Part shown: in pieces, positions 1 through 64,000 of the stretch | Numbering within the stretch: the first letter of the stretch is position 1 | Layout of the letters: every line of letters begins with the position of its first letter | Assembly: GCA_016204995.1 (NCBI GenBank) | Contig: JACQJR010000002.1 | Span: forward strand, 96,551-160,550 | Length of the DNA: 64,000 nucleotides | Origin: Candidatus Microgenomates bacterium | GTDB taxonomy: Bacteria; Patescibacteriota; Microgenomatia; UBA8517; JACQJR01 | Reading direction: 5' to 3' | Position numbers and translations under genes: made by a program | The notes under the pieces: model-generated | The model's input: only the letters and a program-made list of their open reading frames with translations | Databases searched by the model: none | Told to the model about the DNA's origin: nothing

Positions 1-15
1 TGTATTGCACCGCTT

Positions 16-756
16 TCATAAATTCTCTTCAAACAGGTTAACAACACCCCATATTAGTATCATACCAGAAATTAAAATCAAAGTCTGTAGTGTCGCCATT
101 CTTTTCTTCTTCTCGTATTGAATCTCTGGAACTAAATCAGATAACGCGATGTACAAGAAAAATCCGGCAGTCAAAGACACCAAAATTGGGATATAGCCTT
201 CCAAGATATCACCTAAGATATAAGTAATAATGGCTCCCAGAAAGGATGCCGAAGCGCTCAATATATTAATCACTACCACCCGGAGGCGCGACAAGCCTTT
301 ATGTAACAGCAGGCCAAAATCTCCAATTTCTTGTGGCACTTCGTGAGCTAGTACTGCCAAGGCTGTCACCATTCCCAGAGTTGGTTGGGCCATAAAGGTG
401 GCGGCAATGACCACCCCATCCACAAAATTATGCATGGTGTCAGAAATGACGATTAAAGGCACAGTAGTCCTGGCTTCTCGGGTATGTTCATGATGCTTTT
501 CATGATGATGGAAACTATGAAGATAACGTTCAATTAGAAAGAAAAAAATAATGCCTCCCGCCGCCCAGGGAAAAAGAGCTGCCTCTGGCAGTAAATCAAA
601 AAAAGCTACCCCGATTAGGGTGCCGGCGGCAAAAGCAGCCAGATACGGAGAAACTTTGGAAATAAGTTTTTTGTTGGCTAAAAGAAGTAATCCACCGGTC
701 AAACCAGCTAGACTTCCTAAAAAAGTCAGTAGCAATATATTTATTAGCGTTGACAT
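16..756 (-). CDS. zupT: ZIP-family zinc/metal transporter (ZupT-like)
   Basis: Multi-TM protein with a histidine-rich loop (HSFHHHEKHHEH) and the HEVPQEIGDF motif typical of ZIP/ZupT. Confidence 0.7.
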   Translation of the reverse strand: MSTLINILLLTFLGSLAGLTGGLLLLANKKLISKVSPYLAAFAAGTLIGVAFFDLLPEAALFPWAAGGIIFFFLIERYLHSFHHHEKHHEHTREARTTVPLIVISDTMHNFVDGVVIAATFMAQPTLGMVTALAVLAHEVPQEIGDFGLLLHKGLSRLRVVVINILSASASFLGAIITYILGDILEGYIPILVSLTAGFFLYIALSDLVPEIQYEKKKRMATLQTLILISGMILIWGVVNLFEENL

Positions 757-817
757 AGAAGTTTGAGAAATTATAGCAAATTGACTTTTATGTTTTAAGT
801 ACCCTACAGTTAAATTA

Positions 818-1882
818 GTGGATAAACTAATTAAAAAAGCCCACCAAATTCATTTAAGATATGTCCTGGATTCTTCGCCCGGAATACGAAGAAGCCGGGT
901 AGGCCTGCCTGCTGGCGCAGACAAGCCTGCGCAGGCAGGTCAAAGTTTTAAGTATTTTGACCCAAATGGAGTCACTATTCATAATCAGAATACGCTAAGT
1001 AGAATTAAAGGTTTGGCTATTCCTCCAGCCTGGAAAGACGTTTGGATTTCTCCGTTGGAACAGGGCCACCTGCAAGCTACCGGTTTTGATAAAAAGGGGC
1101 GTAAGCAATATATTTATCACGCCGACTGGCGCACTCTTTGTGAGGAAGATAAATTTGATAGCTTAATTGATTTTGCCGCACTTTTACCGCAACTTCGCAG
1201 TCGGGTTAACAACCTCTTAAGGACTAGTACTTTAAGTAAAGAAAAGGTTCTGGCCGCGATCGTTTGGCTACTGGAACATACTTTTATTAGAGTTGGTAAT
1301 GATGAATATGCCCGAGAAAATCAGTCCTTTGGCTTGACCACTTTAAGAGACAGACATGTTAGTATCCGCGGCTCAAATATTAAATTTGAATTTATGGGTA
1401 AAAGCGGCGTGTTTCATTTAGTTAAAATTTCCCATCCGACAGTGGCCAGAACCATCAAAGAGTGCAGTGAATTGCCAGGCTATGAACTTTTCAAATGCGT
1501 TGACGAAGACGGCGTTAAACATATCATTGATTCCAGCGATGTAAATAATTTTTTGCAGGAAATTACCGGTTGTGAAATTAGCGCCAAAGATTTCCGCACT
1601 TGGGGCGGGACAGTGCTCGCCGCTAGTAATTTAAATTCTCTGGGGTATTTTGAAGATCGTGAAACAGAAGAAAAAAATATTAGTCTGGTGGTTAAAGAAG
1701 TGGCTAAACATTTAAGAAATACCCCCAAAGTCTGCCGTAAATATTATATTCACCCAACTGTAATAACGACTTATTCTCAAAAGATTTTAGTGCCCCATTT
1801 CCAAAATAAATCTGCTAAAAAATTAGACTTTATGTCAAAGGATGAATATAAAGTCTTGACTCTACTTCAAAAATACTCCTAA
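818..1882 (+). CDS. DNA topoisomerase IB (poxvirus/bacterial type)
   Basis: N-terminal LRYV..PGIRR motif and overall similarity to bacterial TopIB. A 15-aa in-frame palindromic insert (PAGADKPAQAGQ) lies near the N-terminus. Confidence 0.7.
   Translation: MDKLIKKAHQIHLRYVLDSSPGIRRSRVGLPAGADKPAQAGQSFKYFDPNGVTIHNQNTLSRIKGLAIPPAWKDVWISPLEQGHLQATGFDKKGRKQYIYHADWRTLCEEDKFDSLIDFAALLPQLRSRVNNLLRTSTLSKEKVLAAIVWLLEHTFIRVGNDEYARENQSFGLTTLRDRHVSIRGSNIKFEFMGKSGVFHLVKISHPTVARTIKECSELPGYELFKCVDEDGVKHIIDSSDVNNFLQEITGCEISAKDFRTWGGTVLAASNLNSLGYFEDRETEEKNISLVVKEVAKHLRNTPKVCRKYYIHPTVITTYSQKILVPHFQNKSAKKLDFMSKDEYKVLTLLQKYS
904..939. repeat. in-frame palindromic element (extended copy) inside topoisomerase IB
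   Basis: CCTGCCTGCtggcgcagacaaGCCTGCGCAGGCAGG. Encodes LPAGADKPAQAGQ. Confidence 0.6.
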
Positions 1883-3405
1883 TTTATCTTTTCAATTTGC
1901 AGTCTTTTTTCTATTTTAATTTTACCTATTTTTGTTTCTTCCAAAAGTTTAGTTTTAGCAGTGACTTTGGCAAACCACTTTTCTTGCCTTTGCACATCAT
2001 TATTATCCTCTATGATTAAAAACCTAAATTTGTCGCAGCCTAAATGCGGCTCGCTATAAAATTCGGCCCCCGGAACATAGGTATATTTAGAGGTAATTGG
2101 GTAAGGAAAATTTTGATATTCGCAAGGCACAAAACCATATTTAGATCGGCCGTACCACCAAAATAAATATTGATAAGGATAATCTTTGTCAGAATCGGCG
2201 AGAAAATTATAGTTATTAAATCCGTCGCCTTCCCGATTTTCATAGATCCAATCTAAAGCTTTTAATTGATTGACAAGCAGACTAGGATTATCACTTATCT
2301 GTAAATCCCCCTGATAACGATTTTGAAAAAATGTAAGCTGCGATAAAAAAACGATTGTTAGTATCACAACCGCCAATTTTTTAGAGAAACTAGTCACCAT
2401 CAATATTAGAGAAATAAAAAGTAGTGGCGCGAGATATATGGTGTGCCAATCCCGCCAACCTTTGTTGGTGGCGAAAAATAAATACGATATTCCTAAAAGC
2501 GTCAGCACTAACATGACAAAATTTCTTTTAAAACCATTCCTTTCCGCTAGTAAAAATTTAATGGCCACGCCGATAACTATTATTAAACTGGCAAACAAAC
2601 TTTGCGGCGTCACACTCTGTTTGAGAATATTGACAAAATTAATCAAGGTAGCAGCAAAACTGGTGCCGGAAAAAATACCCACATTGCTGCTGCCTATGCT
2701 TTTAAAGCCTACTGTCAAAAATTGCCGACCTATTTCTAAAAGAAATATGACAGGGACCAAGGTAAAAATAGCAAATTCTCTCTTAGCTAGCTTTCCCTTT
2801 ACCACCGACCATAATCCTACCGCTAAGTAAAAAATAAATAAGGCGGCGGCACCAGCTAGATCCAGATTAAAAGCCAAAATTATCGGTAAAGTCGCCCAAT
2901 AAAAATATTTCTTTTGACCTGCCAAAAAACTACATAATAATAGAATTTCCGTGAAGGCCAAGAATACTAAAGGAAAAGGGTTAAAAGCGTAGCGGGAAGT
3001 TTCATAAAATGGCCAAAATATTTGCAAAGCCGCGCCAGTTAAAAGAGCCATATTCAAAGACACTCTTTTTGATAACTGCCAAATTACTACCGCCGTCGTG
3101 GCCAGTGATAACATTATTAATATAAAGACTCCGCCAAAAGGGTGACCGTTAAATAATTTGTAGCCGATAGATATGAAATAGTACCAACCAGGGCCGGCAA
3201 AAATTCCCGGAATACTTGTTTCCGGACCTTTGGTAAGAATTTGCCCCCGCCACCAGAATTCTCTAGCGTTGACTGCATCCTCGCCTTGATCAGTGGTAAA
3301 GAAAAAGTTGTTATTTTGCGTAGGCATTAAACGAATTATGAAGGCAAAAATTAAAATTAAAGCGCAAAATATCCAGAAGAACCTTTTAGGCATATTAGAT
3401 GTCAT
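1879..3405 (-). CDS. polytopic membrane protein, GT-C glycosyltransferase-like (PMT/ArnT-like)
   Basis: About 12 predicted TM segments and an aromatic-rich periplasmic C-terminal domain. Assigned from general architecture only. Confidence 0.35.
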   Translation of the reverse strand: MTSNMPKRFFWIFCALILIFAFIIRLMPTQNNNFFFTTDQGEDAVNAREFWWRGQILTKGPETSIPGIFAGPGWYYFISIGYKLFNGHPFGGVFILIMLSLATTAVVIWQLSKRVSLNMALLTGAALQIFWPFYETSRYAFNPFPLVFLAFTEILLLCSFLAGQKKYFYWATLPIILAFNLDLAGAAALFIFYLAVGLWSVVKGKLAKREFAIFTLVPVIFLLEIGRQFLTVGFKSIGSSNVGIFSGTSFAATLINFVNILKQSVTPQSLFASLIIVIGVAIKFLLAERNGFKRNFVMLVLTLLGISYLFFATNKGWRDWHTIYLAPLLFISLILMVTSFSKKLAVVILTIVFLSQLTFFQNRYQGDLQISDNPSLLVNQLKALDWIYENREGDGFNNYNFLADSDKDYPYQYLFWWYGRSKYGFVPCEYQNFPYPITSKYTYVPGAEFYSEPHLGCDKFRFLIIEDNNDVQRQEKWFAKVTAKTKLLEETKIGKIKIEKRLQIEKIN

Positions 3406-4043
3406 CTACTGCGCCGTTTATGCTTCGCAAATTCAATGATAGCCGGCAGAATAGAAATAAGAATGATGGTCATAATTACTAAACTAAAATTATGTTTGAC
3501 TAACGGCAGGTTTCCAAAAAAGAAACCAGCCCAAACAAATAAAGTCACCCACAATAATCCACCCGCGATGTTATAAGATAAAAATTTCCGGTAATCCATT
3601 TTTCCAACTCCAGCGACAAAGGGAGCAAAAGTTCTTACCACCGGAATAAACCTGGCAATAATGATAGCTTTGCCACCATATTTATCATAAAAATCTTGTG
3701 TTTTTTTCAAATATTCTTTTTTTAAAAACCGGCCGCTTCTTGATGAATAAGCTCTCTCTCCAATAAAATTACCTATCCAATAATTGACTGTATCCCCGCC
3801 CACTGCTGCCAAAACTAAAACCAACCAGACAATTACTGGATTAATAAAATCACCAGCTGCCAAAGCACCTGCCGCAAAAAGCAAAGAATCGCCTGGCAAA
3901 AAGGGGGTCACCACAAAACCGGTTTCCGCAAAAACAATTAGAAATAATATTAAATAAGTTAGTGCTCCAAAGGCATTAAAGATAATCACTAAATAATCAT
4001 CAACATGCAAAATAATTTCTATGGGGTTAAGCGGTAAATCCAT
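3402..4043 (-). CDS. DedA/SNARE-associated family membrane protein
   Basis: VTPFLPGDSLLFAAGALAAG motif and DedA topology. 4-nt overlap with the upstream gene. Confidence 0.7.
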   Translation of the reverse strand: MDLPLNPIEIILHVDDYLVIIFNAFGALTYLILFLIVFAETGFVVTPFLPGDSLLFAAGALAAGDFINPVIVWLVLVLAAVGGDTVNYWIGNFIGERAYSSRSGRFLKKEYLKKTQDFYDKYGGKAIIIARFIPVVRTFAPFVAGVGKMDYRKFLSYNIAGGLLWVTLFVWAGFFFGNLPLVKHNFSLVIMTIILISILPAIIEFAKHKRRSR

Positions 4044-4044
4044 A

Positions 4045-4644
4045 TTAGTATGAGATAATTTTTACTTTACCAGAATCAAATGTTACTTCATAGCCGCTTT
4101 CCGTTTTTAGCTGCACCCGATAAAGATTGGCTTTACCATCGGAACGCAACTTTAACAAATCCGACTCCAGGGTGGTAAAAGTTTGACTATTGGTAGACAT
4201 TACAGAGCTTTCTACAGGTTCATTGCGGGTGACATTAAATAACCTCACCCAGGCCCGGCCGTTGCCATCCTTGAGTTTGATGGTAGCATACCAACGAGTG
4301 TCCTTCACACTGCCATATTCGCGAGTATTGAGATAAAAATCGGTAATTGATAAATCCTCCCAATCCAGTTTGATAGAAGAACCGGCGCCGGAAATTGTCA
4401 CATAATTTACTTTGGTGGATGATGTTTTGGGTAATTCAACTGTCGGCTGGGCTGACAGAGTGGCAATGGCTCGCGAGACCGCTTCGGTAATTTTGTTGGC
4501 GCAATCTTCGCCGCAAGTCTCTATCGCTTTCTCCGTGTTGTTTTGCGCCAGCGGCACACCGGGAACTATGGTCCCTATCTTGGAGAATAACCAAAAACCA
4601 CCGATAGCTAAAATAAGAGTCAGCAGGAAAATTTTAATGATCAT
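4045..4644 (-). CDS. hypothetical secreted/membrane-anchored protein
   Basis: N-terminal TM/signal anchor. No recognisable domain. Confidence 0.4.
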   Translation of the reverse strand: MIIKIFLLTLILAIGGFWLFSKIGTIVPGVPLAQNNTEKAIETCGEDCANKITEAVSRAIATLSAQPTVELPKTSSTKVNYVTISGAGSSIKLDWEDLSITDFYLNTREYGSVKDTRWYATIKLKDGNGRAWVRLFNVTRNEPVESSVMSTNSQTFTTLESDLLKLRSDGKANLYRVQLKTESGYEVTFDSGKVKIISY

Positions 4645-6149
4645 ATGGCAGTCTTCTTTTTTAATTTTACCCTAGCTTTCCTAAGCCAAGATTTCTTAAT
4701 CTTATATCCATCCTGTTTGTCTTCTACCGCATAGCCCATCTGTTCTAACGCCTGGCGGATTTTATCTGACTCTTTCCACTTTCCTTCTTTCCTTAAGACC
4801 TCTCTTTTTTCCACCAATTCCGTAATTTCTACTGGTAATTCTAATGATTTACCTAAATATTTTTCTAATCCTAACCCTAGAATTTTATCCATCTTTAAAA
4901 TATCCTCCCCATTTCCTTTTTTCACCGCTTCCCAAAAAACGGCCATAGCTTGTGGCACTCCTAAGTCATTATTAAGAGCCTCCATAAATTTATCCATCAT
5001 TCCACTACCACTACTTTTTACATCTCTTACTGTTACTCTTAAATTATTTAATGCATTTTGAGCTGCTTGCAAACTATCCCAGGTAAAATTTAATTTATCC
5101 CGGTAGTGAGCAGTTAAAAATAAATAGCGCAAAGCCAAAGGGTCAAAACCACGTTGTTTAATATCTGCTAAAGTGTAGACATTACCCAAACTTTTACTCA
5201 TCTTTTGCCCATCAACTAAAACAAATTCATTATGTAACCAAAATTTGACAAATTCTTTCCCTGTTGCCGCTTCCGATTGGGCAATTTCGTTAGTGTGGTG
5301 TATTGGAATATGATCAATCCCGCCAGTATGGATATCTATAGTTCGACTTTGCTCACCACGAAAATTACCATTTTCGAATGCATCTCCTAAATATTTCATG
5401 GCCATGGCCGAGCATTCAATATGCCAACCCGGAAAACCATAAGTTTGTCTAAACTCTGTAGGAACCCTACTCCAATTCTCTCTTTTAACAAGCTGGCCCG
5501 CGAAAGGACCCTCAAACCACCAATTCATTTGTCGCATTGGCAAATCAATCTTTGCTGGCTCAAATTTCCACAGAGCAAAGTCAGTCGGATTTTTTTTACC
5601 TTCTACCATTTCTACCCTAACCCCAGGTTGAATACCATCCTTACCGCCGGCGAGTTGTCCGTAATTGGAAAACTGTGAAGTATCAAAATAAATTCCATAA
5701 TTAGTTTTATAAGTAAAGCCTTTTTCTTCCAATGTTTTAATTAATTGAATCATTTCTTGAATGTTATCCGTAGCCCGCACTAAAGTTGGCTGCTCAATAT
5801 TTAAAGCATCCAAGTCTGCTAAAAATTCAGCCGTATATTTTTTTGCAATCTCCCAGACTGAAATTCTTTCCTTATTTGCCTCATATTCCAACTTATCTTG
5901 TCCTAATCTTGGCTCTTCTCCTTCCTCAAATAAATGACCCACATCAGTAATGTTCATCACATTCATTACTTTATAACCATTAATCTCTAATGTTTTCCTT
6001 AAAATATCTACAAAAACATAAGCTCGCAGATTACCAATGTGAGGACTGGAGTAAACCGTCGGGCCACAGGAATAAATTCCTACTTTGCTATCTTCTAGCG
6101 TAACGAATTCCTCCAACTTCCTTGTTTTGGTATTATAGAGCCTTATCAT
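4641..6149 (-). CDS. cysS: cysteinyl-tRNA synthetase
   Basis: HIGN class I motif (PHIGNLRAY), KMSKS (KMSKSLGN), CysS zinc-site cysteines. Confidence 0.9.
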   Translation of the reverse strand: MIRLYNTKTRKLEEFVTLEDSKVGIYSCGPTVYSSPHIGNLRAYVFVDILRKTLEINGYKVMNVMNITDVGHLFEEGEEPRLGQDKLEYEANKERISVWEIAKKYTAEFLADLDALNIEQPTLVRATDNIQEMIQLIKTLEEKGFTYKTNYGIYFDTSQFSNYGQLAGGKDGIQPGVRVEMVEGKKNPTDFALWKFEPAKIDLPMRQMNWWFEGPFAGQLVKRENWSRVPTEFRQTYGFPGWHIECSAMAMKYLGDAFENGNFRGEQSRTIDIHTGGIDHIPIHHTNEIAQSEAATGKEFVKFWLHNEFVLVDGQKMSKSLGNVYTLADIKQRGFDPLALRYLFLTAHYRDKLNFTWDSLQAAQNALNNLRVTVRDVKSSGSGMMDKFMEALNNDLGVPQAMAVFWEAVKKGNGEDILKMDKILGLGLEKYLGKSLELPVEITELVEKREVLRKEGKWKESDKIRQALEQMGYAVEDKQDGYKIKKSWLRKARVKLKKKTAI

Positions 6150-6182
6150 AACTTCAAATTTCTAAATTCTAATATCTAATCT

Positions 6183-6608
6183 CTAAGCCGCTTTGGGCAT
6201 TCTGGTTTCCGTCCTTCTTTTCAGCCGGCCGGTGACGCGAGATAGAGTCTTTTGAAAAATTGATTCATTTTCTGCTTTTTCTTCTTGCTTTTTAACCTGC
6301 TCTTGCTGCTCTCCCTGCATTTTTTCTTGCGCCTCCTCTTGCACCTTGGCTTTCCTCAGTCGCACCATTTCATCCTCCAGCTCCCGATGATGAGCCGCTA
6401 AAATCTGTGTCTTTTTCCGTTCCTCAATGGGCGGTTTAACCGGAGTTGGCGTTGGCGTAGAGCTGGTCTGTTGACTAGTTGTTCCCATTGTTTCTAGCGG
6501 CGCCACCTGTTTAACACCTTCTTTGACTATTTCCAACGGCTCCTGCAGCATCTGTTTTACAACTCCTTTGGCTACTCCACCAGCTTGTTGTCCTGTTTGT
6601 TTAATCAT
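6183..6608 (-). CDS. hypothetical low-complexity (E/Q/K-rich) protein
   Basis: ORF with a coiled-coil-like charged composition. No domain recognised. Confidence 0.35.
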   Translation of the reverse strand: MIKQTGQQAGGVAKGVVKQMLQEPLEIVKEGVKQVAPLETMGTTSQQTSSTPTPTPVKPPIEERKKTQILAAHHRELEDEMVRLRKAKVQEEAQEKMQGEQQEQVKKQEEKAENESIFQKTLSRVTGRLKRRTETRMPKAA

Positions 6609-6615
6609 AAAATAT

Positions 6616-7224
6616 TTAGAATTCTCTTCTACCCTCTATGGCCTGATTAATTGTCGTTTCATCAGCATATTCAATATCTGCTCCAGTTGGTATCCCTACC
6701 CCAAGTCTAGTAACTTTGAGATTTGCGTTTTGAGATTTGAGTTGCTTACTAATATACATCGCTGTGGCTTCTCCTTCCATAGTTGGATTAGTGGCCAAAA
6801 TAATTTCTAGGCTCTCCGTATCCATATTTTTAACTCTTTTTAATAGTTCATTAACAAAAATTTCTTCCGGTCCGATATTTTCCAAAGGGTTAATTGCTCC
6901 ATGCAAAACATGATAAACCCCTTTATATTTACCAGATTTTTCAATAGCCAGCGTATCAAGAGGCTGTTCCACTACCATAATCATATTTTTATCTCGTCCT
7001 GGATCTATGCAAATACTGCAAGGGTCGGTTTCAGCCACATTTTTACAGACTGAACAAAGCACAGTTTCTTTTTTAAGAGAGATTAAATTAGTAGCGAAAA
7101 CCGCCAGTTCTTCTTCTGGCACATGGAGTAAATAAAAAGTTAATCTTTGAGCAGTTTTTGGTCCAATGCCTGGTAATTTCTCAAAAGATTCAATCAGCCG
7201 CTCAATAACTTTAGGTATTTGCAT
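6616..7224 (-). CDS. recR: recombination protein RecR
   Basis: N-terminal HhH (LPGIGPKTAQRL), C4 zinc finger (CSVCKN..CSIC), Toprim region. Confidence 0.9.
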   Translation of the reverse strand: MQIPKVIERLIESFEKLPGIGPKTAQRLTFYLLHVPEEELAVFATNLISLKKETVLCSVCKNVAETDPCSICIDPGRDKNMIMVVEQPLDTLAIEKSGKYKGVYHVLHGAINPLENIGPEEIFVNELLKRVKNMDTESLEIILATNPTMEGEATAMYISKQLKSQNANLKVTRLGVGIPTGADIEYADETTINQAIEGRREF

Positions 7225-7245
7225 ACCTTTCTAGTATACCAGAAA

Positions 7246-7524
7246 TTATCCACCTAGAAGCCCTGATAATCCGCCGCCCATTTCTTGAAGTTTTTTAGCG
7301 GCCACTTTTTGTGATTCTTTTAAGGCTTTATTAACTGCTTCCACGACATTTTTTTGTTCTTCCCCGTCAATCGTTAAACCTTGAATTTGCTGGTCACCGC
7401 GCATGACTACTTTAACATTGCGCTCCTCCACTGTAATGGTTTCTTGCTGCAAAACCTTTTGCATCTGCATGGCCTGATCCCGCAACTGCTTTAGTTTTTT
7501 GAGCTGTTGAAATTTGTCAAACAT
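7246..7524 (-). CDS. ybaB: nucleoid-associated protein YbaB/EbfC
   Basis: 92-aa protein with the YbaB-family pattern. Sits in the conserved dnaX-ybaB-recR arrangement. Confidence 0.8.
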   Translation of the reverse strand: MFDKFQQLKKLKQLRDQAMQMQKVLQQETITVEERNVKVVMRGDQQIQGLTIDGEEQKNVVEAVNKALKESQKVAAKKLQEMGGGLSGLLGG

Positions 7525-7594
7525 AAATTTAGGTTATTAGGTTACTGGGCTATTAGGCTCTTGGGCCTAATACTAATTATATCATAGTTGAAAA

Positions 7595-9109
7595 CTAATT
7601 AGGCAACTCATTTTTGAAAATATCTTCTGCCATTTTAACAATATCTTCCTCGCTCGCTGGCGCTACCACATTTTCTATACTTTCTTCCTGAACAATCACA
7701 GGCTTCTCGCCTAACAAGAAAATCACTTTAGCGATGTTATCATCTATAACTTGAGCAGCCATCTCCTCAATTATTCTCCTATTTCCATTCTCTTCCAATT
7801 TATCTTTATGAAAACGATAAAAAACAGAAATAGTTAAAGTTTCACCCTCTATACCAATAGGCTTGGCCGAATGCAAAAGAGCTGCTAAAGAATTATTTTT
7901 TAATTTAACTTTCGCCAATAATTCCTTCCACTGCCCATCCGTAACCTCAACCTTCTTCGAAGAAGTTGGACTAGTTGACGCCACCTCTTTCACCTTAGAA
8001 GTTGAGTGCGCCGATGAGTGAAAGTCTGAAGTGTCCGAGGCAGCTCCGAGAGACTGTGAGGATTTCCCATTTTCCCCCCCACACCACTCCACCACCGCCA
8101 GTTCCAACGGCAGTTCAGCAATCGGAGAAATACGCATTTGATCACAGGCAAGTATTAATAAGTTAATTAATTTATTAATTTCTCCAACATTTAATTTAAC
8201 ATCATCTTTAGCTTCTTTTACTTTTAAGGTACTTAGTAATATTTGATGTAATATTTCAATTAATTGAATGGTATATTGACGGATATTTACTCCTAAATTT
8301 ACGGCTTTCTCTATTTCTTCTAAAGATTTTCTGCTATTTTGATTAATTAAAAATGTCAGCAGCATATTGGGATCGGCTTTTGTTTGCAATAAAGTTGATT
8401 CCAGCTTTTCAATCGTGATCTTACCATCTTCTGCTAGTTGCTCCAGCATCTTAATTCCATCTCTAAAACTACCTTCTGCCGCTTCGGCAATCTTTTCTAA
8501 CACTCCTTTATCTACTTTTATTTTCTCTGCCGCCAACACTCGCGACAAAGAATGAATTAATTCTTCATGAGTTGCCTTACTAAATTGAATAATAGTCGTC
8601 CGAGAGCGAATAGTCTCTAAAATCTTAACAAGTTCTGTTGTAGCCAAAATAAATACCGCATGCGGAGGCGGTTCTTCTAAAGTTTTTAGTAAAGCATTGG
8701 AGGCTTCTGTGGTTAACATGTGTGCCTCATCAATAATGTAAACTTTTGTGTGTCCTGCTGGCGGCAATAATTTCACCGCCTCCCTAATTTCCCTAATATC
8801 TTCAATACCCCGGTGACTGGCTGCATCCATTTCTACCACGCTCATTGAAGAACCATTAGTAATTTCCTTACAATTTGTGCATTCGTTACATGGCTCACCA
8901 AGCTTATTCTTACCGATATATTTTTCGCAGTTTAAAATTTTAGCAATAATCCGGGCGGCAGAAGTTTTACCCGTTCCTTTCGGCCCGGCAAAAAGTATGG
9001 CATGAGGGAAAGAGCCGCGCTTGATAAAAGATAAAATTGCCTCTCGGACATACTCTTGATCAAGTTCGGCGGCCTTTTGGGGACGATACTTGACGTACCA
9101 ACTAGCCAT
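7595..9109 (-). CDS. dnaX: DNA polymerase III subunit gamma/tau
   Basis: AAA+ Walker A (GPKGTGKTS), clamp-loader zinc module (CNECTNC), DEAH box. Conserved dnaX-ybaB-recR order. Confidence 0.85.
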   Translation of the reverse strand: MASWYVKYRPQKAAELDQEYVREAILSFIKRGSFPHAILFAGPKGTGKTSAARIIAKILNCEKYIGKNKLGEPCNECTNCKEITNGSSMSVVEMDAASHRGIEDIREIREAVKLLPPAGHTKVYIIDEAHMLTTEASNALLKTLEEPPPHAVFILATTELVKILETIRSRTTIIQFSKATHEELIHSLSRVLAAEKIKVDKGVLEKIAEAAEGSFRDGIKMLEQLAEDGKITIEKLESTLLQTKADPNMLLTFLINQNSRKSLEEIEKAVNLGVNIRQYTIQLIEILHQILLSTLKVKEAKDDVKLNVGEINKLINLLILACDQMRISPIAELPLELAVVEWCGGENGKSSQSLGAASDTSDFHSSAHSTSKVKEVASTSPTSSKKVEVTDGQWKELLAKVKLKNNSLAALLHSAKPIGIEGETLTISVFYRFHKDKLEENGNRRIIEEMAAQVIDDNIAKVIFLLGEKPVIVQEESIENVVAPASEEDIVKMAEDIFKNELPN

Positions 9110-9293
9110 TATAAGTTCTTCTACGCCCTCGCCTTAAAGCTTTCTCCCGTTCGTATCTCTCACGGGAAGGTTTAGTATAACGCTCTCTTTTCTTCCACTC
9201 CAATAGTACTCCTGAATCTAAAACTCTTTTGCGAAATTTGGCAATCAGTTTATCATCTGATTCCCCTGGTTCTTTTTTGACAATTGTTGCCAT
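9102..9293 (-). CDS. rpsU: 30S ribosomal protein S21
   Basis: 63-aa basic protein. KFRKRV..GVLLEWKKRERYTKPSRERYEREKALRR matches the S21 family pattern. Confidence 0.6.
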   Translation of the reverse strand: MATIVKKEPGESDDKLIAKFRKRVLDSGVLLEWKKRERYTKPSRERYEREKALRRGRRRTYNG

Positions 9294-9316
9294 AAATATA
9301 AGTCACCTGCCTTTCT

Positions 9317-9676
9317 CTAATAATCATAATTTATTTTTAAATCTCCCCCTAATAAATGCCAATGTAAATGCTGCACATGCTGTAAACTGCCGCCGTTAAA
9401 ACTCATTCTATATTTATTCTCCACTCCTTTTTCTCTGATTAAGCTTTGGGCCACTCTAGTCATTTCTGAAATAATTGTTTGATGCTTCTCTTCTATTTCC
9501 AGAAAACTAGGAATGTGAACTTTCGGAATAATTAAAATATGTACCTGTGCAGCTGGCTTAGCATCCTCAAAAGCCATGACTCCTTCTGACTCGTAAAAAA
9601 AGGTGGCCGAAATTTGTTTAGCCCCAGGGGCCAAGCTTTGCTTATCCCTAATTTTACAAAAAACACACTCTTCCAC
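9317..9676 (-). CDS. HIT-family (histidine triad) hydrolase
   Basis: C-terminal HLHWHLLGG histidine triad motif. Confidence 0.8.
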   Translation of the reverse strand: MEECVFCKIRDKQSLAPGAKQISATFFYESEGVMAFEDAKPAAQVHILIIPKVHIPSFLEIEEKHQTIISEMTRVAQSLIREKGVENKYRMSFNGGSLQHVQHLHWHLLGGDLKINYDY

Positions 9677-9760
9677 GACTTAATAGTATATACCTTTAAA
9701 AAAAATCCGTCTAGGGGAAATTGGAGTAATGAAGCTAAATTGTGCTACAATACCCAATCC

Positions 9761-10699
9761 ATGAAAGAAATCCAACGAAAATTTTTAGGTGCTGGCCTCG
9801 GCTTTATTCTAACCTTAGCATGCTCTCCTCAAGCTTCTTCACAGATACCAGAACCTCACATTCATCCCTCCTCTACACCACTTCCCACAGCTACACCTGA
9901 AGTAATGACTGGCGAGCAACGAGAAACTTTAAATAAGATTGAACAAGAAGTTACTCGAATTGCCAGAACATTTGCGCCAAACTCTTTGGAACGGAATTTT
10001 TATCTGGAAGATGACATTAGTAAATTTAATTCCTTATTTAAAGAACCTATCTATTTCGGTCTCTTAAACTCCAAGTATGCTTATTTGAGTATTTATTTTA
10101 TTGATCTGGAATACAATGGCCAAAAACGCTTTCGCTTTCTTCCTAATAATGGTCAGCTGGCTAAAAATTACTCCACCATGGAAAGAATGGGCATGCAGAT
10201 AGATTTTTCTACTGACTGGTTAAATATTAAAAGCGATGAAGTCAAAGCGTTAATGTTGAAAAAAATCGCCTTGCAAATGGCACTTTATGACCCGGTATCA
10301 ATTTTGGCATTTAATACTTATAAATTAGAAGGTAAATTTGAGAAATTAAACCCCCAAATTACTGATTTAGAAATAGGCCATACGATAGTTAAAGAATTAT
10401 TTGAATCCCAACCATCGATTAAAAAACAATGGACTCATGCTGCTTATCTGCCCATCCTGTCTGGAGTAGGCCAACTTCTTCAACACCATGATCCAACAAT
10501 CCAACGGGAATTATCTTATGTGGGAATTATTTATCAGTTGGCTGCGGAAAGAAATATTCCGTTTGACTCCGTTCAATTTGGCACAATAGAATTTTTACAA
10601 ATGACTTTTGATCCTAAAGGAGAATGGTATAAGATAGTCTCTTCTCTTCCTGATGAACCCAACCCTGCTTCTCCGACCACACCTAAAAATATTTTTTAG
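9761..10699 (+). CDS. hypothetical lipoprotein
   Basis: Internal ATG at 9761 gives a signal peptide with a lipobox (LTLAC). An extended -10 (TGCTACAAT) lies just upstream. No domain recognised. Confidence 0.5.
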   Translation: MKEIQRKFLGAGLGFILTLACSPQASSQIPEPHIHPSSTPLPTATPEVMTGEQRETLNKIEQEVTRIARTFAPNSLERNFYLEDDISKFNSLFKEPIYFGLLNSKYAYLSIYFIDLEYNGQKRFRFLPNNGQLAKNYSTMERMGMQIDFSTDWLNIKSDEVKALMLKKIALQMALYDPVSILAFNTYKLEGKFEKLNPQITDLEIGHTIVKELFESQPSIKKQWTHAAYLPILSGVGQLLQHHDPTIQRELSYVGIIYQLAAERNIPFDSVQFGTIEFLQMTFDPKGEWYKIVSSLPDEPNPASPTTPKNIF

Positions 10700-11952
10700 A
10701 TTAATCTTTTAATTGCTTCCTCTATGCTAATTAATTCTGTTTTTTCTTCTCCCCGATTTTTCCACTCCACTTGATCACCCGTTTTAGCTGACACTACCAG
10801 TCTGACGGGAATGCCTATTAAATCACAATCGGCAAATTTTTCGCCGGCTGACACATCTTCTCTATCATCCCATAAAACTTCAATTCCCACCTCTCGCAAT
10901 TTTTCGTAAACTAGTTCTCCGGAAAGTTTTAAGTTTTGAGATGTAGTTTTGCCATTTGCCATTTGAGATTTGAGTTCTATAAGATTAACATCATAAGGAG
11001 CAACTGATTTAGGCCAGATAATTCCCTTGTCATCATTATGAACTTCTACGATTGTTCCCAGAAGTCTGCTAATGCCAATACCGTAGCAACCCATAATCAC
11101 GGATTTTTGACTACCATCTTTATCCTTAAAAGTTAAGCCAAAGGCATCAGAAAATTTAGTTTTCAAGGGAAAAATATTACCTACTTCAATAGTCTTAACT
11201 TTTTTTAATGGCCCATGGCCTAAATCACATTCTTTGCCTGCGGCAACCTCGGCAATTTCGGTATTTTGAGAAAAATCCCCACCTGCACAATAAATAATTT
11301 CATCTTCACCTGCTTCGGTAATAACTTGGTATTCATGGGAAAATTTACTAAAAGCACCGCCACTGGCTTCGGTTAATATGGCGTCTAGTCCACATCTGGT
11401 AAACACAGCGCTATATGCTTCCTTCATCCGCTCATAATATTTTTCAAAGTCCTCTTCAGTGGTATGAAAGCTATATAAATCTTTCATTAAAAATTCCCGG
11501 CCGCGCAAAATTCCACTTTTAGCCCGTGCTTCGTCGCGAAACTTATTTTGAATTTGGTAAAGATAAAGAGGCAAATCCTTGTAAGAACTGATAAATTGGC
11601 CAACCAATGGGACAACAACTTCTTCGTGGGTGGGTCCCAAAGCATATTCTGTTTCTTGACGACTCTTGACTTTAAAAAGTGCGTCAAAATTATTCCACCG
11701 GTCGGTTTTCTCCCAACTGGCTTTATTTTGCAAGGCACTTAACAAAATTTCCTGCCCGCCGGCTTTATTCATCTCGTCCCGAACAATGTTCGTAATTTTA
11801 TTAAGGACTTTAAGACCTAATGGCAAAAAATTATAAACTCCAGCTACTTCTTTACGGATAAATCCACCGCGGGTCAAAAGTTTGGCATTAACAGAAACTT
11901 CATCCTTGGGATCTTGTCTAATCGTTTTTCCAAAAAGCTGTGAATATCGCAT
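10696..11952 (-). CDS. proS: prolyl-tRNA synthetase (short form lacking editing domain)
   Basis: Class II aaRS motifs and a ProS-specific N-terminus (MRYSQLFGKTIR). Only 418 aa, so no INS editing domain. Confidence 0.85.
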   Translation of the reverse strand: MRYSQLFGKTIRQDPKDEVSVNAKLLTRGGFIRKEVAGVYNFLPLGLKVLNKITNIVRDEMNKAGGQEILLSALQNKASWEKTDRWNNFDALFKVKSRQETEYALGPTHEEVVVPLVGQFISSYKDLPLYLYQIQNKFRDEARAKSGILRGREFLMKDLYSFHTTEEDFEKYYERMKEAYSAVFTRCGLDAILTEASGGAFSKFSHEYQVITEAGEDEIIYCAGGDFSQNTEIAEVAAGKECDLGHGPLKKVKTIEVGNIFPLKTKFSDAFGLTFKDKDGSQKSVIMGCYGIGISRLLGTIVEVHNDDKGIIWPKSVAPYDVNLIELKSQMANGKTTSQNLKLSGELVYEKLREVGIEVLWDDREDVSAGEKFADCDLIGIPVRLVVSAKTGDQVEWKNRGEEKTELISIEEAIKRLI

Positions 11953-11963
11953 ATATATTTATA

Positions 11964-12269
11964 TTATATCTTCTTTTTAAAATAATTTTCTAATAATATA
12001 CCTATAATTAAAGCTAAAATTATAAATAAACTTGGTTTTAACAAATCTATATAATCACTAATTTTATTTGGAACATGACCATCGCTAAGTGCTGCTGTTA
12101 AAAATAATCCCAACCCCAGAAATAATAAAACAACGAGAGTTATCATAATTCTTCCAATTAAAGAATTTTTCAAAAGATAGCCTGCGAGAACAAAAAATAA
12201 AAATATTACTAGTAACCACATAAAATTAGTATAGTTTAGCACCCGGAAATGCTTCTTTGTCTGGAGCAA
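11964..12269 (-). CDS. small membrane protein
   Basis: Three predicted TM helices. No homology recognised. Confidence 0.4.
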   Translation of the reverse strand: MLQTKKHFRVLNYTNFMWLLVIFLFFVLAGYLLKNSLIGRIMITLVVLLFLGLGLFLTAALSDGHVPNKISDYIDLLKPSLFIILALIIGILLENYFKKKI

Positions 12270-12561
12270 GTAAAATACATTGTCCTTCTTCGTTGGAAAC
12301 GCCTAATGTTAGGAATTCTGATTCAAAGGGGCCAATTTTTTTAGGAGGCATATTTACTAAACCAAGAATTAATTTATCTTGCAGATCTTCTTTTGAGTAA
12401 AGATGAGTTGCTCCAACTGCGGATTTTTTAGTCCCTATTTCTTCTCCAAAATCAGCCGTAATTTTATAAAGTGGTTTATGCGCTTCCGGAAAATCTTCTA
12501 CCGAAACTATTCTGCCCACACGGATATCCAATTTTTGAAAGTCCTCAAATGCGGCTGTCAT
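12226..12561 (-). CDS. tRNA-binding domain protein (Trbp111/CsaA-like)
   Basis: OB-fold tRNA-binding motif (KLDIRVGRIVSVEDFPEA...LYKITADFG). Starting at the internal ATG gives 111 aa, the canonical Trbp111 size. Confidence 0.65.
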   Translation of the reverse strand: MTAAFEDFQKLDIRVGRIVSVEDFPEAHKPLYKITADFGEEIGTKKSAVGATHLYSKEDLQDKLILGLVNMPPKKIGPFESEFLTLGVSNEEGQCILLAPDKEAFPGAKLY

Positions 12562-12623
12562 TATATGCAAGTTTAACATTAACACTTTAATAAAACAATA
12601 AAGTGAAGCTAATAAAAAAGACG

Positions 12624-13004
12624 CTAAGAAGTTGATTCAATCTTAGTTATTCGCTGGCTGAATTTATCTATGGATTTTTCTATCCTGTCATGACTTAAAA
12701 TATGGATATCAGATTCCTCACGGATAGATTTCAACTCACCCATAATCGGATCTAACATGGTAATAAATTTATCTACCAGCTTATGAAATTGTTCACTCAT
12801 TTCGTCTTTTAAAAGAAGTATGTTTTCACCTAATCTTTTACTGTCATATTCCAATAACCCGATTCTGGCTTTAGATTCTTTTGCCTCAATTTTCCACAAG
12901 GAAGCTTCTCTTCTTAATTCTTTCATTTCACTTTGCAAAGGAATTAAAACCTGTTGGACATCTTTTTTAGTTAGTGATTTGACCACCTTTGGCATAATAA
13001 CCAC
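12624..13004 (-). CDS. hypothetical coiled-coil protein
   Basis: ORF with heptad-like charged repeats. Confidence 0.35.
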   Translation of the reverse strand: MVIMPKVVKSLTKKDVQQVLIPLQSEMKELRREASLWKIEAKESKARIGLLEYDSKRLGENILLLKDEMSEQFHKLVDKFITMLDPIMGELKSIREESDIHILSHDRIEKSIDKFSQRITKIESTS

Positions 13005-13053
13005 ATTTTTACAGCATTAAAAGAAGTTGTCAATTGATGTAAAAGATATCACT

Positions 13054-14124
13054 CTACTGACTGATTATTCTGCGGATATCATGAAAAGTAATCGCAATTA
13101 ATAAAGTAATTAACAAGGCAAAGCCGACCATATTGGCAATTCTTTCTACTTTGGGAATAATAGCTCTGGCCCGGCCGCGAAAAATGGCTTCTATCCCCAC
13201 AAACAATAAACGACCGCCATCAAGCGCTGGAAAGGGAATGATATTGAGAATGGCCAGATTAATTGACAATATACCGACAAAATGTAATAAAGCCAGCATT
13301 CCTTGTTGAGCCACGCTACCGGTTAGCTGAAAAATACCTACTGGACCGGCAATACCCGCAGGGACCGCTTGACGAAATACTAGGCTGGATACCATGGTGC
13401 CCAGTCCGACCAAAGTTTGTTGTCCCCATAACCACGCCTCTTTGACACCATAATAAGTACCTAAAAGAGGTCTTTGCCAAAGAGGAGGAATATATTGTTC
13501 TTGATCACTAATAGCTACACCGACTGGTCCCTCATCTTTAGGTGGGTTTTGCCGGGGGATAAGTTGTGAAGTTTTGATTTCCCCATCAGATTTTTTAATT
13601 TCTAAATTAACCGTCTTTCCTTTTTGGTTTTCAATTAATTGAATGAATTGTTTGCTGGAGGTAATTCTCTCACCATTTACTTGCAATACTATATCATTTG
13701 ATTGAATGCCACCTTGTTCAGCTGGGCTATTAGGCAAAACCCCCAGCACCCTGACTACCTCGGATTTTCGGGGAACGCCAGTAAAACTGTAAAGAATGGA
13801 AAAGGCCACAATGGCCAATAAAAAATTCATTACCACTCCGGCCACAATAATTGCTGCCCTATTTTTCTTAGGCTTAGCCGAGAAAGACCGACCGGCGTCT
13901 TTAGCAACTTTTTCTTCCTCGCCATATAATCTGACAAAACCGCCAAAAGGTAAAAGATTAAGAGAATAAATTGTCTCACCGTGTTTTAGAGAAATAATCT
14001 TAGGCGGAAAACCAAAACCAAATTCTTCTACTTTAACTCCGGATAATTTGGCCACAATAAAATGACCTAGTTCATGAATTAAGACTAGGAGGGAAAGAAT
14101 TAATAAAAAAATAATTAACGTCAT
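13054..14124 (-). CDS. rseP: RIP zinc metalloprotease RseP/site-2 protease with PDZ domain
   Basis: HExxH (HELGHFIVAK) in TM1, central PDZ, C-terminal LDGG motif. Confidence 0.8.
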   Translation of the reverse strand: MTLIIFLLILSLLVLIHELGHFIVAKLSGVKVEEFGFGFPPKIISLKHGETIYSLNLLPFGGFVRLYGEEEKVAKDAGRSFSAKPKKNRAAIIVAGVVMNFLLAIVAFSILYSFTGVPRKSEVVRVLGVLPNSPAEQGGIQSNDIVLQVNGERITSSKQFIQLIENQKGKTVNLEIKKSDGEIKTSQLIPRQNPPKDEGPVGVAISDQEQYIPPLWQRPLLGTYYGVKEAWLWGQQTLVGLGTMVSSLVFRQAVPAGIAGPVGIFQLTGSVAQQGMLALLHFVGILSINLAILNIIPFPALDGGRLLFVGIEAIFRGRARAIIPKVERIANMVGFALLITLLIAITFHDIRRIISQ

Positions 14125-14128
14125 AAAT

Positions 14129-14683
14129 TTAGACCTGCGTTAGCTCTGCTTCTTTTAATTTTCCTATCTCTTCAATTTTATTAACCATCTCATCAGTTAT
14201 TTTTTGCACTCTTTCTTCTCTTTGGAATTTTTCATCCTCACCAAATTCCTTTTTCTCAAATAGCTTGTGAACCTCTTCCATTGCCTCTTGTCGGACGCGA
14301 CGAATCATAATTTTACCATTTTCTAATTTTTGACTTAACAGCTTAACATAATTTCGCCTGTCTTCTGCCGTCAAAGACGGCAAGTTAATTCTAATTGCCT
14401 CACCATCAGCCATTGGCGTTAAACCAATATTGGCTGTTTCAATGGCCTTTTTAATTTCATAAGTAATTGATTTATCCCAGGGAGAAATAATTAAAGTCCG
14501 AGGATCAGGAGTGGCAATACTGGCTAGTTCCACAATTTTTAGTCTCGTTGTCCCACCGTAAGCGTCAACGATAATATCGGCAACTAAGGCTGGAGTGGCT
14601 CGACCGGTACGGATAGAGGAAACATCACTGCGTACCGCCGTAACAGCTTCTTCCATTTTAGCTCGTATACCATCCTCATTCAT
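14129..14683 (-). CDS. frr: ribosome recycling factor
   Basis: RRF family pattern (RINLPSLTAEDRRNYVK..RRVRQEAMEE). Start chosen at the internal Met that matches the family N-terminus. Confidence 0.85.
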   Translation of the reverse strand: MNEDGIRAKMEEAVTAVRSDVSSIRTGRATPALVADIIVDAYGGTTRLKIVELASIATPDPRTLIISPWDKSITYEIKKAIETANIGLTPMADGEAIRINLPSLTAEDRRNYVKLLSQKLENGKIMIRRVRQEAMEEVHKLFEKKEFGEDEKFQREERVQKITDEMVNKIEEIGKLKEAELTQV

Positions 14684-15185
14684 TGCCACCAAGTTCGAAC
14701 CGGACAAAGCGGACTATTTTAATATTTTCCCCGATTTTAGCAATGACATTAGTCACTAAATCTTTCACTTTTTGCGAAGAATCACGGATATAATCTTGTT
14801 TTTCCAGTTCCGAAATATCTTGAGGATCCATGGAAGCCACTTGCATCGCCAGTTCATGTGCTAAATTTTTAAAATCATCTGTTCTGGCCACAAAGTCAGT
14901 TTCGCAAGCCAGCTCCAGCATCGCACCCACTTTACCGCCGGTATGAATATAAGTATCTACCAGACCTGCCCCGACTGGCCGCTCGGATTTTTTCTCGGCA
15001 ATTTCCACACCGCGTTCTTTTAAAATATCCAGGGCTTTTTTCTCATCCCCGCCGGCTTTTTCTAAAGCCACCCGACACTCGCCGATAGAAACACCGGTCT
15101 TTTCGCGTAAATCTTTAATTTTTTGTAAATCAATTTTCATTTTCGGATTTCGTGCTTCGTGCTTCGGATTTTTGCCCTTGGGCAA
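14676..15185 (-). CDS. tsf: elongation factor Ts (short form)
   Basis: UBA-like N-terminus (IKDLREKTGVSIGECRVALEKAGGD). A TTG start with AGGAG at -7 would overlap the rpsB 3' end across a repeat tract. An alternative ATG lies at 15140. Confidence 0.7.
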   Translation of the reverse strand: MPKGKNPKHEARNPKMKIDLQKIKDLREKTGVSIGECRVALEKAGGDEKKALDILKERGVEIAEKKSERPVGAGLVDTYIHTGGKVGAMLELACETDFVARTDDFKNLAHELAMQVASMDPQDISELEKQDYIRDSSQKVKDLVTNVIAKIGENIKIVRFVRFELGGNE

Positions 15186-15924
15186 TCGCTTCTCCTAGTT
15201 TATTTATAATATATTCTACCGCCTTTATGGAATCATCATTCGCCGGAATTGGGAAATCTACTAAATTGGGATCGGCATTAGAGTCTACGATGGCTACAAT
15301 CGGCACATTGAGTCTTTTGGCTTCTAAAACTGCTGTCATTTCCCGATTAACATCTACAATAACTAAAATATCAGGTAGTTTGGTCAGACCAGCAATGCCG
15401 CCAAAAATTCTTTCCAGCTTACTAATCTCCCGATCCAGCAGTAACTGTTCGCGCTTCGTAAATTGCTTATACTCACCTGCTTCTCTCTCTGTTTTCATCT
15501 TGGCCAGCTTTTCCACACTCTTTTTGATATGATCCCAATTAGTGAATAAACCGCCAATCCAACGTTTTTCAATGTAGGGCATTCCCACCATACCAGAAAC
15601 TTTTTTGATAACTTCTTGAGCTTGAGGTTTAGTACCGACAAATAGAATAGTTTGTCCGAGGCTGGCTCTGTTTTTTAATTCGGCAAGAGCGGTAGTAAGT
15701 AAAGTATGAGTTTTTTCCAGATCAAAAATATGAATACCGTCTTGGATGCCAAATAAATAAGAAGCAATTTTAGGATTCCACCGATCCGCCCTGTGCCCAA
15801 AATGAGCGCCAACTTCCAACAGCTCTTCTAAAATCTGTGGAACAGCTGCGCTTTCAGCCTTCTTGGTACTAGTTTTTGCTTTTGCCACAAACATTATTCT
15901 AGCAGAAATCAGTTGTGAAGGCAA
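15130..15924 (-). CDS. rpsB: 30S ribosomal protein S2
   Basis: LLEVGAHFGHRADRWNPK S2 signature. About 30-aa N-terminal extension. rpsB-tsf-frr order conserved. Confidence 0.85.
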   Translation of the reverse strand: MPSQLISARIMFVAKAKTSTKKAESAAVPQILEELLEVGAHFGHRADRWNPKIASYLFGIQDGIHIFDLEKTHTLLTTALAELKNRASLGQTILFVGTKPQAQEVIKKVSGMVGMPYIEKRWIGGLFTNWDHIKKSVEKLAKMKTEREAGEYKQFTKREQLLLDREISKLERIFGGIAGLTKLPDILVIVDVNREMTAVLEAKRLNVPIVAIVDSNADPNLVDFPIPANDDSIKAVEYIINKLGEAIAQGQKSEARSTKSENEN

Positions 15925-15947
15925 TTAAATCGTGTATAATGTGACAA

Positions 15948-16664
15948 ATGCAGAAAAGATTTAATTTAGCCTTCTTAATTGGCCGCGGCTCCCGTTTGCC
16001 AAATATATTGGATAAAATTTTAACCCCTGATTCTCCGGTAGCAGTGACCGCAGTTATCAGCCATAGAAAACCAGCCGAAGGCGAAACAGATGTGATTGGT
16101 ATTACTGAAGCCAAAAGAAGAGATATAACGGCAGTCTATTTTAATCTAGTCCAAATGAACTTAGCCGACAAAAAAGCCTTCTTAGATCATAGCGATGGAC
16201 AATACCGGCCGAATTACATGAGAAACCTAGCCGCTTTTCTTTCCCAAAGTTATTACAAACCAGATTTAGTTTTTATGACCGGTTGGGATTTGGTGGTGGA
16301 TGACAATTTTATGTCCTTCTTTATGAAACAAAATATTCCCGTTTTAAATGTCCATCCACATCCCTTACCGGAAACGCCAGAGGAAACTATGGTGGCCCCG
16401 GATGGCACTTCAAATAAAGTCTTGCGTGGTACTGAAGTCTGGACCCAAGCCGTAGAAGAAAAACTCGGCTGGTCTGGCGTGACTATTCACCAAGTTATTC
16501 CAGGAATTTATGATGTGGGAAAAGTGGTGGCTTTGGAATGGGTTAAGATTGATCCGGCTGATACCAGCCAGACTTTAAGGCAAAAACTAAATGAGGTAGA
16601 AGATAAACTTGTGCCGGAAACTATCCTCAAAATCGCCCACGGAGAAATTAAATTAGCGGCTTAA
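15948..16664 (+). CDS. formyltransferase-family protein (PurN-like N-terminal domain)
   Basis: AFLIGRGSRLPNIL and VLNVHPHPLPE resemble the PurN/Fmt catalytic-core motifs (SG.GSNL, N.HPSLLP). Confidence 0.45.
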   Translation: MQKRFNLAFLIGRGSRLPNILDKILTPDSPVAVTAVISHRKPAEGETDVIGITEAKRRDITAVYFNLVQMNLADKKAFLDHSDGQYRPNYMRNLAAFLSQSYYKPDLVFMTGWDLVVDDNFMSFFMKQNIPVLNVHPHPLPETPEETMVAPDGTSNKVLRGTEVWTQAVEEKLGWSGVTIHQVIPGIYDVGKVVALEWVKIDPADTSQTLRQKLNEVEDKLVPETILKIAHGEIKLAA

Positions 16665-16781
16665 AAATAAAATTGAACCCACTTCCTTGCCTGCCTCAAA
16701 AGTGCCAATAATCACAGAAAGAACCAGGACTGTCACCAGAAGGACAAAAAAGAAATTCCTGGCCTCCATAAAACAATTATA

Positions 16782-17753
16782 CTACTTACTGGTATTATTA
16801 ATAATCTCCGCCCAGTTGCTAAGTTTGTCTAAAAACTCTTGAATTTCCCGACCAGGGGATAACCCTTGAGTTTCGGCAATTTCCATCACCCGCTTCCTGT
16901 CAAAATTAATACCATTCTCTTCAAACAGACGCAATAAAACTCTTGATTCCGAATTAGATAAAGTAGTTGACCCTAGCTCGTAATCCCTAAAAGCCTCCCA
17001 AGCCGGCGGCACTGTATCTTCCACAGTCTTAGCCATGATATCGGCATAAATTCTAATCTCGTATTGGGCATGCTCGTCCATTCTTAGTTTCAGAAAATGC
17101 AACAGATTATGTAAATCAATTTTCCAATACCATTGCGTGTAGTAGTTAAGAGTTAAGTCCATCCGGGCTAGTTCCCGCGCCAGCATTGGTTTATCAGGAT
17201 TAGCTGGTTTACCGCTGCCATCATCATTAAGCATGGATTCATAATGGTCGTAATTACGAAAAGCATCTGCAATTAATAATTGACGAATAGACTCTGCCTG
17301 TTGTGCGTCCAGAACTTCACCTCGACCTTGTCTATTAGTAGTAGATTGGGCCGCAAGTACCTCCGGCGTAGGTACATAAAATTCTTTATCCAAAATGGAG
17401 TAGCGGCCGGAATACTCATTAACATTAGCGGTTCTGTGTCTAATCCATTGCCTGGCCACAAAAATAGGCATTTTGGCATGGAATTTAAATTCCACCATTT
17501 CAAAAGGAGTGGTGTGTTGATGCCGCAAGAGATAACGAATTAATCCTCGGGTTTCTCGCACGTTTCTGGTACCGCTGCCATAAGAAACTCTGGCTGCTTG
17601 CTCAATAGCTTGATCATTACCCATGTAGTCCACCAAATAAATAAAGCCATGATCAAGTATGGGCACTACTTCACCTAACCATTTCTCTCCCCCTGGACTG
17701 GCGGGCCGCTTAGTTTGAGACTCCCACTGCGGTATTGAGCTTTCTATTGTCAT
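16782..17753 (-). CDS. thyX: flavin-dependent thymidylate synthase ThyX
   Basis: ThyX signature RHRTANVNEYSGRYS (RHR-x7-S). Confidence 0.85.
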   Translation of the reverse strand: MTIESSIPQWESQTKRPASPGGEKWLGEVVPILDHGFIYLVDYMGNDQAIEQAARVSYGSGTRNVRETRGLIRYLLRHQHTTPFEMVEFKFHAKMPIFVARQWIRHRTANVNEYSGRYSILDKEFYVPTPEVLAAQSTTNRQGRGEVLDAQQAESIRQLLIADAFRNYDHYESMLNDDGSGKPANPDKPMLARELARMDLTLNYYTQWYWKIDLHNLLHFLKLRMDEHAQYEIRIYADIMAKTVEDTVPPAWEAFRDYELGSTTLSNSESRVLLRLFEENGINFDRKRVMEIAETQGLSPGREIQEFLDKLSNWAEIINNTSK

Positions 17754-18382
17754 GATAGAATTCCTTTCTTTTGCAAAACTTTGATGATTTTTGCAAACAC
17801 TTCTTCTTCTGTTTTATTGCCATCAACTACTTCCATTTCCAATTCTTCTGCCATTTTTAAATACATCTCTCTTCTTTTAGTCTGGACTTCTAATTTATCT
17901 TTATCAAAATAATTTAATTCTTCTTTACCTACAACTCTACGGCTCATGCCAACTTCTGGATTAACATCAATTAAAATAATAATATCCGGATCCATCCACT
18001 TGTTATTCATATTCAAAACTAAATTTTCCAGATAAAGAATATCGTTCATCTCAATTCCGTGTTCGGATTGATAAATTCTGGTACCAACAAAGGAACGATC
18101 TTGAACTACCATTTTGCCTTCTACTAAAGACTTTTCTACCTCTTGTAAATTGACTCTTCTATCAAAATTAAATCCAATTAATTGCAGGATAGGGTCTTCT
18201 GCCCCTCGTGGACCTAAAATTAAATCCCGAATTGGCATTGTTTCAGGAATTCCTCCCGGTTCTTTAGTTTTAAACAACTCAAATCCTGCCTTGGTTAAAT
18301 AGTCGCACAATAATTCCACCTGGGTGCTTTTCCCTGCCCCATCATTACCTTCAAATACAATATATTTTCCTCGTTCTACCAT
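17750..18382 (-). CDS. tmk: thymidylate kinase
   Basis: P-loop GNDGAGKST, dTMP kinase fold. Overlaps thyX by 4 nt. Confidence 0.85.
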   Translation of the reverse strand: MVERGKYIVFEGNDGAGKSTQVELLCDYLTKAGFELFKTKEPGGIPETMPIRDLILGPRGAEDPILQLIGFNFDRRVNLQEVEKSLVEGKMVVQDRSFVGTRIYQSEHGIEMNDILYLENLVLNMNNKWMDPDIIILIDVNPEVGMSRRVVGKEELNYFDKDKLEVQTKRREMYLKMAEELEMEVVDGNKTEEEVFAKIIKVLQKKGILS

Positions 18383-18711
18383 TATCTATTATCTCCACTG
18401 CCCCTGATTTTCCCCCGTTCTTTACGGGAAGCCAATTTTTTCAAATTCTCCGCAGCGACTGATTCTAATGAAGCGCCAATTTCAGTGGTAATTTGCGACA
18501 AATACCATAAAACATCTCCTAATTCTTTGACAATTTCCTCTTTTGTTTCCCGATCTATTACCCCATTTTTATCCCGCAATACCTTCTTAATTTTTTCTGC
18601 CACTTCCCCTGATTCTCCAGCCAGTCCTAAAGTGGGATAAACAAAATTATCGTTGCATCCGGGGTAAAACGCGGTTTTTCTAGATTTCTGCTGATAATCC
18701 TTAAAAGTCAT
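18382..18711 (-). CDS. MazG-like nucleoside triphosphate pyrophosphohydrolase (small all-alpha type)
   Basis: EExxE-type motif (GLAGESGEVAEK..ELGDVLWYL) typical of the MazG/HisE superfamily. Confidence 0.6.
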   Translation of the reverse strand: MTFKDYQQKSRKTAFYPGCNDNFVYPTLGLAGESGEVAEKIKKVLRDKNGVIDRETKEEIVKELGDVLWYLSQITTEIGASLESVAAENLKKLASRKERGKIRGSGDNR

Positions 18712-18713
18712 TT

Positions 18714-19391
18714 TTAAATTTGGGCTTTAGTTTGATTAGCATACTTAACACCATTACGCTGGGCATAAACTTCCAGGGTCGGAGAACTCAAATGCAAAAA
18801 CACCATAGCACAAATAGCTTGACCATAATGAACTTCCAAAGGCACGCCGCCGCCGTTATGCAATTCCAGCATTGGTTTGCCATCCCAACCAGCGTCAAAA
18901 ATAGGAGCTCCTTCTACTTTTAAACCACTTCTAGCGGGCCTACTTTTACCTACTAATAAACCAATCATACAGTTGGGTAATTTAATCCGCTCCAGAGTGG
19001 TAGCCACTATCACCATGCCTGCCGGAATAATCAAACTTGAATGTTCCTGTATATCCATCTCATGGTAATATTCCCCTGGAACTGGCCTGCTTAAATCAAT
19101 GTGAGGCACTTTAGTGGGATCAATAAATTTAGCGCTATCACCCAACCGCAGATCAATTTTGCAAGTTCCTAAAATCACTTTACTTTCTAAGTCTGGCTCT
19201 GGAGTAATTAAAATTCTTTTTGCTATGACTAACCGTTTAATATCTGCATCTGATAAAACAGCCCCCCTCGGCACCTTGCAGTCTACACACCACAATTTTT
19301 CTTCTAGCTCTTTGTATTTTCTCTCTAAATCACTAAGTCTCTCTTCTGGACTTCTAAGATTAAATTCTCCTTGACTACCTCTTTCTTGCAT
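18714..19391 (-). CDS. dcd: dCTP deaminase (dUTPase superfamily) with N-terminal extension
   Basis: Dcd-like core. An extra ~35-aa N-terminus with a coiled coil and a CVDCKVP motif. Confidence 0.7.
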   Translation of the reverse strand: MQERGSQGEFNLRSPEERLSDLERKYKELEEKLWCVDCKVPRGAVLSDADIKRLVIAKRILITPEPDLESKVILGTCKIDLRLGDSAKFIDPTKVPHIDLSRPVPGEYYHEMDIQEHSSLIIPAGMVIVATTLERIKLPNCMIGLLVGKSRPARSGLKVEGAPIFDAGWDGKPMLELHNGGGVPLEVHYGQAICAMVFLHLSSPTLEVYAQRNGVKYANQTKAQI

Positions 19392-19447
19392 AACTCTTTT
19401 AATAACTCTTTTAAATTCTTATGTCAACCCTTCAATTACATTCAGGG

Positions 19448-21532
19448 CTAGGACGGAAGTTGCGGTTTTTTCCAGGAAGCGAACTTACAATTTGGATAGC
19501 GGGAACAGCCGAAAAATTTACGGTGTTTTTTAGTTAGTCTGACAATCACCTCACCCTTCTTACATTCCGGACAAGTCATACCAGCCTTTTCCACATATTG
19601 AGCTTTCCATTTACAATCTGGAAAACGGGAACAGGACAAAAATTTACCGAACCGGCCAATTCTAATCACCTGTTTCCCTATTTTACATTCGGGGCACATC
19701 TCACCGGTTTCCTGATTTTCAATCTTCACCCTTGCCGCTTTTTCCGATAATGCCAATTTTTTCTCAAACGGCTGCCAAAATTCGCGGATGACAGGCACCC
19801 ACTTTTCCTTACCATTAGCAATTTGATCTAAATTATCTTCCATCTTGGCTGTAAATTGATAATCAAAAACCTCGGGGAAATTTTTCAACAAGAAATCATT
19901 GGTCGCTATTCCCAAAGAGGTAGGTTTAAATTTACCCTCTACCTTTTCCACATATTGCCGGGTACTGATAGTAGAGATTGTAGGGGCGTAAGTAGAAGGC
20001 CTACCAATTCCTAATTTTTCCAGAGTTTTAATTAAAGAGGCCTCATTGTAGCGAGCCGGCGGCTCGGTAAATTTCTGCTGCGGTTCTATTTTAATTAATT
20101 GAAGCTGCTCGTTTTCTGCCACGTCAGGCAATTGTGGTTCTTCTTTTTCCATTCTGCCATAAACTTTTTTCCAACCATCAAACTTTCTCACTTGGCCTTT
20201 TGCTTGCAGTAAATAGATCTTAGATTTTAGAGCTTGGATATTAGATTGAGCGTTGACATTGATTGTCGTTTCGTCATAAATGGCATTATTCATTTGACAC
20301 GCCACAAATCGTTTCCAAATTAACTCATATAATTTTTCTCCATCATTTCCCAATTTGGCATTGGACATTGGTAATTGGCCATTGGAAATTCCAACTTCAG
20401 TTGGACGTATCGCTTCATGTGCCTCTTGAGCAACTTTACTGGTAACTTTATAAAAACGGAATTTTTCCGGCACATATTCCTTACCATATTTACTGGTGAT
20501 AAAATCACGGACTTTTTGCACTGCTTCCGGAGCCAGATGCGTAGAATCTGACCGGTGATAAGTAATTAAACCCTCTTCATATAATTTTTGAGCGATAGAC
20601 ATCGTTCGTTTGGCACTCCAAGAAAATAAACGGGCAGCGGCTTGGGTCATGGTAGAAGTAGTAAAAGGCGGGTAAGGATTTTTATGCACTTCCTTTTTCT
20701 CCACCGATTTAACTTGATAACTAGCTTTCTCTAAATCAGTTACTGCGACATCCGCCTGCTCTTTATTCTTAATCTCCGCTCTCTTATCATCAATTTGTAT
20801 TAGCTTAACCAAAAAGTCCGTCGCGGGTGACACGGGGAGGGGGTCCCCCAAGAAGGGGTCCCCTTGTGGGTTTTTTTGGGGGAAAACCCGGGGCAGGACC
20901 CGCAAGGACGATACTTCCGCTAAGATCTCCCAATATTCCTCCGGTTTAAAAGCCTCTATTTCCCGCTCCCGATCCACAATTAAGCGGACTGTTACGGATT
21001 GCACCCGACCGGCTGATAGACCCACTCTCACTTTTTTCCACAAAAGTGGTGATAATTTATAACCAACAATTCTATCCAGCACCCGCCGCGCTTGTTGAGC
21101 ATCTACCAAATCCATGTCCAAAGAACGCGGATGAGCAATGGCATTTTTAACTGCGCTTTCCGTAATCTCGTGGAATACAATTCTGTTCATTGGCTTATTG
21201 GTATTATTGGTATTTATTTCGCCAGAAACAAACTTGTTTATTTGTAGTATTTCGCCTACATGGTAGGCGATAGCTTCTCCTTCCCGATCAGGATCAGTCG
21301 CTAAATAAACATTTTTAGCCTTGGTTTTTAATTTTTTAATTTCATCTACGTTGGGTTTCTTACTAGGCATGGCTACATATTCCGGCTGAAAATCATGTTC
21401 CAAATCCACTCCAAATTTACTTTTAGGCAAATCCTCTACGTGACCGGCCGTTGCCCGGATAGCAAAATCGTCACCCAAAAAACGAGTCAAGGTACGAGCT
21501 TTGGTGGGCGATTCAACAATAATTAAGTCCAT
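19448..21532 (-). CDS. topA: DNA topoisomerase I with C-terminal zinc ribbons
   Basis: Toprim N-terminus (MDLIIVESPTKA), active-site region, C-terminal C4 zinc ribbons (CPECK..C). Carries a GC-rich in-frame insert at ~20818-20911. Confidence 0.9.
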   Translation of the reverse strand: MDLIIVESPTKARTLTRFLGDDFAIRATAGHVEDLPKSKFGVDLEHDFQPEYVAMPSKKPNVDEIKKLKTKAKNVYLATDPDREGEAIAYHVGEILQINKFVSGEINTNNTNKPMNRIVFHEITESAVKNAIAHPRSLDMDLVDAQQARRVLDRIVGYKLSPLLWKKVRVGLSAGRVQSVTVRLIVDREREIEAFKPEEYWEILAEVSSLRVLPRVFPQKNPQGDPFLGDPLPVSPATDFLVKLIQIDDKRAEIKNKEQADVAVTDLEKASYQVKSVEKKEVHKNPYPPFTTSTMTQAAARLFSWSAKRTMSIAQKLYEEGLITYHRSDSTHLAPEAVQKVRDFITSKYGKEYVPEKFRFYKVTSKVAQEAHEAIRPTEVGISNGQLPMSNAKLGNDGEKLYELIWKRFVACQMNNAIYDETTINVNAQSNIQALKSKIYLLQAKGQVRKFDGWKKVYGRMEKEEPQLPDVAENEQLQLIKIEPQQKFTEPPARYNEASLIKTLEKLGIGRPSTYAPTISTISTRQYVEKVEGKFKPTSLGIATNDFLLKNFPEVFDYQFTAKMEDNLDQIANGKEKWVPVIREFWQPFEKKLALSEKAARVKIENQETGEMCPECKIGKQVIRIGRFGKFLSCSRFPDCKWKAQYVEKAGMTCPECKKGEVIVRLTKKHRKFFGCSRYPNCKFASWKKPQLPS
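20818..20911. repeat. GC-rich low-complexity multi-palindromic in-frame insert in topA
   Basis: GGGGTCCCC x2, CCCC-aagaa-GGGG, TTTTTTTGGGGGAAAACCCGGGG. Roughly 70% GC versus a ~38% background. Encodes PRVFPQKNPQGDPFLGDPLPVSPATD and keeps the frame. Confidence 0.5.
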
Positions 21533-21537
21533 GATAA

Positions 21538-22359
21538 TTAATGGGGCGAAAGCAAAACGGAAACGCGCTCGTATCCTTCACTAGCTAAAATATTTAATAG
21601 TCTCCAGACATCGGCGGCTTGATGATGCTGTAAAAGTTTTTGACAAACCGTAATGCACATCATTGCTTCTCCGTAACTCATATTAGTAAATTCACGTTGC
21701 GGCACTCCCTGCAATTTGGCTATATCATTATAAAGCGCCGCCATCGCCTCTACAAACGGCTCAAATTTAATCCCTTTGGGCAAACAGTAAGCGCTAAAGG
21801 AATCTATGGCCGGATGGTTTTTACTCCTGATCACATCAGCAATATTTTCCAGCGTCACTATATCCAAACCCTCCCAGGATGGAATTTTTTCTTTTTTCAT
21901 CAAGGGGCTGATTTTATCCTTATTAAAAGTTAATAGAGGGCGCAGTGCTTGAGATATTTCATGATTTTCTCCCAATTCCTCAATAACCATCTTTTTGGAT
22001 TTCTCCCGACCTCCATTTTCCAAGCCGCCATTAAAGGGGGTTTTGGATAGCGCTGCCAGTTGCGCCAAGACTTCCTTTGAAGAATATACTCTGATTTTTA
22101 AATTGGTCATTCTTCCTTCTATCATTGCTCCCGTATTCAACCAACTTCTGGTTCTCTTCACCAATCTCTCTACGACATCTGGTCCTTCGTCTTGAAAAAT
22201 TGTTGCCGTGATAATCATTACCTCGGCAAATTGAAACTCATTTTGACCGGGAAATTGAGAAGTAATTACTTCATTACAATAATCTATAACTTGCAGTAGA
22301 TTATAACCGTCCCAATTTTCAGCAAGATTGGTTCTAGCCAGTGTTAAAGCTTCTACCAT
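21538..22359 (-). CDS. hypothetical protein
   Basis: 273-aa ORF packed between dprA and topA on the same strand with 5-nt and 3-nt spacers. No domain recognised. Confidence 0.4.
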   Translation of the reverse strand: MVEALTLARTNLAENWDGYNLLQVIDYCNEVITSQFPGQNEFQFAEVMIITATIFQDEGPDVVERLVKRTRSWLNTGAMIEGRMTNLKIRVYSSKEVLAQLAALSKTPFNGGLENGGREKSKKMVIEELGENHEISQALRPLLTFNKDKISPLMKKEKIPSWEGLDIVTLENIADVIRSKNHPAIDSFSAYCLPKGIKFEPFVEAMAALYNDIAKLQGVPQREFTNMSYGEAMMCITVCQKLLQHHQAADVWRLLNILASEGYERVSVLLSPH

Positions 22360-22362
22360 TTT

Positions 22363-22851
22363 TTACTTCTCCCTTTTGTCTATTTTTATCTTTTCTTTCC
22401 GGTTGACTATTTGATGAACAAAATCATAGTAATCTTCTTGTAAAGCCATTCTGGTTTCAGTCAAGTTTAACTGTCTGCCTTTTTTATCACTATACTTCCC
22501 CATACACTCCATAGCCAAAGTTAGGCGGCGGCGAAATTCGCCAAAAGTACAAGCTCCATATAAATCTATGTTAAAAGGAAAAGGGTTACCTTTTTTTCTA
22601 GCCTCAAAGTTACCCGTCCACTCATGGATTAGCATAACTTCTTCCACCAAACCATTAGGTGTGTTAATACCATAATTATCTAATTGTTGAGTATTAAATT
22701 CCGTCATCATGGTGAAAATCTTATTAAAGCGAATCATACTGTCCAGCGAACTAGCATAGCTGGCTAAATCGCCATGGATAATATTGGAAGCAACCCCCAC
22801 CCCTTCTTTCTCTTTATATTTTCTCGGCCTTTCAGTTATAGTAACCGGCAT
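22363..22851 (-). CDS. hypothetical protein
   Basis: About 160-aa ORF (start probably the Met at 22851, which avoids overlap with dprA). No domain recognised. Confidence 0.4.
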   Translation of the reverse strand: MPVTITERPRKYKEKEGVGVASNIIHGDLASYASSLDSMIRFNKIFTMMTEFNTQQLDNYGINTPNGLVEEVMLIHEWTGNFEARKKGNPFPFNIDLYGACTFGEFRRRLTLAMECMGKYSDKKGRQLNLTETRMALQEDYYDFVHQIVNRKEKIKIDKREK

Positions 22852-22864
22852 ATAGTAAATATTA

Positions 22865-23953
22865 CTATAGCATTTCAATTAATTGATAGATGTTGCCGCC
22901 GATATTTTTAACTATCCCTTTTAATTCCATCGTCGTTAAAGTGGATAACACTAAACCGTTTGCCATCTCTACATTACGCAAAATTTCATCAATATGCAAT
23001 GGCTCATTTTCCAAGAGATTAATTAATAGTTTTTCTTCTTCTGTTTCCAGGAGAATCTTTCTATTGGCAATATTGCGCGTCCTTTGTCCAACTTTTAATT
23101 CTTCCAAAATATCTTGAGCTTTGCTGACTAATTTTGCTCCATTTTTCAATAAAATATGGGGGGCGGCAGAATTAATAGAGGTAATCGGCCCGGGTACGGC
23201 AAATACATCTCTACCCTGGGCAGCGGCATGAGCGGCTGTGAGCAATGTCCCTGATTTCTCTGTTCCTTCAATTACTAATACTCCTAACGACATACCAGAA
23301 ATAATTCGGTTGCGATAAGGAAAATTAGCTGGTAACGCCGGATATCCTAATGGATATTCGGAGATAATCGCTCCTGATTTAATAATATTATCTGCTAATT
23401 TTTTATGAATAGGCGGATAAACTTGATCCAATCCTGTCCCCACCACGGCTAAAGTTCTCCCTCTTACATCTAAAGCCGCTTGATGAGCTACTCCGTCCAC
23501 TCCCAAAGCGAGTCCTGAAATAATGGTGACGCCACTTGCCGCCAGTTCTGAAGATAATTTATAGGCTGCTTCTCTGCCGTAATTAGTAATTTTTCTGGAA
23601 CCCACTACGGCGATACAAACTTCATCTTCTTGTTTGAATTCTCCTTTAATATAGAGAGCCATTGGCGCATCATCAATTTGGCTAAGTCTGGCAGGATATA
23701 ATTTATCGTTAATTGTTAAGACCTCAATTTTCTGCTGTTTCAATTGATTGAAATATTGCTCATTATTAAATTTATTTCTAAATTCGTCAAAAGAGGCGAC
23801 ATATTTTTCTTTTAAACCAAGCTCTAAAAGTTTTACCCGCGGAGCCTGCCAAACTTTACTGGCTTTACCAAAGTATTCCAACAGTAATTTAATTCTCGCC
23901 GGACCGAAGGTAATAAAAGCAGCCAGAGCAACTAAATATTGTTTTTCCGTCAT
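22865..23953 (-). CDS. dprA: DNA processing protein DprA/Smf
   Basis: Rossmann-like DprA core (AVVGSRKITNYGRE..GLALGVDGVAHQAAL) plus a C-terminal winged helix. Confidence 0.85.
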   Translation of the reverse strand: MTEKQYLVALAAFITFGPARIKLLLEYFGKASKVWQAPRVKLLELGLKEKYVASFDEFRNKFNNEQYFNQLKQQKIEVLTINDKLYPARLSQIDDAPMALYIKGEFKQEDEVCIAVVGSRKITNYGREAAYKLSSELAASGVTIISGLALGVDGVAHQAALDVRGRTLAVVGTGLDQVYPPIHKKLADNIIKSGAIISEYPLGYPALPANFPYRNRIISGMSLGVLVIEGTEKSGTLLTAAHAAAQGRDVFAVPGPITSINSAAPHILLKNGAKLVSKAQDILEELKVGQRTRNIANRKILLETEEEKLLINLLENEPLHIDEILRNVEMANGLVLSTLTTMELKGIVKNIGGNIYQLIEML

Positions 23954-23977
23954 TAATTTAATATACTCTAGCCCATA

Positions 23978-24382
23978 ATGGAAAGGAAAGGTGAATTCAA
24001 AGCTTGCCCTTATTGGCCCTGGTTCACTGAAAGACTAGACGGACTAGTTATGGCTTATTGTTCTAGCGAAGAATTAAGAAGACAAGAACGATATGACCAA
24101 TGCTGGGAAGGCCCGCCAAGAAGTAAAAGATGTCTATTTAAATATAATAAATTTCAGGCAGAAGAAATACCAGGCATTATTATTTGCAACATCGCCACCA
24201 GACAACATACAGATGAATTATTCCCCATCTATCCTGCATATATAAGTAGAGAGGTGTGGGGAAAATTAATTGATGAATTTCACGAATCTCCGCTAACAGA
24301 TCTGAATGAAATTGCTCTTAAAATAAAAGGTCGCTATTTAGAACTTCTCTATCCTAAAAAGACTCTTGACCTGGATAAATAA
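23978..24382 (+). CDS. hypothetical Cys-containing protein
   Basis: 134-aa ORF with 5 Cys and W-rich motifs. Divergent from dprA. No domain recognised. Confidence 0.35.
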   Translation: MERKGEFKACPYWPWFTERLDGLVMAYCSSEELRRQERYDQCWEGPPRSKRCLFKYNKFQAEEIPGIIICNIATRQHTDELFPIYPAYISREVWGKLIDEFHESPLTDLNEIALKIKGRYLELLYPKKTLDLDK

Positions 24383-24439
24383 GAAAATCTTGGCTTAAGA
24401 AAGTTCGGGGTTGACACCTCTATATAACTTCCTATAAAG

Positions 24440-24883
24440 TTGATTATGGAGCACCTCAACGGCCACCAAGAACACCCCCATTTTATTAATACTTTTAGAG
24501 AAATAAAAAGCATATTAACCGAGCTTTTGCCTAATGATAAAAAATCTTTTGGTAAAGTAGTTTTAAAAAGACAAATAGGTTTAACTATTTACGAAAAGGA
24601 GCTGCCGGAAGAAGTAGGTGTCGCAGCTACCAAGCTAAACCAAGACTTATTTCTTCTTCGCCTGACCGAGGCGCATCAAGGCGTTGCTACACCTATAAAT
24701 TTAATTTTATTTTATGTCACCCCAGATAATTTATTAACCGCTACCTATCTGGATCGGGAAGATAAATATCCACCAAAAAATATATTTAATGATTTTCCCA
24801 ACGCAATTTTTACTTTACAAATCCTTAGGGTTATCCAGCAAAAACAGATCAATTCGCAAAGTACGATTCTAATACCTGTTTAG
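24440..24883 (+). CDS. hypothetical protein
   Basis: 147-aa ORF. No domain recognised. Confidence 0.35.
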   Translation: MIMEHLNGHQEHPHFINTFREIKSILTELLPNDKKSFGKVVLKRQIGLTIYEKELPEEVGVAATKLNQDLFLLRLTEAHQGVATPINLILFYVTPDNLLTATYLDREDKYPPKNIFNDFPNAIFTLQILRVIQQKQINSQSTILIPV

Positions 24884-26474
24884 TTATCGGCGCGGCCACC
24901 GACGATCCCTCACCGCCTCCTTCCACAATAGAGGTGACTACAATTTCTGGATTTTCTGCTGGCGCGAATGATGTAAACCAAGCGTGAGCTTTCTTTTTAT
25001 CATCCCCGAATTCAGCCGTTCCGGTTTTGCAAGCCACCGGCACTTTGAAATTAAAAAATACTCCTGCAGTTCCCCCGGGACTGCAAGCCCCGATCATCCC
25101 CTGTCTAATAACCTCAATCGTCTTCTGTTTTAATCCAATATCCTCACATTGGAAATTGGAAAGAAGCGAAGCTTGGCCTTTCAGGCTTGGAAATTGGAAA
25201 TTCTGCAAATCATCTTGCTTCATTATATGAGGAATGCACTTTTTACCACCTGATGCTATTATCCCAGTCATTACTGCTATCTGTAAGGGAGTCGCGGCAA
25301 CATCTCCTTGCCCAATTGCCATATGATAAGTATTACCCAAAAACCAACGTTCGCCCCGATTTCTTTCTTTCCAATCCGGGGTGGGAATTATACCGGCGGT
25401 TTCTCCAGTAAGTTCAACATTAGTTTTGGCTCCTAGCCCAAATTTTTTGGCCCACTCGGCTAACTTTTCCACCCCCACCCATTCACCCACCTTATAAAAG
25501 AAAGTATCTGTGGAACGGGTAATGGCGCTGACTATGCCAATTTCTCCTTCGGTCCGGCCGTATTTAGTAAAATACCAGTTATTATATTTAAAAGTCCCCA
25601 CCTGAATAAAACCGTTATCGGTAAATTTAGTAGTTTCATCTACTTTACCTTCTTCCAATCCTGCTGCCGACACTACTATTTTAAAAGTAGAACCAGGCGG
25701 GTAACTTCCACCAATGGCCCGATTAAATAACGGCTGATCGGGGTTAGCAATTAAACTGGCATAATTTGTGGCAAAATTATTGGGGTCAAACGATGGATAA
25801 GAGACTAAAGCTAATATTTCACCAGTGCCAGGATTTAATGCCACTACCGCTCCCTTTCGTTCTCCTAGAGCCGCTGCCGCTGCCTGTTGTAAGAACAAAT
25901 CAATTGATAATTTAACATCTTGTCCTTTTTGGGCCTCGCGCCGGCCCAACACCCGTACTTTGTTGCCTCGGCTATCTACTTCAACCAGCTCTTCTCCATT
26001 TTTACCCCGCAATAAACAATCAAAGGCGCTTTCTGCTCCTATTCTGCCAATTTCATCACCGATTTGATAAACGCTATTCGGGCATTCCGATTGGCCTAAT
26101 TCTTCACGAGTTGCTTCCCCGACATAACCAACTAAATGTGCTGCAACTGTTGCGACCGGATAAGTCCTATCCCAAACCAAAATAGCTACATCATTCTCCG
26201 AATCTTTAATTTCTTGGCCATCTATTAATGAAGCTGCTTTACCCGCTTCAAAATGTAAAATTTTTTTTGTCTGGCTATTTTGAGCCAATGGCATTCCATT
26301 ACGATCCAAAATTAAACCCCTTGGAGCGTGAATAGGAATAGCCCTAATTCTATTATTACGAGCTAAAGTTTGATAATAACCACCCCTGATTAAAGAAACA
26401 TCAATTAAACGAGCCGCCAGCACTAAAAAAATAATTAACGTGGCAATGGTCAACAAGCTTTTTCTCCACTCCAT
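24849..26474 (-). CDS. penicillin-binding protein 2/FtsI-type transpeptidase
   Basis: N-terminal TM anchor, SxxK (STFK), SxN, KTGTA motifs. Confidence 0.85.
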   Translation of the reverse strand: MEWRKSLLTIATLIIFLVLAARLIDVSLIRGGYYQTLARNNRIRAIPIHAPRGLILDRNGMPLAQNSQTKKILHFEAGKAASLIDGQEIKDSENDVAILVWDRTYPVATVAAHLVGYVGEATREELGQSECPNSVYQIGDEIGRIGAESAFDCLLRGKNGEELVEVDSRGNKVRVLGRREAQKGQDVKLSIDLFLQQAAAAALGERKGAVVALNPGTGEILALVSYPSFDPNNFATNYASLIANPDQPLFNRAIGGSYPPGSTFKIVVSAAGLEEGKVDETTKFTDNGFIQVGTFKYNNWYFTKYGRTEGEIGIVSAITRSTDTFFYKVGEWVGVEKLAEWAKKFGLGAKTNVELTGETAGIIPTPDWKERNRGERWFLGNTYHMAIGQGDVAATPLQIAVMTGIIASGGKKCIPHIMKQDDLQNFQFPSLKGQASLLSNFQCEDIGLKQKTIEVIRQGMIGACSPGGTAGVFFNFKVPVACKTGTAEFGDDKKKAHAWFTSFAPAENPEIVVTSIVEGGGEGSSVAAPITKQVLESYFAN

Positions 26475-26509
26475 GGCTTAATTGTACATGACTCTACAAC
26501 TACTACTTC

Positions 26510-26632
26510 CGCCGATACTTACTTTTCGCCTTAGTAAATTCTTACTGCGGCTCAAGGAGCGTTATCATGGCGGGTGCGGGGCAACTATGAAACTAGTTGC
26601 CCCTTGACGACATTTTGGCTTTAGTCTATAAC
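26510..26632 (+). promoter_or_regulatory. Element X copy 1: structured leader repeat ending in a sigma70-like promoter (TTGACG-N17-TATAAC) upstream of pyrG
   Basis: Hairpin AGTAA-attc-TTACT, conserved GCGGCTCAAGGAG..ATGGCGGGT, hairpin GGGGCAACT..AGTTGCCCC, then -35 at 26604 and -10 at 26627. Near-identical inverted copy at 55595-55722. Confidence 0.5.
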
Positions 26633-26647
26633 AGATGAGGGCTTCAC

Positions 26648-28279
26648 ATGAAGTTCATTTTTGTAACTGGAGGAGTAATTTCTGGTATCGGCAAGGGCAT
26701 CGCCACTGCCACTCTTTCCCTTCTCTTAAAATCGCGGGGCTTAAAAGTTTCTCCTATTAAATTTGATCCATACTTAAATGTGGATGCCGGCACCATGAAC
26801 CCTACCGTCCATGGCGAAGTTTTCGTATTGGACGATGGCACGGAATGCGATCAAGATTTAGGACACTATGAAAGATTTTTAAATGAGTCATTAAGCAAAC
26901 AAAATTACGCCACCAACGGCCAGATTTATTTATCAGTCATTGAAAAAGAACGCGCTTTTGAATTTGAAGGAAAGTGCGTGGAAATTGTCCCTCATGTGCC
27001 GGAAGAAATTATTAGGAGAATCTTTGCGGCAGGTCGTTCCCGTAATGCCGATGTGGTGCTATGCGAAATTGGCGGCACAGTTGGTGAATATCAAAATGCC
27101 CTCTTTTTAGAAGCTAATCGGATGCTGAAACTAAAATATCCCAATGATGTCATCCACACCCATGTAACTTATTTACCAATTCCCGCCTCTATCGGCGAGA
27201 TGAAATCCAAACCGGCCCAACTGTCAGTCCGCTTGTTAAACAGTGTCGGCATCCAGCCGGATTTTATTTTGGCCAGGAGCGAGAAACCAATTGATCAAGT
27301 CCGTAAAGAAAAGTTGGCCATCGCCACCGGGGTAGTGCCGGAAAATATTATTTCAGCCCCCGATGTAGATTCAATTTATAAAGTACCGCTTAATTTTGAC
27401 AAAGAGGGACTCACCGACAAAATTTTAAAAAATCTTAAAATCCGGGCTCCTAAAAAGGATTTAGTAGAATGGCGGTCGTGGGTAGAAAAATCAACACAGG
27501 CCGTCCAAAAGGTTAAAATTGGCATTGTCGGCAAATATTTTGCAACCGGCGATTTCGTTTTAGCTGATTCTTACGTTTCAGTCATTGAAGCTATTAAACA
27601 CGCTGCAGGATTTTTAGGCGTCTCACCGCAGATTACCTGGATTGATTCGGCCGATATCACTAAAAATGGCACTGAAACTTTATCGGGCTTTGACGGTATT
27701 ATTGTCCCTGGAGGTTTTGGGGCGCGCGATATTGAAGGTAAAATTGGCACCATCAAATTTTGCCGGGAAAAGAAGGTGCCGTATTTAGGCTTATGTTTTG
27801 GCATGCAGCTGGCTTGCATAGAATATGCCCGGCATGTTTTGAAATTGACTGGCGCGAGTTCTACCGAGATTAATCCCAAAACAGTTTATCCTATTATTCA
27901 CATCATGCCGGATCAAAAGAAAAAATTACTGGCTCGGGAATATGGTGGAACAATGAGGCTGGGCAGTTGGCCTTGCAAAGTTAAAGCCGGAACGGCGACT
28001 TGGAATGCCTATAAAGATGCTAAATATAAACTGCCACTGATTAACGAACGCCACCGTCACCGCTATGAATTTAATAATGAATTTTTAGAAAAATTTCTCA
28101 CTAATGGTTTGACTGTTTCTGGAACCACGCCAGATGGAAAACTGGTAGAAATTATTGAACTAAAAAATCATCCCTTTTTCGTCGGCACTCAATTCCATCC
28201 CGAGCTGCGCTCCCGCCCCTTGGCTCCCCATCCCTTATTTACTTCCTTTATCCAAACCGCCAACAATTTACAAAAATAA
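26648..28279 (+). CDS. pyrG: CTP synthase
   Basis: N-terminal synthetase domain (GGVISGIGKGI) and C-terminal class I glutamine amidotransferase domain (GLCFGMQ, HPE). Confidence 0.9.
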   Translation: MKFIFVTGGVISGIGKGIATATLSLLLKSRGLKVSPIKFDPYLNVDAGTMNPTVHGEVFVLDDGTECDQDLGHYERFLNESLSKQNYATNGQIYLSVIEKERAFEFEGKCVEIVPHVPEEIIRRIFAAGRSRNADVVLCEIGGTVGEYQNALFLEANRMLKLKYPNDVIHTHVTYLPIPASIGEMKSKPAQLSVRLLNSVGIQPDFILARSEKPIDQVRKEKLAIATGVVPENIISAPDVDSIYKVPLNFDKEGLTDKILKNLKIRAPKKDLVEWRSWVEKSTQAVQKVKIGIVGKYFATGDFVLADSYVSVIEAIKHAAGFLGVSPQITWIDSADITKNGTETLSGFDGIIVPGGFGARDIEGKIGTIKFCREKKVPYLGLCFGMQLACIEYARHVLKLTGASSTEINPKTVYPIIHIMPDQKKKLLAREYGGTMRLGSWPCKVKAGTATWNAYKDAKYKLPLINERHRHRYEFNNEFLEKFLTNGLTVSGTTPDGKLVEIIELKNHPFFVGTQFHPELRSRPLAPHPLFTSFIQTANNLQK

Positions 28280-28340
28280 CCCTGTTTAATTGCTTAATAA
28301 ACTCAATTTTGCTATAATTACTCCGTTCATTTAAAAAATC

Positions 28341-29126
28341 ATGAGCGCAGAAGAAGAGACTGATCGTCAACAAGCCCAGGAACGACAGCTAACAGAAGTT
28401 TCTGCTTTACTGGAAGAAGCTGCCCGCCGCGGCGACTGGCTACCAATCTTTAAACCCTCCCCAGAAGAAGAAATTGATTACTCTGGCAAAGAAACGATTC
28501 TCACTGGTGCAACAAACATTCTGGAACCCCTCACTATCACCATAATCCATCAATATTCCGAAATGTCCAGGAATCATAGTGATCAAGTTTTACTTAAAAA
28601 TGGGGGCACTATCCAATTTGTACTACCTGCCGCAGAACCTCACTTTATAACTCTAGCACGCATGGATGGTAAAATAACAAAGCATAGTGCTATTTTACTT
28701 GGCGCCAGATTCATTACAGTACCTAATAATGTTCATTCTCTAAATTATGCTAAAGATGGGTTTATACCAAGCAGGTACCGAAGAACAGAAAGTTTTTCTC
28801 TTTGGAGGTCTTATACTATTAATTATGGCGAACCGACTGGTGCAGTAAATAGCATAGAGCTACAATTTGATCACTCCAACCGAATTATTAGAATTTTAGA
28901 TTATAAAACTAGCGTAAACATACAATTTGATTGGCAAAATAGAAATTTATCTTTAGATGATTCTAGTTTATTTTTAAGTAATGATGGCCTATTTAGAAAT
29001 AGGCTTGGAGAAATCCATTCTGTAGATTTGGGGCAAACACTTTTAACAATAATTAAAAAACTTCCCCTTGAACATTTTGTCAAAACTCCAGATGGAAAAT
29101 TTGAGCAATTAAATCCTAAACAGTAA
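28341..29126 (+). CDS. hypothetical protein
   Basis: 261-aa ORF downstream of pyrG. No domain recognised. Confidence 0.4.
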   Translation: MSAEEETDRQQAQERQLTEVSALLEEAARRGDWLPIFKPSPEEEIDYSGKETILTGATNILEPLTITIIHQYSEMSRNHSDQVLLKNGGTIQFVLPAAEPHFITLARMDGKITKHSAILLGARFITVPNNVHSLNYAKDGFIPSRYRRTESFSLWRSYTINYGEPTGAVNSIELQFDHSNRIIRILDYKTSVNIQFDWQNRNLSLDDSSLFLSNDGLFRNRLGEIHSVDLGQTLLTIIKKLPLEHFVKTPDGKFEQLNPKQ

Positions 29127-29792
29127 AACAATTTCACCCTTGATGGAAGGACGATTATTAAGATTAGCTAAAACTTCGCTAGCACTACCACGAATGTATT
29201 CTTCATGAATTTTAGTTAATTCACGGACTACAACACAGGCTACATCACCGAAAGTTTCTAAAATGAACTCTAAAGACTTAATTATTCTGTAAGGAGATTC
29301 ATAGACTATCACTGTAGTATCTTTAAGACCTTTTAATTGATTGAAATAGCGCGCCTTCCCTTTTTTAGGTACAAATCCCAAGAAAATAAATTTATCGGTT
29401 GGTAAACCTGAACCGACCAGAGCTGTTACAAAAGCCGCCGACCCCGGCAAAACTTCTACAGCAATATCATGCTCTATACATATTTTAATTAATTGAAAAC
29501 CTGGATCAGAAATTCCCGGCATGCCGGCATCGGTCACGAGTGCTACATCTTCATTTTGCAAATTAGCTAAAATCTGGGGGATTTTTTCTTGCTCGCGGGG
29601 GGCAAAATAGGAAATCAGCTGTTTCTCTTTAATCTGGAAATGGTCTAATAAAATTCTAGTGTGCCTGGTATCCTCGCAGGCAATTACATTAACAGATTTC
29701 AATATCTCAAGGCCACGCAAAGTAATATCGGACAAATTCCCGATTGGTGTTGGCACTACTAATAATTTACCCATACTATAAAGCGGTTTCAA
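29109..29792 (-). CDS. rsmI: 16S rRNA (cytidine1402-2'-O)-methyltransferase RsmI
   Basis: Tetrapyrrole-methylase fold with the RsmI N-terminus (VVPTPIGNLSDITLRGLEIL..IACEDTRHT). Confidence 0.8.
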   Translation of the reverse strand: MKPLYSMGKLLVVPTPIGNLSDITLRGLEILKSVNVIACEDTRHTRILLDHFQIKEKQLISYFAPREQEKIPQILANLQNEDVALVTDAGMPGISDPGFQLIKICIEHDIAVEVLPGSAAFVTALVGSGLPTDKFIFLGFVPKKGKARYFNQLKGLKDTTVIVYESPYRIIKSLEFILETFGDVACVVVRELTKIHEEYIRGSASEVLANLNNRPSIKGEIVLLFRI

Positions 29793-29858
29793 AACCCTTT
29801 ATATAAGCTGCCGTTAAGCCTCAAAACGAGGCCGTAGGCTAAAGTTTTGAAATAGCTT

Positions 29859-30923
29859 CTATCTACTTTTAGTTAAACGTACTTTAGAAAAAAGTTCTGC
29901 ATCTTCTAATAATCTACCACATCCTCTTACTACTGTGGTAAGAGGATCTTTGGCAATATTAACAGGCATTTTGATTGTTTCAGCAAACATTTTATCAATT
30001 CCGGTGGTTAGCGCGCCACCACCAGCTAAATAAATCCCCGACTCGGCTATATCGCTAATTAACTCCGGCGGCGTTTCTTCTAAAATTTCCACAACGTGCG
30101 CCATAATTTGCTGCAGAATCGGCAAAACCGCTTCTCTAACTTCTCCGCCGGAAATTCTAATGCTCCGGGGCAAACCGGTTTCTAAATCCCGCCCCCGCAC
30201 TACTGTTAATTTGTCGCGGCTTTCAGTAATAGCGCTTAAAGTTTCAATTTTTACTGTTTCGCAAGTTACCTCTCCCAATAGCAAAGAATATTTCAAACGA
30301 AAATAACTTTGGATTGCCTGATCCATCCTATCTCCAGCTATTCTCACTGATTTACCCAATACCAACCCACCAAGAGAAATTACCCCAATTTCGGTGGTAC
30401 CGGCGCCAATATCCACAATAAATGATCCGACTGAAGAAGTAATGGGCAATCCTGCTCCGATCGCCGCCGAGAGCGGCTCTTCTACTAAATATGCCTCGCG
30501 GGCGCCGGCTGCTAAAGCCGCTTCTGCCACTGCCCGCCTTTCTACTTCGGTTACCCCGCTGGGAATCCCTACCACTACTTTCGGTTTAGGAATTTTGGGG
30601 ATAACTGTCCCTGATTCATGTACTTTTTTAATAAAGTAAGTCAACATAGATACCGTGGCATCAAAATCGGCAATCACTCCTTCCCGCAACGGCCGAATTG
30701 CTTCAATATTAGGCGGAGTTTTACCCAGCATTCGCCGGGCCGCTACCCCGATTTCTAAGATATCTTTAGTTTTTTTATGGCGCGCTACGACCGATGGTTC
30801 CCGAATTACAATCCCCTTGCCACGCACCAACACCAAGGTGTTAGCCGTCCCTAAATCAATCCCTACATCATGGGAAATCATACCGAAAAGCCTATTTAAC
30901 ATGAGAATGAAATAGCATAACAC
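29859..30923 (-). CDS. mreB: rod shape-determining protein MreB
   Basis: Actin-fold motifs (DLGTANTLV, phosphate-binding loops). Confidence 0.9.
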   Translation of the reverse strand: MLCYFILMLNRLFGMISHDVGIDLGTANTLVLVRGKGIVIREPSVVARHKKTKDILEIGVAARRMLGKTPPNIEAIRPLREGVIADFDATVSMLTYFIKKVHESGTVIPKIPKPKVVVGIPSGVTEVERRAVAEAALAAGAREAYLVEEPLSAAIGAGLPITSSVGSFIVDIGAGTTEIGVISLGGLVLGKSVRIAGDRMDQAIQSYFRLKYSLLLGEVTCETVKIETLSAITESRDKLTVVRGRDLETGLPRSIRISGGEVREAVLPILQQIMAHVVEILEETPPELISDIAESGIYLAGGGALTTGIDKMFAETIKMPVNIAKDPLTTVVRGCGRLLEDAELFSKVRLTKSR

Positions 30924-30987
30924 AGACGAAAAAGAAATTGGAGAGTAAAAGTTGATTTATGGCTAAAATACGTATATAGTATTAACT

Positions 30988-31554
30988 ATGACCACAGAAA
31001 GGGCGCCGGAAAAAGAAACAAGAAGACACCCCCTTTTAATTCCTCATACCTCTACAACTGGCTTTATCAGGGCAGTTAAATTAATCCGTTCCCGCAATCT
31101 TACCCCTTCTTTATTAATTACCGAACAGCTTGATCCCTTTTATATTGAAGATACTTTGGCCGGACTGAATGTTTTGGGCCTGGTAGACGCCAGAGGTTAT
31201 CTGACTGCTGCCGGCAAAGCCATGCGTCAAAAAGATAATTTTAGACCGGTCTTAAAGCAAACGTTAACCAAACGTTTTGGCAGATTAATTACCATCATGG
31301 AAGAGCACGACGACCATCCTGTCCGGGCAGTCAGAACTTATTTAGTTATCAAAGGCGCTGACCATAAAGAAGCGGCCAAAACAGCTAATTTAATAAAAGC
31401 GTTATGGGATCTTGCTTCTCCTAAAAAAATAGACCTCTATTCCCTACCCCTACGATTAGATGTGTCTACTCAAGTATTAACCATGCCGGAAGGTAAACAA
31501 AGAAATCTTTTTCGCAAAATAAAACGAGCCATGGCCCGAGCCCAAAGAGAGTAA
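30988..31554 (+). CDS. hypothetical protein
   Basis: 188-aa ORF, somewhat GC-richer than its neighbours. No domain recognised. Confidence 0.35.
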   Translation: MTTERAPEKETRRHPLLIPHTSTTGFIRAVKLIRSRNLTPSLLITEQLDPFYIEDTLAGLNVLGLVDARGYLTAAGKAMRQKDNFRPVLKQTLTKRFGRLITIMEEHDDHPVRAVRTYLVIKGADHKEAAKTANLIKALWDLASPKKIDLYSLPLRLDVSTQVLTMPEGKQRNLFRKIKRAMARAQRE

Positions 31555-31573
31555 ATCGTGGTATGATAAGTTC

Positions 31574-33637
31574 ATGCCACAAAAACTAATTGCCTTTTTC
31601 TACTACGCTTTGTTTTTCTTTACTCCGCTTTTATTTAATAAAGCCAACTCCGAACTTTTTGAACTGCCAAAAATGTACTTTGTCTGGGTAATTACTATTA
31701 TCATTGTCAGCTTGTGGCTAGTTAGAATAATCGCCGAAAAGCGAGTTATTTTTCAGCGAACATTTTTAGATATTCCTCTAATTTTATATCTAATATTTCA
31801 ATTAATTAGCACCTACTTTTCAATTGATCAATACACTTCTATTTGGGGATATTATTCCAGACTTAACGGCGGATTGATATCAACTATTAGCTATTTACTA
31901 CTTTATTGGGCCTATATTTCAAATTTAACCACCCAAAATACCCTATCTGCTCTTAAATTCCTGTTAATTTCTGGTTTACTAGTAGCTTTATGGGGGATTC
32001 CTAGTCATTTTGGCTATGACCCGAATTGTGTTCTTTTTGGCTACAACCTAACCACCAATTGCTGGAGCACCCAATTTGTACCAACTGAACGCATCTTTTC
32101 CACTTTGGGTCAACCAAATTGGCTGGCCAACTGGCTCGTAGCGCTCATGCCATTAACTTGGGCCATGTTTTTCACCTCTAAGATCAAAAATCTAAAATCT
32201 AAAATCTTTTATCTATATTTAAGTCTTATCCTAATAATAGCTATCATCTTCACCAGAAGTTCCTCCGGTTTTCTGGGATTAGTGGTAGCATTAGTAGTTT
32301 TTACCACCCCGCAAATTCTACACTTATTCAAGAAGGGGAAATTTCTTGTTTGGTTAACAATCTTACCCATTTTAACTATGTCTATATTTTTTGTGCAAAA
32401 ATTACCCAAAGTTGTCAATGGACTAAAATCTTGTACAGAAATTTTGACTTCTGAAGGCGAGTCGCACATTAATAGTAATATTACTCCTTCTAGTGACATC
32501 CGCTGTATTGTCTGGAAGGGTGCTTTTGATATATGGCGGCATTATCCATTAATTGGTAGTGGGCCGGAAACTTTTGCTTATTCCTATTACCAATTCCGTC
32601 CGGCTATCCATAACTTAACCAGCGAATGGGACTTACTTTATAATAAAGCCCATAATGAGTATCTTAATTTCTTGGCTAATAGTGGCCTAGCTGGTTTAAC
32701 AACATATTTAATTTTAATTATTATGGCTTTTTGGCTATTAGGCTCCTCGGCTCTTAGGAAAAACCCAACAGCCCTGCCTGCGCAGGCAGGCCAACGGCCT
32801 AATGCCCTAATAGCCTGGGGTTTACTCGCTGGTTTTGCCAGCCTTCTCGTCACCAACTTTTTCGGCTTTTCCGTCGTTGCCACTCAACTGCAATTTTTCT
32901 TATATCCGGCAATGGTGATAGGGCCACTGGGCTCTTGGGACGCTAGGCAATCGGACAATCAAAGGCCTAACGCCCTTCAAGTCATTTTAATTTTTCTAGT
33001 ATTATTTATTACCATCTTTCTGTTAGTTAAAATCTATCATTATTACCAGGCCGATCTTCATTACAGCCGGGCCCAAACTTTAGAAGATAATCAACAATAT
33101 GTGGATTCATTATCCGAAATTAGAAAAAGTCTCAACCTGCGACCAAATGAGCCATTATATAAAAACGAATTATCAGTTATTCTTTCATCGCTATCATTCT
33201 TAACTGCCAAAACCGATAGTGATCTTAGCGCCCAAATGACCAATATTGCTATCACATCTTCCGATCAAGCGCTAGCAACTTCGCCCTACAATCTTAATTT
33301 TCTCAAAAGTCGGGCCAGTATGTTTATTAAACTCTCCCAGCCGCAAGAGGCGATCAAAACCTTAGAATATGCCCAAAAACTCGTCCCTACCGAGCCCAAG
33401 ATTGCTTATAATCTAGGTCTAACCTATATACAACTGGATCAAAATGATCAAGCCATTCAGGAGTTTAAAAAAGCTACTCAACTTCGCCCCTTATACCGCG
33501 ACGCCTGGTTAGCACTCGGACTGGCCCAGTGGCAAAAAGGTGATAAAACTACCGCCCGCCATACTTTAAATTACATTTTGCAAAATATTGACTCCCAAGA
33601 TAAAGAGGTTCTAGAACAGCTCAAAAAGTGGAAATAA
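31574..33637 (+). CDS. O-antigen ligase (Wzy_C)-like polytopic membrane protein with C-terminal TPR repeats
   Basis: Many TM helices, a large periplasmic loop, C-terminal TPR-like repeats. Contains the in-frame palindrome CCTGCCTGCGCAGGCAGG (LPAQAGQ) and 9-mer repeat inserts. Confidence 0.5.
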   Translation: MPQKLIAFFYYALFFFTPLLFNKANSELFELPKMYFVWVITIIIVSLWLVRIIAEKRVIFQRTFLDIPLILYLIFQLISTYFSIDQYTSIWGYYSRLNGGLISTISYLLLYWAYISNLTTQNTLSALKFLLISGLLVALWGIPSHFGYDPNCVLFGYNLTTNCWSTQFVPTERIFSTLGQPNWLANWLVALMPLTWAMFFTSKIKNLKSKIFYLYLSLILIIAIIFTRSSSGFLGLVVALVVFTTPQILHLFKKGKFLVWLTILPILTMSIFFVQKLPKVVNGLKSCTEILTSEGESHINSNITPSSDIRCIVWKGAFDIWRHYPLIGSGPETFAYSYYQFRPAIHNLTSEWDLLYNKAHNEYLNFLANSGLAGLTTYLILIIMAFWLLGSSALRKNPTALPAQAGQRPNALIAWGLLAGFASLLVTNFFGFSVVATQLQFFLYPAMVIGPLGSWDARQSDNQRPNALQVILIFLVLFITIFLLVKIYHYYQADLHYSRAQTLEDNQQYVDSLSEIRKSLNLRPNEPLYKNELSVILSSLSFLTAKTDSDLSAQMTNIAITSSDQALATSPYNLNFLKSRASMFIKLSQPQEAIKTLEYAQKLVPTEPKIAYNLGLTYIQLDQNDQAIQEFKKATQLRPLYRDAWLALGLAQWQKGDKTTARHTLNYILQNIDSQDKEVLEQLKKWK
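32772..32789. repeat. 18-nt perfect palindrome CCTGCCTGCGCAGGCAGG in-frame in the Wzy-like membrane protein
   Basis: Encodes ALPAQAGQ. Flanked by GGCCTAATGCCCTAATAGCC 9-mer repeats. Confidence 0.6.
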
Positions 33638-33843
33638 TGACAAAAACTTTCCGACCTGCGCTTCGCCGAAGACTCAGGCAAGGCGAGTCGCAAATAAAAT
33701 GTCAAGTCTAAATTAGCTTTTAGACTTAGTTGAATTGTCTTGGTCAAATTATACTACTAGAGGCTTAAGAAGCAAATTTTGCCAAGCCCGCCAAAAGCTA
33801 CGCATTTTTGCGGGTCCGCCATAATACGAAGTTTTAGGCGGAG

Positions 33844-33936
33844 AAAAGGCACCTTGGGGAGATATAAAAAATTTAAATCGCGTTTTGCGACAAATTTATA
33901 TATCACCTTACGGTGCCTTTAAGTATTCAGTTGTGG
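33844..33936 (+). repeat. Element Y copy A (structured repeat AAAAAGGCACC...AAATATCACC..GGTGCCTTT + TATTCAGTTGTGG)
   Basis: Outer stem GGCACC/GGTGCC encloses an internal AT-rich stem and a TCGC-gtttt-GCGA hairpin. About 85% identical to copy E at 58149. Confidence 0.6.
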
Positions 33937-33957
33937 AAAGGTTAGGAAATGGTAACC

Positions 33958-34341
33958 CTAGTTAATGTACGGCCCGAACAGGTCTTTGATTTCCGGAGGA
34001 AGCTCGCAATCGCGCCAGCTGATGATCTGAGGACCGTAAGCCCTATCATGTCCGCAAACAATCCTCTTAGCTCTGCATACTCCAGATTTTACTTCATCCG
34101 GATGACTCCGCCACGTGCGAATTTCCACGAAAACCTGGTCCTGCCACCTGACTCCTAGGTTATGACAAATGGCTCGGATGACACTTTCGGCGGCGTTGGT
34201 GGTATTGGGCGCCTTTCTGGGAGGTGTTAAACCAGTCAGGTAAATTTTATTACCCTCCCGGTAATATGCTGCCGTGCCTTTGCTGCCATGAGGACAGAGG
34301 TAATCTACCTCGGAAAGTTGCCGCAGCATTTGGCCGACCAT
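33958..34341 (-). CDS. N-acetylmuramoyl-L-alanine amidase-like (phage T7-lysozyme-like) fragment, GC-rich
   Basis: About 50% GC versus a ~38% background. Strong RBS GAGGAGG. C-terminal H..(8-9)..C spacing and SWRDCELP resemble the Amidase_2 zinc site, but the N-terminal His region is missing, so it is possibly truncated. Confidence 0.3.
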   Translation of the reverse strand: MVGQMLRQLSEVDYLCPHGSKGTAAYYREGNKIYLTGLTPPRKAPNTTNAAESVIRAICHNLGVRWQDQVFVEIRTWRSHPDEVKSGVCRAKRIVCGHDRAYGPQIISWRDCELPPEIKDLFGPYIN

Positions 34342-34583
34342 GGTTCCTCCTCGTTAGCCCACCAAAAGGGGCTAAAAAAATTTTGACCAGTTAATGTCGC
34401 CCCAGAGAAAGAGAACCGCAATCCCCACTACCGCCAGAAAAAACTCCTTCACCTGCCTTTTCCACAATCTGTTAAAGTGCGCTACTCTAAACAAAAAACA
34501 GGCTTGCCTCGCGCCTGCGTCTATTTATAGTGCTACTACAAGGTAATTGTATCAAAAGCAAAATCAAAAAACAATTTGGCAAA

Positions 34584-34638
34584 GAAAAAGGCACCCCCAA
34601 AATGATTTGCTAAAAGCAAAATCACCTCAAGGGTGCCT
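34584..34638 (+). repeat. Element Y copy B
   Basis: AAAAAGGCACC..TTTGCTaaaAGCAAA hairpin..AAAATCACC..GGTGCC. Lies 3' of minus-strand ORF 34693..35034. Confidence 0.5.
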
Positions 34639-34692
34639 AAATAAGTCCACCTGACGGGAAAAACGAGTCATGCGCGGCTCCTCCTTAGTTTT

Positions 34693-35034
34693 TCAACTCA
34701 ACTTCCGAAGCACCTCCAGTGGAACAGCCTCCTTGCTGCAAGGATACCAGTCAGCCACCCACGGGTATAGATCAAGCGGGGAGTATAACTCCAGGCTTAA
34801 CCTGTTTGCTGCCACTCGCTGTGGTGGTACCTGACCATAGCCAGGAGGAAAATCAACCTCAATAAAGGTTACTTCTCTCCAGTTGAGCTGGGCTACAGAG
34901 CAGATACCTAGGACAATACCCTCTTGGCTCTGGCCGTCACGATGACGAAAGAAAACCAGCTGGTCTGGCCAAATGGTGTACTTGACACCTGCCAGTGGAT
35001 CCCGCTCCGGTAGCGCACGACGACTCCTGGTCAT
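34693..35034 (-). CDS. hypothetical protein (GC-rich, likely foreign)
   Basis: 113-aa ORF with RBS GGAGGG. Higher GC than the host genes. Confidence 0.4.
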   Translation of the reverse strand: MTRSRRALPERDPLAGVKYTIWPDQLVFFRHRDGQSQEGIVLGICSVAQLNWREVTFIEVDFPPGYGQVPPQRVAANRLSLELYSPLDLYPWVADWYPCSKEAVPLEVLRKLS

Positions 35035-35181
35035 TTTTCCCTCCTTCAGGAAAAACTAAAATACTTTTCCGCCAAGTTAAAGAGCAAACAGACCCAAAAA
35101 GGCTTGCTTTGTTGCCTTCGGCTGTTCTTAATTCCTAACCCATAGTTTATCAAACTATAAGCCAAAAAGCAAATTGGCCAA

Positions 35182-35240
35182 GAAAAAGCGCCGGTTGGAT
35201 CAATCTTGCAGATTATGCAAAATATCACCTTCCGGCGCTG
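35182..35240 (+). repeat. Element Y copy G (compensatory variant GCGCCGG/CCGGCGC)
   Basis: Same architecture, but the outer stem changes from GGCACC/GGTGCC to GCGCCGG/CCGGCGC. Inner TTGCA-gatta-TGCAA hairpin and the AAAATATCACC motif are conserved. Confidence 0.5.
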
Positions 35241-35424
35241 TATCCTTGAGACTTAATTGTACGGTGGTAAAACGAGATGCTTCTCCCCCTCCAGTTTCCA
35301 TAGTATTTTGTGGTTCCTCTGGAGATTTGCTAATAGCAAAACCACCAACCAGTTAAGTCTAACTGCCATAACTCCTCCTTTTAATGTTTTCTGATTACCA
35401 CTTGAACTGCGGCCCAGAGAGGTG

Positions 35425-35610
35425 TTACCACCACGACAAAATACTGCCTAGCATAAACAAACCAGTTACCATGAGTAACCCGGACACGATCGCCCCAAGG
35501 GGCCCCCAATTTCGAAGAGCATCGACCAAAAGAAGACCTCCCAGTACCACTAAAACAATAGCCATAGCGGTTACTCCAAAGGGATTCATTTTCTGTTCCT
35601 TCCTGTACAA
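35425..35610 (-). CDS. small membrane protein (GC-rich)
   Basis: 61 aa with 2 TM helices. RBS AGGAAGG. Confidence 0.4.
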   Translation of the reverse strand: MYRKEQKMNPFGVTAMAIVLVVLGGLLLVDALRNWGPLGAIVSGLLMVTGLFMLGSILSWW

Positions 35611-35639
35611 CTAATGTTAAGGTACCGCCCTCCGTAACT

Positions 35640-35700
35640 TAGCTTTCACCTTACCTACTATTCGTAGCGCGACTCAAGCTGCGTTTGCTGACGGGCTATG
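35640..35700 (+). repeat. Element X copy 4 (degenerate) upstream of the DUF3800 gene
   Basis: CTAC-tattc-GTAG hairpin followed by GCGCGACTCAAGCTGCG. Aligns with the X consensus, but the hairpin arms are swapped. Confidence 0.35.
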
Positions 35701-35841
35701 CTTGTTTTAGACCCAAAGATAGATCGGCTTTTGACCTCCTTTAAACCTAAATTATGCTTAATTAGTATTGTACCACTTAACTATGAGATAAGCAAATTTG
35801 AAGTTATTGCAATAAGAGAATAAACGACAGTAAAATTAAAC

Positions 35842-36456
35842 ATGAAATTTGTTATTATTGATGAAAGTGGACGTTTATTTGACCCCAATGATAGATTTCT
35901 AATATTTGCAGCAGTTGTCACTGATACACTTGTTAACCTTGATAAAATCATACCTTCTGTTAAGAAAACACTACCCAGAAAGATAAAAATTGCAGAAATT
36001 AAATTCTCTAAAACTGGAGATAGAACCAGATTGAAAATACTTAAAGAAATTCACAGCAGGAAACTAAAACTATTTATTCTGGTAATTGATAAGGAAGGAC
36101 GAAAAATTAAAGATACTCCTGAAAATTATTCACTGTTAATAGCTACTCTGCTGAAGAAAATTATGAAGCGATACTCTACCACTTCACACATTTTAATAGA
36201 TAAACATTTCACTTGGGTGACTCAAAGAGAGAAATTCAATAAAAATATCCAGAAAATTTTGGCCCGTTCCTTATTTATTGAACATCTTGATAGCCAACAA
36301 AATACCATTGTTTCTTTGCCTGATTTCGTAGCAGGCGCAATCCGTGTTAGTTATACTAAAAACCAAAAATATTTCGCAGAAATAATAAATGATTTAATTG
36401 AAGAACAAATAGTTACAACCTGGAGGAAAATTAAACAAAAAATGGTAAAAGCTTAA
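35842..36456 (+). CDS. DUF3800-family protein
   Basis: N-terminal IIDESG motif and C-terminal SLPDFVAGAIR (DUF3800 'QLADFVAG' signature). AT-rich. Confidence 0.55.
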   Translation: MKFVIIDESGRLFDPNDRFLIFAAVVTDTLVNLDKIIPSVKKTLPRKIKIAEIKFSKTGDRTRLKILKEIHSRKLKLFILVIDKEGRKIKDTPENYSLLIATLLKKIMKRYSTTSHILIDKHFTWVTQREKFNKNIQKILARSLFIEHLDSQQNTIVSLPDFVAGAIRVSYTKNQKYFAEIINDLIEEQIVTTWRKIKQKMVKA

Positions 36457-36550
36457 AGGAGTCCTGAAAAACAGGCGTCCTGCTTTTACCTTAAATATAA
36501 TATACCATTTGTCAATAAGATTTGCAAGTAGGAAAAGCAAATTGGCCAAG

Positions 36551-36620
36551 AAAAAAGGCACCTTGGGGTAGATAAATTAGAGAATAAGTTATCTGTTCTC
36601 GGTTTTCAGTGTTCAGAATT
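36551..36620 (+). repeat. Element Y copy C (partial/degenerate)
   Basis: AAGCAAATTGGCCAAGAAAAAAGGCACCTTGGGGTAGAT 5' part matches copies A and E. The 3' half is degenerate (TTCAGTGTTCAG). Confidence 0.4.
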
Positions 36621-36655
36621 AGGTTTATCAGTAATCAGTTTACCAGTCAGTTATA

Positions 36656-37030
36656 CTAACTAAACTTTTTCCAAGTAGAGTGAAGCTTATTTAGCCTCCG
36701 GGAAAGTACCTTATATCTATCAATTAAGTCATCACAATCCTCTACTTTAATCCGAGTGAATGTTTTAGCTACGATTTTAATCTCCCGCAGATGGGTAATA
36801 ACTTCATCGGAAGAGCCAATGGCCATGGAAAGGAAGCGACAAAATTCGCGTGGAGAAGTTTTCTTACCGAATCCTTCGGCAATTTGAGGTGCAATCTTTT
36901 CCGCGGCTTCATTTAACTGATATCTCAATCTTTTGTAGATCGGTGGTAAGAGATTTGTTAAACTATAAACTGGATCAAGTAATTCTAAAGATAAATTGTA
37001 AACTTCCAAGTCTGTTACATCCTTAATCAT
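36656..37030 (-). CDS. four-helix-bundle protein (TIGR02436 / 23S rRNA intervening-sequence protein family)
   Basis: LEVYNLSLEL..LRYQLNEAAEKIAPQIAEGFGKKTSPREFCRFLSMAIGSSDEV matches the family pattern (QL.RAA.SI..NIAEG..R.S..EF..FL.IA.GS..E). 65 nt downstream of the ATPase, same strand. Confidence 0.65.
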   Translation of the reverse strand: MIKDVTDLEVYNLSLELLDPVYSLTNLLPPIYKRLRYQLNEAAEKIAPQIAEGFGKKTSPREFCRFLSMAIGSSDEVITHLREIKIVAKTFTRIKVEDCDDLIDRYKVLSRRLNKLHSTWKKFS

Positions 37031-37095
37031 ACTGATAAACAGAAAAACTGGTAAACTATTATCTGATAACTGACACCCGAAAACCGATCACTGAC

Positions 37096-39261
37096 TCATT
37101 CCTTTACCTTCCGGCCATAGCGTTCTCGAGATAAACGTTTGATCTTATCTTTATTCTCATTTTTCAGGCTCGGCAAGGGCAAAGTGTTGGCTGGGAAAGG
37201 CGAAGAGGTCATATTATCAATTGACAGCCGGGCAATAATTTCATATTTACCCAAAGCCACTAAATCATTTTCCGTATATAATTCGCCAAATTCTTTAGTC
37301 AAAATCCGGGCATCCGTCGCCCCTACCACGAATGATAAAAGCGTGCCGGCATTGCCAAAAATAGCCTTCTGAATCCCCTCTTCCAGTTGGCCAATATACT
37401 GATTGGCTAGGGTGAGCGACAGCCGATATTTGCGCGCTTCGGATAAGATTTTAATAAAGGAGCTTGTGGCAAAATTTTGAAATTCATCCACATAGAGGAA
37501 AAAATCCCGCCGTTCTTCTTCTTGAGTAAATGAACGGTTCATAGCGGCCAGCTGTAGTTGAGTAATAATCATCGCCCCCAGCAAAGAAGCATTATCCTCG
37601 CCCAATTTGCCCTGCGATAAGTTCAAAATTAAAATTTTACCTTCGTTCATAATCTGCTCAAGGTCAATCGTAGACTTGGGATTACCGACAATATTTCTGA
37701 TCATCTTGGAAGAAACGAACTGGCCAACCTTATTTTGAATTGGCGAAATGGCTTCAGTACGAAGGTTATCAGACATTCTTTCAAATTCCTTTTGCCAGAA
37801 GTTTTTCAAAACCGGGTCCTGCAAACGATCCACCACCCGCTCCCGGAAATTCCGGTCATTAAGCAAATTTAAAATATCCACTAAAGTACTACCTTCTACT
37901 TCCAAAAGGGTCAGAATGACATTGCGCAAAATATATTCCAGCCGTGGCCCCCAGCTCTCCCGATACAATTTGTAAAAAATGGAGATAATGCCCGAGGCCA
38001 CCAAATCTTTATGCTGGCGATTTTTAATTTCTAAAACGTTTAGAGAAAAAGGCCTTTCACTGTCAAAAGGTTCCAGATAAACTACGTCTGACACCCGCCG
38101 GGCCGGAATATAATCTAGAATGACCTCGGAGAGATCACCGTGCGGGTCAATAATGCCCACCCCTCGGCCCTTTCTAATATCATCAATCGCCATATTGGCA
38201 ATTAAAGTAGATTTGCCGGTGCCGGTTTTGCCGACAATATAGACGTGGCGGCGGCGATCAATTGTTTTGATACCAAAAATAGTTTCCTGATTTCTAAAGT
38301 TAGTCTTGGCAAAAAAGTTAACATCCTGCTTTTGCTCATCAGTCATAGCACTGGCTGCCGGCAAATTCTGCGGTGGCTCACCCAGTAAAGTCTTGCCCCA
38401 GGCAATATTTTTGATATTAGCCAGAAGTATGGCTGGCGGATGCCACAGACTGGCCAGTTCTTGGGCATTGAGAATTTGCTGCTGTCTTTCCAAGAAAGCC
38501 ACTTTTCGCTCGCGGATGCGAGCCAACAACCTGCCTTTGCGCAGTATTGGTCGCTTAAAAACTAACTGGTTGCCGCCGCCCAAAGAGAAACTGCCAAAAG
38601 TGCCGGCCAGATTTTGTAAAATTGGCTTGGTCGGCTGGCTATCAGAACCCGCCGCAATCCGAATCACCGCCCGCCCCCCTTGAAAAGAAGTTTTGCGTTC
38701 AATTAATATCCGCTGCGGATTTTGGCTGTAGCGATCAGAAGTCGGATCGTAAGTTTGGGTTTTAAGACTGGCCGTAGCTTTAGCTTGCCAGGGAAAAGTA
38801 GCCGGCGTCACAATAATTTGTACCATGATTTTAGTATCATTATCTTGCTTGGATAAAAAACCCAACAGTGAAGCCAAGGGGTCAACGTCGCGAAAATCCA
38901 AGTAGGTTTTAATCGGCAGATAGAAATAGGAGTTTAAGGCCAGCTCGCCTATTTCCAGATTTTTGGATTTCAAAACTTCAAAAAGGGGATCGGAGGTAGC
39001 GGCAATTTGAGCTTTGGGATAGGAAGAAGTGACTAAACTTTCCATGAAATTTTTGTGAGCATTAGTTGTAGTGACATAAAAATAAATAGTGGAATTAACG
39101 AGATAAATTTCAAAGCTAAAAGTTCCCTGCTTGGTAAACAGCCATTTCCAACCCGGCAAATACGGCCGCGATAAGACAGAGGCGAAGATTTGCGCGGCAC
39201 TTTCAGTAGGCGTCTCATCGTCTTTGGAAAGCTTAAGTTGAATATGGCTAAGCTGCGGCAT
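37096..39261 (-). CDS. FtsK/HerA/VirD4(T4CP)-superfamily P-loop ATPase, cytoplasmic (DUF87/type-IV-DNA-transfer-like)
   Basis: Walker A (GKTGTGKST), IIDPHGD motif, Walker B (FFLYVDEFQNF), arginine-finger/sensor region (ARKYRLSLTLANQ). About 330-aa N-terminal domain of unknown function. No TM segments. Confidence 0.55.
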   Translation of the reverse strand: MPQLSHIQLKLSKDDETPTESAAQIFASVLSRPYLPGWKWLFTKQGTFSFEIYLVNSTIYFYVTTTNAHKNFMESLVTSSYPKAQIAATSDPLFEVLKSKNLEIGELALNSYFYLPIKTYLDFRDVDPLASLLGFLSKQDNDTKIMVQIIVTPATFPWQAKATASLKTQTYDPTSDRYSQNPQRILIERKTSFQGGRAVIRIAAGSDSQPTKPILQNLAGTFGSFSLGGGNQLVFKRPILRKGRLLARIRERKVAFLERQQQILNAQELASLWHPPAILLANIKNIAWGKTLLGEPPQNLPAASAMTDEQKQDVNFFAKTNFRNQETIFGIKTIDRRRHVYIVGKTGTGKSTLIANMAIDDIRKGRGVGIIDPHGDLSEVILDYIPARRVSDVVYLEPFDSERPFSLNVLEIKNRQHKDLVASGIISIFYKLYRESWGPRLEYILRNVILTLLEVEGSTLVDILNLLNDRNFRERVVDRLQDPVLKNFWQKEFERMSDNLRTEAISPIQNKVGQFVSSKMIRNIVGNPKSTIDLEQIMNEGKILILNLSQGKLGEDNASLLGAMIITQLQLAAMNRSFTQEEERRDFFLYVDEFQNFATSSFIKILSEARKYRLSLTLANQYIGQLEEGIQKAIFGNAGTLLSFVVGATDARILTKEFGELYTENDLVALGKYEIIARLSIDNMTSSPFPANTLPLPSLKNENKDKIKRLSRERYGRKVKE

Positions 39262-39329
39262 TAACTACATTATATTACATTTTTAACAAGCTTGTCTCGC
39301 CGAAGTCCGGCGTAGACGGACGAAGGCGG

Positions 39330-39441
39330 AAAAAAAGGCACCCCGCGGGAAATATCTTGCGGTTAAGCAAAAATATCACCTTTGAGGTGCCTTGATACTA
39401 TTTTGAGCTTGCGAAAAACAAGCTTCGCTTATTCAGTTGTG
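39330..39441 (+). repeat. Element Y copy D
   Basis: AAAAAAAGGCACC...CTTGC-ggtta-GCAA...AAAATATCACC-tttga-GGTGCCTT, then an extra AGCTTG/CAAGCT hairpin, then TATTCAGTTGTG. Lies 3' of minus ORF 39429..39647. Confidence 0.5.
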
Positions 39442-39647
39442 ATGGAAGATTGTATCTCCCTTATCTTTTTGTCCAGCCGACTAAGACAGTCATTGGGCTT
39501 CTCGAGAGGGCATTCGCCGTAAAGGTGGTTCACCCACTCCATGTCATCCCGATCCTTCAACGAGATTACACTTACCTCCTTGACTGCGTAACCAGCAATC
39601 TCATCGACCTCCTTTTCTGTCAGACAAGCCTCAACTACCGAAGCCAT
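39429..39647 (-). CDS. hypothetical small acidic protein (GC-rich)
   Basis: 72 aa, RBS GGGAGGG. Confidence 0.35.
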   Translation of the reverse strand: MASVVEACLTEKEVDEIAGYAVKEVSVISLKDRDDMEWVNHLYGECPLEKPNDCLSRLDKKIREIQSSITTE

Positions 39648-39685
39648 AATTCCCTCCCTTACGAATACACCGAAACCTTTTCCTA

Positions 39686-39898
39686 CTAGGAACTACTCAC
39701 CAGCAACTTCTCTGCCGCAACTTTCTCCTTATTAGATTTCTGTAGGGCGGCAAATAGGAAGCTGAACGGAGTATGCCGCAGATACACGTAGTATTGGGCC
39801 GTATCCATGTCTTCAGTGAGGCCCCATTCGGTCCTCAACAGATGCTGCATGGCTGCCTGACAGCGGGGTTGATGCGAACAATACCAGTACACGTTCAA
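39686..39898 (-). CDS. hypothetical small protein (GC-rich)
   Basis: 70-aa ORF, TTG start with an adjacent AAAGGAGG. The start is uncertain. Confidence 0.25.
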   Translation of the reverse strand: MNVYWYCSHQPRCQAAMQHLLRTEWGLTEDMDTAQYYVYLRHTPFSFLFAALQKSNKEKVAAEKLLVSSS

Positions 39899-40149
39899 CC
39901 TCCTTTTCGACCAGATAAAGCCTTAGGGCATATTTACCCCGAACTCCTCCTAATCAGGCTTGCGGCTCGCTTGGTGAGCTGGAAAAACGTGATGGCCAGT
40001 ACCGCAATGACAAATATCACCGTCAGTATCGCTATGGACAGGATCACCAGGACCACGAAGAGGAAACCCATCTCCATGTTCAATATCAAATCCTCCAGCA
40101 TTTTTCTCCTTACAACTGAAATGTCAACGTGCCTTTGACCTACCTAATC

Positions 40150-40230
40150 TTACCTTTCGTCTTAGTAGATTTCTACTGCGACTCAAGGAGTGATTTATGG
40201 CGGGTCTGCATCACAAATTGCGATGCAATT
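40150..40230 (+). repeat. Element X copy 3 upstream of def
   Basis: AGTAG-attt-CTACT hairpin (compensatory relative to copy 1), GCGACTCAAGGAG..ATGGCGGGT, then a hairpin GCATC..GATGC with different sequence but the same structure. Confidence 0.45.
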
Positions 40231-40365
40231 TATTCTTTGAAAAAGCGCTTTTAAGACTTGCTTATTGCCCTAAGCCTCTTTTCCCAAGTTATGCTATTAT
40301 ATTACAAACTATGGGATTATTCAAAAAATTAGCAATTAGCAAGCAAAATTGGTAAAATACATGCT

Positions 40366-40959
40366 ATGAGTGTCCAGAAAATTTTGACAGTGCAGAATCC
40401 GGTTTTGCGGACATCGGCTAAAAAAGTCACCCAATTTGATAAACGAATTGAACGGTTAATCACTGATTTAATTGATACTTTAAAAGTGCAAAAAGACCCC
40501 ATCGGAGTCGGTCTTGCTGCTCCTCAAATTGGCAAGTCCATAAGACTTTTTGTCGCTAAATTGGGTAAGGATATTATTCCCTTTATAAATCCGGAAATTA
40601 CTTGGAAATCTGAAAACACTAACGACCCAAAACCAACTAAACGTTTTCCTAAGAGCCTAGAAGCCCAAGAGCCCATAAGCCCCGAATACATCATGGAAGG
40701 ATGTCTGTCTCTTCCCCATTTTTACGGCCCAGTCCAGCGGGCCCACCAAGTCACAGTTCGTTATCAGACTCCAAAATTGGAAATTGGAAATTGGAAATTG
40801 GAAATTACGACGAAGTCGTTTAGTGGGCTGGCCGCGCAAATTATTCAACACGAAACAGACCATTTAAACGGCACATTATTTATTGATAATTTACTTCATC
40901 AAAAGCGTAAACTTTATAAATGGGAAGGCAAAGAATGGGAAGAAGTGGAATTACCGTAG
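40366..40959 (+). CDS. def: peptide deformylase
   Basis: Motifs GVGLAAPQIG, EGCLS, HETDHLNG. Contains in-frame repeat-derived inserts (KSLEAQEPISP, and a (GGAAATT)n tract encoding KLEIGNWKLEI). Confidence 0.85.
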   Translation: MSVQKILTVQNPVLRTSAKKVTQFDKRIERLITDLIDTLKVQKDPIGVGLAAPQIGKSIRLFVAKLGKDIIPFINPEITWKSENTNDPKPTKRFPKSLEAQEPISPEYIMEGCLSLPHFYGPVQRAHQVTVRYQTPKLEIGNWKLEITTKSFSGLAAQIIQHETDHLNGTLFIDNLLHQKRKLYKWEGKEWEEVELP

Positions 40960-41004
40960 GCAATTCAGGGCGTTAGGACATTAGGTATTTAGGCTCTTAG
41001 GCAT

Positions 41005-41367
41005 ATGAGCGATTTTACCAAATTAAAAATATGGCAGAAATCTCACGAATTATCATTGGAGGTTTATCATCTTACTGCAAAACTACCTAAAGAAGAAACT
41101 TTCGGCTTAATGTCACAGTTACGCCGAGCAGCAGTATCAGTAGAATCTAATATTGCCGAGGGCGAATCAAGATTTAGTAGTAAGGATAAACTAAATTTCT
41201 TTATCCAAAGTCGCGCATCTATCGGCGAGGTCCAGACACAATTACTTTTAGTAGCTGATTTATATCAGCAATTAAAGAGTAAAGCTTTACAATTAAAAGA
41301 AGAATATACTAATCTTTATAAACAAATAAATAGTCTTGTTTCTTATAGAAGAAAAAACGATTTATGA
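41005..41367 (+). CDS. four-helix-bundle protein (23S rRNA IVS protein family)
   Basis: KLKIWQKSHELSLEVYHLT..QLRRAAVSVESNIAEGESRFS family pattern. Inserted between def and fmt. Confidence 0.65.
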   Translation: MSDFTKLKIWQKSHELSLEVYHLTAKLPKEETFGLMSQLRRAAVSVESNIAEGESRFSSKDKLNFFIQSRASIGEVQTQLLLVADLYQQLKSKALQLKEEYTNLYKQINSLVSYRRKNDL

Positions 41368-42431
41368 ACCCTAACAGCCCAAGAGCCCTGCCTGCGCAGG
41401 CAGGCCAACAGCCCAAGAGCCCTCCTCTCGTTTTTTTCAGCACACCAGACTATGTGCTGCCAGTATTGGAACAGCTAAAAAATGCCGGTTATGAAATTGC
41501 AGCTATTGTTTCCCAGCCACCCAAACCAGTTGGCAGGAAACAAATTTTAACACCAACTCCTACTGCTGTTTGGGCTAGCCAAAATAACATCCCCAATCTT
41601 GATGCTTCACCTAAAACTTTAATTGAACCTTTACAAAAAATTGGCGCGACCATTGCCATTCTGGCTTCCTACGGCCGGATTATTCCGCAGGCAATTATTG
41701 ATGTTTTTCCACAAGGCATCTTAAATATTCACCCCTCACTTTTACCAAAATTTCGCGGTGCTTTACCGGTAGAAGGAGCATTGGTAGCAGGCGAAAGCGA
41801 AACCGGCGTGACTATTATCAAATTGGATGCCGAAATGGATCATGGTCCCATTGTTTCTCAAATTACCGAAAAAATTAATAAGGATGACACTAAAATTACT
41901 TTAAGAAAAAGATTATTTGAAAAAGGGGCCGCTGAATTAATTAAAGTCTTACCAGACTACTTAGCTGGCAAAATCGCACTGCAAGAACAAGATCACACTC
42001 AAGCTACTTATACCACTTTGATGAAAAAAGAATACGGCTTTATCCCGCCGCAATATTTGGAAGCTGCATTTAAAGGTGAGACTTTAGAGGAAAAATGGCC
42101 CATCCCATTCATAAAAGACTTTTCCCTAGTACCTAGTGCCTATTCCCTTCACAATTTTATCCGTGCTATTAACCCCTGGCCCGGAGCATACACTGAAGTA
42201 ATACTACCAATAAATACCAATACTACCAATAAGCAAAGCTTGGCCCTTCGGGCTAATTACCAATCAACTAAAAAAAGATTAAAAATTCTGAAATCTCACT
42301 TAGAAAACCTAGTAGCCCAAGAGCCTAATGCCCCAACAGTCCACTTAGTGCCTGACTTGGTCCAATTAGAAGGCAAAAATCCCGTTTCTTGGCAACAATT
42401 TAAACAAGGCTACCCCAACTTCACTTTCTAA
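41364..42431 (+). CDS. fmt: methionyl-tRNA formyltransferase
   Basis: Formyltransferase core (NIHPSLLPKFRGALPV) and a C-terminal Fmt domain. The N-terminal extension contains the CCTGCCTGCGCAGGCAGG palindrome (ALPAQAGQ). ATGA overlap with the upstream gene. Confidence 0.85.
   Translation: MNPNSPRALPAQAGQQPKSPPLVFFSTPDYVLPVLEQLKNAGYEIAAIVSQPPKPVGRKQILTPTPTAVWASQNNIPNLDASPKTLIEPLQKIGATIAILASYGRIIPQAIIDVFPQGILNIHPSLLPKFRGALPVEGALVAGESETGVTIIKLDAEMDHGPIVSQITEKINKDDTKITLRKRLFEKGAAELIKVLPDYLAGKIALQEQDHTQATYTTLMKKEYGFIPPQYLEAAFKGETLEEKWPIPFIKDFSLVPSAYSLHNFIRAINPWPGAYTEVILPINTNTTNKQSLALRANYQSTKKRLKILKSHLENLVAQEPNAPTVHLVPDLVQLEGKNPVSWQQFKQGYPNFTF
41387..41404. repeat. 18-nt perfect palindrome CCTGCCTGCGCAGGCAGG in-frame at the fmt N-terminus
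   Basis: Encodes ALPAQAGQ. Flanked by CAGCCCAAGAGCCC repeats. Confidence 0.6.
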
Positions 42432-42451
42432 TTTCTGATATTATTATCTTT

Positions 42452-43378
42452 ATGACTCTAAGACAAAAAGGAATTTTAGCTTTATTAATTGCGGTCATAT
42501 TATGGGGACCGGCGCCGGTGGTGACCAAACTGGCCTTACAAGAAATTCCTCAATTTTCCCTGACCTTTTTACGCTTTGCTATCGCCACTCCAATTATCTT
42601 TTTGTTATTTTTCAGGCAAAAAAATCGTCAAATTAAAAAAAGCGACTTCTTATTATTTTTTATCGCTGGCATTGTCGGCTCGGTAATTAATTCTCTCTTT
42701 TTCTTTTACGGCATCCAGATTACTTCAGCTACCGCCAGCCAAGCTATTTTTACTGCAACACCCGTTATTACTGCCCTCTTGGCTCACTTTTTCCTAAATG
42801 AAAAAATTAAATCTCTGCAGTGGATCGGAGTTTTGGTGGGCTTAACCGGCGCTACTTTGGTGGCTGTTAAAGGATATTTTGAAAATGGCAAAGTAACCGA
42901 TAACAGTATGCTGGGAAATTTTTTAATATTTTTGGCAGCTATCAGCTGGGTGATTTATATTTTAATTTCTAAAAAATTATCCGCCCGCTATTCGCCGACC
43001 ACCATTACCGCCGTCTCTTTTTTAATCGGCCTGGCGGCTTTTATCCCTTTTGCCATATGGGAAAATATGGTCAGTAGCGCCTGGATCGGCCAGCTGGGTT
43101 TCAAGGGTATCTTTGGAGCAGTTTATCAGGGAATTTTTGCCTCCGTTTTGGCAGTTCTGGCCTATCAGACAGGCTTGAAATTAACCAGCGCTTTTGCCGC
43201 CGGCGTCATTCTTTATCTTAATCCAATTATTACCACCCTAGTGGCCGTACCAGTTTTGGGAGAAAAAATTACTGTGTTGTTTTTAATAGGCAGTATTCTC
43301 ATCCTTCTTGGCTCCTTCATTTCCACCCAACTGGAAATGGTCAAAAACCACGTCAGAAAAAGAATTTTTAGGCAGTAA
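42452..43378 (+). CDS. EamA/DMT-family transporter
   Basis: 10 TM helices, two EamA repeats. Confidence 0.7.
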   Translation: MTLRQKGILALLIAVILWGPAPVVTKLALQEIPQFSLTFLRFAIATPIIFLLFFRQKNRQIKKSDFLLFFIAGIVGSVINSLFFFYGIQITSATASQAIFTATPVITALLAHFFLNEKIKSLQWIGVLVGLTGATLVAVKGYFENGKVTDNSMLGNFLIFLAAISWVIYILISKKLSARYSPTTITAVSFLIGLAAFIPFAIWENMVSSAWIGQLGFKGIFGAVYQGIFASVLAVLAYQTGLKLTSAFAAGVILYLNPIITTLVAVPVLGEKITVLFLIGSILILLGSFISTQLEMVKNHVRKRIFRQ

Positions 43379-43592
43379 CTGGAACTTGGGGAGTTTGTTT
43401 GGAACCAGCATTTTTCTTCATTCTTTTCAAACACTTGGTACAAATTTTGATTTGTACCTTTTTACCATCTAAGACAATTTTTTTCCAATGCAGATTAGGT
43501 AGAAAAACCCGTCTAGTGTGTACGCCGGAATGCGAAACATTCCGCCCCACCACTTTACCTTTACCGCAAATAGCACAACGCATTCCAGACAT
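43368..43592 (-). CDS. rpmB: 50S ribosomal protein L28
   Basis: CAICGKGKVVGRNVSHSGVHTRRVFLPNL matches the L28 signature (RRF.PNL). Confidence 0.75.
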   Translation of the reverse strand: MSGMRCAICGKGKVVGRNVSHSGVHTRRVFLPNLHWKKIVLDGKKVQIKICTKCLKRMKKNAGSKQTPQVPVTA

Positions 43593-43767
43593 ATACTGGA
43601 AATTATACTGAAAAATAAGTTAAAATACAAGAAGAATTAACCTAATTGCTCTAACGCGAAGCGCCAAGTTTTGCTTAATTAACCTAATTCCTAAATAAAT
43701 CCTAATGACTAAATTGGGAAATTTCCTAATCTTGGGATTTAATTAGGTTAATTAGAAATTTAAAACT

Positions 43768-44385
43768 ATGTTCGGCGCACTAGAACCAACCCAGTTGATT
43801 ATTTTTATCTTGGCGTTACTTTCCGCCATCACTATTCATGAATTTTCTCACGCATTAATGGCTGACAAATTAGGCGATCCCACACCGCGTCTACAGGGCC
43901 GCTTAACCTTAAATCCCCTGGCCCATCTTGACCCCCTGGGTACCATCCTATTATTTTTAGTTCATTTTGGCTGGGGCAAACCGGTGCAGTTTGATCCTTA
44001 TAATTTGGCAAATCCGAGGCGCGACGCCGCCATTATTTCATTTGCCGGCCCGGCCAGTAATTTAATTTTGGCCGCCATTTTGGCACTTATTGCCCGCACC
44101 AATCCTCAAGCTTTACTGATACTGGTACCTTTTATCCAGCTTAATGTGGTGCTGGCAATTTTTAATTTAATTCCCATTCATCCTCTGGACGGCGGAAAAG
44201 TTTTAGTGGGATTGCTTGATCCGAAAACAGCCAGCGAAGTTGACAGATTTATGAGCCACTACGGCCTGATCATTTTGTTAATTCTAATCTTTCCTCTTTT
44301 TGGTGCACCTTTAATCTCTAGTATTTTATCGCCCATTCTTAACCTCATTCTTAATATTCTTCTACCCACCACACCTTTGATTTAA
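43768..44385 (+). CDS. M50-family (site-2 protease-like) membrane metalloprotease, small form
   Basis: HEFSHAL (HExxH) in TM1, polytopic, C-terminal LDGG-like motif (HPLDGGKV). Confidence 0.65.
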   Translation: MFGALEPTQLIIFILALLSAITIHEFSHALMADKLGDPTPRLQGRLTLNPLAHLDPLGTILLFLVHFGWGKPVQFDPYNLANPRRDAAIISFAGPASNLILAAILALIARTNPQALLILVPFIQLNVVLAIFNLIPIHPLDGGKVLVGLLDPKTASEVDRFMSHYGLIILLILIFPLFGAPLISSILSPILNLILNILLPTTPLI

Positions 44386-44417
44386 TCACCTGTGATGCCC
44401 TTTGATATCTTGACTCG

Positions 44418-44446
44418 CGCACTAAATTTTTATAAAATAACTTATC
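44418..44446 (+). promoter_or_regulatory. sigma70-like promoter (TTGACT-N17-TAAAAT) for the leader/ncRNA + tRNA operon
   Basis: Canonical hexamers with 17-nt spacing directly upstream of the structured leader and the tRNA-Thr/Tyr/Thr genes. Confidence 0.45.
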
Positions 44447-44655
44447 CCTGCCAAAGGGAGAAGCAAGGACCTTTTCCTTACCAAACACTTTTTCGGGAGA
44501 ACGAAGTTCGGCTTAGCCTCGGCTAAGAAGACAGTTCACCCACCTTTCTCTAACAAGGGAAAGAGCCTCATGCGCTACCCCAGGCAGGGATTTTATTACC
44601 CCACTAGTTTCCCAATCTACCACTTTTCTGATATAATTTCCCTTGAAGCTGGAAA

Positions 44656-44727
44656 GCCCTTCTAGCTCAATGGCAGAGCGACGGTTTTGTAAACCGCTGA
44701 CCGCAGTTCGATTCTGCGGAAGGGCTC
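44656..44727 (+). tRNA. tRNA-Thr (anticodon UGU)
   Basis: Cloverleaf folded by hand. 7-bp acceptor GCCCTTC/GAAGGGC, D-arm GCTC..GAGC, anticodon loop TTTGTAA, T-arm CGCAG-TTCGATT-CTGCG. One A-C mismatch at the top of the anticodon stem. Confidence 0.6.
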
Positions 44728-44730
44728 CGG

Positions 44731-44813
44731 GCCGTGGTGGCGGAGTGGGCAATCGCACCAGACTGTAAATCTGGCGCCGCAAGGCTGCGTAGGTTCGAAT
44801 CCTACCCACGGCA
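44731..44813 (+). tRNA. tRNA-Tyr (anticodon GUA), long variable arm
   Basis: Acceptor GCCGTGG/CCACGGC, anticodon stem CCAGA/TCTGG with loop CTGTAAA, long variable arm, T-arm GTAGG-TTCGAAT-CCTAC. Confidence 0.7.
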
Positions 44814-44897
44814 CTTAAATAGTGATGGGTTATGGGTTGTGAGTTATGGTTATGGACAAATATTCCGAACTCATCACTTTGAACCCATAACTATCTG

Positions 44898-44969
44898 GCC
44901 TAGGTGGCTCAGTGGTAGAGCACGTTCTTGGTAAGAACGGGGTCGCGGGTTCGATTCCCGCTCTAGGCT
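44898..44969 (+). tRNA. tRNA-Thr (anticodon GGU)
   Basis: Acceptor GCCTAGG/TCTAGGC (one G-U), D-arm GCTC-AGTGGTA-GAGC, anticodon stem CGTTC/GAACG with loop TTGGTAA, T-arm GCGGG-TTCGATT-CCCGC. Confidence 0.7.
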
Positions 44970-44993
44970 CATAATATAATGATGAGTTGAAGG

Positions 44994-45365
44994 TTGGGGG
45001 TTATGAGCGAGAATAATGGATTTAGATTTGAAGAATTACAAGTTTACCAAAGAGCTTTAAATTTTGCGAATGAAGTTTATGAAATCAGCAACCAATGGCC
45101 CAGAGAACATGTTTTTTCTTTAACAGATCAATTAAGAAGAGCATCACTCTCTGTAGCCTTAAATATTGCTGAAGGAGCAAGTAGAACTAAATTAGAATTT
45201 AAAAGATTTATAACTATTAGTAGGGGTTCCTGTCATGAATGCATCCCTATTATAGAAATAGCTTTTAGGCAAAAATTAATTGATATAAAAAGAAAGGAGG
45301 TATGGTTAAACGAGGTTACAACATTATCTAAAATGTTAAGTAAACTTAAGAGTTCAATAGTTTAA
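44994..45365 (+). CDS. four-helix-bundle protein (23S rRNA IVS protein family)
   Basis: ELQVYQRALNFANEVYEIS..QLRRASLSVALNIAEGASR family pattern. Inserted between tRNA-Thr and rpmG, flanked by 9-mer tandem repeats. Confidence 0.65.
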   Translation: MGVMSENNGFRFEELQVYQRALNFANEVYEISNQWPREHVFSLTDQLRRASLSVALNIAEGASRTKLEFKRFITISRGSCHECIPIIEIAFRQKLIDIKRKEVWLNEVTTLSKMLSKLKSSIV

Positions 45366-45399
45366 ATCATAACTATGAACTCTAAACTCATAACTAACT

Positions 45400-45573
45400 A
45401 TGGCTAAAAAGGGAGCAAGACAATTAATCGCCTGGGTGTGTTCCGTTTGTAAATCGCAAAATTATATTAGCGAAAAAAATAAAACCAATACACCAGATAA
45501 AATGAAAATAAATAAATTTTGTAAAAAATGCCGCAAACACACCGAGCATCGCGAAAGCGATAAATTAGACTAA
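45400..45573 (+). CDS. rpmG: 50S ribosomal protein L33 (zinc-ribbon type)
   Basis: 57-aa ORF not in the provided track: MAKKGARQLIAWVCSVCKSQNYISEKNKTNTPDKMKINKFCKKCRKHTEHRE. Matches L33 C4-type (C..C..NYI..KNK...P....KFC..C.KHT.H.E). Conserved position just before tRNA-Trp-secE-nusG. Confidence 0.7.
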   Translation: MAKKGARQLIAWVCSVCKSQNYISEKNKTNTPDKMKINKFCKKCRKHTEHRESDKLD

Positions 45574-45580
45574 GAAGTTT

Positions 45581-45652
45581 TAGGGGTGTGGTGAAATGGT
45601 ATCACAGCAGTCTCCAAAACTGCTTTTTCAGGTTCGAATCCTGACACCCCTG
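45581..45652 (+). tRNA. tRNA-Trp (anticodon CCA)
   Basis: Acceptor AGGGGTG/CACCCCT, D-arm GTGA-AATGGTA-TCAC, anticodon stem GCAGT/ACTGC with loop CTCCAAA, T-arm TCAGG-TTCGAAT-CCTGA. Confidence 0.7.
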
Positions 45653-45780
45653 CTACGTTCAGCTCGCTATTAACATGGCTCTTGAACGTAGTAAACCACA
45701 ATTTTATCTGTTATTTGAGGATCTATTTGAAATATTGCGAGCATGAACCGTAGCCTGCTACAAATCAGCTCATTTCATTC

Positions 45781-46059
45781 GTGATTGTAGCGAGCTATAC
45801 TTATTTCGTATACTACTTTTACATTCTCCGCAGCCTTAAAAATGGAAAGTTATACCTCGGTCAAACTTCCGACCTAAAAGCAAGAGTTAAATCCCACAAT
45901 AATGGAGAAAATAAAGCAACAAAACCAAATATCCCTTATGAACTTATCTTTTATTCTGCTTTCAAAGATGAAAAGGATGCAATTAATTGCGAAAAATATT
46001 TTAAGACAACAGCAGGCTGGAAAAGAATTCATAAAATGCTTGAGAACATAATAAAATAA
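45781..46059 (+). CDS. GIY-YIG nuclease-domain protein (small, stand-alone)
   Basis: YFYILRS..GKLYLGQTSDLKARVKSHNNG..E.Y.K matches the GIY-YIG (YxY..G.YIG.T.DL..R...H) pattern. The N-terminal ~10 codons of the ORF may not be translated. Confidence 0.55.
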   Translation: MIVASYTYFVYYFYILRSLKNGKLYLGQTSDLKARVKSHNNGENKATKPNIPYELIFYSAFKDEKDAINCEKYFKTTAGWKRIHKMLENIIK

Positions 46060-46127
46060 TACCTTCCAATGCGCTCTCTATTTGCTATAATCAGCTTTAT
46101 GGAAGAACAAAATCAACTAATCAACCA

Positions 46128-46610
46128 ATGAATGATAATCTTCACGAGGTAGCTATTACTGCGATCATCATTAAGGAGAATAAATATTTAATCATTAGAA
46201 GATCGCCTACTAAAAAGCGTTTTCCGGGCATGTGGACAGTGCCGGGCGGCAAACTGGAAACTACAGATTATCTTAATCTTCCAAAAGACACTAAAGATTA
46301 CTGGTACAATGTTTTAGAAAAAACCTTGGCCAGAGAAGTTAAGGAAGAAGTCGGCATAGAAATTAAAAATGTGGAATATTTAACCAGCCTTGCGACAGTT
46401 CATCCGGACGGCGCGCCATCACTCGTCATCTCCTGCACTGCCGAATATCAAGCCGGGGAAATTCAGCTACAAGCTGAAGAAGTAGATGAATTTGCCTGGG
46501 TCACACTTACCGAAGCCCAAAGTTACAACTTAATTGACGGTATTTTGGATGAGTTGGTTATGGCCGAGCAAAAACTCCACGGTCTTAAATCTGAATGGAA
46601 ACGCCATTGA
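46128..46610 (+). CDS. NUDIX hydrolase
   Basis: Nudix box GGKLETTDY..TLAREVKEEVGIE. Confidence 0.75.
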   Translation: MNDNLHEVAITAIIIKENKYLIIRRSPTKKRFPGMWTVPGGKLETTDYLNLPKDTKDYWYNVLEKTLAREVKEEVGIEIKNVEYLTSLATVHPDGAPSLVISCTAEYQAGEIQLQAEEVDEFAWVTLTEAQSYNLIDGILDELVMAEQKLHGLKSEWKRH

Positions 46611-46641
46611 CATCTTTTTAAACTTCGCCTATATTTTTACA

Positions 46642-47256
46642 ATGACCGAAAGAGTCAGTCGCGAGCGACGATATAATCCTCGTCAGGCGTCCGAAAAATT
46701 AATCCAGTGCATGCGCAGAATTCCCATCAATACCTTTGATGAAGATTATGAAGATGAATATGGTAATGAATCACCAGTCGGCGCTTTACAAAAAATAGAT
46801 GCAGAATCAAGAATAACCACCGACATCGAAATAGAAGAAAGAACTGTATCTCGCAGAACTAAATCTGAACATAAAGATAAATTACTGATAAAAGTGGCAG
46901 AAGTTATTGATGTGGCGCCGATAACTTCCAGTTGTAAAAAGGCTATTAAAAGAGGTTTTGCCGATTTATATATCGCTGGAATTGATGAAGATAGAGAAAC
47001 TGTAGATGAAATTCCGGACGAATTCTATTATTTCACCCTCTTAACAGGTCTTAAAGAAAACGGTTCTTTTGAAATATTTTTTGATCATACTGGTCAGCAA
47101 GAAGTCAAGGCTTATCGGATGTATCTGGGAGATTATTTACATAAAACAGTGATGGAGCCCAATGCAGATTACCGCAAAGAAATAAAATTCTTACAAAAAT
47201 GGCGTCGGCAATATATTGACCGTTACCACCGGCCACCTCTTCCCTTTGCAATGTAA
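46642..47256 (+). CDS. hypothetical protein
   Basis: Start moved to the internal ATG after the NUDIX stop. About 204 aa. No domain recognised. Confidence 0.4.
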   Translation: MTERVSRERRYNPRQASEKLIQCMRRIPINTFDEDYEDEYGNESPVGALQKIDAESRITTDIEIEERTVSRRTKSEHKDKLLIKVAEVIDVAPITSSCKKAIKRGFADLYIAGIDEDRETVDEIPDEFYYFTLLTGLKENGSFEIFFDHTGQQEVKAYRMYLGDYLHKTVMEPNADYRKEIKFLQKWRRQYIDRYHRPPLPFAM

Positions 47257-47373
47257 TCTTCCTTTAACTGTATGTTCCCGTAAATATCCGCTATCGACTT
47301 CTTTCTAAATGAGTATTTAGAAACATTCAACTCAACCCCGATTGAATCGGTCCCGATTAGATCGGGATCAGGG

Positions 47374-47403
47374 TTGACATGAACAATATCGATTTGGTAT
47401 GTT
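47374..47403 (+). promoter_or_regulatory. sigma70-like promoter (TTGACA-N18-TATGTT) preceded by two tandem palindromes
   Basis: CCGATTGAATCGG and CCCGATTAGATCGGG lie immediately upstream of the -35. Drives gene 47412..47843. Confidence 0.4.
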
Positions 47404-47411
47404 AATTAACG

Positions 47412-47843
47412 ATGCCCTCAAACGCCTTACCATTTTTGCTTCAAGTTAAGCACTATCCCAAGAAAACTAAAATCCTGCTACGTCTTTTTGGCCAAAAATT
47501 TTATACCAGCGAAGTGCCGATTTTGCCGGAAATTCTGAAAAACACCTTACCTACTATTTTTAAGGCTCAATGTTTCAACGAACAAAAACTACCCTTCCAT
47601 AAGGAAGTGCAAAATACCGAGCTGGGTCATCTCTTTGAGCATATCCTACTGGAGTATCTTTGTGATTTAAAATTCAGTAAAGGCAAAGATTATGTTTCTT
47701 TTTCCGGCCATACTGACTGGAATTGGCAACGCGATCCCCGCGGCACCTTTCATATCACGGTCAGTAGCAGGGCGCACGAAGCCGATTTATTTCAAACCGC
47801 TCTTTCTAAAAGCACCCTGCTATTTAACCGACTGCTCGCTTAA
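47412..47843 (+). CDS. hypothetical protein (HxxEH motif)
   Basis: 143-aa ORF with a HLFEHILLEY motif. No domain confidently recognised. Confidence 0.4.
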   Translation: MPSNALPFLLQVKHYPKKTKILLRLFGQKFYTSEVPILPEILKNTLPTIFKAQCFNEQKLPFHKEVQNTELGHLFEHILLEYLCDLKFSKGKDYVSFSGHTDWNWQRDPRGTFHITVSSRAHEADLFQTALSKSTLLFNRLLA

Positions 47844-47998
47844 TACTCTTCCTCCTCGCCCCAACGATTCATTAAATCGCGAAAGCTAGACTTTGATCGT
47901 TGGCCACGGGAAGCTTTGCCACCTTTTCTAGCAATCGCCCGCCTCTTCTCTTTGGACATCGCCGCAAAACCGCGTCTGCTTTTAACTATGGTCGCCAT
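47840..47998 (-). CDS. KGG-repeat small stress-protein-like (YciG/con-10 type)
   Basis: 52-aa ORF not in the track: MATIVKSRRGFAAMSKEKRRAIARKGGKASRGQRSKSSFRDLMNRWGEEEEY. Has the GFAAM...RKGGKAS motif of KGG stress-induced proteins. Its stop overlaps the stop of the converging gene. Confidence 0.45.
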   Translation of the reverse strand: MATIVKSRRGFAAMSKEKRRAIARKGGKASRGQRSKSSFRDLMNRWGEEEEY

Positions 47999-48159
47999 AT
48001 TTATTCTCACCTCCTCTCATAGTTTCCACAGTACCAACCATAGTTAAGAATTAAACTAATGGTTAGTAATGTTTAAGTAAGAGTTTCTGTGGTGTAAGTC
48101 CTTTGTCGTTTAAAAGAACAACTTGCCCGCTAAAAACTAATCTGTGTTATACTTTCTAG

Positions 48160-48720
48160 ATGAAGATTAAAGATTTTCGTGAGCGACCGCTCCTATTCAT
48201 TGATTTAGAAATGTCCGGCCTTAATCCTTTGATCCATGAAATTTTAGAAGTTGGGGTATTAGTAGTAGATGGCAAGACTTTGGGAATAAAAGCCGAGTAT
48301 GAAGCCAAAGTCAAACCAGAACATATTGAAACTGCCGATCCGCTGGCCCTGCGTATCAATGGCTATAAAACAGAAAACTGGAAAGACGCTAAACCATTAA
48401 AAAAAATTTTAGAAGATTTAAATAAACTGGCCCCCGAGGGCATGATTGTTGGTTTTAACGTCGTCTTTGACTCCATGTTTTTAGATTTGGGATTTCGTAA
48501 ATTTAATATCAAGCCCAACTTTGATTACCATATTTTAGATGTCTTAAGTTTGGCCTGGGCTTATGTTTTACCTGACAGTAACGTCCACGAAGTAAAACTA
48601 TCAACTCTTTGTAAACATTTTGGCATTGAGCGAAAAGAAAAACACCGGGCGTTGGCAGATATTAAGGCGACATACGAGCTTTTTACAAAGCTCATGGGCA
48701 TTAGGCAATTGGGTAATTAG
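48160..48720 (+). CDS. DEDDh 3'-5' exonuclease (DnaQ/epsilon-like)
   Basis: Exo I (LFIDLEMSGLNP..EILEVG), Exo II, Exo III (HRALADIKATYELF). Confidence 0.75.
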   Translation: MKIKDFRERPLLFIDLEMSGLNPLIHEILEVGVLVVDGKTLGIKAEYEAKVKPEHIETADPLALRINGYKTENWKDAKPLKKILEDLNKLAPEGMIVGFNVVFDSMFLDLGFRKFNIKPNFDYHILDVLSLAWAYVLPDSNVHEVKLSTLCKHFGIERKEKHRALADIKATYELFTKLMGIRQLGN

Positions 48721-48982
48721 GCTATTAGGTTTTCTGACCTAGGAGCCAAAGAGCCTAACGCCCTAAAAGCCTATTACTCCAGCTTTCTACAAATTCTTTC
48801 CGATCGCAAATAAAACAAATAAAATGTCAAGTTTCAGGTGTCCTACCTAAACCACCTCTAAGGTGATTAATCCTTGACACCTATTTAACCAAAGAAAAAA
48901 GCGCTCTTGGTATAAAACCCATCATTAAAAAATGATGTCCGATTACTCGGCAAGAGCGCTTACTAATTTAGTTGCGAGATTG

Positions 48983-49171
48983 TTACCTCCTTACAGAATG
49001 GCGATGACGCCGGATTTTTACAATTTGATCCGCTGCCAATATCAGGAAAAGCAGGAAAACCACAAACCAGCCGGTCACTATTGGGTTTGTTAGAAAGAAA
49101 ACTGTCCCCACCATTGCAGTTCCCACTACCCAAGTAGCAACCCAAATCAGGATGACTGATCTAAGTGACAT
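48983..49171 (-). CDS. small membrane protein
   Basis: 62 aa, 2 TM helices. Paired with the next small membrane ORF. Confidence 0.3.
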   Translation of the reverse strand: MSLRSVILIWVATWVVGTAMVGTVFFLTNPIVTGWFVVFLLFLILAADQIVKIRRHRHSVRR

Positions 49172-49181
49172 TTCTTCCTCC

Positions 49182-49436
49182 TTATTTCTTTCCTTTGGGT
49201 GGTCTAAGCAACCATTCTCTTTGCCTAATTGCTACGCCGGTGGCAAGTAGCACAATCGCTAGCATCAATAACCAAGGAACTGAATCGCTTGTCAATACGC
49301 GCGGTAGCACTATAACGGAGACGAGAATCGCGATGGCAAAAATTGCCCGCCACATTTTATTTCTCCCTTCAATTTTCTTCGCAACTAATTTTTTAAAGAG
49401 CCAACATCTCAAATTAAGTCCAGCTTTTAGACTCAC
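49182..49436 (-). CDS. small membrane protein
   Basis: 84 aa, 2 TM helices. Confidence 0.3.
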   Translation of the reverse strand: MSLKAGLNLRCWLFKKLVAKKIEGRNKMWRAIFAIAILVSVIVLPRVLTSDSVPWLLMLAIVLLATGVAIRQREWLLRPPKGKK

Positions 49437-49482
49437 ATGAGTTGTCAGGACAATTATAGCACCGCCGCTTTTGAAAACAAAT

Positions 49483-50352
49483 TTACTTGGAGATAGTTTC
49501 TATTAAAAACTTTTTGAAGGGAGCGCCTAAATCTTCTCTATCTAAAGCAAATTCTACCGTAGCTTTTAAGTAATTCAAGGGGTCGCCTGTCGTCAGCCAT
49601 TGCCCTTCTACCTTAGCCGCCAAGACGCGCCCTCTTTTGGCAAAAGCAGAAATGGCATCAGCTACCCACAGCTCATTATTTTTACCCAGTTTTTTGGGAT
49701 TTAAATACTTAAAAATTTTCTTGTTTAATATGTAGCGGCCAAATACAGCTAGATTGGAGGGCGCCTTCCCTATCTCAGGTTTTTCCACCACCGATTCTAC
49801 CACCATTTCGCTACCTTCCTTCAATTTAAGAATGCCATATCTATCAACTTCACTAGGAGTTACCTCTTGGCACCCAACCACCCAAGCCGGCGTTTTCTTC
49901 CAAATATTAATTAATTGCTTCGTAGCAGGAATTTCGCTTTTAACCAAATCGTCACCAAACATATAGACAAACGGCTCACCATTATTGATTAAATCGCGAG
50001 CCACGAGTAATGGACTAGCATTGCCATAGGGATAATTTTTGGTCTGGCGTAAGTAAACAAAATTGGCCAGCTTGGTAATTCTTCTCACTTCTTCCAGCAT
50101 TTTTTTCTTGCCGGCTACTTCCAGCATTAACTCAAGTTCCACGTTAGAATCAAAATGATCGGCTACGGCATGTGATCCGGCCCTCGTCACAATAATAATA
50201 TCGCGGATGCCGGAGTCAACCGCCTCCTCTACTAAATATTGAATGATAGGCTTATCAATTAAGGGAAGCATTTCTTTGGGTTGAACTTTAGTGGCTGGGA
50301 GAAATCTGGTTCCGTAGCCGGCGGCCGCAATAATCGCCTTCTTAATGCGCAT
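49483..50352 (-). CDS. galU: UTP--glucose-1-phosphate uridylyltransferase
   Basis: N-terminus KAIIAAAGYGTRFLPATK..KEMLP typical of GalU. Confidence 0.85.
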   Translation of the reverse strand: MRIKKAIIAAAGYGTRFLPATKVQPKEMLPLIDKPIIQYLVEEAVDSGIRDIIIVTRAGSHAVADHFDSNVELELMLEVAGKKKMLEEVRRITKLANFVYLRQTKNYPYGNASPLLVARDLINNGEPFVYMFGDDLVKSEIPATKQLINIWKKTPAWVVGCQEVTPSEVDRYGILKLKEGSEMVVESVVEKPEIGKAPSNLAVFGRYILNKKIFKYLNPKKLGKNNELWVADAISAFAKRGRVLAAKVEGQWLTTGDPLNYLKATVEFALDREDLGAPFKKFLIETISK

Positions 50353-50417
50353 ACCTTAAATAGGGTATCACTCTTTTCTCTTGCGGGCAAGCATGATTTT
50401 GTGCTACAATTACTCTC

Positions 50418-50603
50418 GTGCAACAAGTTGTATTGTTTGCCCGCGGAGTTCGGGAGGAATTTAATAAAATCACCTGGCCCACCAGAGCTGAAGCAATCAG
50501 ATTATCGGTAATTGTGATTGTCATTTCTCTGGCAGTCGGCGCTTTAGTCGGTGGTCTTGATTTCGTCTTTACGAACTTCGTCAACGCCCTAATAAAAAAA
50601 TGA
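50418..50603 (+). CDS. secE: preprotein translocase subunit SecE
   Basis: EEFNKITWPTRAEAIRLS followed by a single TM helix. GTG start very close to an extended -10 (TTGTGCTACAAT), so possibly leaderless. Confidence 0.75.
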   Translation: MQQVVLFARGVREEFNKITWPTRAEAIRLSVIVIVISLAVGALVGGLDFVFTNFVNALIKK

Positions 50604-51220
50604 TCATGAACGACGAACAAACTACTCAAATTCAAGAACGAGGTATGGGGGGTAAAAATTTGCCCGGCCGTGTTGTCATTAATGAAAATGCGCCAGCCAA
50701 TGCCGCCTGGTTTGTAGTGCACACTACCTCGGGACATGAGGCTCGCGTCAGCGAAACCCTACGCCAAAGGCTGGAAACCATGGATTTGACTGACCGCATT
50801 TTTGAAATTCTGATTCCCACCCAAGATCGAGTGGTGATTAAAACCGGCAAAAAGCAAACCATTAAGGAAAAGATTTTCCCCGGTTATTTATTGATTAAAA
50901 TGGTGATGGATGATAATGTCTGGTTGGCCATCCGCACCACTCCCGGCATCACTGGTTTTGTCGGCGCCGACACTAAACCTTTGCCGATCTCGGAAAAAGA
51001 GGTGGAAAACATTGAAAAATTCGTTTCGTCTCCGGCCCCGCGCTATAAAACCCGCTTTTCTACCGGCGAAGCAGTTAGAATTACTGACGGTCCATTCGCT
51101 GATTTTTTAGGATCTATTTCCGAAATTGATGAGGAAAAAGGCAAGGTCAAAGTGTTGGTTTCCATCTTCGGCCGCGAAACGCCAGTGGAGCTGGACTTTT
51201 TACAAATCGCTAAAGTTTAA
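50600..51220 (+). CDS. nusG: transcription termination/antitermination factor NusG
   Basis: NGN domain (AWFVVHTTSGHE) and KOW domain (GEAVRITDGPFADFLG). Confidence 0.9.
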   Translation: MIMNDEQTTQIQERGMGGKNLPGRVVINENAPANAAWFVVHTTSGHEARVSETLRQRLETMDLTDRIFEILIPTQDRVVIKTGKKQTIKEKIFPGYLLIKMVMDDNVWLAIRTTPGITGFVGADTKPLPISEKEVENIEKFVSSPAPRYKTRFSTGEAVRITDGPFADFLGSISEIDEEKGKVKVLVSIFGRETPVELDFLQIAKV

Positions 51221-51224
51221 AATT

Positions 51225-51458
51225 ATGGTAAAAGAAATCTTAATAAATCAGGGCGAAAGTTATTTCAGCAGAAGATCCAGTCAGATTACACTGTTTGAGA
51301 GTCATAACTTATTTGGCACACTCAAATTGGTGGTGGAACATCACAAAATTGTTAAAGGTCATAGTTCGGATGATCCCGCCGTTAAACGCTGGAGAGAGTT
51401 TCACTGGGATTACATTTCACCAGAAGTACCAGAACCAAAACACCGTAAAAGAGGATAA
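51225..51458 (+). CDS. possible small ORF in the nusG-rplK spacer
   Basis: 78 codons from ATG at 51225. No SD. Could be untranslated L11-leader sequence. Confidence 0.2.
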
Positions 51459-51463
51459 TAAAT

Positions 51464-51886
51464 ATGGCTAAAAAAGTTAAAGCAATTGTTAAAGTCAATT
51501 TACCGGCAGGAGCAGCCACACCGGCGCCGCCACTGGGTCCGGCTTTGGGTCAACACGGTGTGGCTATCATGGATTTTGTCCGGGAATATAATGACAAAAC
51601 AGCGGGTAATAAGGGTCAAATCATCCCGGCGGTGATTACTATCTATGAAGACAGAAGTTTCTCATTTGTGACTAAACTTCCCCCAGTATCTGAACTTATT
51701 AAAAAGGAATTAAATTTAGAAAAAGGGGCTGGCAATGTTGGCCGGGAAACCGTTGGCACTTTATCTTCCGCCCAGCTTACTCAAATTGCCGAAAGTAAAA
51801 TGGCCGATTTAAACAGCCGCGATTTGGAAGCGGCCAAGAAAATCGTGGCAGGTACTGCCAGAAGTATGGGAGTCAAAATTCAATAA
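51464..51886 (+). CDS. rplK: 50S ribosomal protein L11
   Basis: Canonical L11 N-terminus ([30 protein letters not shown]). Confidence 0.9.
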
Positions 51887-51887
51887 T

Positions 51888-52685
51888 ATGGGAAAAACTA
51901 AAACGGCTTTTATTGGCGAAACTTCCGCGGAAGAACAACAAAAGGAAGCTAAAATCCGCGCCAAAAAAATCGCCGCTAAAAAAGAAAAAGGCATTCGTGT
52001 TCCTGGTCTTAAAGGCGGAGAACGAGTGGTAGCAGTCGGTGGCGAAGTTATCTCGGCCAGTGAAACTACAGAAAATAAAACAGAAGATAAGGCTGTTAAA
52101 ATCCACAAACGCGGCAAAAAATATTTACAAAGCCGAATGTTAGTTGATCCCACTAAAACTTATCCGGTGAGAGACGCAGTAGAGCTGGCCCAAAAATCTT
52201 CCTACTCCAGATTTCCTGGCCAGTTAGAATTACACATGAACGTAGTCAAAAAGGGTCGTTATGAAATTAATTTACCACATTCAACAGGAACTACTAAAAA
52301 AGTGGAAATAGCAAATGATGAAACGATTGCTAAATTAGAAAAAGGTGTGGTTGATTTTGATGTCTTAATTTCTTCACCCACCTTTTTGCCAAAATTAGTA
52401 CCATTTGCCCGATTGCTTGGACCTAAAGGTCTAATGCCCAACCCTAAAAACGGCACTTTGACTGATAACACCCAAGCGGCGGCTGAAAAATTTTCCGGCA
52501 ATACCCTCATCCTTCAAACTGAAAAAGACGTGCCGGTTATTCATACGGTGGTTGGCAAAATTTCCGATGCCCCGAATGATTTATCCGATAACGTCAAAGC
52601 GGTCCTGGCTGGCCTTGGCGAACGCGCTATTCAGAAAGCAATTTTGAAAGCCACCATGGGTCCGGCTGTCAAAATAGCAATATGA
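51888..52685 (+). CDS. rplA: 50S ribosomal protein L1 (with ~35-aa basic N-terminal extension)
   Basis: L1 core from KRGKKYLQSRMLVD onward. Lys/Ala-rich extension at the N-terminus. Confidence 0.85.
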   Translation: MGKTKTAFIGETSAEEQQKEAKIRAKKIAAKKEKGIRVPGLKGGERVVAVGGEVISASETTENKTEDKAVKIHKRGKKYLQSRMLVDPTKTYPVRDAVELAQKSSYSRFPGQLELHMNVVKKGRYEINLPHSTGTTKKVEIANDETIAKLEKGVVDFDVLISSPTFLPKLVPFARLLGPKGLMPNPKNGTLTDNTQAAAEKFSGNTLILQTEKDVPVIHTVVGKISDAPNDLSDNVKAVLAGLGERAIQKAILKATMGPAVKIAI

Positions 52686-53887
52686 CTATCCGCGAACTAG
52701 AAAAAGTAGAAAATATTTTTGATAAAACCTCCCCCCTTGACCGCGTGGAAGTTGATGATATTCAGGGAATCTACATGCAGGAAATCAATGGACCGCTATT
52801 AACCGCCTCAGAAGAAAAAACCTTCGCTCAGGCCATGGAGAAGGGCAAAATTCTCGACCGCCTGGCGCTGACTCTAGAGAAAATCGCCGAAATGGATTCT
52901 ACTATGAAAATAGAAGCAGCGGACTTTGTAGTTAATAACGTCATAGACAGATTGCAAATTGGGCCTTTTGTAGAATTAATATATAAAGAAGAAACTGGCG
53001 AAGAAATTGAACAACAAGGTTATCAGCAGGTAGAGTCTTTAGAGATTATAGACCCGGCCGGACTTTGCTCTCAACTGGAACTGGCGAAAACTCAACAAGA
53101 ACTGGCCAGGAAGAAAATGATTGAATCCAACTTACGCCTGGTAGTTTCTGTGGCCGCCAGATATATGAACCGCGGCCTACCACTATCTGATCTGGAACAA
53201 GAAGGCAATATCGGCTTAATGACGGCTGTCGCAAGATTTGACTGGAAAAGAGGTTTTAAACTTTCCACTTATGCCACTTGGTGGATCAGGCAGGCGGTAA
53301 CCCGGGCTATTGCCGATTTTGGTCGAACTATCCGTCTACCAGTTCACATTATAGACGATATTTATAGATTGCAGAAAACCAAAAGTCTTTACGCCGAAGA
53401 AATGGGTAATGAACCAACCGATGAAGAGCTGGCCAATCTTTATATGACTGAATATAATAACAAGGAAATTAGTCTTCAAAAAATCCATGAACTAAAGGTC
53501 GCCCACGCCACTACCCAAATGGTCAGATTAGACTATCAAATTAATGATGAAGGTGAAACCAGGCTAGAGTTAATACCCGATAATCAAACGATATCAGTAG
53601 AAGATCAGGCCGAACAGAGCATCACCCGGACAGAGTTGGAAAATTTATTAAATTCTGTTCCCCATTTAACGGAAAGGGAGAAAAGGGTCGTAAAATTAAG
53701 GGTCGGTTGGGATGATGGAAAAGACTTAACATTAGAATCAATTGCCGACGAATATGGTGTCACCAGAGAAAGAATTAGGCAAATTGAGGCTAAAGCCCTC
53801 AGAAAAATCAGGTATTATATAAAATTGCATCATGATAGCGTCGCTCGCAATCAGTATTCATTCCATCATCTTATTAAATATGGTTGA
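52682..53887 (+). CDS. rpoD: RNA polymerase sigma factor, primary-like (RpoD/SigA family, short N-terminus)
   Basis: Regions 2.x (YATWWIRQAVTRAIAD), 3 and 4.2 (ESIADEYGVTRERIRQIEAKALRKIR). Confidence 0.8.
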   Translation: MTIRELEKVENIFDKTSPLDRVEVDDIQGIYMQEINGPLLTASEEKTFAQAMEKGKILDRLALTLEKIAEMDSTMKIEAADFVVNNVIDRLQIGPFVELIYKEETGEEIEQQGYQQVESLEIIDPAGLCSQLELAKTQQELARKKMIESNLRLVVSVAARYMNRGLPLSDLEQEGNIGLMTAVARFDWKRGFKLSTYATWWIRQAVTRAIADFGRTIRLPVHIIDDIYRLQKTKSLYAEEMGNEPTDEELANLYMTEYNNKEISLQKIHELKVAHATTQMVRLDYQINDEGETRLELIPDNQTISVEDQAEQSITRTELENLLNSVPHLTEREKRVVKLRVGWDDGKDLTLESIADEYGVTRERIRQIEAKALRKIRYYIKLHHDSVARNQYSFHHLIKYG

Positions 53888-54194
53888 ACAATCATCAAAT
53901 TTACCGGAAGTGGAAATCCATGGCGACCATCCGCATGGGTTGGAAGATAATACTTTGACCGGCGAGGTTCTAATTGACAACATACCTTACCCCAAAGATC
54001 TGGAAAAGGTAGCCCTCCAACATCTGGAAAATAACCCCGGGATAGTAGAACATATTGAAAAAACGGGCAAAGATGTTATTGCCCTCTCTGCTCCCCACGG
54101 CCGGATTTTGAGAATCGGTATCGGTATTGCCGCCACTGTTGTAACCGGCGCTATTGGCGCTATTGTCATTTACAAACACCGCCACCACGAATAG
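53880..54194 (+). CDS. hypothetical C-terminally anchored small protein
   Basis: Internal ATG after the rpoD stop. 104 aa with a C-terminal TM helix (GIGIAATVVTGAIGAIVIY). Confidence 0.3.
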   Translation: MVEQSSNLPEVEIHGDHPHGLEDNTLTGEVLIDNIPYPKDLEKVALQHLENNPGIVEHIEKTGKDVIALSAPHGRILRIGIGIAATVVTGAIGAIVIYKHRHHE

Positions 54195-54197
54195 ATT

Positions 54198-54587
54198 TTA
54201 CTTTAGCTCTACTTTCCCGCCGGCGGCTTCTAATTTTTCTTTTGCGCTATTTGCCTCTTCCATTTTAACGTTAGTTAAAATTTCTTTAGGGGTAGTATCA
54301 GTAATATCTTTAGCTTCTTTCAAACCTAGATCGGGTTTAATTTCCCGTAAAGCTTTAATAACAGCGATTTTATTAACCCCGCTATCAGTTAAAATTACCG
54401 TAGCTTGAGTCTTAGCTTCCTCTTTTTCACCTTCGGCCGACCCAGATTGAATCGGGGCGGGAGCTGCCGCCATTGGCATCGCACTAACGCCTAATTTTTC
54501 CTGCAATTTAGTCACCAGTTCTGACAATTCTAAAACTGATAACTCGCCTACTTGATTAACTAATTCATCAACTTTAACTTTAGCCAT
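54198..54587 (-). CDS. rplL: 50S ribosomal protein L7/L12
   Basis: N-terminal dimerisation domain, Ala-rich hinge, C-terminal domain (VKAIKALREI..GLKEAKD). Confidence 0.9.
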   Translation of the reverse strand: MAKVKVDELVNQVGELSVLELSELVTKLQEKLGVSAMPMAAAPAPIQSGSAEGEKEEAKTQATVILTDSGVNKIAVIKALREIKPDLGLKEAKDITDTTPKEILTNVKMEEANSAKEKLEAAGGKVELK

Positions 54588-54679
54588 TTAATTCTTCACC
54601 ACCTTTCATAATAAATTCGAAATCACAAATCCGAAATACTAAATAAATTCAAAAGTTTTGAATTTTGAAAATTCAAATT

Positions 54680-55219
54680 TTAGGATTGTTTCGAATTTAG
54701 TGCTTCGGATTTCGTGCTTAAGATATAAACTAATTTAGACATATTTGCCTGTAATGTACCAGTTAACTGGTACATTGGCGCGTTTAATACCCCCAGCAGT
54801 TGTCCAAATAAAACTTCGCGGCCCGGCAAACGCGATAATTTCAGAAGTGCTGCCGCGTCCTGAACCGTGCCGGAAATAATTCCTGCCTTGAGAGCTAGTA
54901 ATTCAAATTCTTTGATAAATTTACCCAAAACTTGAATTGGTGCCAGCTCATCTTGCTGGGCAATTACTATCGCAGTCTGACCAGTTAAAGACGAAACAAT
55001 ATTATCTGATAATTCTTTTAAATTAGAAGCTACCAGCGATCTTTTCAGAAGAGTATTTTTAGCCACCAGCATTTTACTGCCAGCCTCGCGCAACCGGCGG
55101 CGTAAAGTCTCCTGCTCACTAACTTTCAAGCCAGTTAAATTTACCAAAACGAGCGATTTAGCGTCATTAATTTTGGCTGTTAAGTCGTTTACAAAAATGA
55201 TTTTTTCTGGTTTTTTCAT
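54680..55219 (-). CDS. rplJ: 50S ribosomal protein L10
   Basis: L10 family pattern. Immediately upstream of rplL on the same strand. Confidence 0.85.
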   Translation of the reverse strand: MKKPEKIIFVNDLTAKINDAKSLVLVNLTGLKVSEQETLRRRLREAGSKMLVAKNTLLKRSLVASNLKELSDNIVSSLTGQTAIVIAQQDELAPIQVLGKFIKEFELLALKAGIISGTVQDAAALLKLSRLPGREVLFGQLLGVLNAPMYQLTGTLQANMSKLVYILSTKSEALNSKQS

Positions 55220-55246
55220 GGTTCGGCAAGCTCACCACAGTACATT

Positions 55247-55270
55247 AAAAAAGCGCTCCACCGAGCGCTC
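55247..55270 (-). terminator. rho-independent terminator/attenuator in the rplJ leader
   Basis: Minus-strand AGCGCTC-GGTG-GAGCGCT hairpin followed by TTTTTT, about 28 nt upstream of the rplJ ATG. Confidence 0.45.
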
Positions 55271-55445
55271 AAAGATCTAAATTCTAATATCTAAAATCTA
55301 GATGAGGTGCCTCGGTGAGATTTATTACGTTCATGTAACTGAACGTAACTCACTGTCTTAAGCTTTCATTTATTTTAACACACAAAGGCCCCTGTTGCAA
55401 GTTGCACACAAGGGCCGCCGAGAAGTCAAGTCCGGCGAAGCCGGG

Positions 55446-55553
55446 CTATTCCTCCTCCTCTTCCTCATCCTTTTTCTCTTCTTCCTCCTCCTCTTCCTCT
55501 TCATCCTCATCTTCATCATCAGCTAATTTCATTACGACATCATCTTGCATCAT
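55446..55553 (-). CDS. possible acidic leader micro-ORF (35 aa: MMQDDVVMKLADDEDEDEEEEEEEEEKKDEEEEEE)
   Basis: Not in the track. Strong SD AGGAGGTG 7 nt upstream. Directly downstream of the Element X copy 2 promoter, upstream of the structured rplJ leader. Confidence 0.3.
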   Translation of the reverse strand: MMQDDVVMKLADDEDEDEEEEEEEEEKKDEEEEEE

Positions 55554-55594
55554 TTTCTTCTCACCTCCTTTATAAACTTGACCACAGCCAAGTG

Positions 55595-55722
55595 GGACAC
55601 AGTATAAAAATGAGCCTCTCGTCTGTCAAGGGGCAACTGTGCAAGCAGTTGTCCCGCACCCGCCATGATAACGCTCCTTGAGCCGCAGTAAGAATTTACT
55701 AAGGCGAAAAGTAAGTATCGGC
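55595..55722 (-). promoter_or_regulatory. Element X copy 2 (inverted) with sigma70-like promoter (TTGACA-N17-TATACT) reading toward rplJ
   Basis: The reverse complement is near-identical to copy 1 over ~100 nt, including the GGGGCAACT..AGTTGCCCC hairpin and the CTCAAGGAGCGTTATCATGGCGGGTGCGGG segment. Confidence 0.5.
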
Positions 55723-55849
55723 AGGAAGAGAGCAAAAATTTCCCACTTGACAGAGTTACGACTTATTTGATACCTTCTTGTACAGTCTTTCCGCCTTTTC
55801 CGGCGAAGCCGGATTCGGCGAGACAAGTCCCGCCCACTAGAAAGTCATA

Positions 55850-56062
55850 ATGTCGCCCGCCAGAAAAATTAAACTTGACGATTTGCCAGATTTATTAACA
55901 GTTCGCGAAGTCTCCGAAGTTTTGCGCGTTTCTCCACTCACGATTAAACGCTGGGGCAAGCGTGGTAAACTTCCACCCATTAGAATTAACAGCCGCGGCG
56001 ATCGCCGCTATAAAAAAGAACAAGTATTGTGGTTATTGGGAATCACGGCAAAGACAGAATAG
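55850..56062 (+). CDS. excisionase/AlpA-family helix-turn-helix DNA-binding protein
   Basis: LLTVREVSEVLRVSPLTIKRWGKRGKLPPIRINSRGDRRYKKEQV matches the HTH_17/Xis pattern. Confidence 0.55.
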   Translation: MSPARKIKLDDLPDLLTVREVSEVLRVSPLTIKRWGKRGKLPPIRINSRGDRRYKKEQVLWLLGITAKTE

Positions 56063-56064
56063 CA

Positions 56065-56145
56065 AAAGGCTCCTTGGCTCTTAGGCTACTAGGCTCTTTG
56101 GTAAAATTCTTCCTAATGACCTAATAGCCCAATGCCCCAAAAGCC
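56065..56145. repeat. tandem degenerate 9-11-mer repeats (GGCTCTTAGGC / GCCTAATAGCC family)
   Basis: GGCTCCTTGGCTCTTAGGCTACTAGGCTCTTTGG...CCTAATGACCTAATAGCCCAATGCCCCAAAAGCC. The same family occurs at 7528-7575, 32735-32765, 40963-41002, 44822-44892, 48698-48775 and in-frame in def, fmt and the Wzy-like gene. Confidence 0.5.
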
Positions 56146-56148
56146 TCA

Positions 56149-57429
56149 TTATGCCACTCTTTCCTTCAAAGCTTCATATGACTTCACTAAATAGTCTTCT
56201 GCCTTTTTAGCTAATACTTCTTTTCTCTTACCGGTGGCTAAATCCGCTTGTTTTTGCTGCTCTTGGGCAAGCACTCGCAAATAAGCAATTTTGTTGGCTT
56301 GAAAAATGGGAATACGGAACAGTTCGGCATAAAGCTCGCGGGTGACATTTTGCAATTCCACATTCTCTGATCTCTTACTATCACTTCTTTTCAAATATTC
56401 AATTTCCAGACTGGCTACCAAACGCGGCTCAAAAGCCAGTTTGACATTTTTGCGCATTAAACTATAAAAGCTAGTTAAAATTCTTTTTGTCCCTTGCCAA
56501 TTTCCTTCGGTCTCACCGGTCGTAATGGCTTTAACAAACATCTCTGCCGCTTCCTTAGCAATTAATAAAGAGGTACCAAATTGAGCTTTAAGGTAACTCA
56601 CAAAAGCCTTCTTAAAAGCGCCTTCCTCTTTAAACTTCCTGGCTCGCCACCAATCCAGTTCCAGTTTAGCAATTAGTTTCGGCTCAAAATCAAATTTGCG
56701 CACACTATCGCCTGCCCCAAAACGGCGGCGGCGGCGGGAATAATCAAGCAAAGCTTCGCGAAACTTGGCCCGGTCAAAATCCGGCAGTAAACATTCATCC
56801 CACCAAATTTCGGCATAATTTGTTTGCCAGGGCATAAAACCGGATAATCTTTCTTCACCGGAAGTTCTGATTAATAAATCAATGTAGGGATAGGGTTGGT
56901 CATTAGTGTCCAAATATGAGGCAAATAATTTTTCGTCTATGGCCTCGACTGGAATTTTATCATCCACGATTTTGCGAGTGACCCGGACAATTTCATCATG
57001 CCCTCCATAATCAATGGCTAAATTAAAAACGTAAGATTTATTATTTCTGGTATCATTTTCTGCTTGCCGAAGTTTTCTAGCCAAACTTTCCGGCAACCTA
57101 TCTTTACGGCCCAAATGAATAATGCGCACATCATCTTTTTTAGCTTCACTGATATGTTGATCAAGAGCTTTTTCAATAATTTTTAAAATGCCGCCGGCTT
57201 CTTTTTCACCCCTTGACCAATTCTCGGTAGAAAAAACCCAGACGGTAAAAGTATGGATGCCAAAATCTCGGCAGGCGCGGGCTATTTCGCCAATCGCTTC
57301 TCCGCCTTGTTCATGGCCTTTATGGATTGGTAAACCGCGAGCCCGCGCCCAACGACGGTTGCCGTCGCAAATTAAAGCGACGTGGTGAGGTACTACAATA
57401 TCTGAAGGCAAGGACAAGTCTGGCGGCAT
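56149..57429 (-). CDS. uppS: undecaprenyl-diphosphate synthase fused to a ~185-aa C-terminal repeat domain
   Basis: N-terminal cis-prenyltransferase core (HVALICDGNRRWA, FSTENWSR). C-terminal extension with two FEP(K/R)L(I/V)A.LE(L/I) repeats and no TM. Confidence 0.8.
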   Translation of the reverse strand: MPPDLSLPSDIVVPHHVALICDGNRRWARARGLPIHKGHEQGGEAIGEIARACRDFGIHTFTVWVFSTENWSRGEKEAGGILKIIEKALDQHISEAKKDDVRIIHLGRKDRLPESLARKLRQAENDTRNNKSYVFNLAIDYGGHDEIVRVTRKIVDDKIPVEAIDEKLFASYLDTNDQPYPYIDLLIRTSGEERLSGFMPWQTNYAEIWWDECLLPDFDRAKFREALLDYSRRRRRFGAGDSVRKFDFEPKLIAKLELDWWRARKFKEEGAFKKAFVSYLKAQFGTSLLIAKEAAEMFVKAITTGETEGNWQGTKRILTSFYSLMRKNVKLAFEPRLVASLEIEYLKRSDSKRSENVELQNVTRELYAELFRIPIFQANKIAYLRVLAQEQQKQADLATGKRKEVLAKKAEDYLVKSYEALKERVA

Positions 57430-57561
57430 TTTCCTATTGTAGACTATCGGTCAACCTCTGTCAAAAATTGAATCAATCTTTTAGATCCATTTGGATTGTT
57501 CTGTGAAGATTATATCACCAGAAGTTTAAAAAGCAAATCAAATTTTTAATTTTCCATTTAT

Positions 57562-57595
57562 TGACACTTTGTTTCCGATCGGAAAGAAAGTGTCA
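57562..57595 (+). promoter_or_regulatory. 34-nt near-perfect palindromic operator TGACACTTTGTTTCCGATCGGAAAGAAAGTGTCA
   Basis: One mismatch between the arms. Lies between the PaaX-like stop and the uppS promoter region (extended -10 TGATATAAT on the minus strand). A half-site CGATCGGAAAGAAAATGTCA recurs at 58127-58146. Confidence 0.5.
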
Positions 57596-58111
57596 TCACT
57601 CCCTCTCTGCTACTAAGACTTGCACCCACTCCTCAACTTCCAATTCCTTCACAAATTCTCTTAATGGCTTTTCAATATTTCTTTTAGTCGCCCAAACACT
57701 CTTTTGCCAGCAGACAAAACCCCAAGTTTTTAGTCGCCATCTTAATATATTTCGCACTCTCTTTTTATCCTCTGGTATATCAAAAATAACTACTCGCCAT
57801 CTACCATCCCAGTTAGATTTCTCATCCTTTAGAAAACGAGTTAATTTTCTACCATCTTTTGTTAGTTTTAAAATGATTTTTTCTGCTCTCTTACTTTCTT
57901 GCGCTATTAAACCCCTTTGCCGCAATCTCCGAATGGCATGACTTAAGGCTGTATCGCTAATTGGTCGGGGGTAATTGCCATAAACATCATAAATCCATCT
58001 TCTTAAATCAACAGAAGAATTTACTACTAGTTCTCCACCCTCTACTGCTTTTTCTAAAACAAGTAATAGAAGATTGGGAATTGAAACTGTTTCCTTTTTA
58101 TTACTAGCCAC
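57596..58111 (-). CDS. PaaX-like winged-helix transcriptional regulator
   Basis: N-terminal wHTH and C-terminal WDGRWRVVIFDIPE...FVCWQKSVW PaaX-family motif. Start moved to GTG 58111, because a TTGACA-N17-CATAAT promoter lies inside the longer ORF, so the transcript is probably leaderless. Confidence 0.5.
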   Translation of the reverse strand: MASNKKETVSIPNLLLLVLEKAVEGGELVVNSSVDLRRWIYDVYGNYPRPISDTALSHAIRRLRQRGLIAQESKRAEKIILKLTKDGRKLTRFLKDEKSNWDGRWRVVIFDIPEDKKRVRNILRWRLKTWGFVCWQKSVWATKRNIEKPLREFVKELEVEEWVQVLVAERE

Positions 58112-58118
58112 TTGACAA

Positions 58119-58147
58119 ATTATGTGCGATCGGAAAGAAAATGTCAA
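58119..58147 (-). promoter_or_regulatory. sigma70-like promoter (TTGACA-N17-CATAAT) of the PaaX-like gene, overlapped by an operator half-site
   Basis: The -35 is embedded in the CGATCGGAAAGAAAATGTCA half-site, which suggests autoregulation. Confidence 0.4.
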
Positions 58148-58148
58148 G

Positions 58149-58250
58149 AAAAAAGGCACCTTGGGGTAGATATAAAAAATTTAAATCGCGGTTATGTGAC
58201 CAATTTATATATCACCTTTAGGTGCCTTTAAGAACATATTCAGTTGTGGG
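58149..58250 (+). repeat. Element Y copy E
   Basis: Near-identical to copy A. Lies 3' of minus-strand gene 58269..58667. Confidence 0.6.
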
Positions 58251-58268
58251 AAATTTGGGTATTGGTTA

Positions 58269-58667
58269 TTACCGCCAGCGGTTATATCTCCATCGAGGAT
58301 CATACACCCTCAAAAGGGAGGCTACGTAAAAGGTCAATATCCAACCACCGAGACCAGTTGCTACTTGTAGCCAGCTGTTTTTGACTTGCAGAGCCGCAAA
58401 GGTAGATAGTAAAAACATCGCCATGACTATTATAAGCTTTCCTACATTCATCCACTCCCCTTTGCTTCCAACTGGAACCTGCAAATCCTGTTTCTTAAAG
58501 CTAATCCTCTTCTGGCAATCTTCGCAGATGGCGATGTGAACAGTTTGATCTGCTAGATCAAAACGCCGGGCCAGGTCAATGGCAACAGCCGAAGATTCCA
58601 GCAATGCTCGGGCACGCTCCTCCACTGCCTCATCTGCCAGATGATAAACAACAGTCCTATCCGTCAT
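58269..58667 (-). CDS. membrane protein with HxxxCxxC (ZAS-like) motif, GC-rich
   Basis: HIAICEDC fits the zinc anti-sigma H-x3-C-x2-C pattern. Two C-terminal TM helices. RBS AAAGGAG. GC-rich relative to its neighbours. Confidence 0.35.
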   Translation of the reverse strand: MTDRTVVYHLADEAVEERARALLESSAVAIDLARRFDLADQTVHIAICEDCQKRISFKKQDLQVPVGSKGEWMNVGKLIIVMAMFLLSTFAALQVKNSWLQVATGLGGWILTFYVASLLRVYDPRWRYNRWR

Positions 58668-58869
58668 GACTTTCTCCTTTGCCCTGACTTTGCTCTGACA
58701 TCCATTGAGCTACAGACCGGCGATCGCCGCACTGCAAACAGACAATGTCCACGCCCAAACCGTCATCCTCTTCAAAAAGATCGCCGCCGCATTTCTTACA
58801 TTCCCTTAACGACCGTAATCGTTGATCACTATTTTCATTATCTAGATTTCGCCCAAGCACTTCAGACAT
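58657..58869 (-). CDS. zinc-ribbon small protein, GC-rich
   Basis: CKKCGG...CLQCGD two CxxC pairs. Start set at the internal Met with a strong AGGAGG. Confidence 0.4.
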   Translation of the reverse strand: MSEVLGRNLDNENSDQRLRSLRECKKCGGDLFEEDDGLGVDIVCLQCGDRRSVAQWMSEQSQGKGESHDG

Positions 58870-59050
58870 GTCGCCCTCCTTAATTTCCACTAACTGAATG
58901 TTAACGTGCGTTTTGAGTCACAAAGACTAGATACGCGCAAAATGTATCTACCTATGACACAACAAGGCAATTATATACCCATCCAACCTTATTTCCAATA
59001 AATGGGTATATACGAGTACTTTTAGTTAAAAACTAAAATAAGACGATATA

Positions 59051-60091
59051 CTACTTCTCGCGCTCCACAATATAATCAGCCAAACTTTCTAAAATTTCCT
59101 GATAATTTTTATCGCTTGTTAAATGAGGAATTTGTTGTTTACTTTGCGCAACCAATTCTTGGGCCATCTTGACCGCGTAATCCAGAGCAGCTGTTTCCCT
59201 GATGATATCCCGCACTTCTTCCACTTCTTCTAATGTAATGTTCTCATTCCCCCACATTTTTTGTAAAAAATTTTTTTGTTTGGCATTACCCTTCTTTAAT
59301 GCCTCAAGATACAATAAAGTATTTTTGCCTTCTTTAATATCCGAATCAACTGATTTACCTAAAGTTTTTTCGTTGCCAAAAATTCCTAAAATGTCATCCT
59401 GAATTTGATAAGCAATTCCTAACGGCAGAGCAAATTTATCAATTATTTTTAAACTATTTGCGTGAGCCCCGGCGGCCAACGCCCCGTATGTCAGCGGTCC
59501 GATAAAAGTATAATAAGCAGTTTTTAATTTATTAACAGTTAAAATTTGTTGTTCGCTAATCTGTGTTTGGTAAGCCATTTCTACATCTAATGCTTCTCCA
59601 TAAACTGTATTAAGAACTATTTGTAAAATTTCCTGCACTACTTTCTGTAAAATTAGTGGCGGCAAATCTGCGGACAGACAAAGTTTAATCGCCTCATAAA
59701 GTCCAAAGTCACCAGCCAAAATGGCCATACTTTCGCCATAATGAGCAGTTTTATTTTGGGCATATTTAACATGAATGGTAGGTTTGCCATGTCTCATATC
59801 TCCTTTATCAATAATATCGTCATGAATTAATAATGATCCATGAATCATTTCTACCGCCGCGGCAATGGGTAAAATTTTTACTCTATCTTTGCCGCCCCAT
59901 ATTTCATAACCCAATTTGACAAGCCCCGCCCTTAATCTCTTGCCGCCGCCTAAAAAGGCAGTAAAATCTGAGATTAAATCGGCTGCAATTGGAGCTTCTT
60001 TCTTTGCCTGTCCCTGGCATTTTCCCAAATATGAAGCCAGGTATTCATTAACTTGACCCGCCCAATCTGAAAAATATGGCTTGAAGTGCAT
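59051..60091 (-). CDS. polyprenyl diphosphate synthase (trans-IPPS, IspA/IspB family)
   Basis: FARM LIHDDIID and SARM IQDDILG motifs. Confidence 0.85.
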   Translation of the reverse strand: MHFKPYFSDWAGQVNEYLASYLGKCQGQAKKEAPIAADLISDFTAFLGGGKRLRAGLVKLGYEIWGGKDRVKILPIAAAVEMIHGSLLIHDDIIDKGDMRHGKPTIHVKYAQNKTAHYGESMAILAGDFGLYEAIKLCLSADLPPLILQKVVQEILQIVLNTVYGEALDVEMAYQTQISEQQILTVNKLKTAYYTFIGPLTYGALAAGAHANSLKIIDKFALPLGIAYQIQDDILGIFGNEKTLGKSVDSDIKEGKNTLLYLEALKKGNAKQKNFLQKMWGNENITLEEVEEVRDIIRETAALDYAVKMAQELVAQSKQQIPHLTSDKNYQEILESLADYIVEREK

Positions 60092-60106
60092 TTTGCCAAT
60101 TATACA

Positions 60107-60886
60107 CTAGCTGACTAATTTTTCTACAAAATCTCCCACAACATAGGCAATTAACGCAGCTCCTGATCCGACTAAGAGCATTTCCATGCCGCCCCGAAAC
60201 CAACCCACGGCCGTAATCAGCGACCGCAACGACCCCACTATAAATAGTGTCGCCGCCCCGACAATCATGGAAAACATAAATTTATCAGTAATAGCTGGAG
60301 TTAGATATGAAAAAAGCGGAATAAAACCGGCCACAAAAAAGGCCGCGAAAGTGGCCAGAGCATGCTTTTTGGGATCGTCATTGGCATCCTCAATAATACC
60401 CAGCTCGTCCCGCATCATTGTCTCTACCCAAATTTGGCGATCCCCGGTAATAATTTTAACCGCCCTCTCCAAATCCTTTCCCACAAATCCCTTTTTACGA
60501 TAAATTTCCCGTATCTCATCAATTTCCAACTCTGGTAAATGATCAATTTCCCAATTTTCTTTTTGGCGCTGGGCTTTGGCATAAGCTTTTTCCGATCTGG
60601 CCCCCAAAAAATTTCCCGCCCCCATGGAAACGCCATCGGCAAAAATATTAGCCAAACCTAAAATTACCACTATGGAAGGAACCAGGCTGGCGCCGGTCGC
60701 CCCGGCCACTACGGCAAAAGTGGTCACAATACCGTCGCTGGCTCCATAAACAAAATCACCGATATAGCGGCCGGCGGCATGACGATGGAACATTTGCTCT
60801 TCGCGTTGATATTCGGGATTGGTGACCAAATATTCTTTTTTCCGTCTTAGAGCCAGTTGCAAAATATTTTCAATCTTTTGATTCAT
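60107..60886 (-). CDS. VIT1/CCC1-family iron/manganese transporter
   Basis: GASDGIVTTFAVVAG motif and VIT topology. Confidence 0.7.
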   Translation of the reverse strand: MNQKIENILQLALRRKKEYLVTNPEYQREEQMFHRHAAGRYIGDFVYGASDGIVTTFAVVAGATGASLVPSIVVILGLANIFADGVSMGAGNFLGARSEKAYAKAQRQKENWEIDHLPELEIDEIREIYRKKGFVGKDLERAVKIITGDRQIWVETMMRDELGIIEDANDDPKKHALATFAAFFVAGFIPLFSYLTPAITDKFMFSMIVGAATLFIVGSLRSLITAVGWFRGGMEMLLVGSGAALIAYVVGDFVEKLVS

Positions 60887-60971
60887 GACGAAGTCAATCC
60901 TCCCACTTAATAAGCAAAAACAGTCTGGGCCGGATAAATTCTATCTACCACCTGGAGTAATTTAGCAAGCA

Positions 60972-61253
60972 TTATTTGGTTCCTTCTTCCACTCCTTCCA
61001 TCTGCCTAACCAATTGATCGGCTTGTTGCTTATTTTTTAAAGCTTCTCCGGTGAGTTTGGCTGGGCTGATAGCAGTTTCGGCTTCTTCGCCTGCCCGCCG
61101 CTCTCGGGCCAGTTGTTTAGCTTGGGTGGCGTAAGAGACAGCTTTGAGTCGCCGATCCTTAATAATCTTGATAATTTCTGCTGGAGTTATTGGCTGATCC
61201 GGATTTTGATCCATATTATAAAATAGTTTAAACTTTGCTTTGGTTAATTTCAA
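60972..61253 (-). CDS. hypothetical protein
   Basis: 93-aa ORF downstream of tgt. No TM, not YajC-like. Confidence 0.3.
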   Translation of the reverse strand: MKLTKAKFKLFYNMDQNPDQPITPAEIIKIIKDRRLKAVSYATQAKQLARERRAGEEAETAISPAKLTGEALKNKQQADQLVRQMEGVEEGTK

Positions 61254-61284
61254 GCCCAGTTCATGTAAACTAAACGGGGCAAGT

Positions 61285-62529
61285 CTATTTTAGCCATCTT
61301 CCTTTAAGTTTTGCGTATTGGCCGTCGTTAATGGCTGTTCTTACTTTTTCCATCAGCTTAGTAAAAAAATAAACGTTATGATACGTGGCTAGTCGGTAAG
61401 CTAATAGTTCGCGGGTGCGAAAAAGATGATTGATATAGGCTCGAGTATAATTCTCACAGACCATACAAGCGCAATTTTTGTCTAAAGCCAGACTAGAACT
61501 TGCCCATTGGCCTTTGGTGATATTAAAGCGAAAACGGTTTTTCAGATTACCTATTGGCGGCGAAACAAAAATCTCACCCATCCTTGCCAGTCGCGTTGGT
61601 ATTACACAATCAAAGGTATCAATACCTAAACTTATGATATTTAAGATATCATCAATTTCACCTACTCCCAACATATGACGTGGCTTTTGCGGATCACTAT
61701 TAGTAGTAGTTAGCTCTACTATCTCATACATATTTTGCTTGTCTTGATGTGCTCCGCCTAGAGCCACGACAGAAAAATTTTGATCTACAAATTTGATGGA
61801 TTCCAGCCTTAAATCGGTAAACCGGCCGCCGTGCGTTACTCCATATAACAACTGGTCTTTTTTATGATGGGCTTTTTTAGACCTGGCCAGCCAGCGATTA
61901 GTCCTTTCAAGCGATTTTTTAGTTTCTTCATAATTGGCCCTTGGCGACTCTAAATCGTCAAAGCCCACTATTAGGTCCGCCCCTAAATCTTCTTGAATTT
62001 TAATAGAACTTTCAGGCGTAAGCGAAGTTAACTTGCCGTCAAATGGAGAACGGAAAACTACGCCGCGATCATTTATTTTAATTACCATTGGCGCTATATC
62101 CCCGCCTCGACTTGCCGTCTTCGGCGAGGCGGGTCGCTCTCGTGGACCATCTTTTCGTCCAGAGGACGATCGGCCTTTGGCCGACAAAAGCTTAACATCG
62201 CCGCCGATGCCTAAAGAAAAAACCTGAAATCCGCCGCTATCTGTCATAGTCGGCCTGCCTGCGCAGGCAGGTCCATTCCAAGCCATAAATTTAGCCAAGC
62301 CGCCTTGTTTTTTAATGATCTCCTCGCCCGGGCGAAGGTGCAGATGATAGGTGTTAGCCAGGACTGCTTCTACTCCGATCTCATTTAAATCTTGACTGTC
62401 CAAAGCCTTGACTGTGGCCATGGTGCCAACCGGCAAAAAGGCCGGAGTATGAATTATGCCATGGCTAGTTTTAATTTCACCAGTACGAGCTGTACCTTTA
62501 CTGCGTTTTAAAATTTTGAAAGTTGCCAT
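61285..62529 (-). CDS. tgt: queuine tRNA-ribosyltransferase with in-frame GC-rich inserts
   Basis: LPVGTMATVK, DSGGFQ, zinc site (C.C..C). The palindrome CCTGCCTGCGCAGGCAGG sits just before DSGGFQ, and a ~100-nt GC-rich multi-palindromic insert encodes GRSSSGRKDGPRERPASPKTASRGGD. Confidence 0.85.
   Translation of the reverse strand: MATFKILKRSKGTARTGEIKTSHGIIHTPAFLPVGTMATVKALDSQDLNEIGVEAVLANTYHLHLRPGEEIIKKQGGLAKFMAWNGPACAGRPTMTDSGGFQVFSLGIGGDVKLLSAKGRSSSGRKDGPRERPASPKTASRGGDIAPMVIKINDRGVVFRSPFDGKLTSLTPESSIKIQEDLGADLIVGFDDLESPRANYEETKKSLERTNRWLARSKKAHHKKDQLLYGVTHGGRFTDLRLESIKFVDQNFSVVALGGAHQDKQNMYEIVELTTTNSDPQKPRHMLGVGEIDDILNIISLGIDTFDCVIPTRLARMGEIFVSPPIGNLKNRFRFNITKGQWASSSLALDKNCACMVCENYTRAYINHLFRTRELLAYRLATYHNVYFFTKLMEKVRTAINDGQYAKLKGRWLK
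62254..62271. repeat. 18-nt perfect palindrome CCTGCCTGCGCAGGCAGG in-frame in tgt
   Basis: Read on the minus strand it encodes GPACAGR, immediately N-terminal to the catalytic DSGGFQ. Confidence 0.6.
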
Positions 62530-63280
62530 TGTTTTTGGCTAAATTATTAGCCTCCAAGAGGTCCTCTTGCGTGTTCACCCCTACCCATTCGTGGCGTTTG
62601 TCTAACATAAAAGTGGAAATTTTGGCTTCATTTTTAACACCAATTCCAACTAAATCAGTCAAATAATACTCTCCTGTCGAACTTTTCTTTATACTATTAA
62701 TATACCTTTTGAGATAGTAGTATCTAAAAATATAACAGCCGTCATTAACCTCATTAATTAATTTTTGCTCGCTTGTCGCCGCTTTATCTTCTATAATTGC
62801 CATCACTTCGCCTCCCTCATTACGGAGAATTCTACCCAAACCAATTGGATTATCTACTTTAAGAGTCACAAAAGTTAAATCACTATTAATTGAGGTATGT
62901 AAATTTAAAACTGCCTTAATCGTCTCTGGACTGTAAAAAGCCGAGTCATCACCATTTAAAACTAAAACATCAGTCGTATCATCGGCCACCTTTTTTAGTC
63001 CACATCTCACTGCATGACCTGTTCCTAAAGGTTCAGGCTGACTAGCAAAATGAATTTTGGAGGCAATTTGCAACTGTCTAGCAATATCTTTGACTGCCTT
63101 TTTGACTATATCTTTCTGGTATCCAACAATAACTTGTATATCATCTATCGGTAACTGTGATAACAATTTAAGGGAGTAATAAATCATTGGCTTATCTTTA
63201 ATTTCATGGAGCACTTTTGGTAAATCCGATTGCATTCTTTTACCCATGCCGCCCGCCAAAATCATCCCTACCAGTTTCAT
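62498..63280 (-). CDS. sugar-phosphate nucleotidyltransferase (GlmU N-terminal-domain-like)
   Basis: LAGGMGKRMQSDLPKVLH motif. Start set at MKLVGMILAGG. Only the uridyltransferase domain is present. Confidence 0.65.
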   Translation of the reverse strand: MKLVGMILAGGMGKRMQSDLPKVLHEIKDKPMIYYSLKLLSQLPIDDIQVIVGYQKDIVKKAVKDIARQLQIASKIHFASQPEPLGTGHAVRCGLKKVADDTTDVLVLNGDDSAFYSPETIKAVLNLHTSINSDLTFVTLKVDNPIGLGRILRNEGGEVMAIIEDKAATSEQKLINEVNDGCYIFRYYYLKRYINSIKKSSTGEYYLTDLVGIGVKNEAKISTFMLDKRHEWVGVNTQEDLLEANNLAKNNGNFQNFKTQ

Positions 63281-63300
63281 AAGCCTTATTGTAGCTAAGA

Positions 63301-63395
63301 AAAAAGGCACCGTCCAGAGATAAAATTGCTTATAAAGCAAAATATCACCTTTTGGTGCCTTTGCGACCCATATTCGGTTGTGTATTCAGTTGTAA
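63301..63395 (+). repeat. Element Y copy F
   Basis: AAAAAAGGCACC..TTGCTT-ata-AAGCAA..AAAATATCACC-tttt-GGTGCCTTT, then ATATTCGGTTGTG and TATTCAGTTGT tails. A GC-rich minus-strand micro-ORF follows. Confidence 0.5.
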
Positions 63396-64000
63396 AGAAA
63401 CTAGTCTCGCTGTTTAGCAGGCCATTCACCTTGCAAGGCCACTTCAAACCTCCTTGAATTACCACCAGATGCCAGTGATGTAATTGACCACCCACAGCTC
63501 GCCGCCAAGAAGTAGCAATGCGGCCCCAAAAATAAGAGCACTCCTCATATTCCTTCCTCTAAATCTGAATTTTTTCCAAAAAGTACGCAACAGCTAATGT
63601 TGCTCTCTTTGCGGAAACTACAACCGAATTTTCAAGGTGCTCCATTCAGTTTTACTGGATTGTCGCGAGACTTGCTTTTTGTCTTTAACCTCCACTAAAA
63701 CTACTCTCTTTGAATTACTAAAGGATATGCAAAAATCATTTTTGTGAGATACATTTTACTATATTTACCATTAATTTACAACTATAAGATAAGGTTTTGA
63801 CTATGGAAGATAGATTATCCATCTACAATCAATCTCTAGTCACAACTGCCCAGATAAATTTCAGAAGAGATAGTTGGCGCCCAATTCTCCATGGTTCTAA
63901 AATTAACCTAAATAGCCATTCTAAACCTAAATTACGCAGCCACAGCGGGGCACGGGGTACGCGGCCGGCTAGATAATCAAAGCTACCGCCAACCACCATT

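What the first reader, a model, noticed from the sequence alone, without database searches (positions are those of the whole stretch)
26510..26632. Element X: promoter-carrying structured leader repeat placed ahead of pyrG, def, DUF3800 and the rplJL leader
Four copies sit at 26510 (+), 40150 (+), 35640 (+, degenerate) and 55595 (-). They share a 5-bp hairpin whose arms co-vary (AGTAA/TTACT, AGTAG/CTACT, CTAC/GTAG) and the block GCG(A/G)CTCAAGGAG-N6-7-ATGGCGGGT. A second hairpin follows whose sequence differs but whose structure is kept (GGGGCAACT..AGTTGCCCC versus GCATC..GATGC). In copies 1 and 2 a textbook sigma70 promoter (TTGAC(G/A)-N17-TATA(A/C)(C/T)) follows immediately. All copies are in sense orientation relative to the downstream gene. 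The embedded AAGGAG + ATG GCG GGT looks like a conserved ribosome-binding site plus start of a micro-ORF (MAGAGQL* in copy 1). That suggests either a leader-peptide regulatory device or a mobile promoter cassette.
Basis: seen in the sequence. Interest (0 to 1): 0.55.

Follow-up and report, generated by a model that had tools for sequence, protein, structure and literature searches.

The report
Portable structured hairpin repeat of Microgenomates
The four "Element X" copies are real members of an undescribed family of ~70-nt rod-shaped hairpins in Microgenomates (candidate phyla radiation) bacteria; the family moves between non-coding regions and is kept by selection in the leaders of rRNA, tmRNA, nusA and dnaK, but it carries neither a leader peptide nor its own promoter.

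Summary
Observation confirmed. Four copies lie at 26506-26576(+), 40137-40206(+), 35626-35697(+) and 55657-55727(-). There are no others in the window, and no Rfam family matches.

Each copy is one long rod hairpin, usually followed by a second hairpin. In 24 copies from 17 loci, 15 of 23 base pairs show compensatory changes (0/500 shuffles reach this).

The AAGGAG and ATG of the proposed micro-ORF are just the 3' strands of two helices. They are replaced, with compensation, in other copies, so the leader-peptide idea fails.

The promoters after copies 1 and 4 are ancestral. Relatives that lack X keep the same -35/-10 boxes at the orthologous pyrG and acidic-ORF/rplJ loci. X therefore did not bring these promoters, and at these two loci it sits upstream of them. 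Copies 1 and 4 are 99% identical, which suggests recent spread.

In Gottesmanbacteria the same element is clearly transcribed and conserved. It lies in the 16S leader 230 nt below a perfect promoter, before tmRNA, in the nusA leader and in the grpE-dnaK spacer. It always ends just before the mature 5' end or the ribosome-binding site.

Best reading: a portable REP/Correia-like structured repeat whose transcribed copies act as RNA processing, stability or insulation hairpins. The exact mechanism is untested.

The parts
26506..26576 (+). X copy 1 (type A rod hairpin), between the divergent PBP2 gene (24849-26474, -) and pyrG (26648-28279, +)
   Evidence: CM R1 93.6 bits, R2 81.4 bits. MFE -40.4 kcal/mol with hairpin 2, z -4.6. 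99% identical to copy 4.
26578..26603 (+). Hairpin 2 of copy 1 (GGGGCAACTA-loop-TAGTTGCCCC), abutting the pyrG -35 box
   Evidence: Folds (z -3.7). Differs from copy 4 by a compensatory A-T to G-C change and a different loop.
26604..26632 (+). pyrG promoter TTGACG-N17-TATAAC. Adjacent to the repeat but not part of it (ancestral).
   Evidence: Read. The X-less relative L111 has TTGACG-N17-TATAAA in the same place.
55657..55727 (-). X copy 4 (type A), between two back-to-back promoters: HTH gene 55850-56062 (+) and the small acidic ORF / rplJ side (-)
   Evidence: CM R1 94.7 bits. Sequence. The orthologous site in L136 lacks X.
55630..55655 (-). Hairpin 2 of copy 4 (GGGACAACTG-loop-CAGTTGCCCC)
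55601..55629 (-). Promoter TTGACA-N17-TATACT for the small acidic ORF (55447-55552, -). Ancestral, not carried by X.
   Evidence: 11/12 match. CCCCTTGACA-N17-TATACT plus a homologous acidic ORF are present in L136 without X.
40137..40206 (+). X copy 2 (type A), between a small hydrophobic ORF (39934-40101, -) and def (40366-40959, +)
   Evidence: CM R1 86.2 bits. MFE -33.9 kcal/mol, z -5.4. Compensatory changes relative to copy 1 in P1b, P3 and P4.
40207..40227 (+). Hairpin 2 of copy 2 (TGCATC.C...G.GATGCA)
35626..35697 (+). X copy 3 (type B apex CCUAC-UAUUC-GUAG; P1a and P3 partly broken), between a small hydrophobic ORF (35425-35610, -) and DUF3800 (35842-36456, +)
   Evidence: CM R1 66.5 bits, R2 57.5 bits. 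AAGGAG is replaced by AAGCUG with a compensating G on the 5' strand. The same apex type occurs in L121, L117 and L119.

Best explanation
Element X belongs to a previously uncatalogued family of small, portable, hairpin-forming intergenic repeats in Microgenomates (candidate phyla radiation, CPR). It is comparable in kind to REP, ERIC and Correia elements.

The unit is a ~70-nt imperfect rod: P1a CCCGCC/GGCGGG, P1b variable, a UUA/AGCG internal loop, P2 CCUU/AAGG, P3 GCC/GGC, and P4 with an AUUY loop. A second, more variable hairpin usually follows.

Shown: the family spreads and exchanges between non-coding sites. When a copy lies inside a transcript it is the sense-strand RNA hairpin, and at some loci it is held by purifying selection. 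Those loci are the 16S leader, the tmRNA precursor, the nusA leader and the grpE-dnaK spacer. There it always ends right before the mature 5' end or the Shine-Dalgarno sequence.

Inferred: these transcribed copies act as double-stranded RNA processing, 5'-end-definition, stability or folding-insulation cassettes. For example, an RNase III-type enzyme could cut in the rod and leave hairpin 2 as a protective 5' stem.

In this window, copies 1 and 4 are young insertions placed immediately upstream of pre-existing -35 boxes. They are probably not part of the pyrG or acidic-ORF mRNAs. Copies 2 and 3 are older, diverged copies in divergent promoter regions.
For: Structure:
- 24 distinct copies give 87% of cells paired, 15 of 23 pairs with changes on both sides, 63 such cells, and covariation score 0.338 against 0.06-0.10 for slid registers; 0/500 shuffles reach this (19 copies; the 4 window copies on an independent MAFFT alignment).
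- The UC/UC internal loop becomes Watson-Crick pairs in the nusA copies of L132, L133 and L134. In L132 the dnaK-leader position holds an unrelated rod with the same foot and the same hairpin 2. A long helix, rather than the loop sequence, is what is kept.

Transcribed and sense-oriented:
- L123 has a 12/12 promoter at 2793-2820, then a boxA-like GCTCTTTGAAAA, then X at 3051-3120, hairpin 2, and 16S from 3144.
- L114 has X at 29-98, hairpin 2, and tmRNA from 151.
- L135 X starts 6 nt after the grpE stop, and two X-hairpin modules fill the grpE-dnaK spacer.
- The nusA leaders of five Gottesmanbacteria keep the order promoter (11/12, TG-extended), GNRA hairpin plus U7, X, hairpin 2, ATG.

Selection: between L124 and L125, X is 96% identical, against 60-64% in flanking non-coding DNA and 71-81% in coding DNA.

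Portability:
- There is no X in 70 kb around pyrG in four relatives.
- Orthologous X-less sites keep the flanks and promoters.
- L136 has a diverged copy elsewhere, at 11143-11218.
- Copies 1 and 4 are 99% identical.
- The same X + hairpin 2 + ATGCCNGCNACA leader heads nusA in L124 and lexA in L126.
- Subtypes A and B coexist within genomes, and different subtypes occupy the same nusA site.

Precedent: Correia elements can create promoters at their ends and can be bound, cleaved or protected by RNase III (PMC2649163 abstract).
Against: - No transposase, target-site duplication or terminal signature was found, so the means of spread is unknown.
- Covariation could reflect what the element needs to propagate rather than a host function.
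- Several unpaired nucleotides are nearly invariant (UU of CUUA, C of UC, the AUU loop, GC of AGCG). A generic dsRNA nuclease would not require that; it hints at a specific partner.
- No cleavage or transcript-end data exist.
- Copies 1 and 4 lie upstream of conserved promoters, so an RNA-level role does not explain them.
- In L122/L119 and L121 the element is antisense to the surrounding transcription, so orientation is not absolute.
- The metagenome sample was fished with a pattern that requires the conserved core. Alignments A4 and A5 are fitted to the model, which inflates apparent conservation.
Confidence: 0.5

Rival explanations
1. X is a dedicated cis-regulatory leader RNA bound by one specific factor: an RNA-binding protein, RNA polymerase (put/EAR-like processive antitermination), or a global small-molecule signal. 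It would coordinate rRNA, tmRNA, nusA, dnaK, lexA and other housekeeping units as a regulon. Its mobility would be incidental.
For: Internal-loop and apical-loop nucleotides are nearly invariant across subtypes. The downstream set is enriched in growth and housekeeping functions. In the 16S leaders, hairpin 2 is followed by U8, like a terminator to be overridden. The layout of a conserved aptamer-like rod plus a variable second hairpin recalls riboswitch architecture.
Against: A canonical boxA-like sequence already sits upstream of X in both 16S leaders. Hairpin 2 has a U-run only in the 16S cases. The UC/UC loop is dispensable. X is absent from the same genes in relatives. Copies 1 and 4 are upstream of their promoters. 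Antisense copies exist.
Confidence: 0.15
2. For the window copies, X acts at the DNA level. It would be an upstream promoter module (cruciform, supercoil sink or protein-binding site) placed directly against the -35 box, possibly supplying or reshaping the -35 region.
For: In copies 1 and 4 and in L113, hairpin 2 ends with ...GCCC(C) immediately followed by TTGAC and a -10 box at 17 bp. Copy 4 sits exactly between two back-to-back conserved promoters. TTGA is invariant after all four window copies.
Against: Compensatory base changes are not expected for a duplex protein-binding site. The rod is too mismatched for easy cruciform extrusion. The promoters work without X in relatives. Most family members have no promoter after hairpin 2 and are inside transcripts.
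Confidence: 0.1
3. X is a purely selfish miniature transposable element with no host function. The hairpin is conserved only because the mobilising enzyme needs it.
For: Patchy distribution and empty orthologous sites. Near-identical copies within one genome. Occasional opposite orientation.
Against: X is 96% conserved at the orthologous nusA site while the flanks are 60-64%. It is retained at nusA in five genomes and at dnaK in L135, L133 and L115, with a replacement rod at that site in L132. Its position is precise, directly before functional RNA starts. No target-site duplication, terminal repeats distinct from the stem, or transposase was seen.
Confidence: 0.15
4. One reading: a leader-peptide attenuator (AAGGAG + ATG GCG GGT micro-ORF), or a mobile cassette that carries a complete sigma-70 promoter.
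For: In copies 1, 2 and 4 the AAGGAG-N7/8-ATG arrangement is present, and a short ORF can be read.
Against: Neither the ATG nor the AAGGAG is conserved in the family. Both lie in helices and change with compensation. The ORF length and sequence are not conserved. The promoters are ancestral to the loci, and homology between copies 1 and 4 stops at the -35 box.
Confidence: 0.02

Closest known systems
Correia repeat-enclosed elements (CREE/NEMIS) of Neisseria
   Same: Both are short, interspersed, hairpin-forming intergenic repeats that land next to promoters. Correia elements are co-transcribed with neighbouring genes and, as RNA hairpins, can be bound, cleaved or protected by RNase III (PMC2649163). 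Both show presence/absence differences between related genomes.
   Different: Correia elements have defined terminal inverted repeats, a TA target duplication and an IHF site, and can themselves create promoters. None of these was found here. X is conserved across genera with compensatory changes, and it sits directly before the mature 5' ends of stable RNAs.
REP/BIME and ERIC (IRU) elements of enterobacteria
   Same: Both are transcribed extragenic palindromes present in many copies. They influence mRNA processing and stability through their hairpins (own knowledge; general review PMC2229807).
   Different: REPs are shorter, mostly 3' of genes, carry the GTAG signature and are tied to RAYT transposases. 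X is mostly 5' of genes, and no RAYT was seen.
RNase III processing signals (phage T7 R1.1-type hairpins; rRNA leader/trailer stems; E. coli nusA-infB and rplJL-rpoBC sites)
   Same: Both are irregular hairpins about 25-33 bp long with internal loops, placed between cistrons or before mature RNA ends. In L119 a leader X module and an inverted trailer module, 75% alike over 120 nt, bracket the 16S gene like a processing stem.
   Different: Cleavage is untested. RNase III signals are not normally a mobile sequence family, and they do not share invariant loop nucleotides.
Putative mobile promoters (Matus-Garcia et al., PMC3488235)
   Same: Both are homologous upstream regions found in front of unrelated genes within and between genomes.
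   Different: In X the shared unit excludes the -10 box, and at the tested loci the -35 box is ancestral. What is shared is a structured hairpin, not a promoter.
put (HK022) and EAR processive-antitermination RNAs
   Same: Both are cis-acting structured leader RNAs just downstream of promoters, made of stem-loops supported by covariation (own knowledge).
   Different: There is no sequence or Rfam similarity. X is multi-copy and mobile, occurs between cistrons and in trailers, and coexists with a canonical boxA.

Membership tests
Any Rfam 15 family | Covariance-model score at or above the family gathering threshold | tested here: not met
   The whole window at gathering threshold gives only 4 tRNAs. 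Permissive scans of copies 1, 3 and 4 give nothing better than Glutamine-II at 10.5 bits, E 2.9. The 15 metagenome loci give only rRNA, tRNA and tmRNA.
Leader-peptide attenuator | Conserved start codon, ribosome-binding site and reading frame of the small ORF | tested here: not met
   The ATG is present only in window copies 1, 2 and 4. Elsewhere it is AAG, TTG, CTG, AGT or ATT, and AAGGAG varies with compensation.
Mobile promoter cassette | -35 and -10 hexamers lie inside the repeated unit and arrive with it | tested here: not met
   Homology between copies 1 and 4 ends at TTGAC. X-less relatives have the same promoters. Most copies lack a following promoter.
MITE / Correia-like element | Presence/absence polymorphism at orthologous sites and multiple similar copies per genome | tested here: met
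   Empty sites at pyrG (L111) and at the acidic ORF (L136), and no X upstream of def in L111, where synteny differs. Four copies in 64 kb, two of them 99% identical. Three copies in 8 kb of L119.
MITE / Correia-like element | Target-site duplication and distinct terminal inverted repeats; cognate transposase | tested here: inconclusive
   No direct repeats flank copies 1 or 4 by eye, but the relatives are too diverged to fix the junctions. No transposase search was done.
Structured RNA under selection | Compensatory base changes beyond shuffled and slid controls; higher conservation than flanks at an orthologous site | tested here: met
   (0/500 shuffles; slid registers 0.06-0.10 against 0.338). 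(96% against 60-64%).
RNase III processing signal | About 20 bp or more of helix; specific cleavage by RNase III | not testable with these tools
   The helix length requirement is met: 23 pairs in a 33-step rod. Cleavage needs an experiment.
rrn boxA (Nus factor) antitermination site | Single-stranded GCUCUUUAACAA / UGUUCUUUGAAAA-like box in the leader | tested here: not met
   X's CGCCUUAG is base-paired and co-varies. A separate GCTCTTTGAAAA box lies upstream of X in L123 and L119.

The most novel reading that the evidence does not exclude
X plus hairpin 2 is a dedicated, genome-wide 5'-end maturation and insulation cassette of CPR bacteria, a natural counterpart of the synthetic RiboJ insulator. 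It would be recognised by a specific, still unknown ribonuclease or RNA-binding protein, or be self-cleaving. It would define the 5' ends of 16S rRNA, a 23S fragment after an insertion, tmRNA and key mRNAs. It would copy itself to new loci, possibly through RNA intermediates.
Probability: 0.12. Interest if true: 0.8.

Novelty: new variant of a known kind. Interest (0 to 1): 0.5.

Why it matters
Almost nothing is known about non-coding RNA, promoter architecture or RNA maturation in CPR bacteria, which cannot be grown alone. This family gives a concrete handle with strong covariation support. The same portable hairpin sits immediately before 16S rRNA, tmRNA, a 23S exon that follows an insertion, nusA and dnaK. 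It could reveal how these reduced genomes process stable RNAs and polycistronic messages, and how small structured repeats are recruited for host functions. It also supplies a ready covariance model for annotating Microgenomates genomes. Finally, it is a warning that SD-like and ATG-like strings inside helices are not micro-ORFs.

Tried and rejected
- Rfam at gathering and permissive thresholds found no family.
- A genome-contig scan with CTCAAGGAGN{5,9}ATGGCGGGT gave 110 hits, all chance. One per unrelated, mostly high-GC genome; many were a conserved protein-coding ...NLKELGYGG C-terminus. That pattern relied on the non-conserved ATG.
- A viral-contig scan gave 0 hits.
- Looking up the window's own contig by pyrG failed; it is not on record.
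- Literature searches for a prior description in Microgenomates, Gottesmanbacteria or CPR found nothing.
- Ideas examined by eye and dropped:
  - A sigma-54 promoter in the GGCGGG...GC region: spacing fits only copy 1.
  - A sigma-70 promoter inside X: the candidate -10 box lies in the co-varying P4.
  - A K-turn at the UUA/AGCG loop: there is no GA on the 5' strand.
  - boxA mimicry: the region is paired, and a true boxA lies elsewhere.
  - SD/anti-SD mimicry as the function: lost in several copies.
  - The antisense strand as the functional RNA because UC/UC would become tandem GA: the loop is Watson-Crick in the nusA copies of L132-L134.
- The G-U versus A-C count for strand choice was indecisive outside P4: 10 against 6.
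- Sigma-70 scans upstream of the window copies found no sense promoter.

Full report
**1. What is in the window**

Reading the four sites and aligning them shows one shared unit of about 70 nt.

A covariance model built from the four copies finds them at 55657-55727(-), 26506-26576(+), 40137-40206(+) and 35626-35697(+). Scores are 94.7 to 66.5 bits. With filters off, nothing else in the window is credible. A second model built from 19 copies gives the same answer.

Simple patterns occur far more often than in shuffles. Copies 1 and 4 are 99% identical over 76 nt.

The window comes from a Candidatus Microgenomates bacterium. Its CTP synthase is 100% identical to an NCBI protein of that name, and the next relatives are Daviesbacteria-like.

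All four copies lie in divergent intergenic regions:
- PBP2 | pyrG
- small hydrophobic ORF | def
- small hydrophobic ORF | DUF3800
- HTH gene | small acidic ORF, then the L10 leader and rplJ

**2. Anatomy**

From the base upward it consists of:
- P1a, CCCGCC/GGCGGG
- P1b, 4-5 variable pairs
- an internal loop, UUA/AG(C/U)G
- P2, CCUU/AAGG
- a 2x2 loop, UC/UC
- P3, GCC/GGC
- a U/C mismatch
- P4, 6 pairs in most copies (type A), capped by AUUY

The 'AAGGAG' is the 3' strand of P2. The 'ATGGCGGG' is the 3' strand of P1a. A second hairpin follows within 1-3 nt in copies 1, 4 and 2.

**3. Relatives elsewhere**

A first pattern based on AAGGAG...ATGGCGGGT retrieved only chance hits from 185,579 species genomes. 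In hindsight this is because the ATG is not a family feature.

A pattern based on the 5' half and centre retrieved 15 metagenome contigs. The model confirmed every one (56-89 bits), and L119 holds three copies.

Protein-guided fetching then added Gottesmanbacteria loci with further, more diverged copies.

**4. Covariation**

On 24 distinct copies:
- 87% of cells are paired.
- 15 of 23 pairs change on both sides, in 63 cells.
- The covariation score is 0.338, against 0.06-0.10 when partners are slid by 1-3 columns.
- No shuffle out of 500 reaches any of the measures. The 19-copy set is, and the four window copies on a plain MAFFT alignment are.

Caveats: alignments A4 and A5 are fitted to the model, and the metagenome sample was fished with a core pattern.

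There are subtypes. Type A has the apex UAGNNN-AUUY-NNNCUG. Type B has CCUAC-UAUUC-GUAG. Both occur within single genomes: A, A, A, B in the window and A, B, B in L119.

In the nusA copies of L132, L133 and L134 the UC/UC loop is replaced by G-C and C-G pairs, giving a continuous 9-bp helix. In L132 the dnaK-leader position holds an unrelated rod with the same foot and the same hairpin 2. What is preserved is therefore mainly a long helix. Even so, several unpaired nucleotides are nearly invariant.

**5. The micro-ORF and ribosome-binding-site idea fails**

The ATG is AAG, TTG, CTG, AGT or ATT in other copies.

AAGGAG becomes:
- AAGCUG in window copy 3
- GUGUUG in L119:580
- ACGGAG in L119:453 and the L135 dnaK copy
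- AUGCUU in the L133 dnaK copy
- CAAAGAG in the nusA copies of L132-L134

In each case the 5' strand changes in compensation.

**6. X is transcribed, in the sense orientation, and under selection in other genomes**

- *16S rRNA.* In L123 a 12/12 sigma-70 promoter (2793-2820) is followed by a boxA-like GCTCTTTGAAAA. X lies at 3051-3120, then a hairpin with U8, and 16S starts at 3144. L119 has the same layout with two tandem X copies.
- *tmRNA.* In L114, X and hairpin 2 end 3 nt before the tmRNA 5' end.
- *23S rRNA.* In L120, X and hairpin 2 occupy the last ~110 nt of a ~900-nt insertion carrying a LAGLIDADG ORF, at 23S position ~2500. They run right up to the downstream exon.
- *nusA.* Five Gottesmanbacteria share the order promoter (11/12, TG-extended), GNRA hairpin plus U7, X, hairpin 2, ATG. 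This holds even where the upstream genes differ.
- *dnaK.* In L135, X begins 6 nt after the grpE stop codon. Two X-hairpin modules fill the grpE-dnaK spacer and end at the Shine-Dalgarno sequence. L133 and L115 have a copy at the same site.
- *Selection.* Between L124 and L125, X is 96% identical, while flanking non-coding DNA is 60-64% and coding DNA 71-81%.

The module therefore always ends immediately before the functional start of the downstream RNA.

There are exceptions to orientation. An inverted module lies after the 16S 3' end, before a terminator, in L119 and L122. In L119 it is 75% alike over 120 nt to the leader module, so the two could bracket 16S like a processing stem. An inverted copy also follows a tRNA in L121.

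**7. Portability, and the status of the window copies**

Four relatives with pyrG 68-81% identical have no X in 70 kb around pyrG.

At the orthologous PBP2-pyrG spacer, L111 keeps the left flank (CAATTGTAC) and the promoter (TTGACG-N17-TATAAA, then GAGGGC). It has different DNA where X and hairpin 2 lie in the window.

At the orthologous HTH | acidic-ORF locus, L136 keeps both back-to-back promoters, including CCCCTTGACA-N17-TATACT, and a homologous acidic ORF. It lacks X. L136 does hold a diverged copy elsewhere, at 11143-11218.

The promoters after copies 1 and 4 are therefore ancestral and probably functional. X was not their source, and X lies upstream of them. With 99% identity between copies 1 and 4, recent spread is the simplest reading.

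Further signs of module exchange:
- In other genomes the same X + hairpin 2 + ATGCCNGCNACA leader heads nusA (L124) and lexA (L126).
- Different X subtypes occupy the same nusA site while the flanks stay orthologous.

**8. Mechanism**

Shown: a mobile or portable structured element. It is transcribed and selected at several key loci, and positioned directly before functional RNA starts.

Inferred: an RNA-level role as a double-stranded processing, stability or insulation hairpin. This fits the rod length, the leader, intercistronic and trailer positions, tolerance of either orientation, replacement by unrelated rods, and the Correia/RNase III precedent (PMC2649163).

It does not explain the invariant loop nucleotides, nor the two window copies that lie upstream of promoters. 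For those, a neutral young insertion or a DNA-level effect on the promoter remains open.

Antitermination is less likely because a canonical boxA is already present. A metabolite riboswitch is unlikely given the gene set and the dispensable loop.

**9. Novelty**

No Rfam family and no paper in the searched library describes this element. It is best filed as a new variant of the known class of small structured intergenic repeats. It is unusual in its cross-genus conservation and in its position before stable-RNA 5' ends in CPR bacteria.

Noticed in passing
window 32725-32815, 48694-48775, 56067-56145; half-arms at 7529-7569, 40644-40687, 40965-41013, 41373-41416, 42302-42339: A second repeat family. 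Runs with 8-nt period (TTAGGCNN) on one arm and GCCTAANN on the other form long imperfect hairpins, sometimes around a CCTGCGCAGGCAGG palindrome. Several flank four-helix-bundle (23S rRNA IVP-like) ORFs such as 41005-41367.
   Followed up: partly
window 55447-55552 (-): A small, extremely acidic ORF (MMQDDVVMKLADDEDEDEEEEEEEEEKKDEEEEEE) with its own 11/12 promoter lies between copy 4 and the L10 leader. A homologous acidic ORF with the same promoter exists in relative L136 at 7305-7433, so it is probably a real gene.
   Followed up: partly
window 55238-55380 (-): A ribosomal protein L10 leader match at 39.6 bits (gathering threshold 44, E 7e-5), preceded by a second promoter-like site at 55372-55400.
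   Followed up: partly
L135 9781-9856 and the same place in L132, L133, L134, L125: The nusA leader of Gottesmanbacteria has a conserved TG-extended promoter followed about 25 nt later by a GNRA-capped hairpin plus U7, upstream of X. This looks like a leader terminator and recalls NusA autoregulation in other bacteria.
   Followed up: partly
L120 1016-1915: A ~900-nt insertion in 23S rRNA at E. coli position ~2500 with a LAGLIDADG ORF at 1124-1732 (a further LAGLIDADG-like ORF lies upstream at 127-753). The upstream exon can be read to end in U and the insertion in G, as in group I introns, yet Rfam reports no intron. A further IVP-like ORF follows at 2257-2622.
   Followed up: partly
L119 683-4454: The 16S gene spans about 3.8 kb with several insertions, including an IVP-like ORF and a LAGLIDADG ORF. 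It is bracketed by a leader module (446-563) and an inverted trailer module (4784-4905), 75% alike, followed by a terminator.
   Followed up: partly
L124 2137-2201 and L126 10922-10985: nusA and lexA in different genomes share the whole leader after X, including the first four codons (ATG CCN GCN ACA, MPAT). This suggests transfer of a 5' UTR together with the start of the coding region.
   Followed up: no
window 26475-26486 (-), 40353-40368 (+), 35831-35844 (+): Several -10-like boxes sit only 5-7 nt from start codons: TACAAT 6 nt before the PBP2 ATG (8 nt before it in L111), TAAAAT 7 nt before the def ATG, and TAAAAT 5 nt before the DUF3800 ATG. This hints at leaderless mRNAs.
   Followed up: no
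window 33813-33844 (-): A short hairpin with the same foot as X (CCGCC...GGCGG) but no interior, scoring 13.8-15.6 bits. CCGCC/GGCGG stems also form terminator-like hairpins next to X in other loci.
   Followed up: no

What the first reader, a model, noticed from the sequence alone, without database searches (positions are those of the whole stretch)
33640..40340. Cassette-like accessory island: GC-rich minus-strand ORFs each followed by the same structured 3' element
Between the Wzy-like gene and def, the gene content switches from housekeeping genes to a run of minus-strand ORFs. They are clearly GC-richer than the flanking genes (roughly 45-52% versus ~38%) and have strong Shine-Dalgarno sites. 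The run holds a truncated amidase-like gene, 113-aa and 61-aa unknowns, a four-helix-bundle protein plus a 721-aa HerA/FtsK-like ATPase, and three further small ORFs at 39.4-40.1 kb. A single AT-rich DUF3800 gene sits on the plus strand. Five copies of Element Y sit immediately 3' of the minus-strand genes or gene groups. That is the gene-then-recombination-site layout of integron cassette arrays, but no integrase or attI is in this window and the element does not match attC core sites. It could be a novel cassette-capture or mobile-terminator system, or the scar of serial insertions.
Basis: partly seen in the sequence, partly recalled or inferred. Interest (0 to 1): 0.75.

Follow-up and report, generated by a model that had tools for sequence, protein, structure and literature searches.

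The report
Self-contained small-gene modules with paired ends
The repeated "Element Y" is the transcription terminator of a lineage-specific family of small-gene modules in an uncultured Microgenomates (CPR) bacterium; each module's start and end are kept complementary by selection, and the modules fill variable slots between conserved genes.

Summary
Four intact Y copies and one decayed copy lie in 33.8-39.4 kb, and three more lie outside it (48.9, 58.2, 63.3 kb), all on the minus strand. Y is a long GC-based hairpin followed by a T-run, which is the form of an intrinsic terminator. It follows only one class of genes: small ORFs, often membrane peptides, with strong Shine-Dalgarno sites and high GC3. 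Native genes here have neither feature. The "island" is a mosaic. The 721-aa ATPase is a core Microgenomates gene and the four-helix-bundle gene has a 76%-identical homologue in a related species.

Each module reads promoter, leader, GCAC-TT-ACA motif, 5' box, SD, ORF(s), 3' box, terminator. The two boxes are complementary within a module. Compensatory changes across 14+ modules in three genomes support this (0 of 10,000 permutations reach the observed pairing).

Related species keep the def...ATPase...Wzy-MreB frame but hold different modules in both gaps. A second locus is empty in a relative. No recombinase and no attC-type core sites were found.

Best reading: mRNA "panhandle" modules resembling type I toxin mRNAs, clustered in a variable hotspot. 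A DNA-level cassette mechanism is not excluded.

The parts
33838..33921 (-). Y1: terminator hairpin plus T-run of module C1
   Evidence: Folds at -30.8 kcal/mol, z = -6.4. Strict pattern hit. About 90% identical to Y6 over roughly 100 nt.
33924..33935 (-). 3' box of C1 (CACAACTGAATA)
   Evidence: Pairs with the C1 5' box.
33958..34341 (-). 127-aa ORF with SD AGGAGG and GC3 0.54
   Evidence: It has 32 remote homologues of similar length and no Pfam match. The AF2 model has pLDDT 93 with no PDB match.
34372..34494 (-). Tentative 40-aa hydrophobic ORF, first ORF of C1
   Evidence: ORF list. Hydropathy 1.86. The start codon is uncertain.
34456..34482 (-). C1 5' motif GCGCACTTTAACA plus 5' box GATTGTGGAAAAGG
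   Evidence: Cognate duplex -23.1 kcal/mol, the best in its row.
34580..34641 (-). Y2: terminator of module C2
   Evidence: -31.4 kcal/mol, z = -6.1. Pattern hit.
34685..34694 (-). 3' box of C2 (GAAAAACTAA), overlapping the stop codon of the 113-aa ORF
   Evidence: Perfect 10-bp complement of the C2 5' box. Best in both row and column.
34693..35034 (-). 113-aa ORF with SD AAGGAGG and GC3 0.53; an orphan
   Evidence: No homologue found by the word-indexed search of 5.8 billion protein clusters.
35050..35086 (-). C2 5' box TTAGTTTTTC and 5' motif GCTCTTTAACT
   Evidence: Read from the sequence..
35178..35242 (-). Y3: terminator of C3, a stem variant (GCGCCGG/CCGGCGC)
   Evidence: -27.9 kcal/mol, z = -4.1..
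35253..35369 (-). 38-aa SD-led ORF; the C3 3' box GTACAATTAA (35254-35263) lies at its end
35425..35589 (-). 54-aa two-TM peptide, first ORF of C3
   Evidence: Hydropathy 2.68. Also called as a gene on Logan contigs.
35603..35627 (-). C3 5' motif GGTACCTTAACA plus 5' box TTAGTTGTAC
35842..36456 (+). DUF3800 gene: AT-rich (GC 0.30), no SD
   Evidence: Pfam PF12686, E = 1.8e-5..
36444..36527 (-). Promoter-like site (TTGCAA-17-TATATT) followed directly by a hairpin and T-run; an ORF-less module remnant or small-RNA candidate
   Evidence: promoter. (hairpin 36490-36444, -21 kcal/mol).
36545..36625 (-). Y4: decayed Y copy; only the 3' arm, T-run and CTTGGCCAATTTGC tail remain
   Evidence: Alignment. 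Fold -10.5 kcal/mol, z = -0.9.
36656..37030 (-). Four-helix-bundle protein (23S_rRNA_IVP); native-like composition
   Evidence: Pfam E = 2.5e-15. 76% identical to a gene in L108/L109.
37096..39261 (-). 721-aa DUF8128/TrwB-VirD4-like ATPase; a core gene with no SD and a -10 box just before the ATG
   Evidence: At least 7,815 homologues at 66-77% identity in Microgenomates.
39327..39395 (-). Y5: terminator of module C5
39429..40101 (-). C5 ORFs: 55-aa TM peptide (39934-40101), 68 aa (39686-39892) and 72 aa (39429-39647). The 3' box CACAACTGAATA at 39430-39441 overlaps the last codons.
40108..40134 (-). C5 5' motif GGCACGTTGACA plus 5' box TTTCAGTTGT, directly before SD AAGGAG
40296..40324 (-). 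Promoter-like site of C5 (TTGAAT-17-TATAAT)
   Evidence: 10 of 12 match.
48891..49460 (-). Module C8, outside the island: promoter TGCTATAAT, 5' motif and box GGCTCTTTAAAAAATTAGTTGCGA, two 2-TM ORFs (49182-49355 and 48983-49171), 3' box TCGCAACTAAATT, Y-like terminator
58141..58985 (-). Module C6, outside the island: promoter, 5' box, 70-aa zinc-ribbon ORF and 132-aa ORF, 3' box 58237-58248, Y6 58141-58230
   Evidence: The whole-transcript fold closes the 5' and 3' boxes in both MFE and centroid. Absent from the orthologous junction in L115.
63292..63750 (-). Module C7, outside the island: 5' box ATTCGGTTGT (63620-63629), 29-aa TM peptide (63459-63548), two 3' boxes (63371-63394), Y7 63292-63363
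   Evidence: The whole-transcript fold pairs the variant boxes, z = -3.6.

Best explanation
Element Y is the Rho-independent terminator of a lineage-specific family of self-contained small-gene expression modules.

Each module consists of:
- a promoter of the type CCATAGT...TGGTATAAT;
- a leader of about 50-190 nt ending in a conserved GCAC(G)TT(A/G)ACA motif;
- a 5' box;
- a strong Shine-Dalgarno site, which the organism's native genes mostly lack;
- one to three small ORFs, often membrane peptides;
- a 3' box placed at or just after the last stop codon;
- a long GC-based hairpin with a U-tract (Y).

The 5' and 3' boxes of the same module base-pair, often extending into the SD. The mRNA is therefore predicted to close into a panhandle. 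I infer that this controls translation and/or protects the mRNA ends, as in type I toxin mRNAs such as hok and aapA1.

The modules accumulate, co-oriented, in variable intergenic slots. The two slots flanking the core T4SS-type ATPase make up the 'island', and their content differs between related species. Turnover probably uses the conserved module flanks as portable homology in a DprA-encoding, presumably transformable cell.

Shown: the anatomy, the terminator form, the compositional and SD contrast, the covarying complementarity, and the between-species variability.
Inferred: that the pairing acts in RNA, its regulatory effect, and the turnover mechanism.
For: Terminator form:
- 17 hairpins from the window, L107, L108 and L112 fold at -21 to -39 kcal/mol. 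They have 8-12-bp GC-rich bases followed directly by TTTTT(T)CTT(T)GG.
- Stem sequences differ between modules and species, but the stems still pair.

Restricted to one gene class:
- GC3 median is 0.52 against 0.35 (p = 1.2e-7).
- An SD match of at least 5 nt occurs in 10 of 12 module ORFs against 8 of 65 native ORFs (p = 2e-6).
- 6 of 12 module ORFs are TM-like.

5'-3' pairing:
- Cognate duplexes average -21.4 kcal/mol against -15.3 for non-cognate pairs; 0 of 20,000 permutations match this.
- In a 12-column helix over 14 modules, 154 of 168 cells pair. 10 of 12 pairs show compensatory double changes, and the core columns 4-10 have no unpaired cell. 0 of 10,000 permutations reach the observed pairing.
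- A module in L115 has a completely different box pair (GGGGTGGGG/CCCACCCCC) that is still complementary, at -29.8 kcal/mol.
- Whole-transcript folds of C6, C7 and the L115 module contain the helix; for C6 and C7 it is in both MFE and centroid.

Variability:
- Synteny is conserved with different modules in both gaps.
- A site in L115 is empty.

The ATPase is a core gene. DprA is present.

Precedent: AapA1 and hok mRNAs need 3' processing to unmask the SD (PMC5416894).
Against: - There are no transcript data. Promoters, transcript ends and the pairing itself are predictions.
- Duplex energies show no sense/antisense asymmetry (8 of 15, p = 0.35). Complementarity alone therefore cannot distinguish RNA pairing from a DNA inverted repeat.
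- The helix alignment was made by hand, with four bulges or an inserted pair removed.
- The 3' box lies upstream of the terminator hairpin. hok-style 3' exonucleolytic activation would be blocked, so the regulatory logic must differ.
- Several module ORFs are soluble-looking proteins (127, 113, 72 and 68 aa), not toxin-like peptides.
- No antisense RNA gene was identified.
- The function of the invariant GCAC-TT-ACA motif is unexplained.
- How unrelated ORFs come to sit in near-identical frames is unexplained. Y1 and Y6 are about 90% identical.
Confidence: 0.6

Rival explanations
1. A DNA-level cassette system. The 5' and 3' boxes would be recombination sites flanking swappable ORFs, either integron-like R'/R'' half-sites or the inverted repeats of an invertible segment. 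The promoter/leader and Y would be fixed expression slots. The recombinase would lie elsewhere in the genome, or a co-travelling PaaX/Cas2-like protein would take part.
For: - Unrelated ORFs sit in near-identical frames. Y1 and Y6 are about 90% identical from just after the stop codon.
- Content differs between species in the same slots.
- The layout GTTGTGG-ORF-CCACAAC resembles GTTRRRY-ORF-RYYYAAC of integron cassettes (read from the sequence).
- There is no sense/antisense asymmetry in pairing.
- A PaaX_M/Cas2-like gene lies in the same orientation at the downstream end of a module array in the window and L108, and directly after a module in L107.
- All 8 modules share one orientation.
Against: - No integrase, invertase or transposase domain in about 65 window ORFs, nor among the gene calls of L107-L109.
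- The boxes do not meet the attC core consensus.
- The 3' box of one module and the 5' box of the next are not complementary: -11.6 to -15.4 in four of five adjacent pairs, against cognate values of about -22. No attC-like hairpin therefore spans junctions.
- The boxes are inverted repeats, not direct repeats, so they cannot mediate simple excision.
- Seven Logan contigs from five samples are 100% identical in the same orientation.
- The boxes abut the SD and the stop codon, and pairing often includes the SD. A pure DNA site has no reason to do that.
Confidence: 0.13
2. The modules are bona fide type I toxin-antitoxin loci. A small hydrophobic toxin would be translated from a structured, stable mRNA and repressed by an as yet unseen antisense RNA. 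The island would be a TA-rich hotspot.
For: - Seven of eight window modules encode at least one hydrophobic ORF: six peptides of 29-62 aa, including the tentative 40-aa ORF of C1, plus the TM-containing 132-aa protein of C6.
- In the relatives nearly all module ORFs are TM-like.
- 5'-3' pairing near or over the SD resembles hok and aapA1.
- There are multiple divergent copies per genome.
- In L108 the neighbours include a type II Phd-PIN pair.
Against: - No antisense promoter or sRNA could be identified.
- Several modules carry operons with larger, soluble-looking proteins. One of these belongs to a conserved 120-140-aa family.
- The 3' box is protected by the terminator, so hok-like 3' trimming is unlikely.
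- No match to any Rfam toxin or antitoxin RNA family.
- Toxicity is untested.
Confidence: 0.2
3. Nothing special. The region would be ordinary horizontally acquired genes with ordinary terminators, left as a scar of serial insertions. Similar terminators would reflect duplication or gene conversion, and the box complementarity would be incidental.
For: - Y has plain terminator anatomy.
- The ORFs are compositionally atypical orphans.
- Within one genome the terminators are partly homogenised: GGCACC stems in the window and GGCCC stems in L108.
Against: - The same multi-part architecture recurs in at least four further assemblies (L107/L115, L108/L109, L112, L113) around unrelated ORFs.
- Box complementarity is module-specific, with 26 compensatory cells and one complete sequence replacement.
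- 0 of 10,000 to 20,000 permutations reach the observed values.
Confidence: 0.05

Closest known systems
Type I toxin mRNAs with 5'-3' fold-back (hok/Sok of plasmid R1; aapA1/IsoA1 of Helicobacter pylori)
   Same: - Short, mostly hydrophobic ORFs.
- Several diverged copies per chromosome, often in variable regions.
- A highly structured mRNA in which sequences near the 3' end pair with the 5' region and occlude the translation start (PMC5416894).
- A terminal stem-loop.
   Different: - No antisense antitoxin RNA was found.
- Many modules are operons that include non-hydrophobic proteins of 70-160 aa.
- The 3' pairing partner lies upstream of an intact terminator hairpin, so activation by 3' trimming is unlikely.
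- There is no sequence or Rfam relationship.
- The phylum is different (CPR).
Integron gene cassettes and attC sites (including CALINs, attC clusters without an integrase)
   Same: - Co-oriented arrays of short, unrelated, often orphan ORFs.
- Each ORF or ORF group is followed by a structured imperfect palindrome of 50-90 nt.
- Short inverted sequences flank each ORF.
- Content varies between relatives.
   Different: - Y lacks the R''/L''-L'/R' organisation and the RYYYAAC/GTTRRRY cores.
- Y carries a U-tract, so it is a terminator.
- Modules carry their own promoter and leader.
- Junction-spanning hairpins are not formed.
- No IntI, attI or Pc is present.
Rho-independent (intrinsic) terminators
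   Same: A GC-rich stem immediately followed by a U-tract. The stem sequence is free to vary as long as it pairs.
   Different: - Unusually long (50-75 nt), with a conserved internal-loop layout and an SD-like AGGTGAT in the 5' arm.
- Coupled to a conserved 3' box.
- Used only by one gene class in this genome.
5'UTR-3'UTR pairing in single bacterial mRNAs (icaR of Staphylococcus aureus; hbs of Bacillus subtilis) and the RNase III processing stems that enclose rRNAs. These comparisons come from my own knowledge, not from a check here.
   Same: Long-range pairing of transcript ends that either masks the SD or protects or processes the RNA.
   Different: Those are single genes or rRNA operons. 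Here the design is a repeated, portable frame around many unrelated ORFs.

Membership tests
Intrinsic (Rho-independent) terminator | Stable GC-rich stem-loop immediately followed by a run of U on the transcribed strand | tested here: met
   Seven window copies and ten from relatives fold at -21 to -39 kcal/mol with a T-run starting 0-2 nt after the stem. Y4 fails (z = -0.9).
Intrinsic (Rho-independent) terminator | Actually stops transcription in vivo or in vitro | not testable with these tools
   No transcript data are available.
Integron cassette / attC | attC with inverse core RYYYAAC (R'') and core GTTRRRY (R') at its two ends | tested here: not met
   The Y ends are AAGGCACC...GGTGCCTT. 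The nearest look-alikes are the boxes CCACAAC and GTTGTGG, which fail the consensus and flank the ORF rather than the hairpin.
Integron cassette / attC | Tyrosine recombinase IntI with adjacent attI and Pc, or at least a folded site spanning cassette junctions | tested here: not met
   No recombinase domain in about 65 window ORFs or among the gene calls of L107-L109. Adjacent box pairs are not complementary. Only 64 kb of a 164.5-kb contig was seen.
Integron cassette / attC | Cassettes are promoterless | tested here: not met
   Each module has a conserved extended -10 promoter-like element. This is a prediction only.
Type I toxin-antitoxin | Small (under about 60 aa) hydrophobic toxin ORF | tested here: met
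   Peptides of 29, 54, 55, 57 and 62 aa have 19-residue hydropathy of 1.97-3.4, and the tentative 40-aa ORF scores 1.86. Module C2 does not meet this feature (113 aa only), and several modules are operons that also carry larger proteins.
Type I toxin-antitoxin | Antisense or overlapping small-RNA antitoxin | tested here: inconclusive
   No convincing conserved antisense promoter was seen. There is no Rfam hit. Strand-specific RNA data are needed.
Type I toxin-antitoxin | Toxin mRNA folded so that the translation start is masked (5'-3' interaction in the hok and aapA families) | tested here: met
   Covarying 5'/3' helix next to or over the SD. This rests on prediction and comparative support only.
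Type I toxin-antitoxin | Toxicity on expression | not testable with these tools
   Needs an experiment.
MITE / REP-like mobile repeat | Many near-identical intergenic copies with terminal inverted repeats and target-site duplications, independent of neighbouring genes | tested here: not met
   There are only 7-8 copies in 64 kb, always at the 3' end of one gene class and in one orientation. No duplicated flanks were seen by eye in the Y1/Y6 alignment, although this was not searched for systematically. The strict Y patterns are absent from 185,579 species genomes, JGI metagenomes and IMG/VR; all hits there were chance matches in coding sequence.
Invertible DNA segment (inverton) | Both orientations present in a population; invertase gene nearby | tested here: not met
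   Seven contigs from five samples are all in the window orientation. No invertase was found. Assemblies would hide a minority orientation.
Variable genomic hotspot / accessory island | Conserved flanking genes with differing content between relatives | tested here: met
   def...ATPase...Wzy-MreB is conserved in L107 and L108 with non-homologous inserts. The polyprenyl synthase-UppS junction is empty in L115.

The most novel reading that the evidence does not exclude
The modules would be a previously undescribed kind of portable gene cassette in CPR bacteria. The fixed frame would be promoter, GCAC-TT-ACA motif and 5' box at one end, and 3' box and terminator at the other. That frame would both regulate the mRNA and serve as the handle by which unrelated small ORFs are captured, exchanged and multiplied between genomes. 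The mechanism would be dedicated but unseen, possibly involving the co-travelling PaaX/Cas2-like protein or transformation-driven recombination. Functionally this would be an integron analogue without an integrase.
Probability: 0.15. Interest if true: 0.85.

Novelty: new variant of a known kind. Interest (0 to 1): 0.66.

Why it matters
- CPR bacteria make up a large share of bacterial diversity, yet their gene regulation and accessory-gene dynamics are almost unknown.
- This genome appears to run two translation regimes. Native genes lack SD sites and look leaderless. A separate class of SD-led small-protein modules has mRNA ends held together by selection.
- The modules mark the variable part of an otherwise streamlined genome. 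NCBI's own annotation left most of the island's small module ORFs uncalled.
- If the panhandle controls translation, it extends the logic of type I toxin mRNAs to a new phylum and to whole operons.
- If the frame also mediates gene exchange, it would be a new cassette system.
- Either way it gives a concrete, searchable signature for finding small-protein genes and accessory hotspots in CPR genomes: the 5' motif, paired boxes and a long terminator.

Tried and rejected
- **Rfam.** No family matches Y, the boxes or the leaders, either at gathering thresholds over the whole window or at E <= 5 over 33.4-40.5 kb.
- **Exact-pattern scans for Y.** There were 0 hits in 185,579 species genomes. Four hits in JGI metagenomes were all one marine coding sequence. 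Thirteen hits in IMG/VR with two patterns were all chance matches in coding sequence. These scans needed exact matches to window-type stems, so diverged copies would be missed.
- **MreB-based search for sibling genomes.** The best hit was only 62% identical, so the loci were uninformative. Relatives were reached through ATPase homologues instead.
- **Fetching the rest of the 164.5-kb NCBI contig.** Only short Logan contigs identical to the window came back.
- **Generic terminator scans.** The tool's scan cannot see loops longer than 8 nt. My two own scans were swamped by hairpins inside coding sequence.
- **MAFFT plus RNAalifold on 12 terminators.** This recovered only the basal stem because the alignment is not structure-aware. 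I relied on individual folds.
- **G.U asymmetry test for the acting strand.** Inconclusive.
- **PHROGs and PADLOC on module proteins.** No hits.
- **sigma-54 or -35 promoter reading of the GCAC-TT-ACA motif.** Rejected by eye because the spacing and the -12 or -10 elements do not fit.
- **Pairing of the 5' GGCAC with the Y 3' arm (antitermination idea).** Rejected because it does not hold in L107 and L108, where the stems differ.
- **Module 'C9' (acidic peptide, 55.3-55.7 kb) with the HTH_17 gene.** First taken for another variable module, but the pair is conserved in L114 and L115.

Full report
**Source and setting**

The window comes from an NCBI metagenome-assembled genome labelled Candidatus Microgenomates bacterium (locus tags HY404_, contig 164,547 bp). 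Several of its proteins are on record there. Logan contigs from five runs (SRR12113383/84/85/420/430) are 100% identical to the stretches they cover. The window is 40.4% GC with a uniformly negative GC skew. Pfam annotation of about 65 ORFs shows a compact housekeeping genome. It includes topoisomerases, DnaX, RecR, DprA, tRNA synthetases, ribosomal proteins, MreB, a PBP, CTP synthase, def and fmt. No integrase, transposase or resolvase was found.

**Checking the observation**

- The 127-aa ORF is not a truncated amidase. It is a full-length member of a rare uncharacterised family: 32 remote homologues of 118-160 aa, conserved motifs and no Pfam match. Its AlphaFold model is confident (pLDDT 93.4) and has no PDB counterpart.
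- The 721-aa ATPase (DUF8128 plus HerA/TrwB/TraG-type domains) is not accessory. It has at least 7,815 homologues at 66-77% identity across Microgenomates.

Element Y is real.

- An alignment of seven copies shows AAGGCACC, a short spacer, AAGGTGATAT, a variable AT-rich tip, CCCC, GGTGCC and a T-run.
- A strict pattern hits five times against none in shuffles.
- The island holds Y1, Y2, Y3 (a stem variant) and Y5, plus Y4, which has lost its 5' arm and no longer folds.
- Y is not confined to the island. Y6 (58141-58230), Y7 (63292-63363) and a Y-like copy with another stem (48891-48963) lie among housekeeping genes.
- All copies are on the minus strand.

**What Y is**

On the minus strand every intact copy is a long hairpin (-23 to -31 kcal/mol, z = -2.9 to -6.4) with an 8-12-bp GC-rich base. 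A run of T and then CTT(T)GG follow at once. That is the form of an intrinsic terminator. On the plus strand no T-run follows. Ten further examples from related genomes have the same form with quite different stem sequences. Rfam has no matching family.

**The island is a mosaic of two gene classes**

Native genes have GC3 around 0.35 and almost never an SD. Many have a -10-like hexamer a few bases before the start codon. The ATPase, the four-helix-bundle gene and DUF3800 all lack an SD and have GC3 of 0.23-0.47.

The ORFs that precede Y copies are different.

- GC3 median is 0.52 (Mann-Whitney p = 1.2e-7).
- An SD match of at least 5 nt occurs in 10 of 12, against 8 of 65 native genes (Fisher p = 2e-6).
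- Half have a strongly hydrophobic 19-residue segment.
- Six of them appear only in Logan gene calls, not in the NCBI annotation.
- None has a PHROG or PADLOC match.
- The 113-aa protein has no detectable homologue at all.

**The module architecture**

Reading the minus strand, each unit has these parts in order:

- a promoter-like extended -10 element;
- a leader of roughly 50-190 nt;
- a conserved motif GCAC(G)TT(A/G)A(C/A)A;
- a 5' box;
- the SD;
- one to three ORFs;
- a 3' box (consensus CACAACTGAATA) at or just after the last stop codon;
- Y.

The window holds seven such modules with the Y-type frame: C1-C3 and C5 in the island, and C8, C6 and C7 outside. An acidic-peptide unit at 55.3-55.7 kb has the same design with unrelated boxes.

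**The 5' and 3' boxes of a module are complementary**

This is not just a shared consensus.

- Across 14 modules from three genomes, cognate 5'/3' duplexes average -21.4 kcal/mol against -15.3 for non-cognate combinations. No permutation out of 20,000 matches this.
- In a hand-made 12-column register, 154 of 168 cells pair. Ten of 12 pairs show compensatory double changes (26 cells), and the seven core columns have no unpaired cell. No permutation out of 10,000 reaches the observed pairing.
- Examples of matched box pairs:

| Module | 5' box | 3' box |
|---|---|---|
| C7 | ATTCGGTTGT | ACAACCGAAT |
| C2 | TTAGTTTTTC | GAAAAACTAA |
| L108-B | AATTGTCGTG | CACGACAATT |
| L107-a | TATTTAGTTGGG | CCCAACTAAATA |

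- A module in L115 has an unrelated pair, GGGGTGGGG/CCCACCCCC.
- In many modules the helix runs on into the SD, for example C2, C5 and L107-c.
- Whole-transcript folds of C6 (840 nt), C7 (450 nt) and the L115 module place this helix in the minimum-free-energy structure, and for C6 and C7 also in the centroid.

Caveats: the register was fitted by eye, with three bulged bases and one inserted pair removed. A test for G.U asymmetry between strands was inconclusive.

**Relatives**

ATPase homologues led to L107 (76% identity, Logan), L108/L109 (73%, NCBI) and L110/L111 (70%).

- L107 and L108 keep the frame fmt-def ... ATPase ... Wzy-TPR, followed in L108 by MreB and a PBP.
- Both gaps are filled with different small ORFs. 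No window module protein has a homologue there.
- L108 also carries a Phd-PIN pair, an orthologue of the four-helix-bundle gene in another position, and a PaaX/Cas2-like gene.
- The module architecture, including promoter type, 5' motif, SD, box pairing and the terminator with its TTTTTCTTGG tail, is the same.
- Module ORFs in the relatives are mostly membrane proteins with strong SDs, and in L108 they are again GC3-rich.
- Two loci holding homologues of the 127-aa protein (L112, L113) show the same motifs.
- At a second locus, L115 has polyprenyl synthase followed after 61 nt by the long UppS. In the window these two genes are separated by module C6 plus a PaaX-like gene.
- The more distant L110/L111 lack the motifs.

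No within-species variation could be examined.

**Mechanism**

I take Y to be the terminator of these modules, and the box helix to act in the mRNA. My reasons are:

- both boxes lie inside the predicted transcript;
- the 5' box abuts the SD, and the helix often covers it;
- the 3' box sits at the stop codon;
- thermodynamic folds form the helix;
- known precedents exist in type I toxin mRNAs, where 3' sequences keep the SD masked until processing (PMC5416894).

The likely effect is translational gating and/or protection of both mRNA ends. RNase III cleavage of the stem is another possibility.

The alternative is that the inverted boxes are DNA recombination sites. My data do not exclude this, but several points weigh against it:

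- no recombinase is present;
- the boxes are inverted rather than direct repeats;
- they fail the attC consensus;
- junction-spanning hairpins do not form;
- seven contigs show no inversion.

How unrelated ORFs come to occupy near-identical frames remains unexplained. Y1 and Y6 are about 90% identical from just after the stop codon. Gene conversion or homologous exchange through the conserved flanks, in a DprA-encoding cell, is my inference.

**Limits**

- There are no transcript data.
- Only 64 kb of the genome and about 90 kb from relatives were examined.
- Promoters and ORF starts are predictions.
- The public-collection scans required exact matches to window-type Y sequences.

Noticed in passing
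window 922-939, 32722-32813, 32911-32948, 40644-40683, 40973-41001, 41362-41421, 42300-42343, 48700-48730, 56067-56145, 62254-62271: A second repeat family. Arrays with an 8-nt period (such as GGCTCTTA or AAGCCCAA) often flank the GC-rich palindrome CCTGCCTGCGCAGGCAGG (4 copies against 0.02 expected). Several lie inside ORFs (topoisomerase IB, Wzy, def, fmt, tgt), apparently as insertions that leave the ORF open, reminiscent of Rickettsia palindromic elements. Two arrays bracket the four-helix-bundle gene at 41005-41367.
   Followed up: partly
window 36656-37030, 41005-41367, 44994-45365: Three paralogous AT-rich 23S_rRNA_IVP (four-helix-bundle) genes. One sits between def and fmt, which directly adjoin each other in L107 and L108. 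One lies among tRNA genes. The first has a 76%-identical homologue in L108 at a different position and on the other strand. They look individually mobile.
   Followed up: partly
window-wide, e.g. upstream of 16-756, 37096-39261, 59051-60091: Native genes almost never have a Shine-Dalgarno site. Many have a TATAAT-like hexamer 6-10 nt before the start codon, which suggests widespread leaderless mRNAs in this organism.
   Followed up: partly
window 33958-34341: The 127-aa protein defines a rare family (33 representatives among 1.8 billion). Its AlphaFold model is confident (pLDDT 93.4) and has no significant PDB match (best E = 0.085, TM 0.3 or less), so it may be a new fold.
   Followed up: partly
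window 36444-36527 (minus): A promoter-like site is followed at once by a hairpin and T-run with no ORF, antisense to the 3' end of DUF3800. It is either an emptied module or a small antisense RNA.
   Followed up: no
window 55240-56062; L114 7000-7700; L115 9200-9759: A divergent pair is conserved in L114 and L115: a 70-aa MerR/HTH_17 (excisionase-like) protein and a very acidic 35-60-aa peptide (poly-Glu/Asp). The peptide has its own SD, a 5'/3' complementary pair (GTCAAGT/ACTTGAC) and a terminator. The HTH_17 leader shares about 75 nt with the leaders of modules C5 and C3.
   Followed up: partly
window 57596-58159; L107 6806-7360; L108 12732-13259: A PaaX_M/Cas2-like-domain protein lies next to the modules in the same orientation in the window, L107 and L108. 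In the window and L108 it sits at the downstream end of a module or module array, and in L107 directly after one module. In the window it is absent, together with C6, from the orthologous junction in L115. It is a candidate regulator of, or partner for, the modules.
   Followed up: partly
window about 48790-48810, 57570-57590, 58115-58135: The motif TTCTTTCCGATCG recurs near promoters beside the PaaX-like gene and module C8. It may be an operator.
   Followed up: no
window 818-1882: A bacterial type IB topoisomerase (Topoisom_I catalytic core plus Top1B_N_bact). It carries one of the palindrome insertions.
   Followed up: no
window 33958-35589 and 39429-40101: Six SD-led ORFs appear in the protein collection only from Logan gene calls. 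NCBI accession numbers run consecutively across the region. This suggests that PGAP did not annotate them.
   Followed up: partly

Follow-up and report, generated by a model that had tools for sequence, protein, structure and literature searches.

An integron cassette array consists of small open reading frames (ORFs) on the same strand, each of them followed by a structured attC site, and the core site of a cassette (consensus RYYYAAC/GTTRRRY) is complementary to its own inverse core; the IntI integrase, attI and Pc are located close by, and most cassettes have no promoter. Mobile insertion cassettes are made of inverted repeats around cargo genes and contain no transposase, and phage morons are independent insertions of a promoter, a gene and a terminator. 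REP/BIME elements are palindromes of 20–40 nt, numerous across a genome and associated with a RAYT (HUH Y1) transposase, while IS200/IS605 elements carry TnpA or TnpB between a left and a right subterminal hairpin and have no terminal inverted repeats. The type I toxin-antitoxin loci of E. coli were first noticed as repeated, partly tandem, intergenic loci. In the mRNA of hok, a stem formed by the 5′ and 3′ segments tac and fbi locks the full-length transcript in an inactive state (PMC9841398). REP/BIME elements and MITEs, short structured intergenic repeats present in many copies, have been reviewed (PMC3184786).

Here we analyse a family of structured repeats, designated element Y, in a 64-kb window (the whole stretch of DNA that was studied) from an uncultured Microgenomates bacterium of the candidate phyla radiation (CPR). 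Judging from the sequence, we lean towards the view that element Y forms the 3′ end of self-contained transcription units on the minus strand, belonging to a lineage-specific frame that would combine a terminator with a fold-back of the mRNA. The family thus looks like an RNA-level gene frame, and not like a transposon end or an integron site.

The preliminary description of this DNA listed seven copies in a common orientation, and copies were indeed found at all these positions, always on the minus strand. Six of them are full copies, composed of a hairpin and a U-tract: A (33840–33920; covariance model score of 67 bits; −30.8 kcal/mol, z −5.8) and B (34582–34639; 41 bits), which close the units named after them, C (35179–35240; 59 bits; z −6.0), E (39329–39393; 72 bits; z −3.8), F (58147–58228; 69 bits; z −4.6) and G (63298–63361; 77 bits; z −3.3). 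The remaining one, D, situated at 36551 in that description, is only a half copy (36549–36575), which keeps the 3′ arm and the U-tract, lacks the 5′ arm and does not fold when read on the minus strand; its 28 nt at 36547–36574 are the same as in copy F, with divergent sequences beyond. The covariance model was trained on the six full copies and then run on the whole window with the filters off, so that these copies (41–77 bits) match it by construction and the informative part is that, besides the half copy D (12 bits at 36549–36564), there was no other match in the window. The pattern AAGGCACC-N20-50-CACC-N3-6-GGTGCC gave four matches, compared with none expected.

Spanning 50–75 nt, the hairpins are interrupted by two internal loops and share a conserved inner motif, AAGGUGAUAU; the full copies fold with −25 to −36 kcal/mol (z against shuffles of −3.3 to −6.8). 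The minus strand is the better-folding strand in four of the six; for example, the minus-strand hairpin of copy B is fully paired, with five G-U pairs, and reaches −31.1 kcal/mol versus −22.1 for the plus strand. The sequence of the apical stem varies among copies while its pairing is always kept. Covariation had been proposed as a sign of selection on the structure, yet in the six-copy alignment its measures were equalled by 81 of 500 shuffles and are not above chance; the case for structure comes therefore from the folding energy and from the maintenance of the apical pairing despite sequence change. Likewise, the outer stem GCGCCGG/CCGGCGC does exist, in copy C, although it is not the fully compensatory change that it was taken for: aligned to the other stems, it has a single compensatory pair, in which G-C takes the place of A-U, together with a shift of register by which the stem loses one pair on the outside and gains two on the inside. 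The motifs of the initial consensus were also unevenly distributed. TATTCAGTTGTG occurs in four copies (A, E, F and, twice, G), is degenerate in C and is replaced by another sequence in B, while AAGCAAATTGGCCAAG is not part of every copy: it follows C and D, B is followed by a variant of it, it lies ca. 55 nt away from A, and E, F and G lack it. The genes flanking the copies are unrelated, indicating that these do not derive from one segmental duplication.

Reading the element on the minus strand as an intrinsic terminator, as was first suggested, agrees with its anatomy and context. The base of the stem, AAGGCACC/GGUGCCUU, is G+C-rich, and in the six full copies GGUGCC (GGCGC in copy C) is directly followed by four to seven U, with five to seven U within 8 nt, whereas on the plus strand only two to four T follow the stem; the copies lie 15–95 nt past the stop codons of minus-strand ORFs, and the 5′ side carries an A-run able to pair with the U-tract, as occurs in intrinsic terminators. 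From these characteristics we infer that the hairpin and its U-tract would end the transcript. Nevertheless, element Y differs from the compact form of these terminators (stem of about 5–14 bp, loop of 3–8 nt) in its much longer and more interrupted hairpin with a conserved inner motif, and a simple consensus terminator scan did not retrieve the full hairpins, picking up nothing but inner sub-hairpins, in copies A and E. It also differs in being a single sequence family found at six unrelated orphan units and at no housekeeping operon in the window, and in being coupled to a 3′ box with a matching counterpart in the 5′ leader. No copy was detected with the covariance model behind the many housekeeping genes at 1–33 kb, nor elsewhere in the 64 kb, which argues against a general terminator.

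The hairpin could alternatively act on the next minus-strand gene, as its 5′ attenuator or riboswitch-like leader, instead of ending the preceding unit, the genes so controlled being a nucleotidyl-transferase after G, a PaaX-like gene after F and a coupling-protein-like ATPase after E. Copy G ends only 17 nt before an ATG at 63283, and in the six full copies the CACC of the 5′ arm can pair with the GGUG of AAGGUGAU (CGCC/GGUG in C), a weak anti-terminator-like option whose helix is, however, just 4 bp. Moreover, copies A and D precede convergent plus-strand genes, leaving nothing downstream to regulate, B, E, F and G have separate promoter-like sites, over the U-tract or in the gap between it and the next gene, the genes downstream are unrelated, and there was no match to any Rfam family. 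We consequently regard an attenuator as very unlikely.

On the upstream side of the units, promoters were predicted on the minus strand for B (TTGGCC-16-TATAGT, 35154–35181), E (TTGAAT-17-TATAAT, 40296–40324), F (TTGGAA-17-TATAAT, 58970–58998) and G (TTGTAA-17-TAAAAT, 63753–63781). Possible promoters of A (TTGTTT-17-TACAAT, 34546–34574) and C (TTGCTT-17-TACAAT, with a TG before the second hexamer, 35767–35795) were identified by eye on the same strand and score below the threshold of the scan. The first hexamer of the unit B promoter falls inside the module AAGCAAATTGGCCAAG, which had been counted as a part of the element. The leaders of the units are partly homologous, those of C and E aligning across about 100 nt, and these two contain a hairpin with a flipped stem (GUAG..CUAC versus CUAC..GUAG).

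Each unit contains small minus-strand ORFs, which are unrelated from one unit to another. Unit A (ORFs in 33958–34452) has a possible 26-aa hydrophobic peptide (34372–34452, with a GTG start in our reading) and an orphan protein of 127 aa (33958–34341), 37 nt past whose stop codon copy A is located, and for which no homologue other than itself was found among 5.8 billion proteins. The orphan product of unit B (113 aa, 34693–35034) matches itself and gives two weak matches to repeat proteins only. Unit C codes for a 54-aa membrane peptide and contains a 37-aa ORF (35256–35589), and unit E for a 55-aa membrane peptide followed by products of 68 and 72 aa (39429–40101). Unit F has a 70-aa zinc-ribbon-like ORF and an orphan of 132 aa that matches only itself (58269–58869), and unit G has a 29-aa hydrophobic peptide, MRSALIFGAALLLLGGELWVVNYITGIWW (63459–63548). 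Searches of the unit proteins in Pfam, PHROGs and PADLOC returned nothing, and units A to C gave no match in BLAST searches of phage and plasmid sequences. The units thus resemble phage morons in being self-contained assemblies of promoter, ORF and terminator, with atypical G+C content, among unrelated genes, and differ from them in the lack of a phage context (no PHROGs match), in sharing a sequence family in leader and terminator, and in their complementary 5′ and 3′ boxes.

The preliminary description was right in that the element carries motifs beyond the needs of a terminator: its distal box, CACAACUGAAUA, is one half of a two-part signal, whose other half is a box in the unit's own 5′ leader. 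The 5′ box has the consensus GCACnUURAC-AUUCAGUUGU and is situated 60–170 nt downstream of the predicted transcription start; the consensus of the 3′ box is ACAACUGAAU, and the two boxes of a unit are complementary, with matched changes that are specific to the unit. On the minus strand, the 5′ boxes are GCACUUUAACAGAUUGUGGAAAAGG in unit A (34450–34485), a divergent GCUCUUUAACUUGGCGGAAAAG...UUAGUUUUUC in B (35050–35085), GGUACCUUAACAUUAGUUGUAC in C (35598–35628), AAAGGCACGUUGACAUUUCAGUUGUA in E (40105–40136, directly ahead of the ribosome-binding site), GCACGUUAACAUUCAGUUAGUGGAAAUU in F (58879–58913, abutting the ribosome-binding site) and GCACCUUGAAAAUUCGGUUGUAG in G (63610–63643). An nhmmer profile of the 5′ box matched units A, C, E, F and G only, all on the minus strand; as the profile was built from those same sequences, the informative part is that there were no other matches in the window.

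The corresponding 3′ boxes are also on the minus strand. That of unit A, CCUUUCCACAACUGAAUA (33924–33945), contains a 9-nt perfect complement to 34459–34467 and forms 10 bp in the minimum-energy fold of the transcript. The divergent 3′ region of unit B, UUUUUCCCGUCA plus GAAAAACUAA (34650–34692), has a 10-nt perfect complement to its own leader (p = 0.003). In unit C, GUACAAUUAAG (35252–35266) forms 10 bp, including one G-U, with its 5′ box, and both boxes lack one nucleotide relative to the other units. The box of unit E, CACAACUGAAUA (39430–39441), overlaps the stop codon of the 72-aa ORF and gives 9 bp in the minimum-energy fold, compared to 10 bp for AAUUUCCCACAACUGAAUAU in unit F (58236–58255), and unit G has a tandem pair of boxes, UACAACUGAAUA and CACAACCGAAUA (63371–63394), with a 10-nt perfect complement. 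Other matched changes are CGG/CCG in unit G, where the other units have CAG/CUG, GUAC/GUAC in unit C, and the extension GUGGAAA/UUUCCAC, common to A and F.

The longest perfect complementary runs between both boxes are 9, 10, 6, 9, 8 and 10 nt in the six units, and the Fisher-combined shuffle test of this complementarity gave p of about 2e-5. The true assignment of 5′ to 3′ boxes yields the maximum count of pairs, a value reached by 2 of 120 permutations, with the count made on a manual alignment (MAFFT misplaced the indels of the joined boxes). The local alignments of the two ends of each unit are only about 2 SD above shuffles apiece, so that the signal emerges only at the level of the class. 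A matrix of duplex energies between own and other 5′ and 3′ regions was uninformative because the core of the box is common to the units. In the predicted folds of whole transcripts (448–962 nt), the box-box helix is part of the minimum-energy structure of A, E, F and G, with 7.3–10.2 expected base pairs, and is weak or absent in B and C; the terminator hairpin is still formed in all six.

The closing helix does not appear to mask the ribosome-binding site as a common effect, because the predicted accessibility of this site was lower in A and F, the only units with predicted masking, unchanged in B, C and G, and higher in E; these values thus support no common effect on translation. Pairing of the GCAC of the 5′ box with the 3′ arm of the terminator, as a long-range antitermination mechanism, was rejected, since the stem of copy C changed and its 5′ box did not, and the terminator was formed in every predicted fold. 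Silencing by fold-back would make the units hok- or ldr-like type I toxin-antitoxin loci, with the mRNA of a hydrophobic peptide held inactive and an antisense RNA as the antitoxin. As in hok, a segment of the 5′ untranslated region can pair with one of the 3′ untranslated region near the terminal stem-loop (PMC9841398), in silico with runs of 8–10 nt in five of the six units. The units also have long structured leaders, they are repeated, partly tandem and intergenic, and the first ORF codes for a hydrophobic peptide of 26–55 aa with a single or double span in A (in our reading), C, E and G. Units B and F, however, lack a hydrophobic first ORF, and several units carry additional, unrelated soluble ORFs of 68–132 aa. 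Furthermore, and unlike in hok, the 5′ partner lies inside the leader, well downstream of the predicted start and not at the 5′ end; promoter and terminator scans detected no conserved plus-strand promoter and terminator pair for an antisense RNA in the units; neither sequence similarity nor any toxin or antitoxin family of Rfam, even with E up to 5, was found; and the predicted folds mask the ribosome-binding site in some units only. Type I loci are thus a rather improbable explanation for the units.

The wobble and mismatch positions of the box helix favour neither strand, and hence the matched inverted repeats could reflect inheritance at the DNA level and not selection on RNA. The boxes might in that case be terminal inverted repeats that bound non-autonomous cargo elements, moved by an enzyme encoded elsewhere, which would have entered the 5′ arm of a pre-existing scaffold of promoter, leader and hairpin, duplicating a GCAC(C) target. 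A GCAC(C) core of 4–7 nt flanks both boxes in every unit, and each unit can be read as a direct repeat (the GCAC core), an inverted repeat, orphan ORFs, an inverted repeat and a direct repeat, much as inverted repeats flank cargo genes without an internal transposase in mobile insertion cassettes. Additionally, the G+C content of the cargo ORFs is 0.43–0.54, versus 0.40 for the window; units A, B and C are in tandem, and F and G are placed between housekeeping genes; the half element D is interrupted midway through the hairpin, past the 28 nt identical to F, which suggests recombination inside elements; and matched variants of both arms within a unit would also be expected from common descent. 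Conversely, the direct repeat is short and as similar between units as within them, and the window contained no empty scaffold and no insertion elsewhere, according to the hairpin model and the 5′-box profile. The copies are also homologous outside the inverted repeats, in the leader blocks preceding the 5′ box on one side and in the hairpin past the 3′ box on the other, so the repeated unit does not end at these repeats, unless all insertions went into the same scaffold. Besides, a Pfam search of nearly all the ORFs of at least 130 aa in the window identified only housekeeping genes, with no transposase, HUH/RAYT, TnpB, integrase or reverse transcriptase, and the public contigs of the organism are all colinear with the window and identical to it, with no inversion or excision junction; the one apparent junction was a Nextera adapter. 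Taken together, we find the insertion of cargo elements unlikely. The RNA model does not explain why the GCAC core of the 5′ box is similar to the hairpin's 5′ arm, with which it forms a direct repeat.

The preliminary description had also likened element Y to the subterminal hairpins of IS200/IS605 ends, to REP/BIME elements and to attC sites, and had proposed a search for HUH (TnpA/RAYT) or other transposase genes, none of which was found among nearly all the ORFs of at least 130 aa in the 64-kb window. The copies are, as those repeats, structured, intergenic and in one orientation. The small same-strand ORFs between copies A and C are reminiscent of a cassette array: as in integron cassettes, unrelated small ORFs on one strand are each followed by a repeat of conserved fold, the start and end of a unit carry mutually complementary short sequences, and CACAAC/GUUGUG is one position off the integron core. 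However, the stem base is AAGGCACC/GGTGCCTT, without RYYYAAC/GTTRRRY sites, and CACAAC and GTTGTG are 240–700 nt apart, on opposite sides of the genes, so that the GUUGUG partner lies beyond the genes and the two do not meet at one hairpin base. In addition, there is no tyrosine recombinase among the scanned ORFs, promoter-like sites precede B, E, F and G, and the U-tract, present on one strand only, marks a transcriptional role. Regarding REP/BIME elements, the scanned ORFs include no PF01797-type protein, and element Y is larger (50–75 nt) and limited to six full copies within the 64 kb, each of which belongs to the same kind of unit. In contrast to IS200/IS605, there is a single hairpin per unit, inverted boxes are present, and only orphans or housekeeping genes separate the copies. 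Lastly, the units differ from REP/BIME elements, MITEs and mobile insertion cassettes in their conservation past the inverted boxes, in a strict one-to-one link with promoter, leader and terminator, in the lack of a transposase or RAYT among the scanned ORFs and in the small copy number. Membership in a known class of DNA repeats, be it REP/BIME elements, IS200/IS605 ends or attC sites, is therefore extremely improbable.

Searches beyond the window revealed no true copy of element Y in collections of genomes, viruses or metagenomes, using exact patterns that fix the stem sequence and would miss diverged relatives. The genome collection gave 14 single matches in unrelated phyla, those that were read being coding sequence; the viral collection gave none for one pattern and one chance match for the other; and the metagenome collection gave four, the two that were read being marine coding sequence. 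Rfam searches, with the gathering threshold and with E up to 5, retrieved only tRNAs and chance matches. The tRNA-guanine transglycosylase of the window, whose best non-self match is only 60 % identical, was used to locate the equivalent loci of three relatives, which showed neither synteny nor any match in the covariance-model scan that had been recommended for related genomes. Logan contigs of the organism itself are short, identical to the window and end at the repeats.

In the RNA-level frame that we favour, each unit would be transcribed from its own sigma-70-type promoter, starting with a leader of 90–200 nt that ends in the 5′ box, near the first ribosome-binding site. One to three small orphan ORFs would follow, and then the 3′ box complementary to the 5′ box of the unit and the long interrupted hairpin, whose U-tract would end the transcript. 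Both boxes could pair into a closing helix of 9–17 bp just below the terminator, which would hold the coding part of the mRNA in a panhandle. Termination, start sites and the 5′-3′ pairing are predictions of this model; the complementarity of the boxes is seen in the sequence and in the folding predictions, and as for its function, the most likely roles would be to protect the mRNA or to control how it is processed. With six copies that all come from one clonal genome, the case is suggestive and not established.

Either an expression frame or a docking site for cassettes would be a system not described before in the CPR, a possibility that we put forward only tentatively. As an expression frame, it would place many unrelated genes for orphan small proteins in a closed 5′-3′ panhandle mRNA, that is, a generalised hok-like fold-back free of any one toxin family; as a docking site, it would receive cargo flanked by inverted repeats, inserted into a terminator hairpin by a recombinase encoded elsewhere in the genome, and would represent a new way of acquiring cassettes. 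Gene regulation in the CPR/Patescibacteria is almost wholly uncharted, and much of the unexplained gene content of these bacteria consists of orphan small proteins. A reusable RNA frame would thus give a simple sequence handle for finding units of orphan genes, as well as a testable example of end-to-end pairing of mRNA outside the toxin systems of enterobacteria.

Element Y is a real repeat family, as the preliminary description proposed: the sequences at 33844, 34584, 35182, 39330, 58149 and 63301 (the six full copies A, B, C, E, F and G) have one common layout, consisting of an A-run, GGCACC, a variable inner hairpin, (A)ATATCACC, 2–5 nt and GGTGCC, a pattern with four matches versus none expected. 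A covariance model of the six full copies, aligned on the minus strand and run on all 64 kb with filters off, matched only these six (41–77 bits, all on the minus strand); they match by construction, and the informative part is that there was no other match. A half copy, D (36549–36564, 12 bits in this run), consists only of the U-tract side of the hairpin, is identical to copy F over 28 nt, diverging beyond, and has no fold on the minus strand. The core of the consensus proposed earlier was confirmed, but AAGCAAATTGGCCAAG and TATTCAGTTGTG are not general parts of it: the former follows only copies C and D, B is followed by a variant of it and A has it farther away, and the latter is found in A, E, F and G.

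All six full copies form a single long interrupted hairpin of 50–75 nt, with a stability well above that of shuffled sequences (z from -3.3 to -6.8). The outer stem is AAGGCACC/GGUGCCUU and the conserved AAGGUGAUAU makes the 5′ side of the second stem; the apical stem varies in sequence between copies, with pairing kept in all, being UUGC..GCAA in B, C, E and G and a longer GUCGC..GCGAU in A and F. The divergent outer stem reported previously, GCGCCGG/CCGGCGC, is present in copy C, although it is not a fully compensatory change, but a single A-U pair exchanged for G-C, with the stem moved along by two pairs. Covariation beyond chance could not be demonstrated, because 81 of 500 column shuffles of the six-copy alignment reached the observed value, and the case for the hairpin is thermodynamic. 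The minus strand gives the better fold in B, C, E and G (in B by 9 kcal/mol, via five G-U pairs), and the plus strand a slightly better one in A and F. The suggested likeness to REP/BIME elements, IS200/IS605 ends or attC sites found no support in the window, since each fails on its defining features. In copies A and E the U-tract is followed by an additional CCGCC...GGCGG-type hairpin (33788–33843 and 39296–39329), which in copy A is a 55-nt insert between the element Y hairpin and the AAGCAAATTTTGCCAAG module.

The host, an uncultured Candidatus Microgenomates bacterium, has no close relative in databases, judging from the mere 60% identity of its nearest transglycosylase homologue. The window belongs to the core chromosome, containing genes for tRNA synthetases, topoisomerases, ribosomal proteins, MreB, a penicillin-binding protein, a sigma factor, NusG and similar genes, and no transposase, integrase, reverse transcriptase or HUH protein was found in it. 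All copies are situated 3′ of a minus-strand ORF and have their U-tract on that strand, with 5–7 U within 8 nt, versus 2–4 T on the plus strand. The preceding genes are small, mutually unrelated ORFs (26–132 aa) with strong ribosome-binding sites and a G+C content of 0.43–0.54, against a window mean of 0.40. Homologues of these orphan ORFs were absent among 5.8 billion proteins, with none of note among 1.8 billion cluster representatives, and Pfam, PHROGs and PADLOC gave no match. The covariance model found no element Y in the many housekeeping minus-strand operons at 1–33 kb.

From its anatomy, strand and position, the hairpin with its U-tract would most likely end the transcript of the minus-strand unit preceding it (named by the letter of its copy). 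That it acts instead as a 5′ attenuator of the next gene is unlikely, because the genes beyond copies A and D are convergent. After copies E and G lie genes for a coupling-protein-like ATPase and a nucleotidyl-transferase; -10-like hexamers (in the stretches 39259–39298 and 63281–63316) end 7–8 nt and 4–5 nt, respectively, ahead of their ATG, suggesting leaderless mRNAs.

Units B, E, F and G are preceded by promoter-like sites, and A and C by weaker ones, read by eye. The leaders (90–200 nt) have further common blocks, such as AAGCAAGYCU, and those of C and E align over ca. 100 nt that include a hairpin with a flipped stem. The unit would therefore comprise a promoter, a leader with a 5′ box, orphan ORFs, a 3′ box, the hairpin and the U-tract. 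Units C, B and A are directly consecutive, and AAGCAAATTGGCCAAG overlaps TTGGCC, the -35-like hexamer in the promoter of the following unit. Unit G has in its leader, between the 5′ box and a 29-aa ORF, a perfect 6-bp hairpin (GCAACAUUAGCUGUUGC, 63587–63603) with a U-run after it, a possible attenuator. Similar palindromes (58112–58148 and 57561–57595; TTGACA..CGATCGGAAAG..TGTCAA) flank a PaaX-like/HTH gene (57596–58159, minus strand), the first overlapping its strong promoter TTGACA-17-CATAAT, and are likely operators.

The distal 3′ box beside the hairpin is, on sequence grounds, one half of a pair. Searching for complements of the CACAACUGAAUA region upstream of each copy, and reading the 5′ regions, identified a conserved leader box in all six units: AAAGGCACGUUGACAUUUCAGUUGUAAGGAG in unit E, GCACGUUAACAUUCAGUUAGUGGAAAUUAAGGAGG in F, GCACCUUGAAAAUUCGGUUGUAG in G, GCACUUUAACAGAUUGUGGAAAAGG in A, GGUACCUUAACAUUAGUUGUAC in C and the divergent GCUCUUUAAC... 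in B; a 5′-box profile had no other match in the window. Each is complementary to the 3′ box of its own unit, with perfect runs of 9, 10, 6, 9, 8 and 10 nt (Fisher-combined shuffle test, p ~2e-5), and variable positions change in concert within a unit. In unit G, CGG/CCG stands in place of the CAG/CUG of the other units; the boxes of unit C have lost one nucleotide on both sides and contain one G-U pair and GUAC/GUAC; and GUGGAAA/UUUCCAC is common to A and F. In a manual alignment the true pairing gave the maximum number of base pairs, a value reached by only 2 of 120 permutations. When whole predicted transcripts (448–962 nt) were folded, the terminator hairpin was present in all six, and the box-box helix belonged to the minimum-energy structure of A, E, F and G (7.3–10.2 expected base pairs), being weak in B and C.

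While complementarity and matched changes are read directly from the boxes, we infer the function of the pairing: the 3′ box, which immediately precedes the hairpin, would pair with the 5′ box adjacent to the first ribosome-binding site, so that a panhandle encloses the coding part of the mRNA. A general translation block has no support, as the ribosome-binding site is predicted to become less accessible only in A and F; the pairing more likely protects both ends of the mRNA or serves as a processing signal. In A, C, E and G the first peptide is hydrophobic, which, together with a fold-back like that of tac/fbi in hok mRNA (PMC9841398), suggested type I toxin-like loci; this reading is weakened by units B and F, by the internal 5′ box, and by the lack of any antisense gene or Rfam match. 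The units can also be read at the DNA level as cassettes of direct repeat (GCAC core), inverted repeat, cargo, inverted repeat and direct repeat, a layout characteristic of inverted-repeat elements with a target duplication. This agrees with the raised G+C content of the cargo, with the tandem arrangement and with the broken copy D. Nevertheless, conservation between copies extends outside the inverted boxes, no empty site is visible, nor any enzyme that could mobilise the cassettes, and every public contig is colinear. In the box helix, mismatches and wobble pairs favour neither strand, so the RNA and DNA readings are inseparable by sequence alone. An apparent junction at position 35774 is an artefact, as the Logan contig (L002) begins with a Nextera mosaic-end adapter (GATGTGTATAAGAGACAG, nucleotides 1–19).

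A second repeat family (32714–32813, 40965–41013 with 41373–41416, 48693–48769, 56065–56143, 7529–7569, 918–943 and 62250–62275) has arms of 8-nt periods (TTAGGCNN) inverted around the palindrome CCCTGCCTGCGCAGGCAGGCC, and resembles palindromic insertions of the IVS or RPE kind. One copy lies within a 687-aa O-antigen-ligase/TPR ORF, leaving the reading frame unbroken, and a pair flanks a 120-aa ORF (41005–41367) between def and fmt that resembles, by eye only, a 23S-rRNA-intervening-sequence protein. Another ORF (36656–37030) matches the Pfam family of such proteins, PF05635, which has DGR Avd proteins among its relatives; the window yielded no reverse transcriptase.

Stem-fixed patterns, which may miss diverged relatives, found no copy of element Y in one genome per GTDB species, JGI metagenomes or IMG/VR; none was found in phage or plasmid records or in the loci of three relatives, and no Rfam family matched. 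Element Y is best described as a putative lineage-specific variant of two known things, an intrinsic terminator family and a 5′–3′ mRNA fold-back. As seen in six copies from one clonal genome, and from sequence only, such a two-part frame enclosing orphan genes that are unrelated to each other is unusual, and it is testable.
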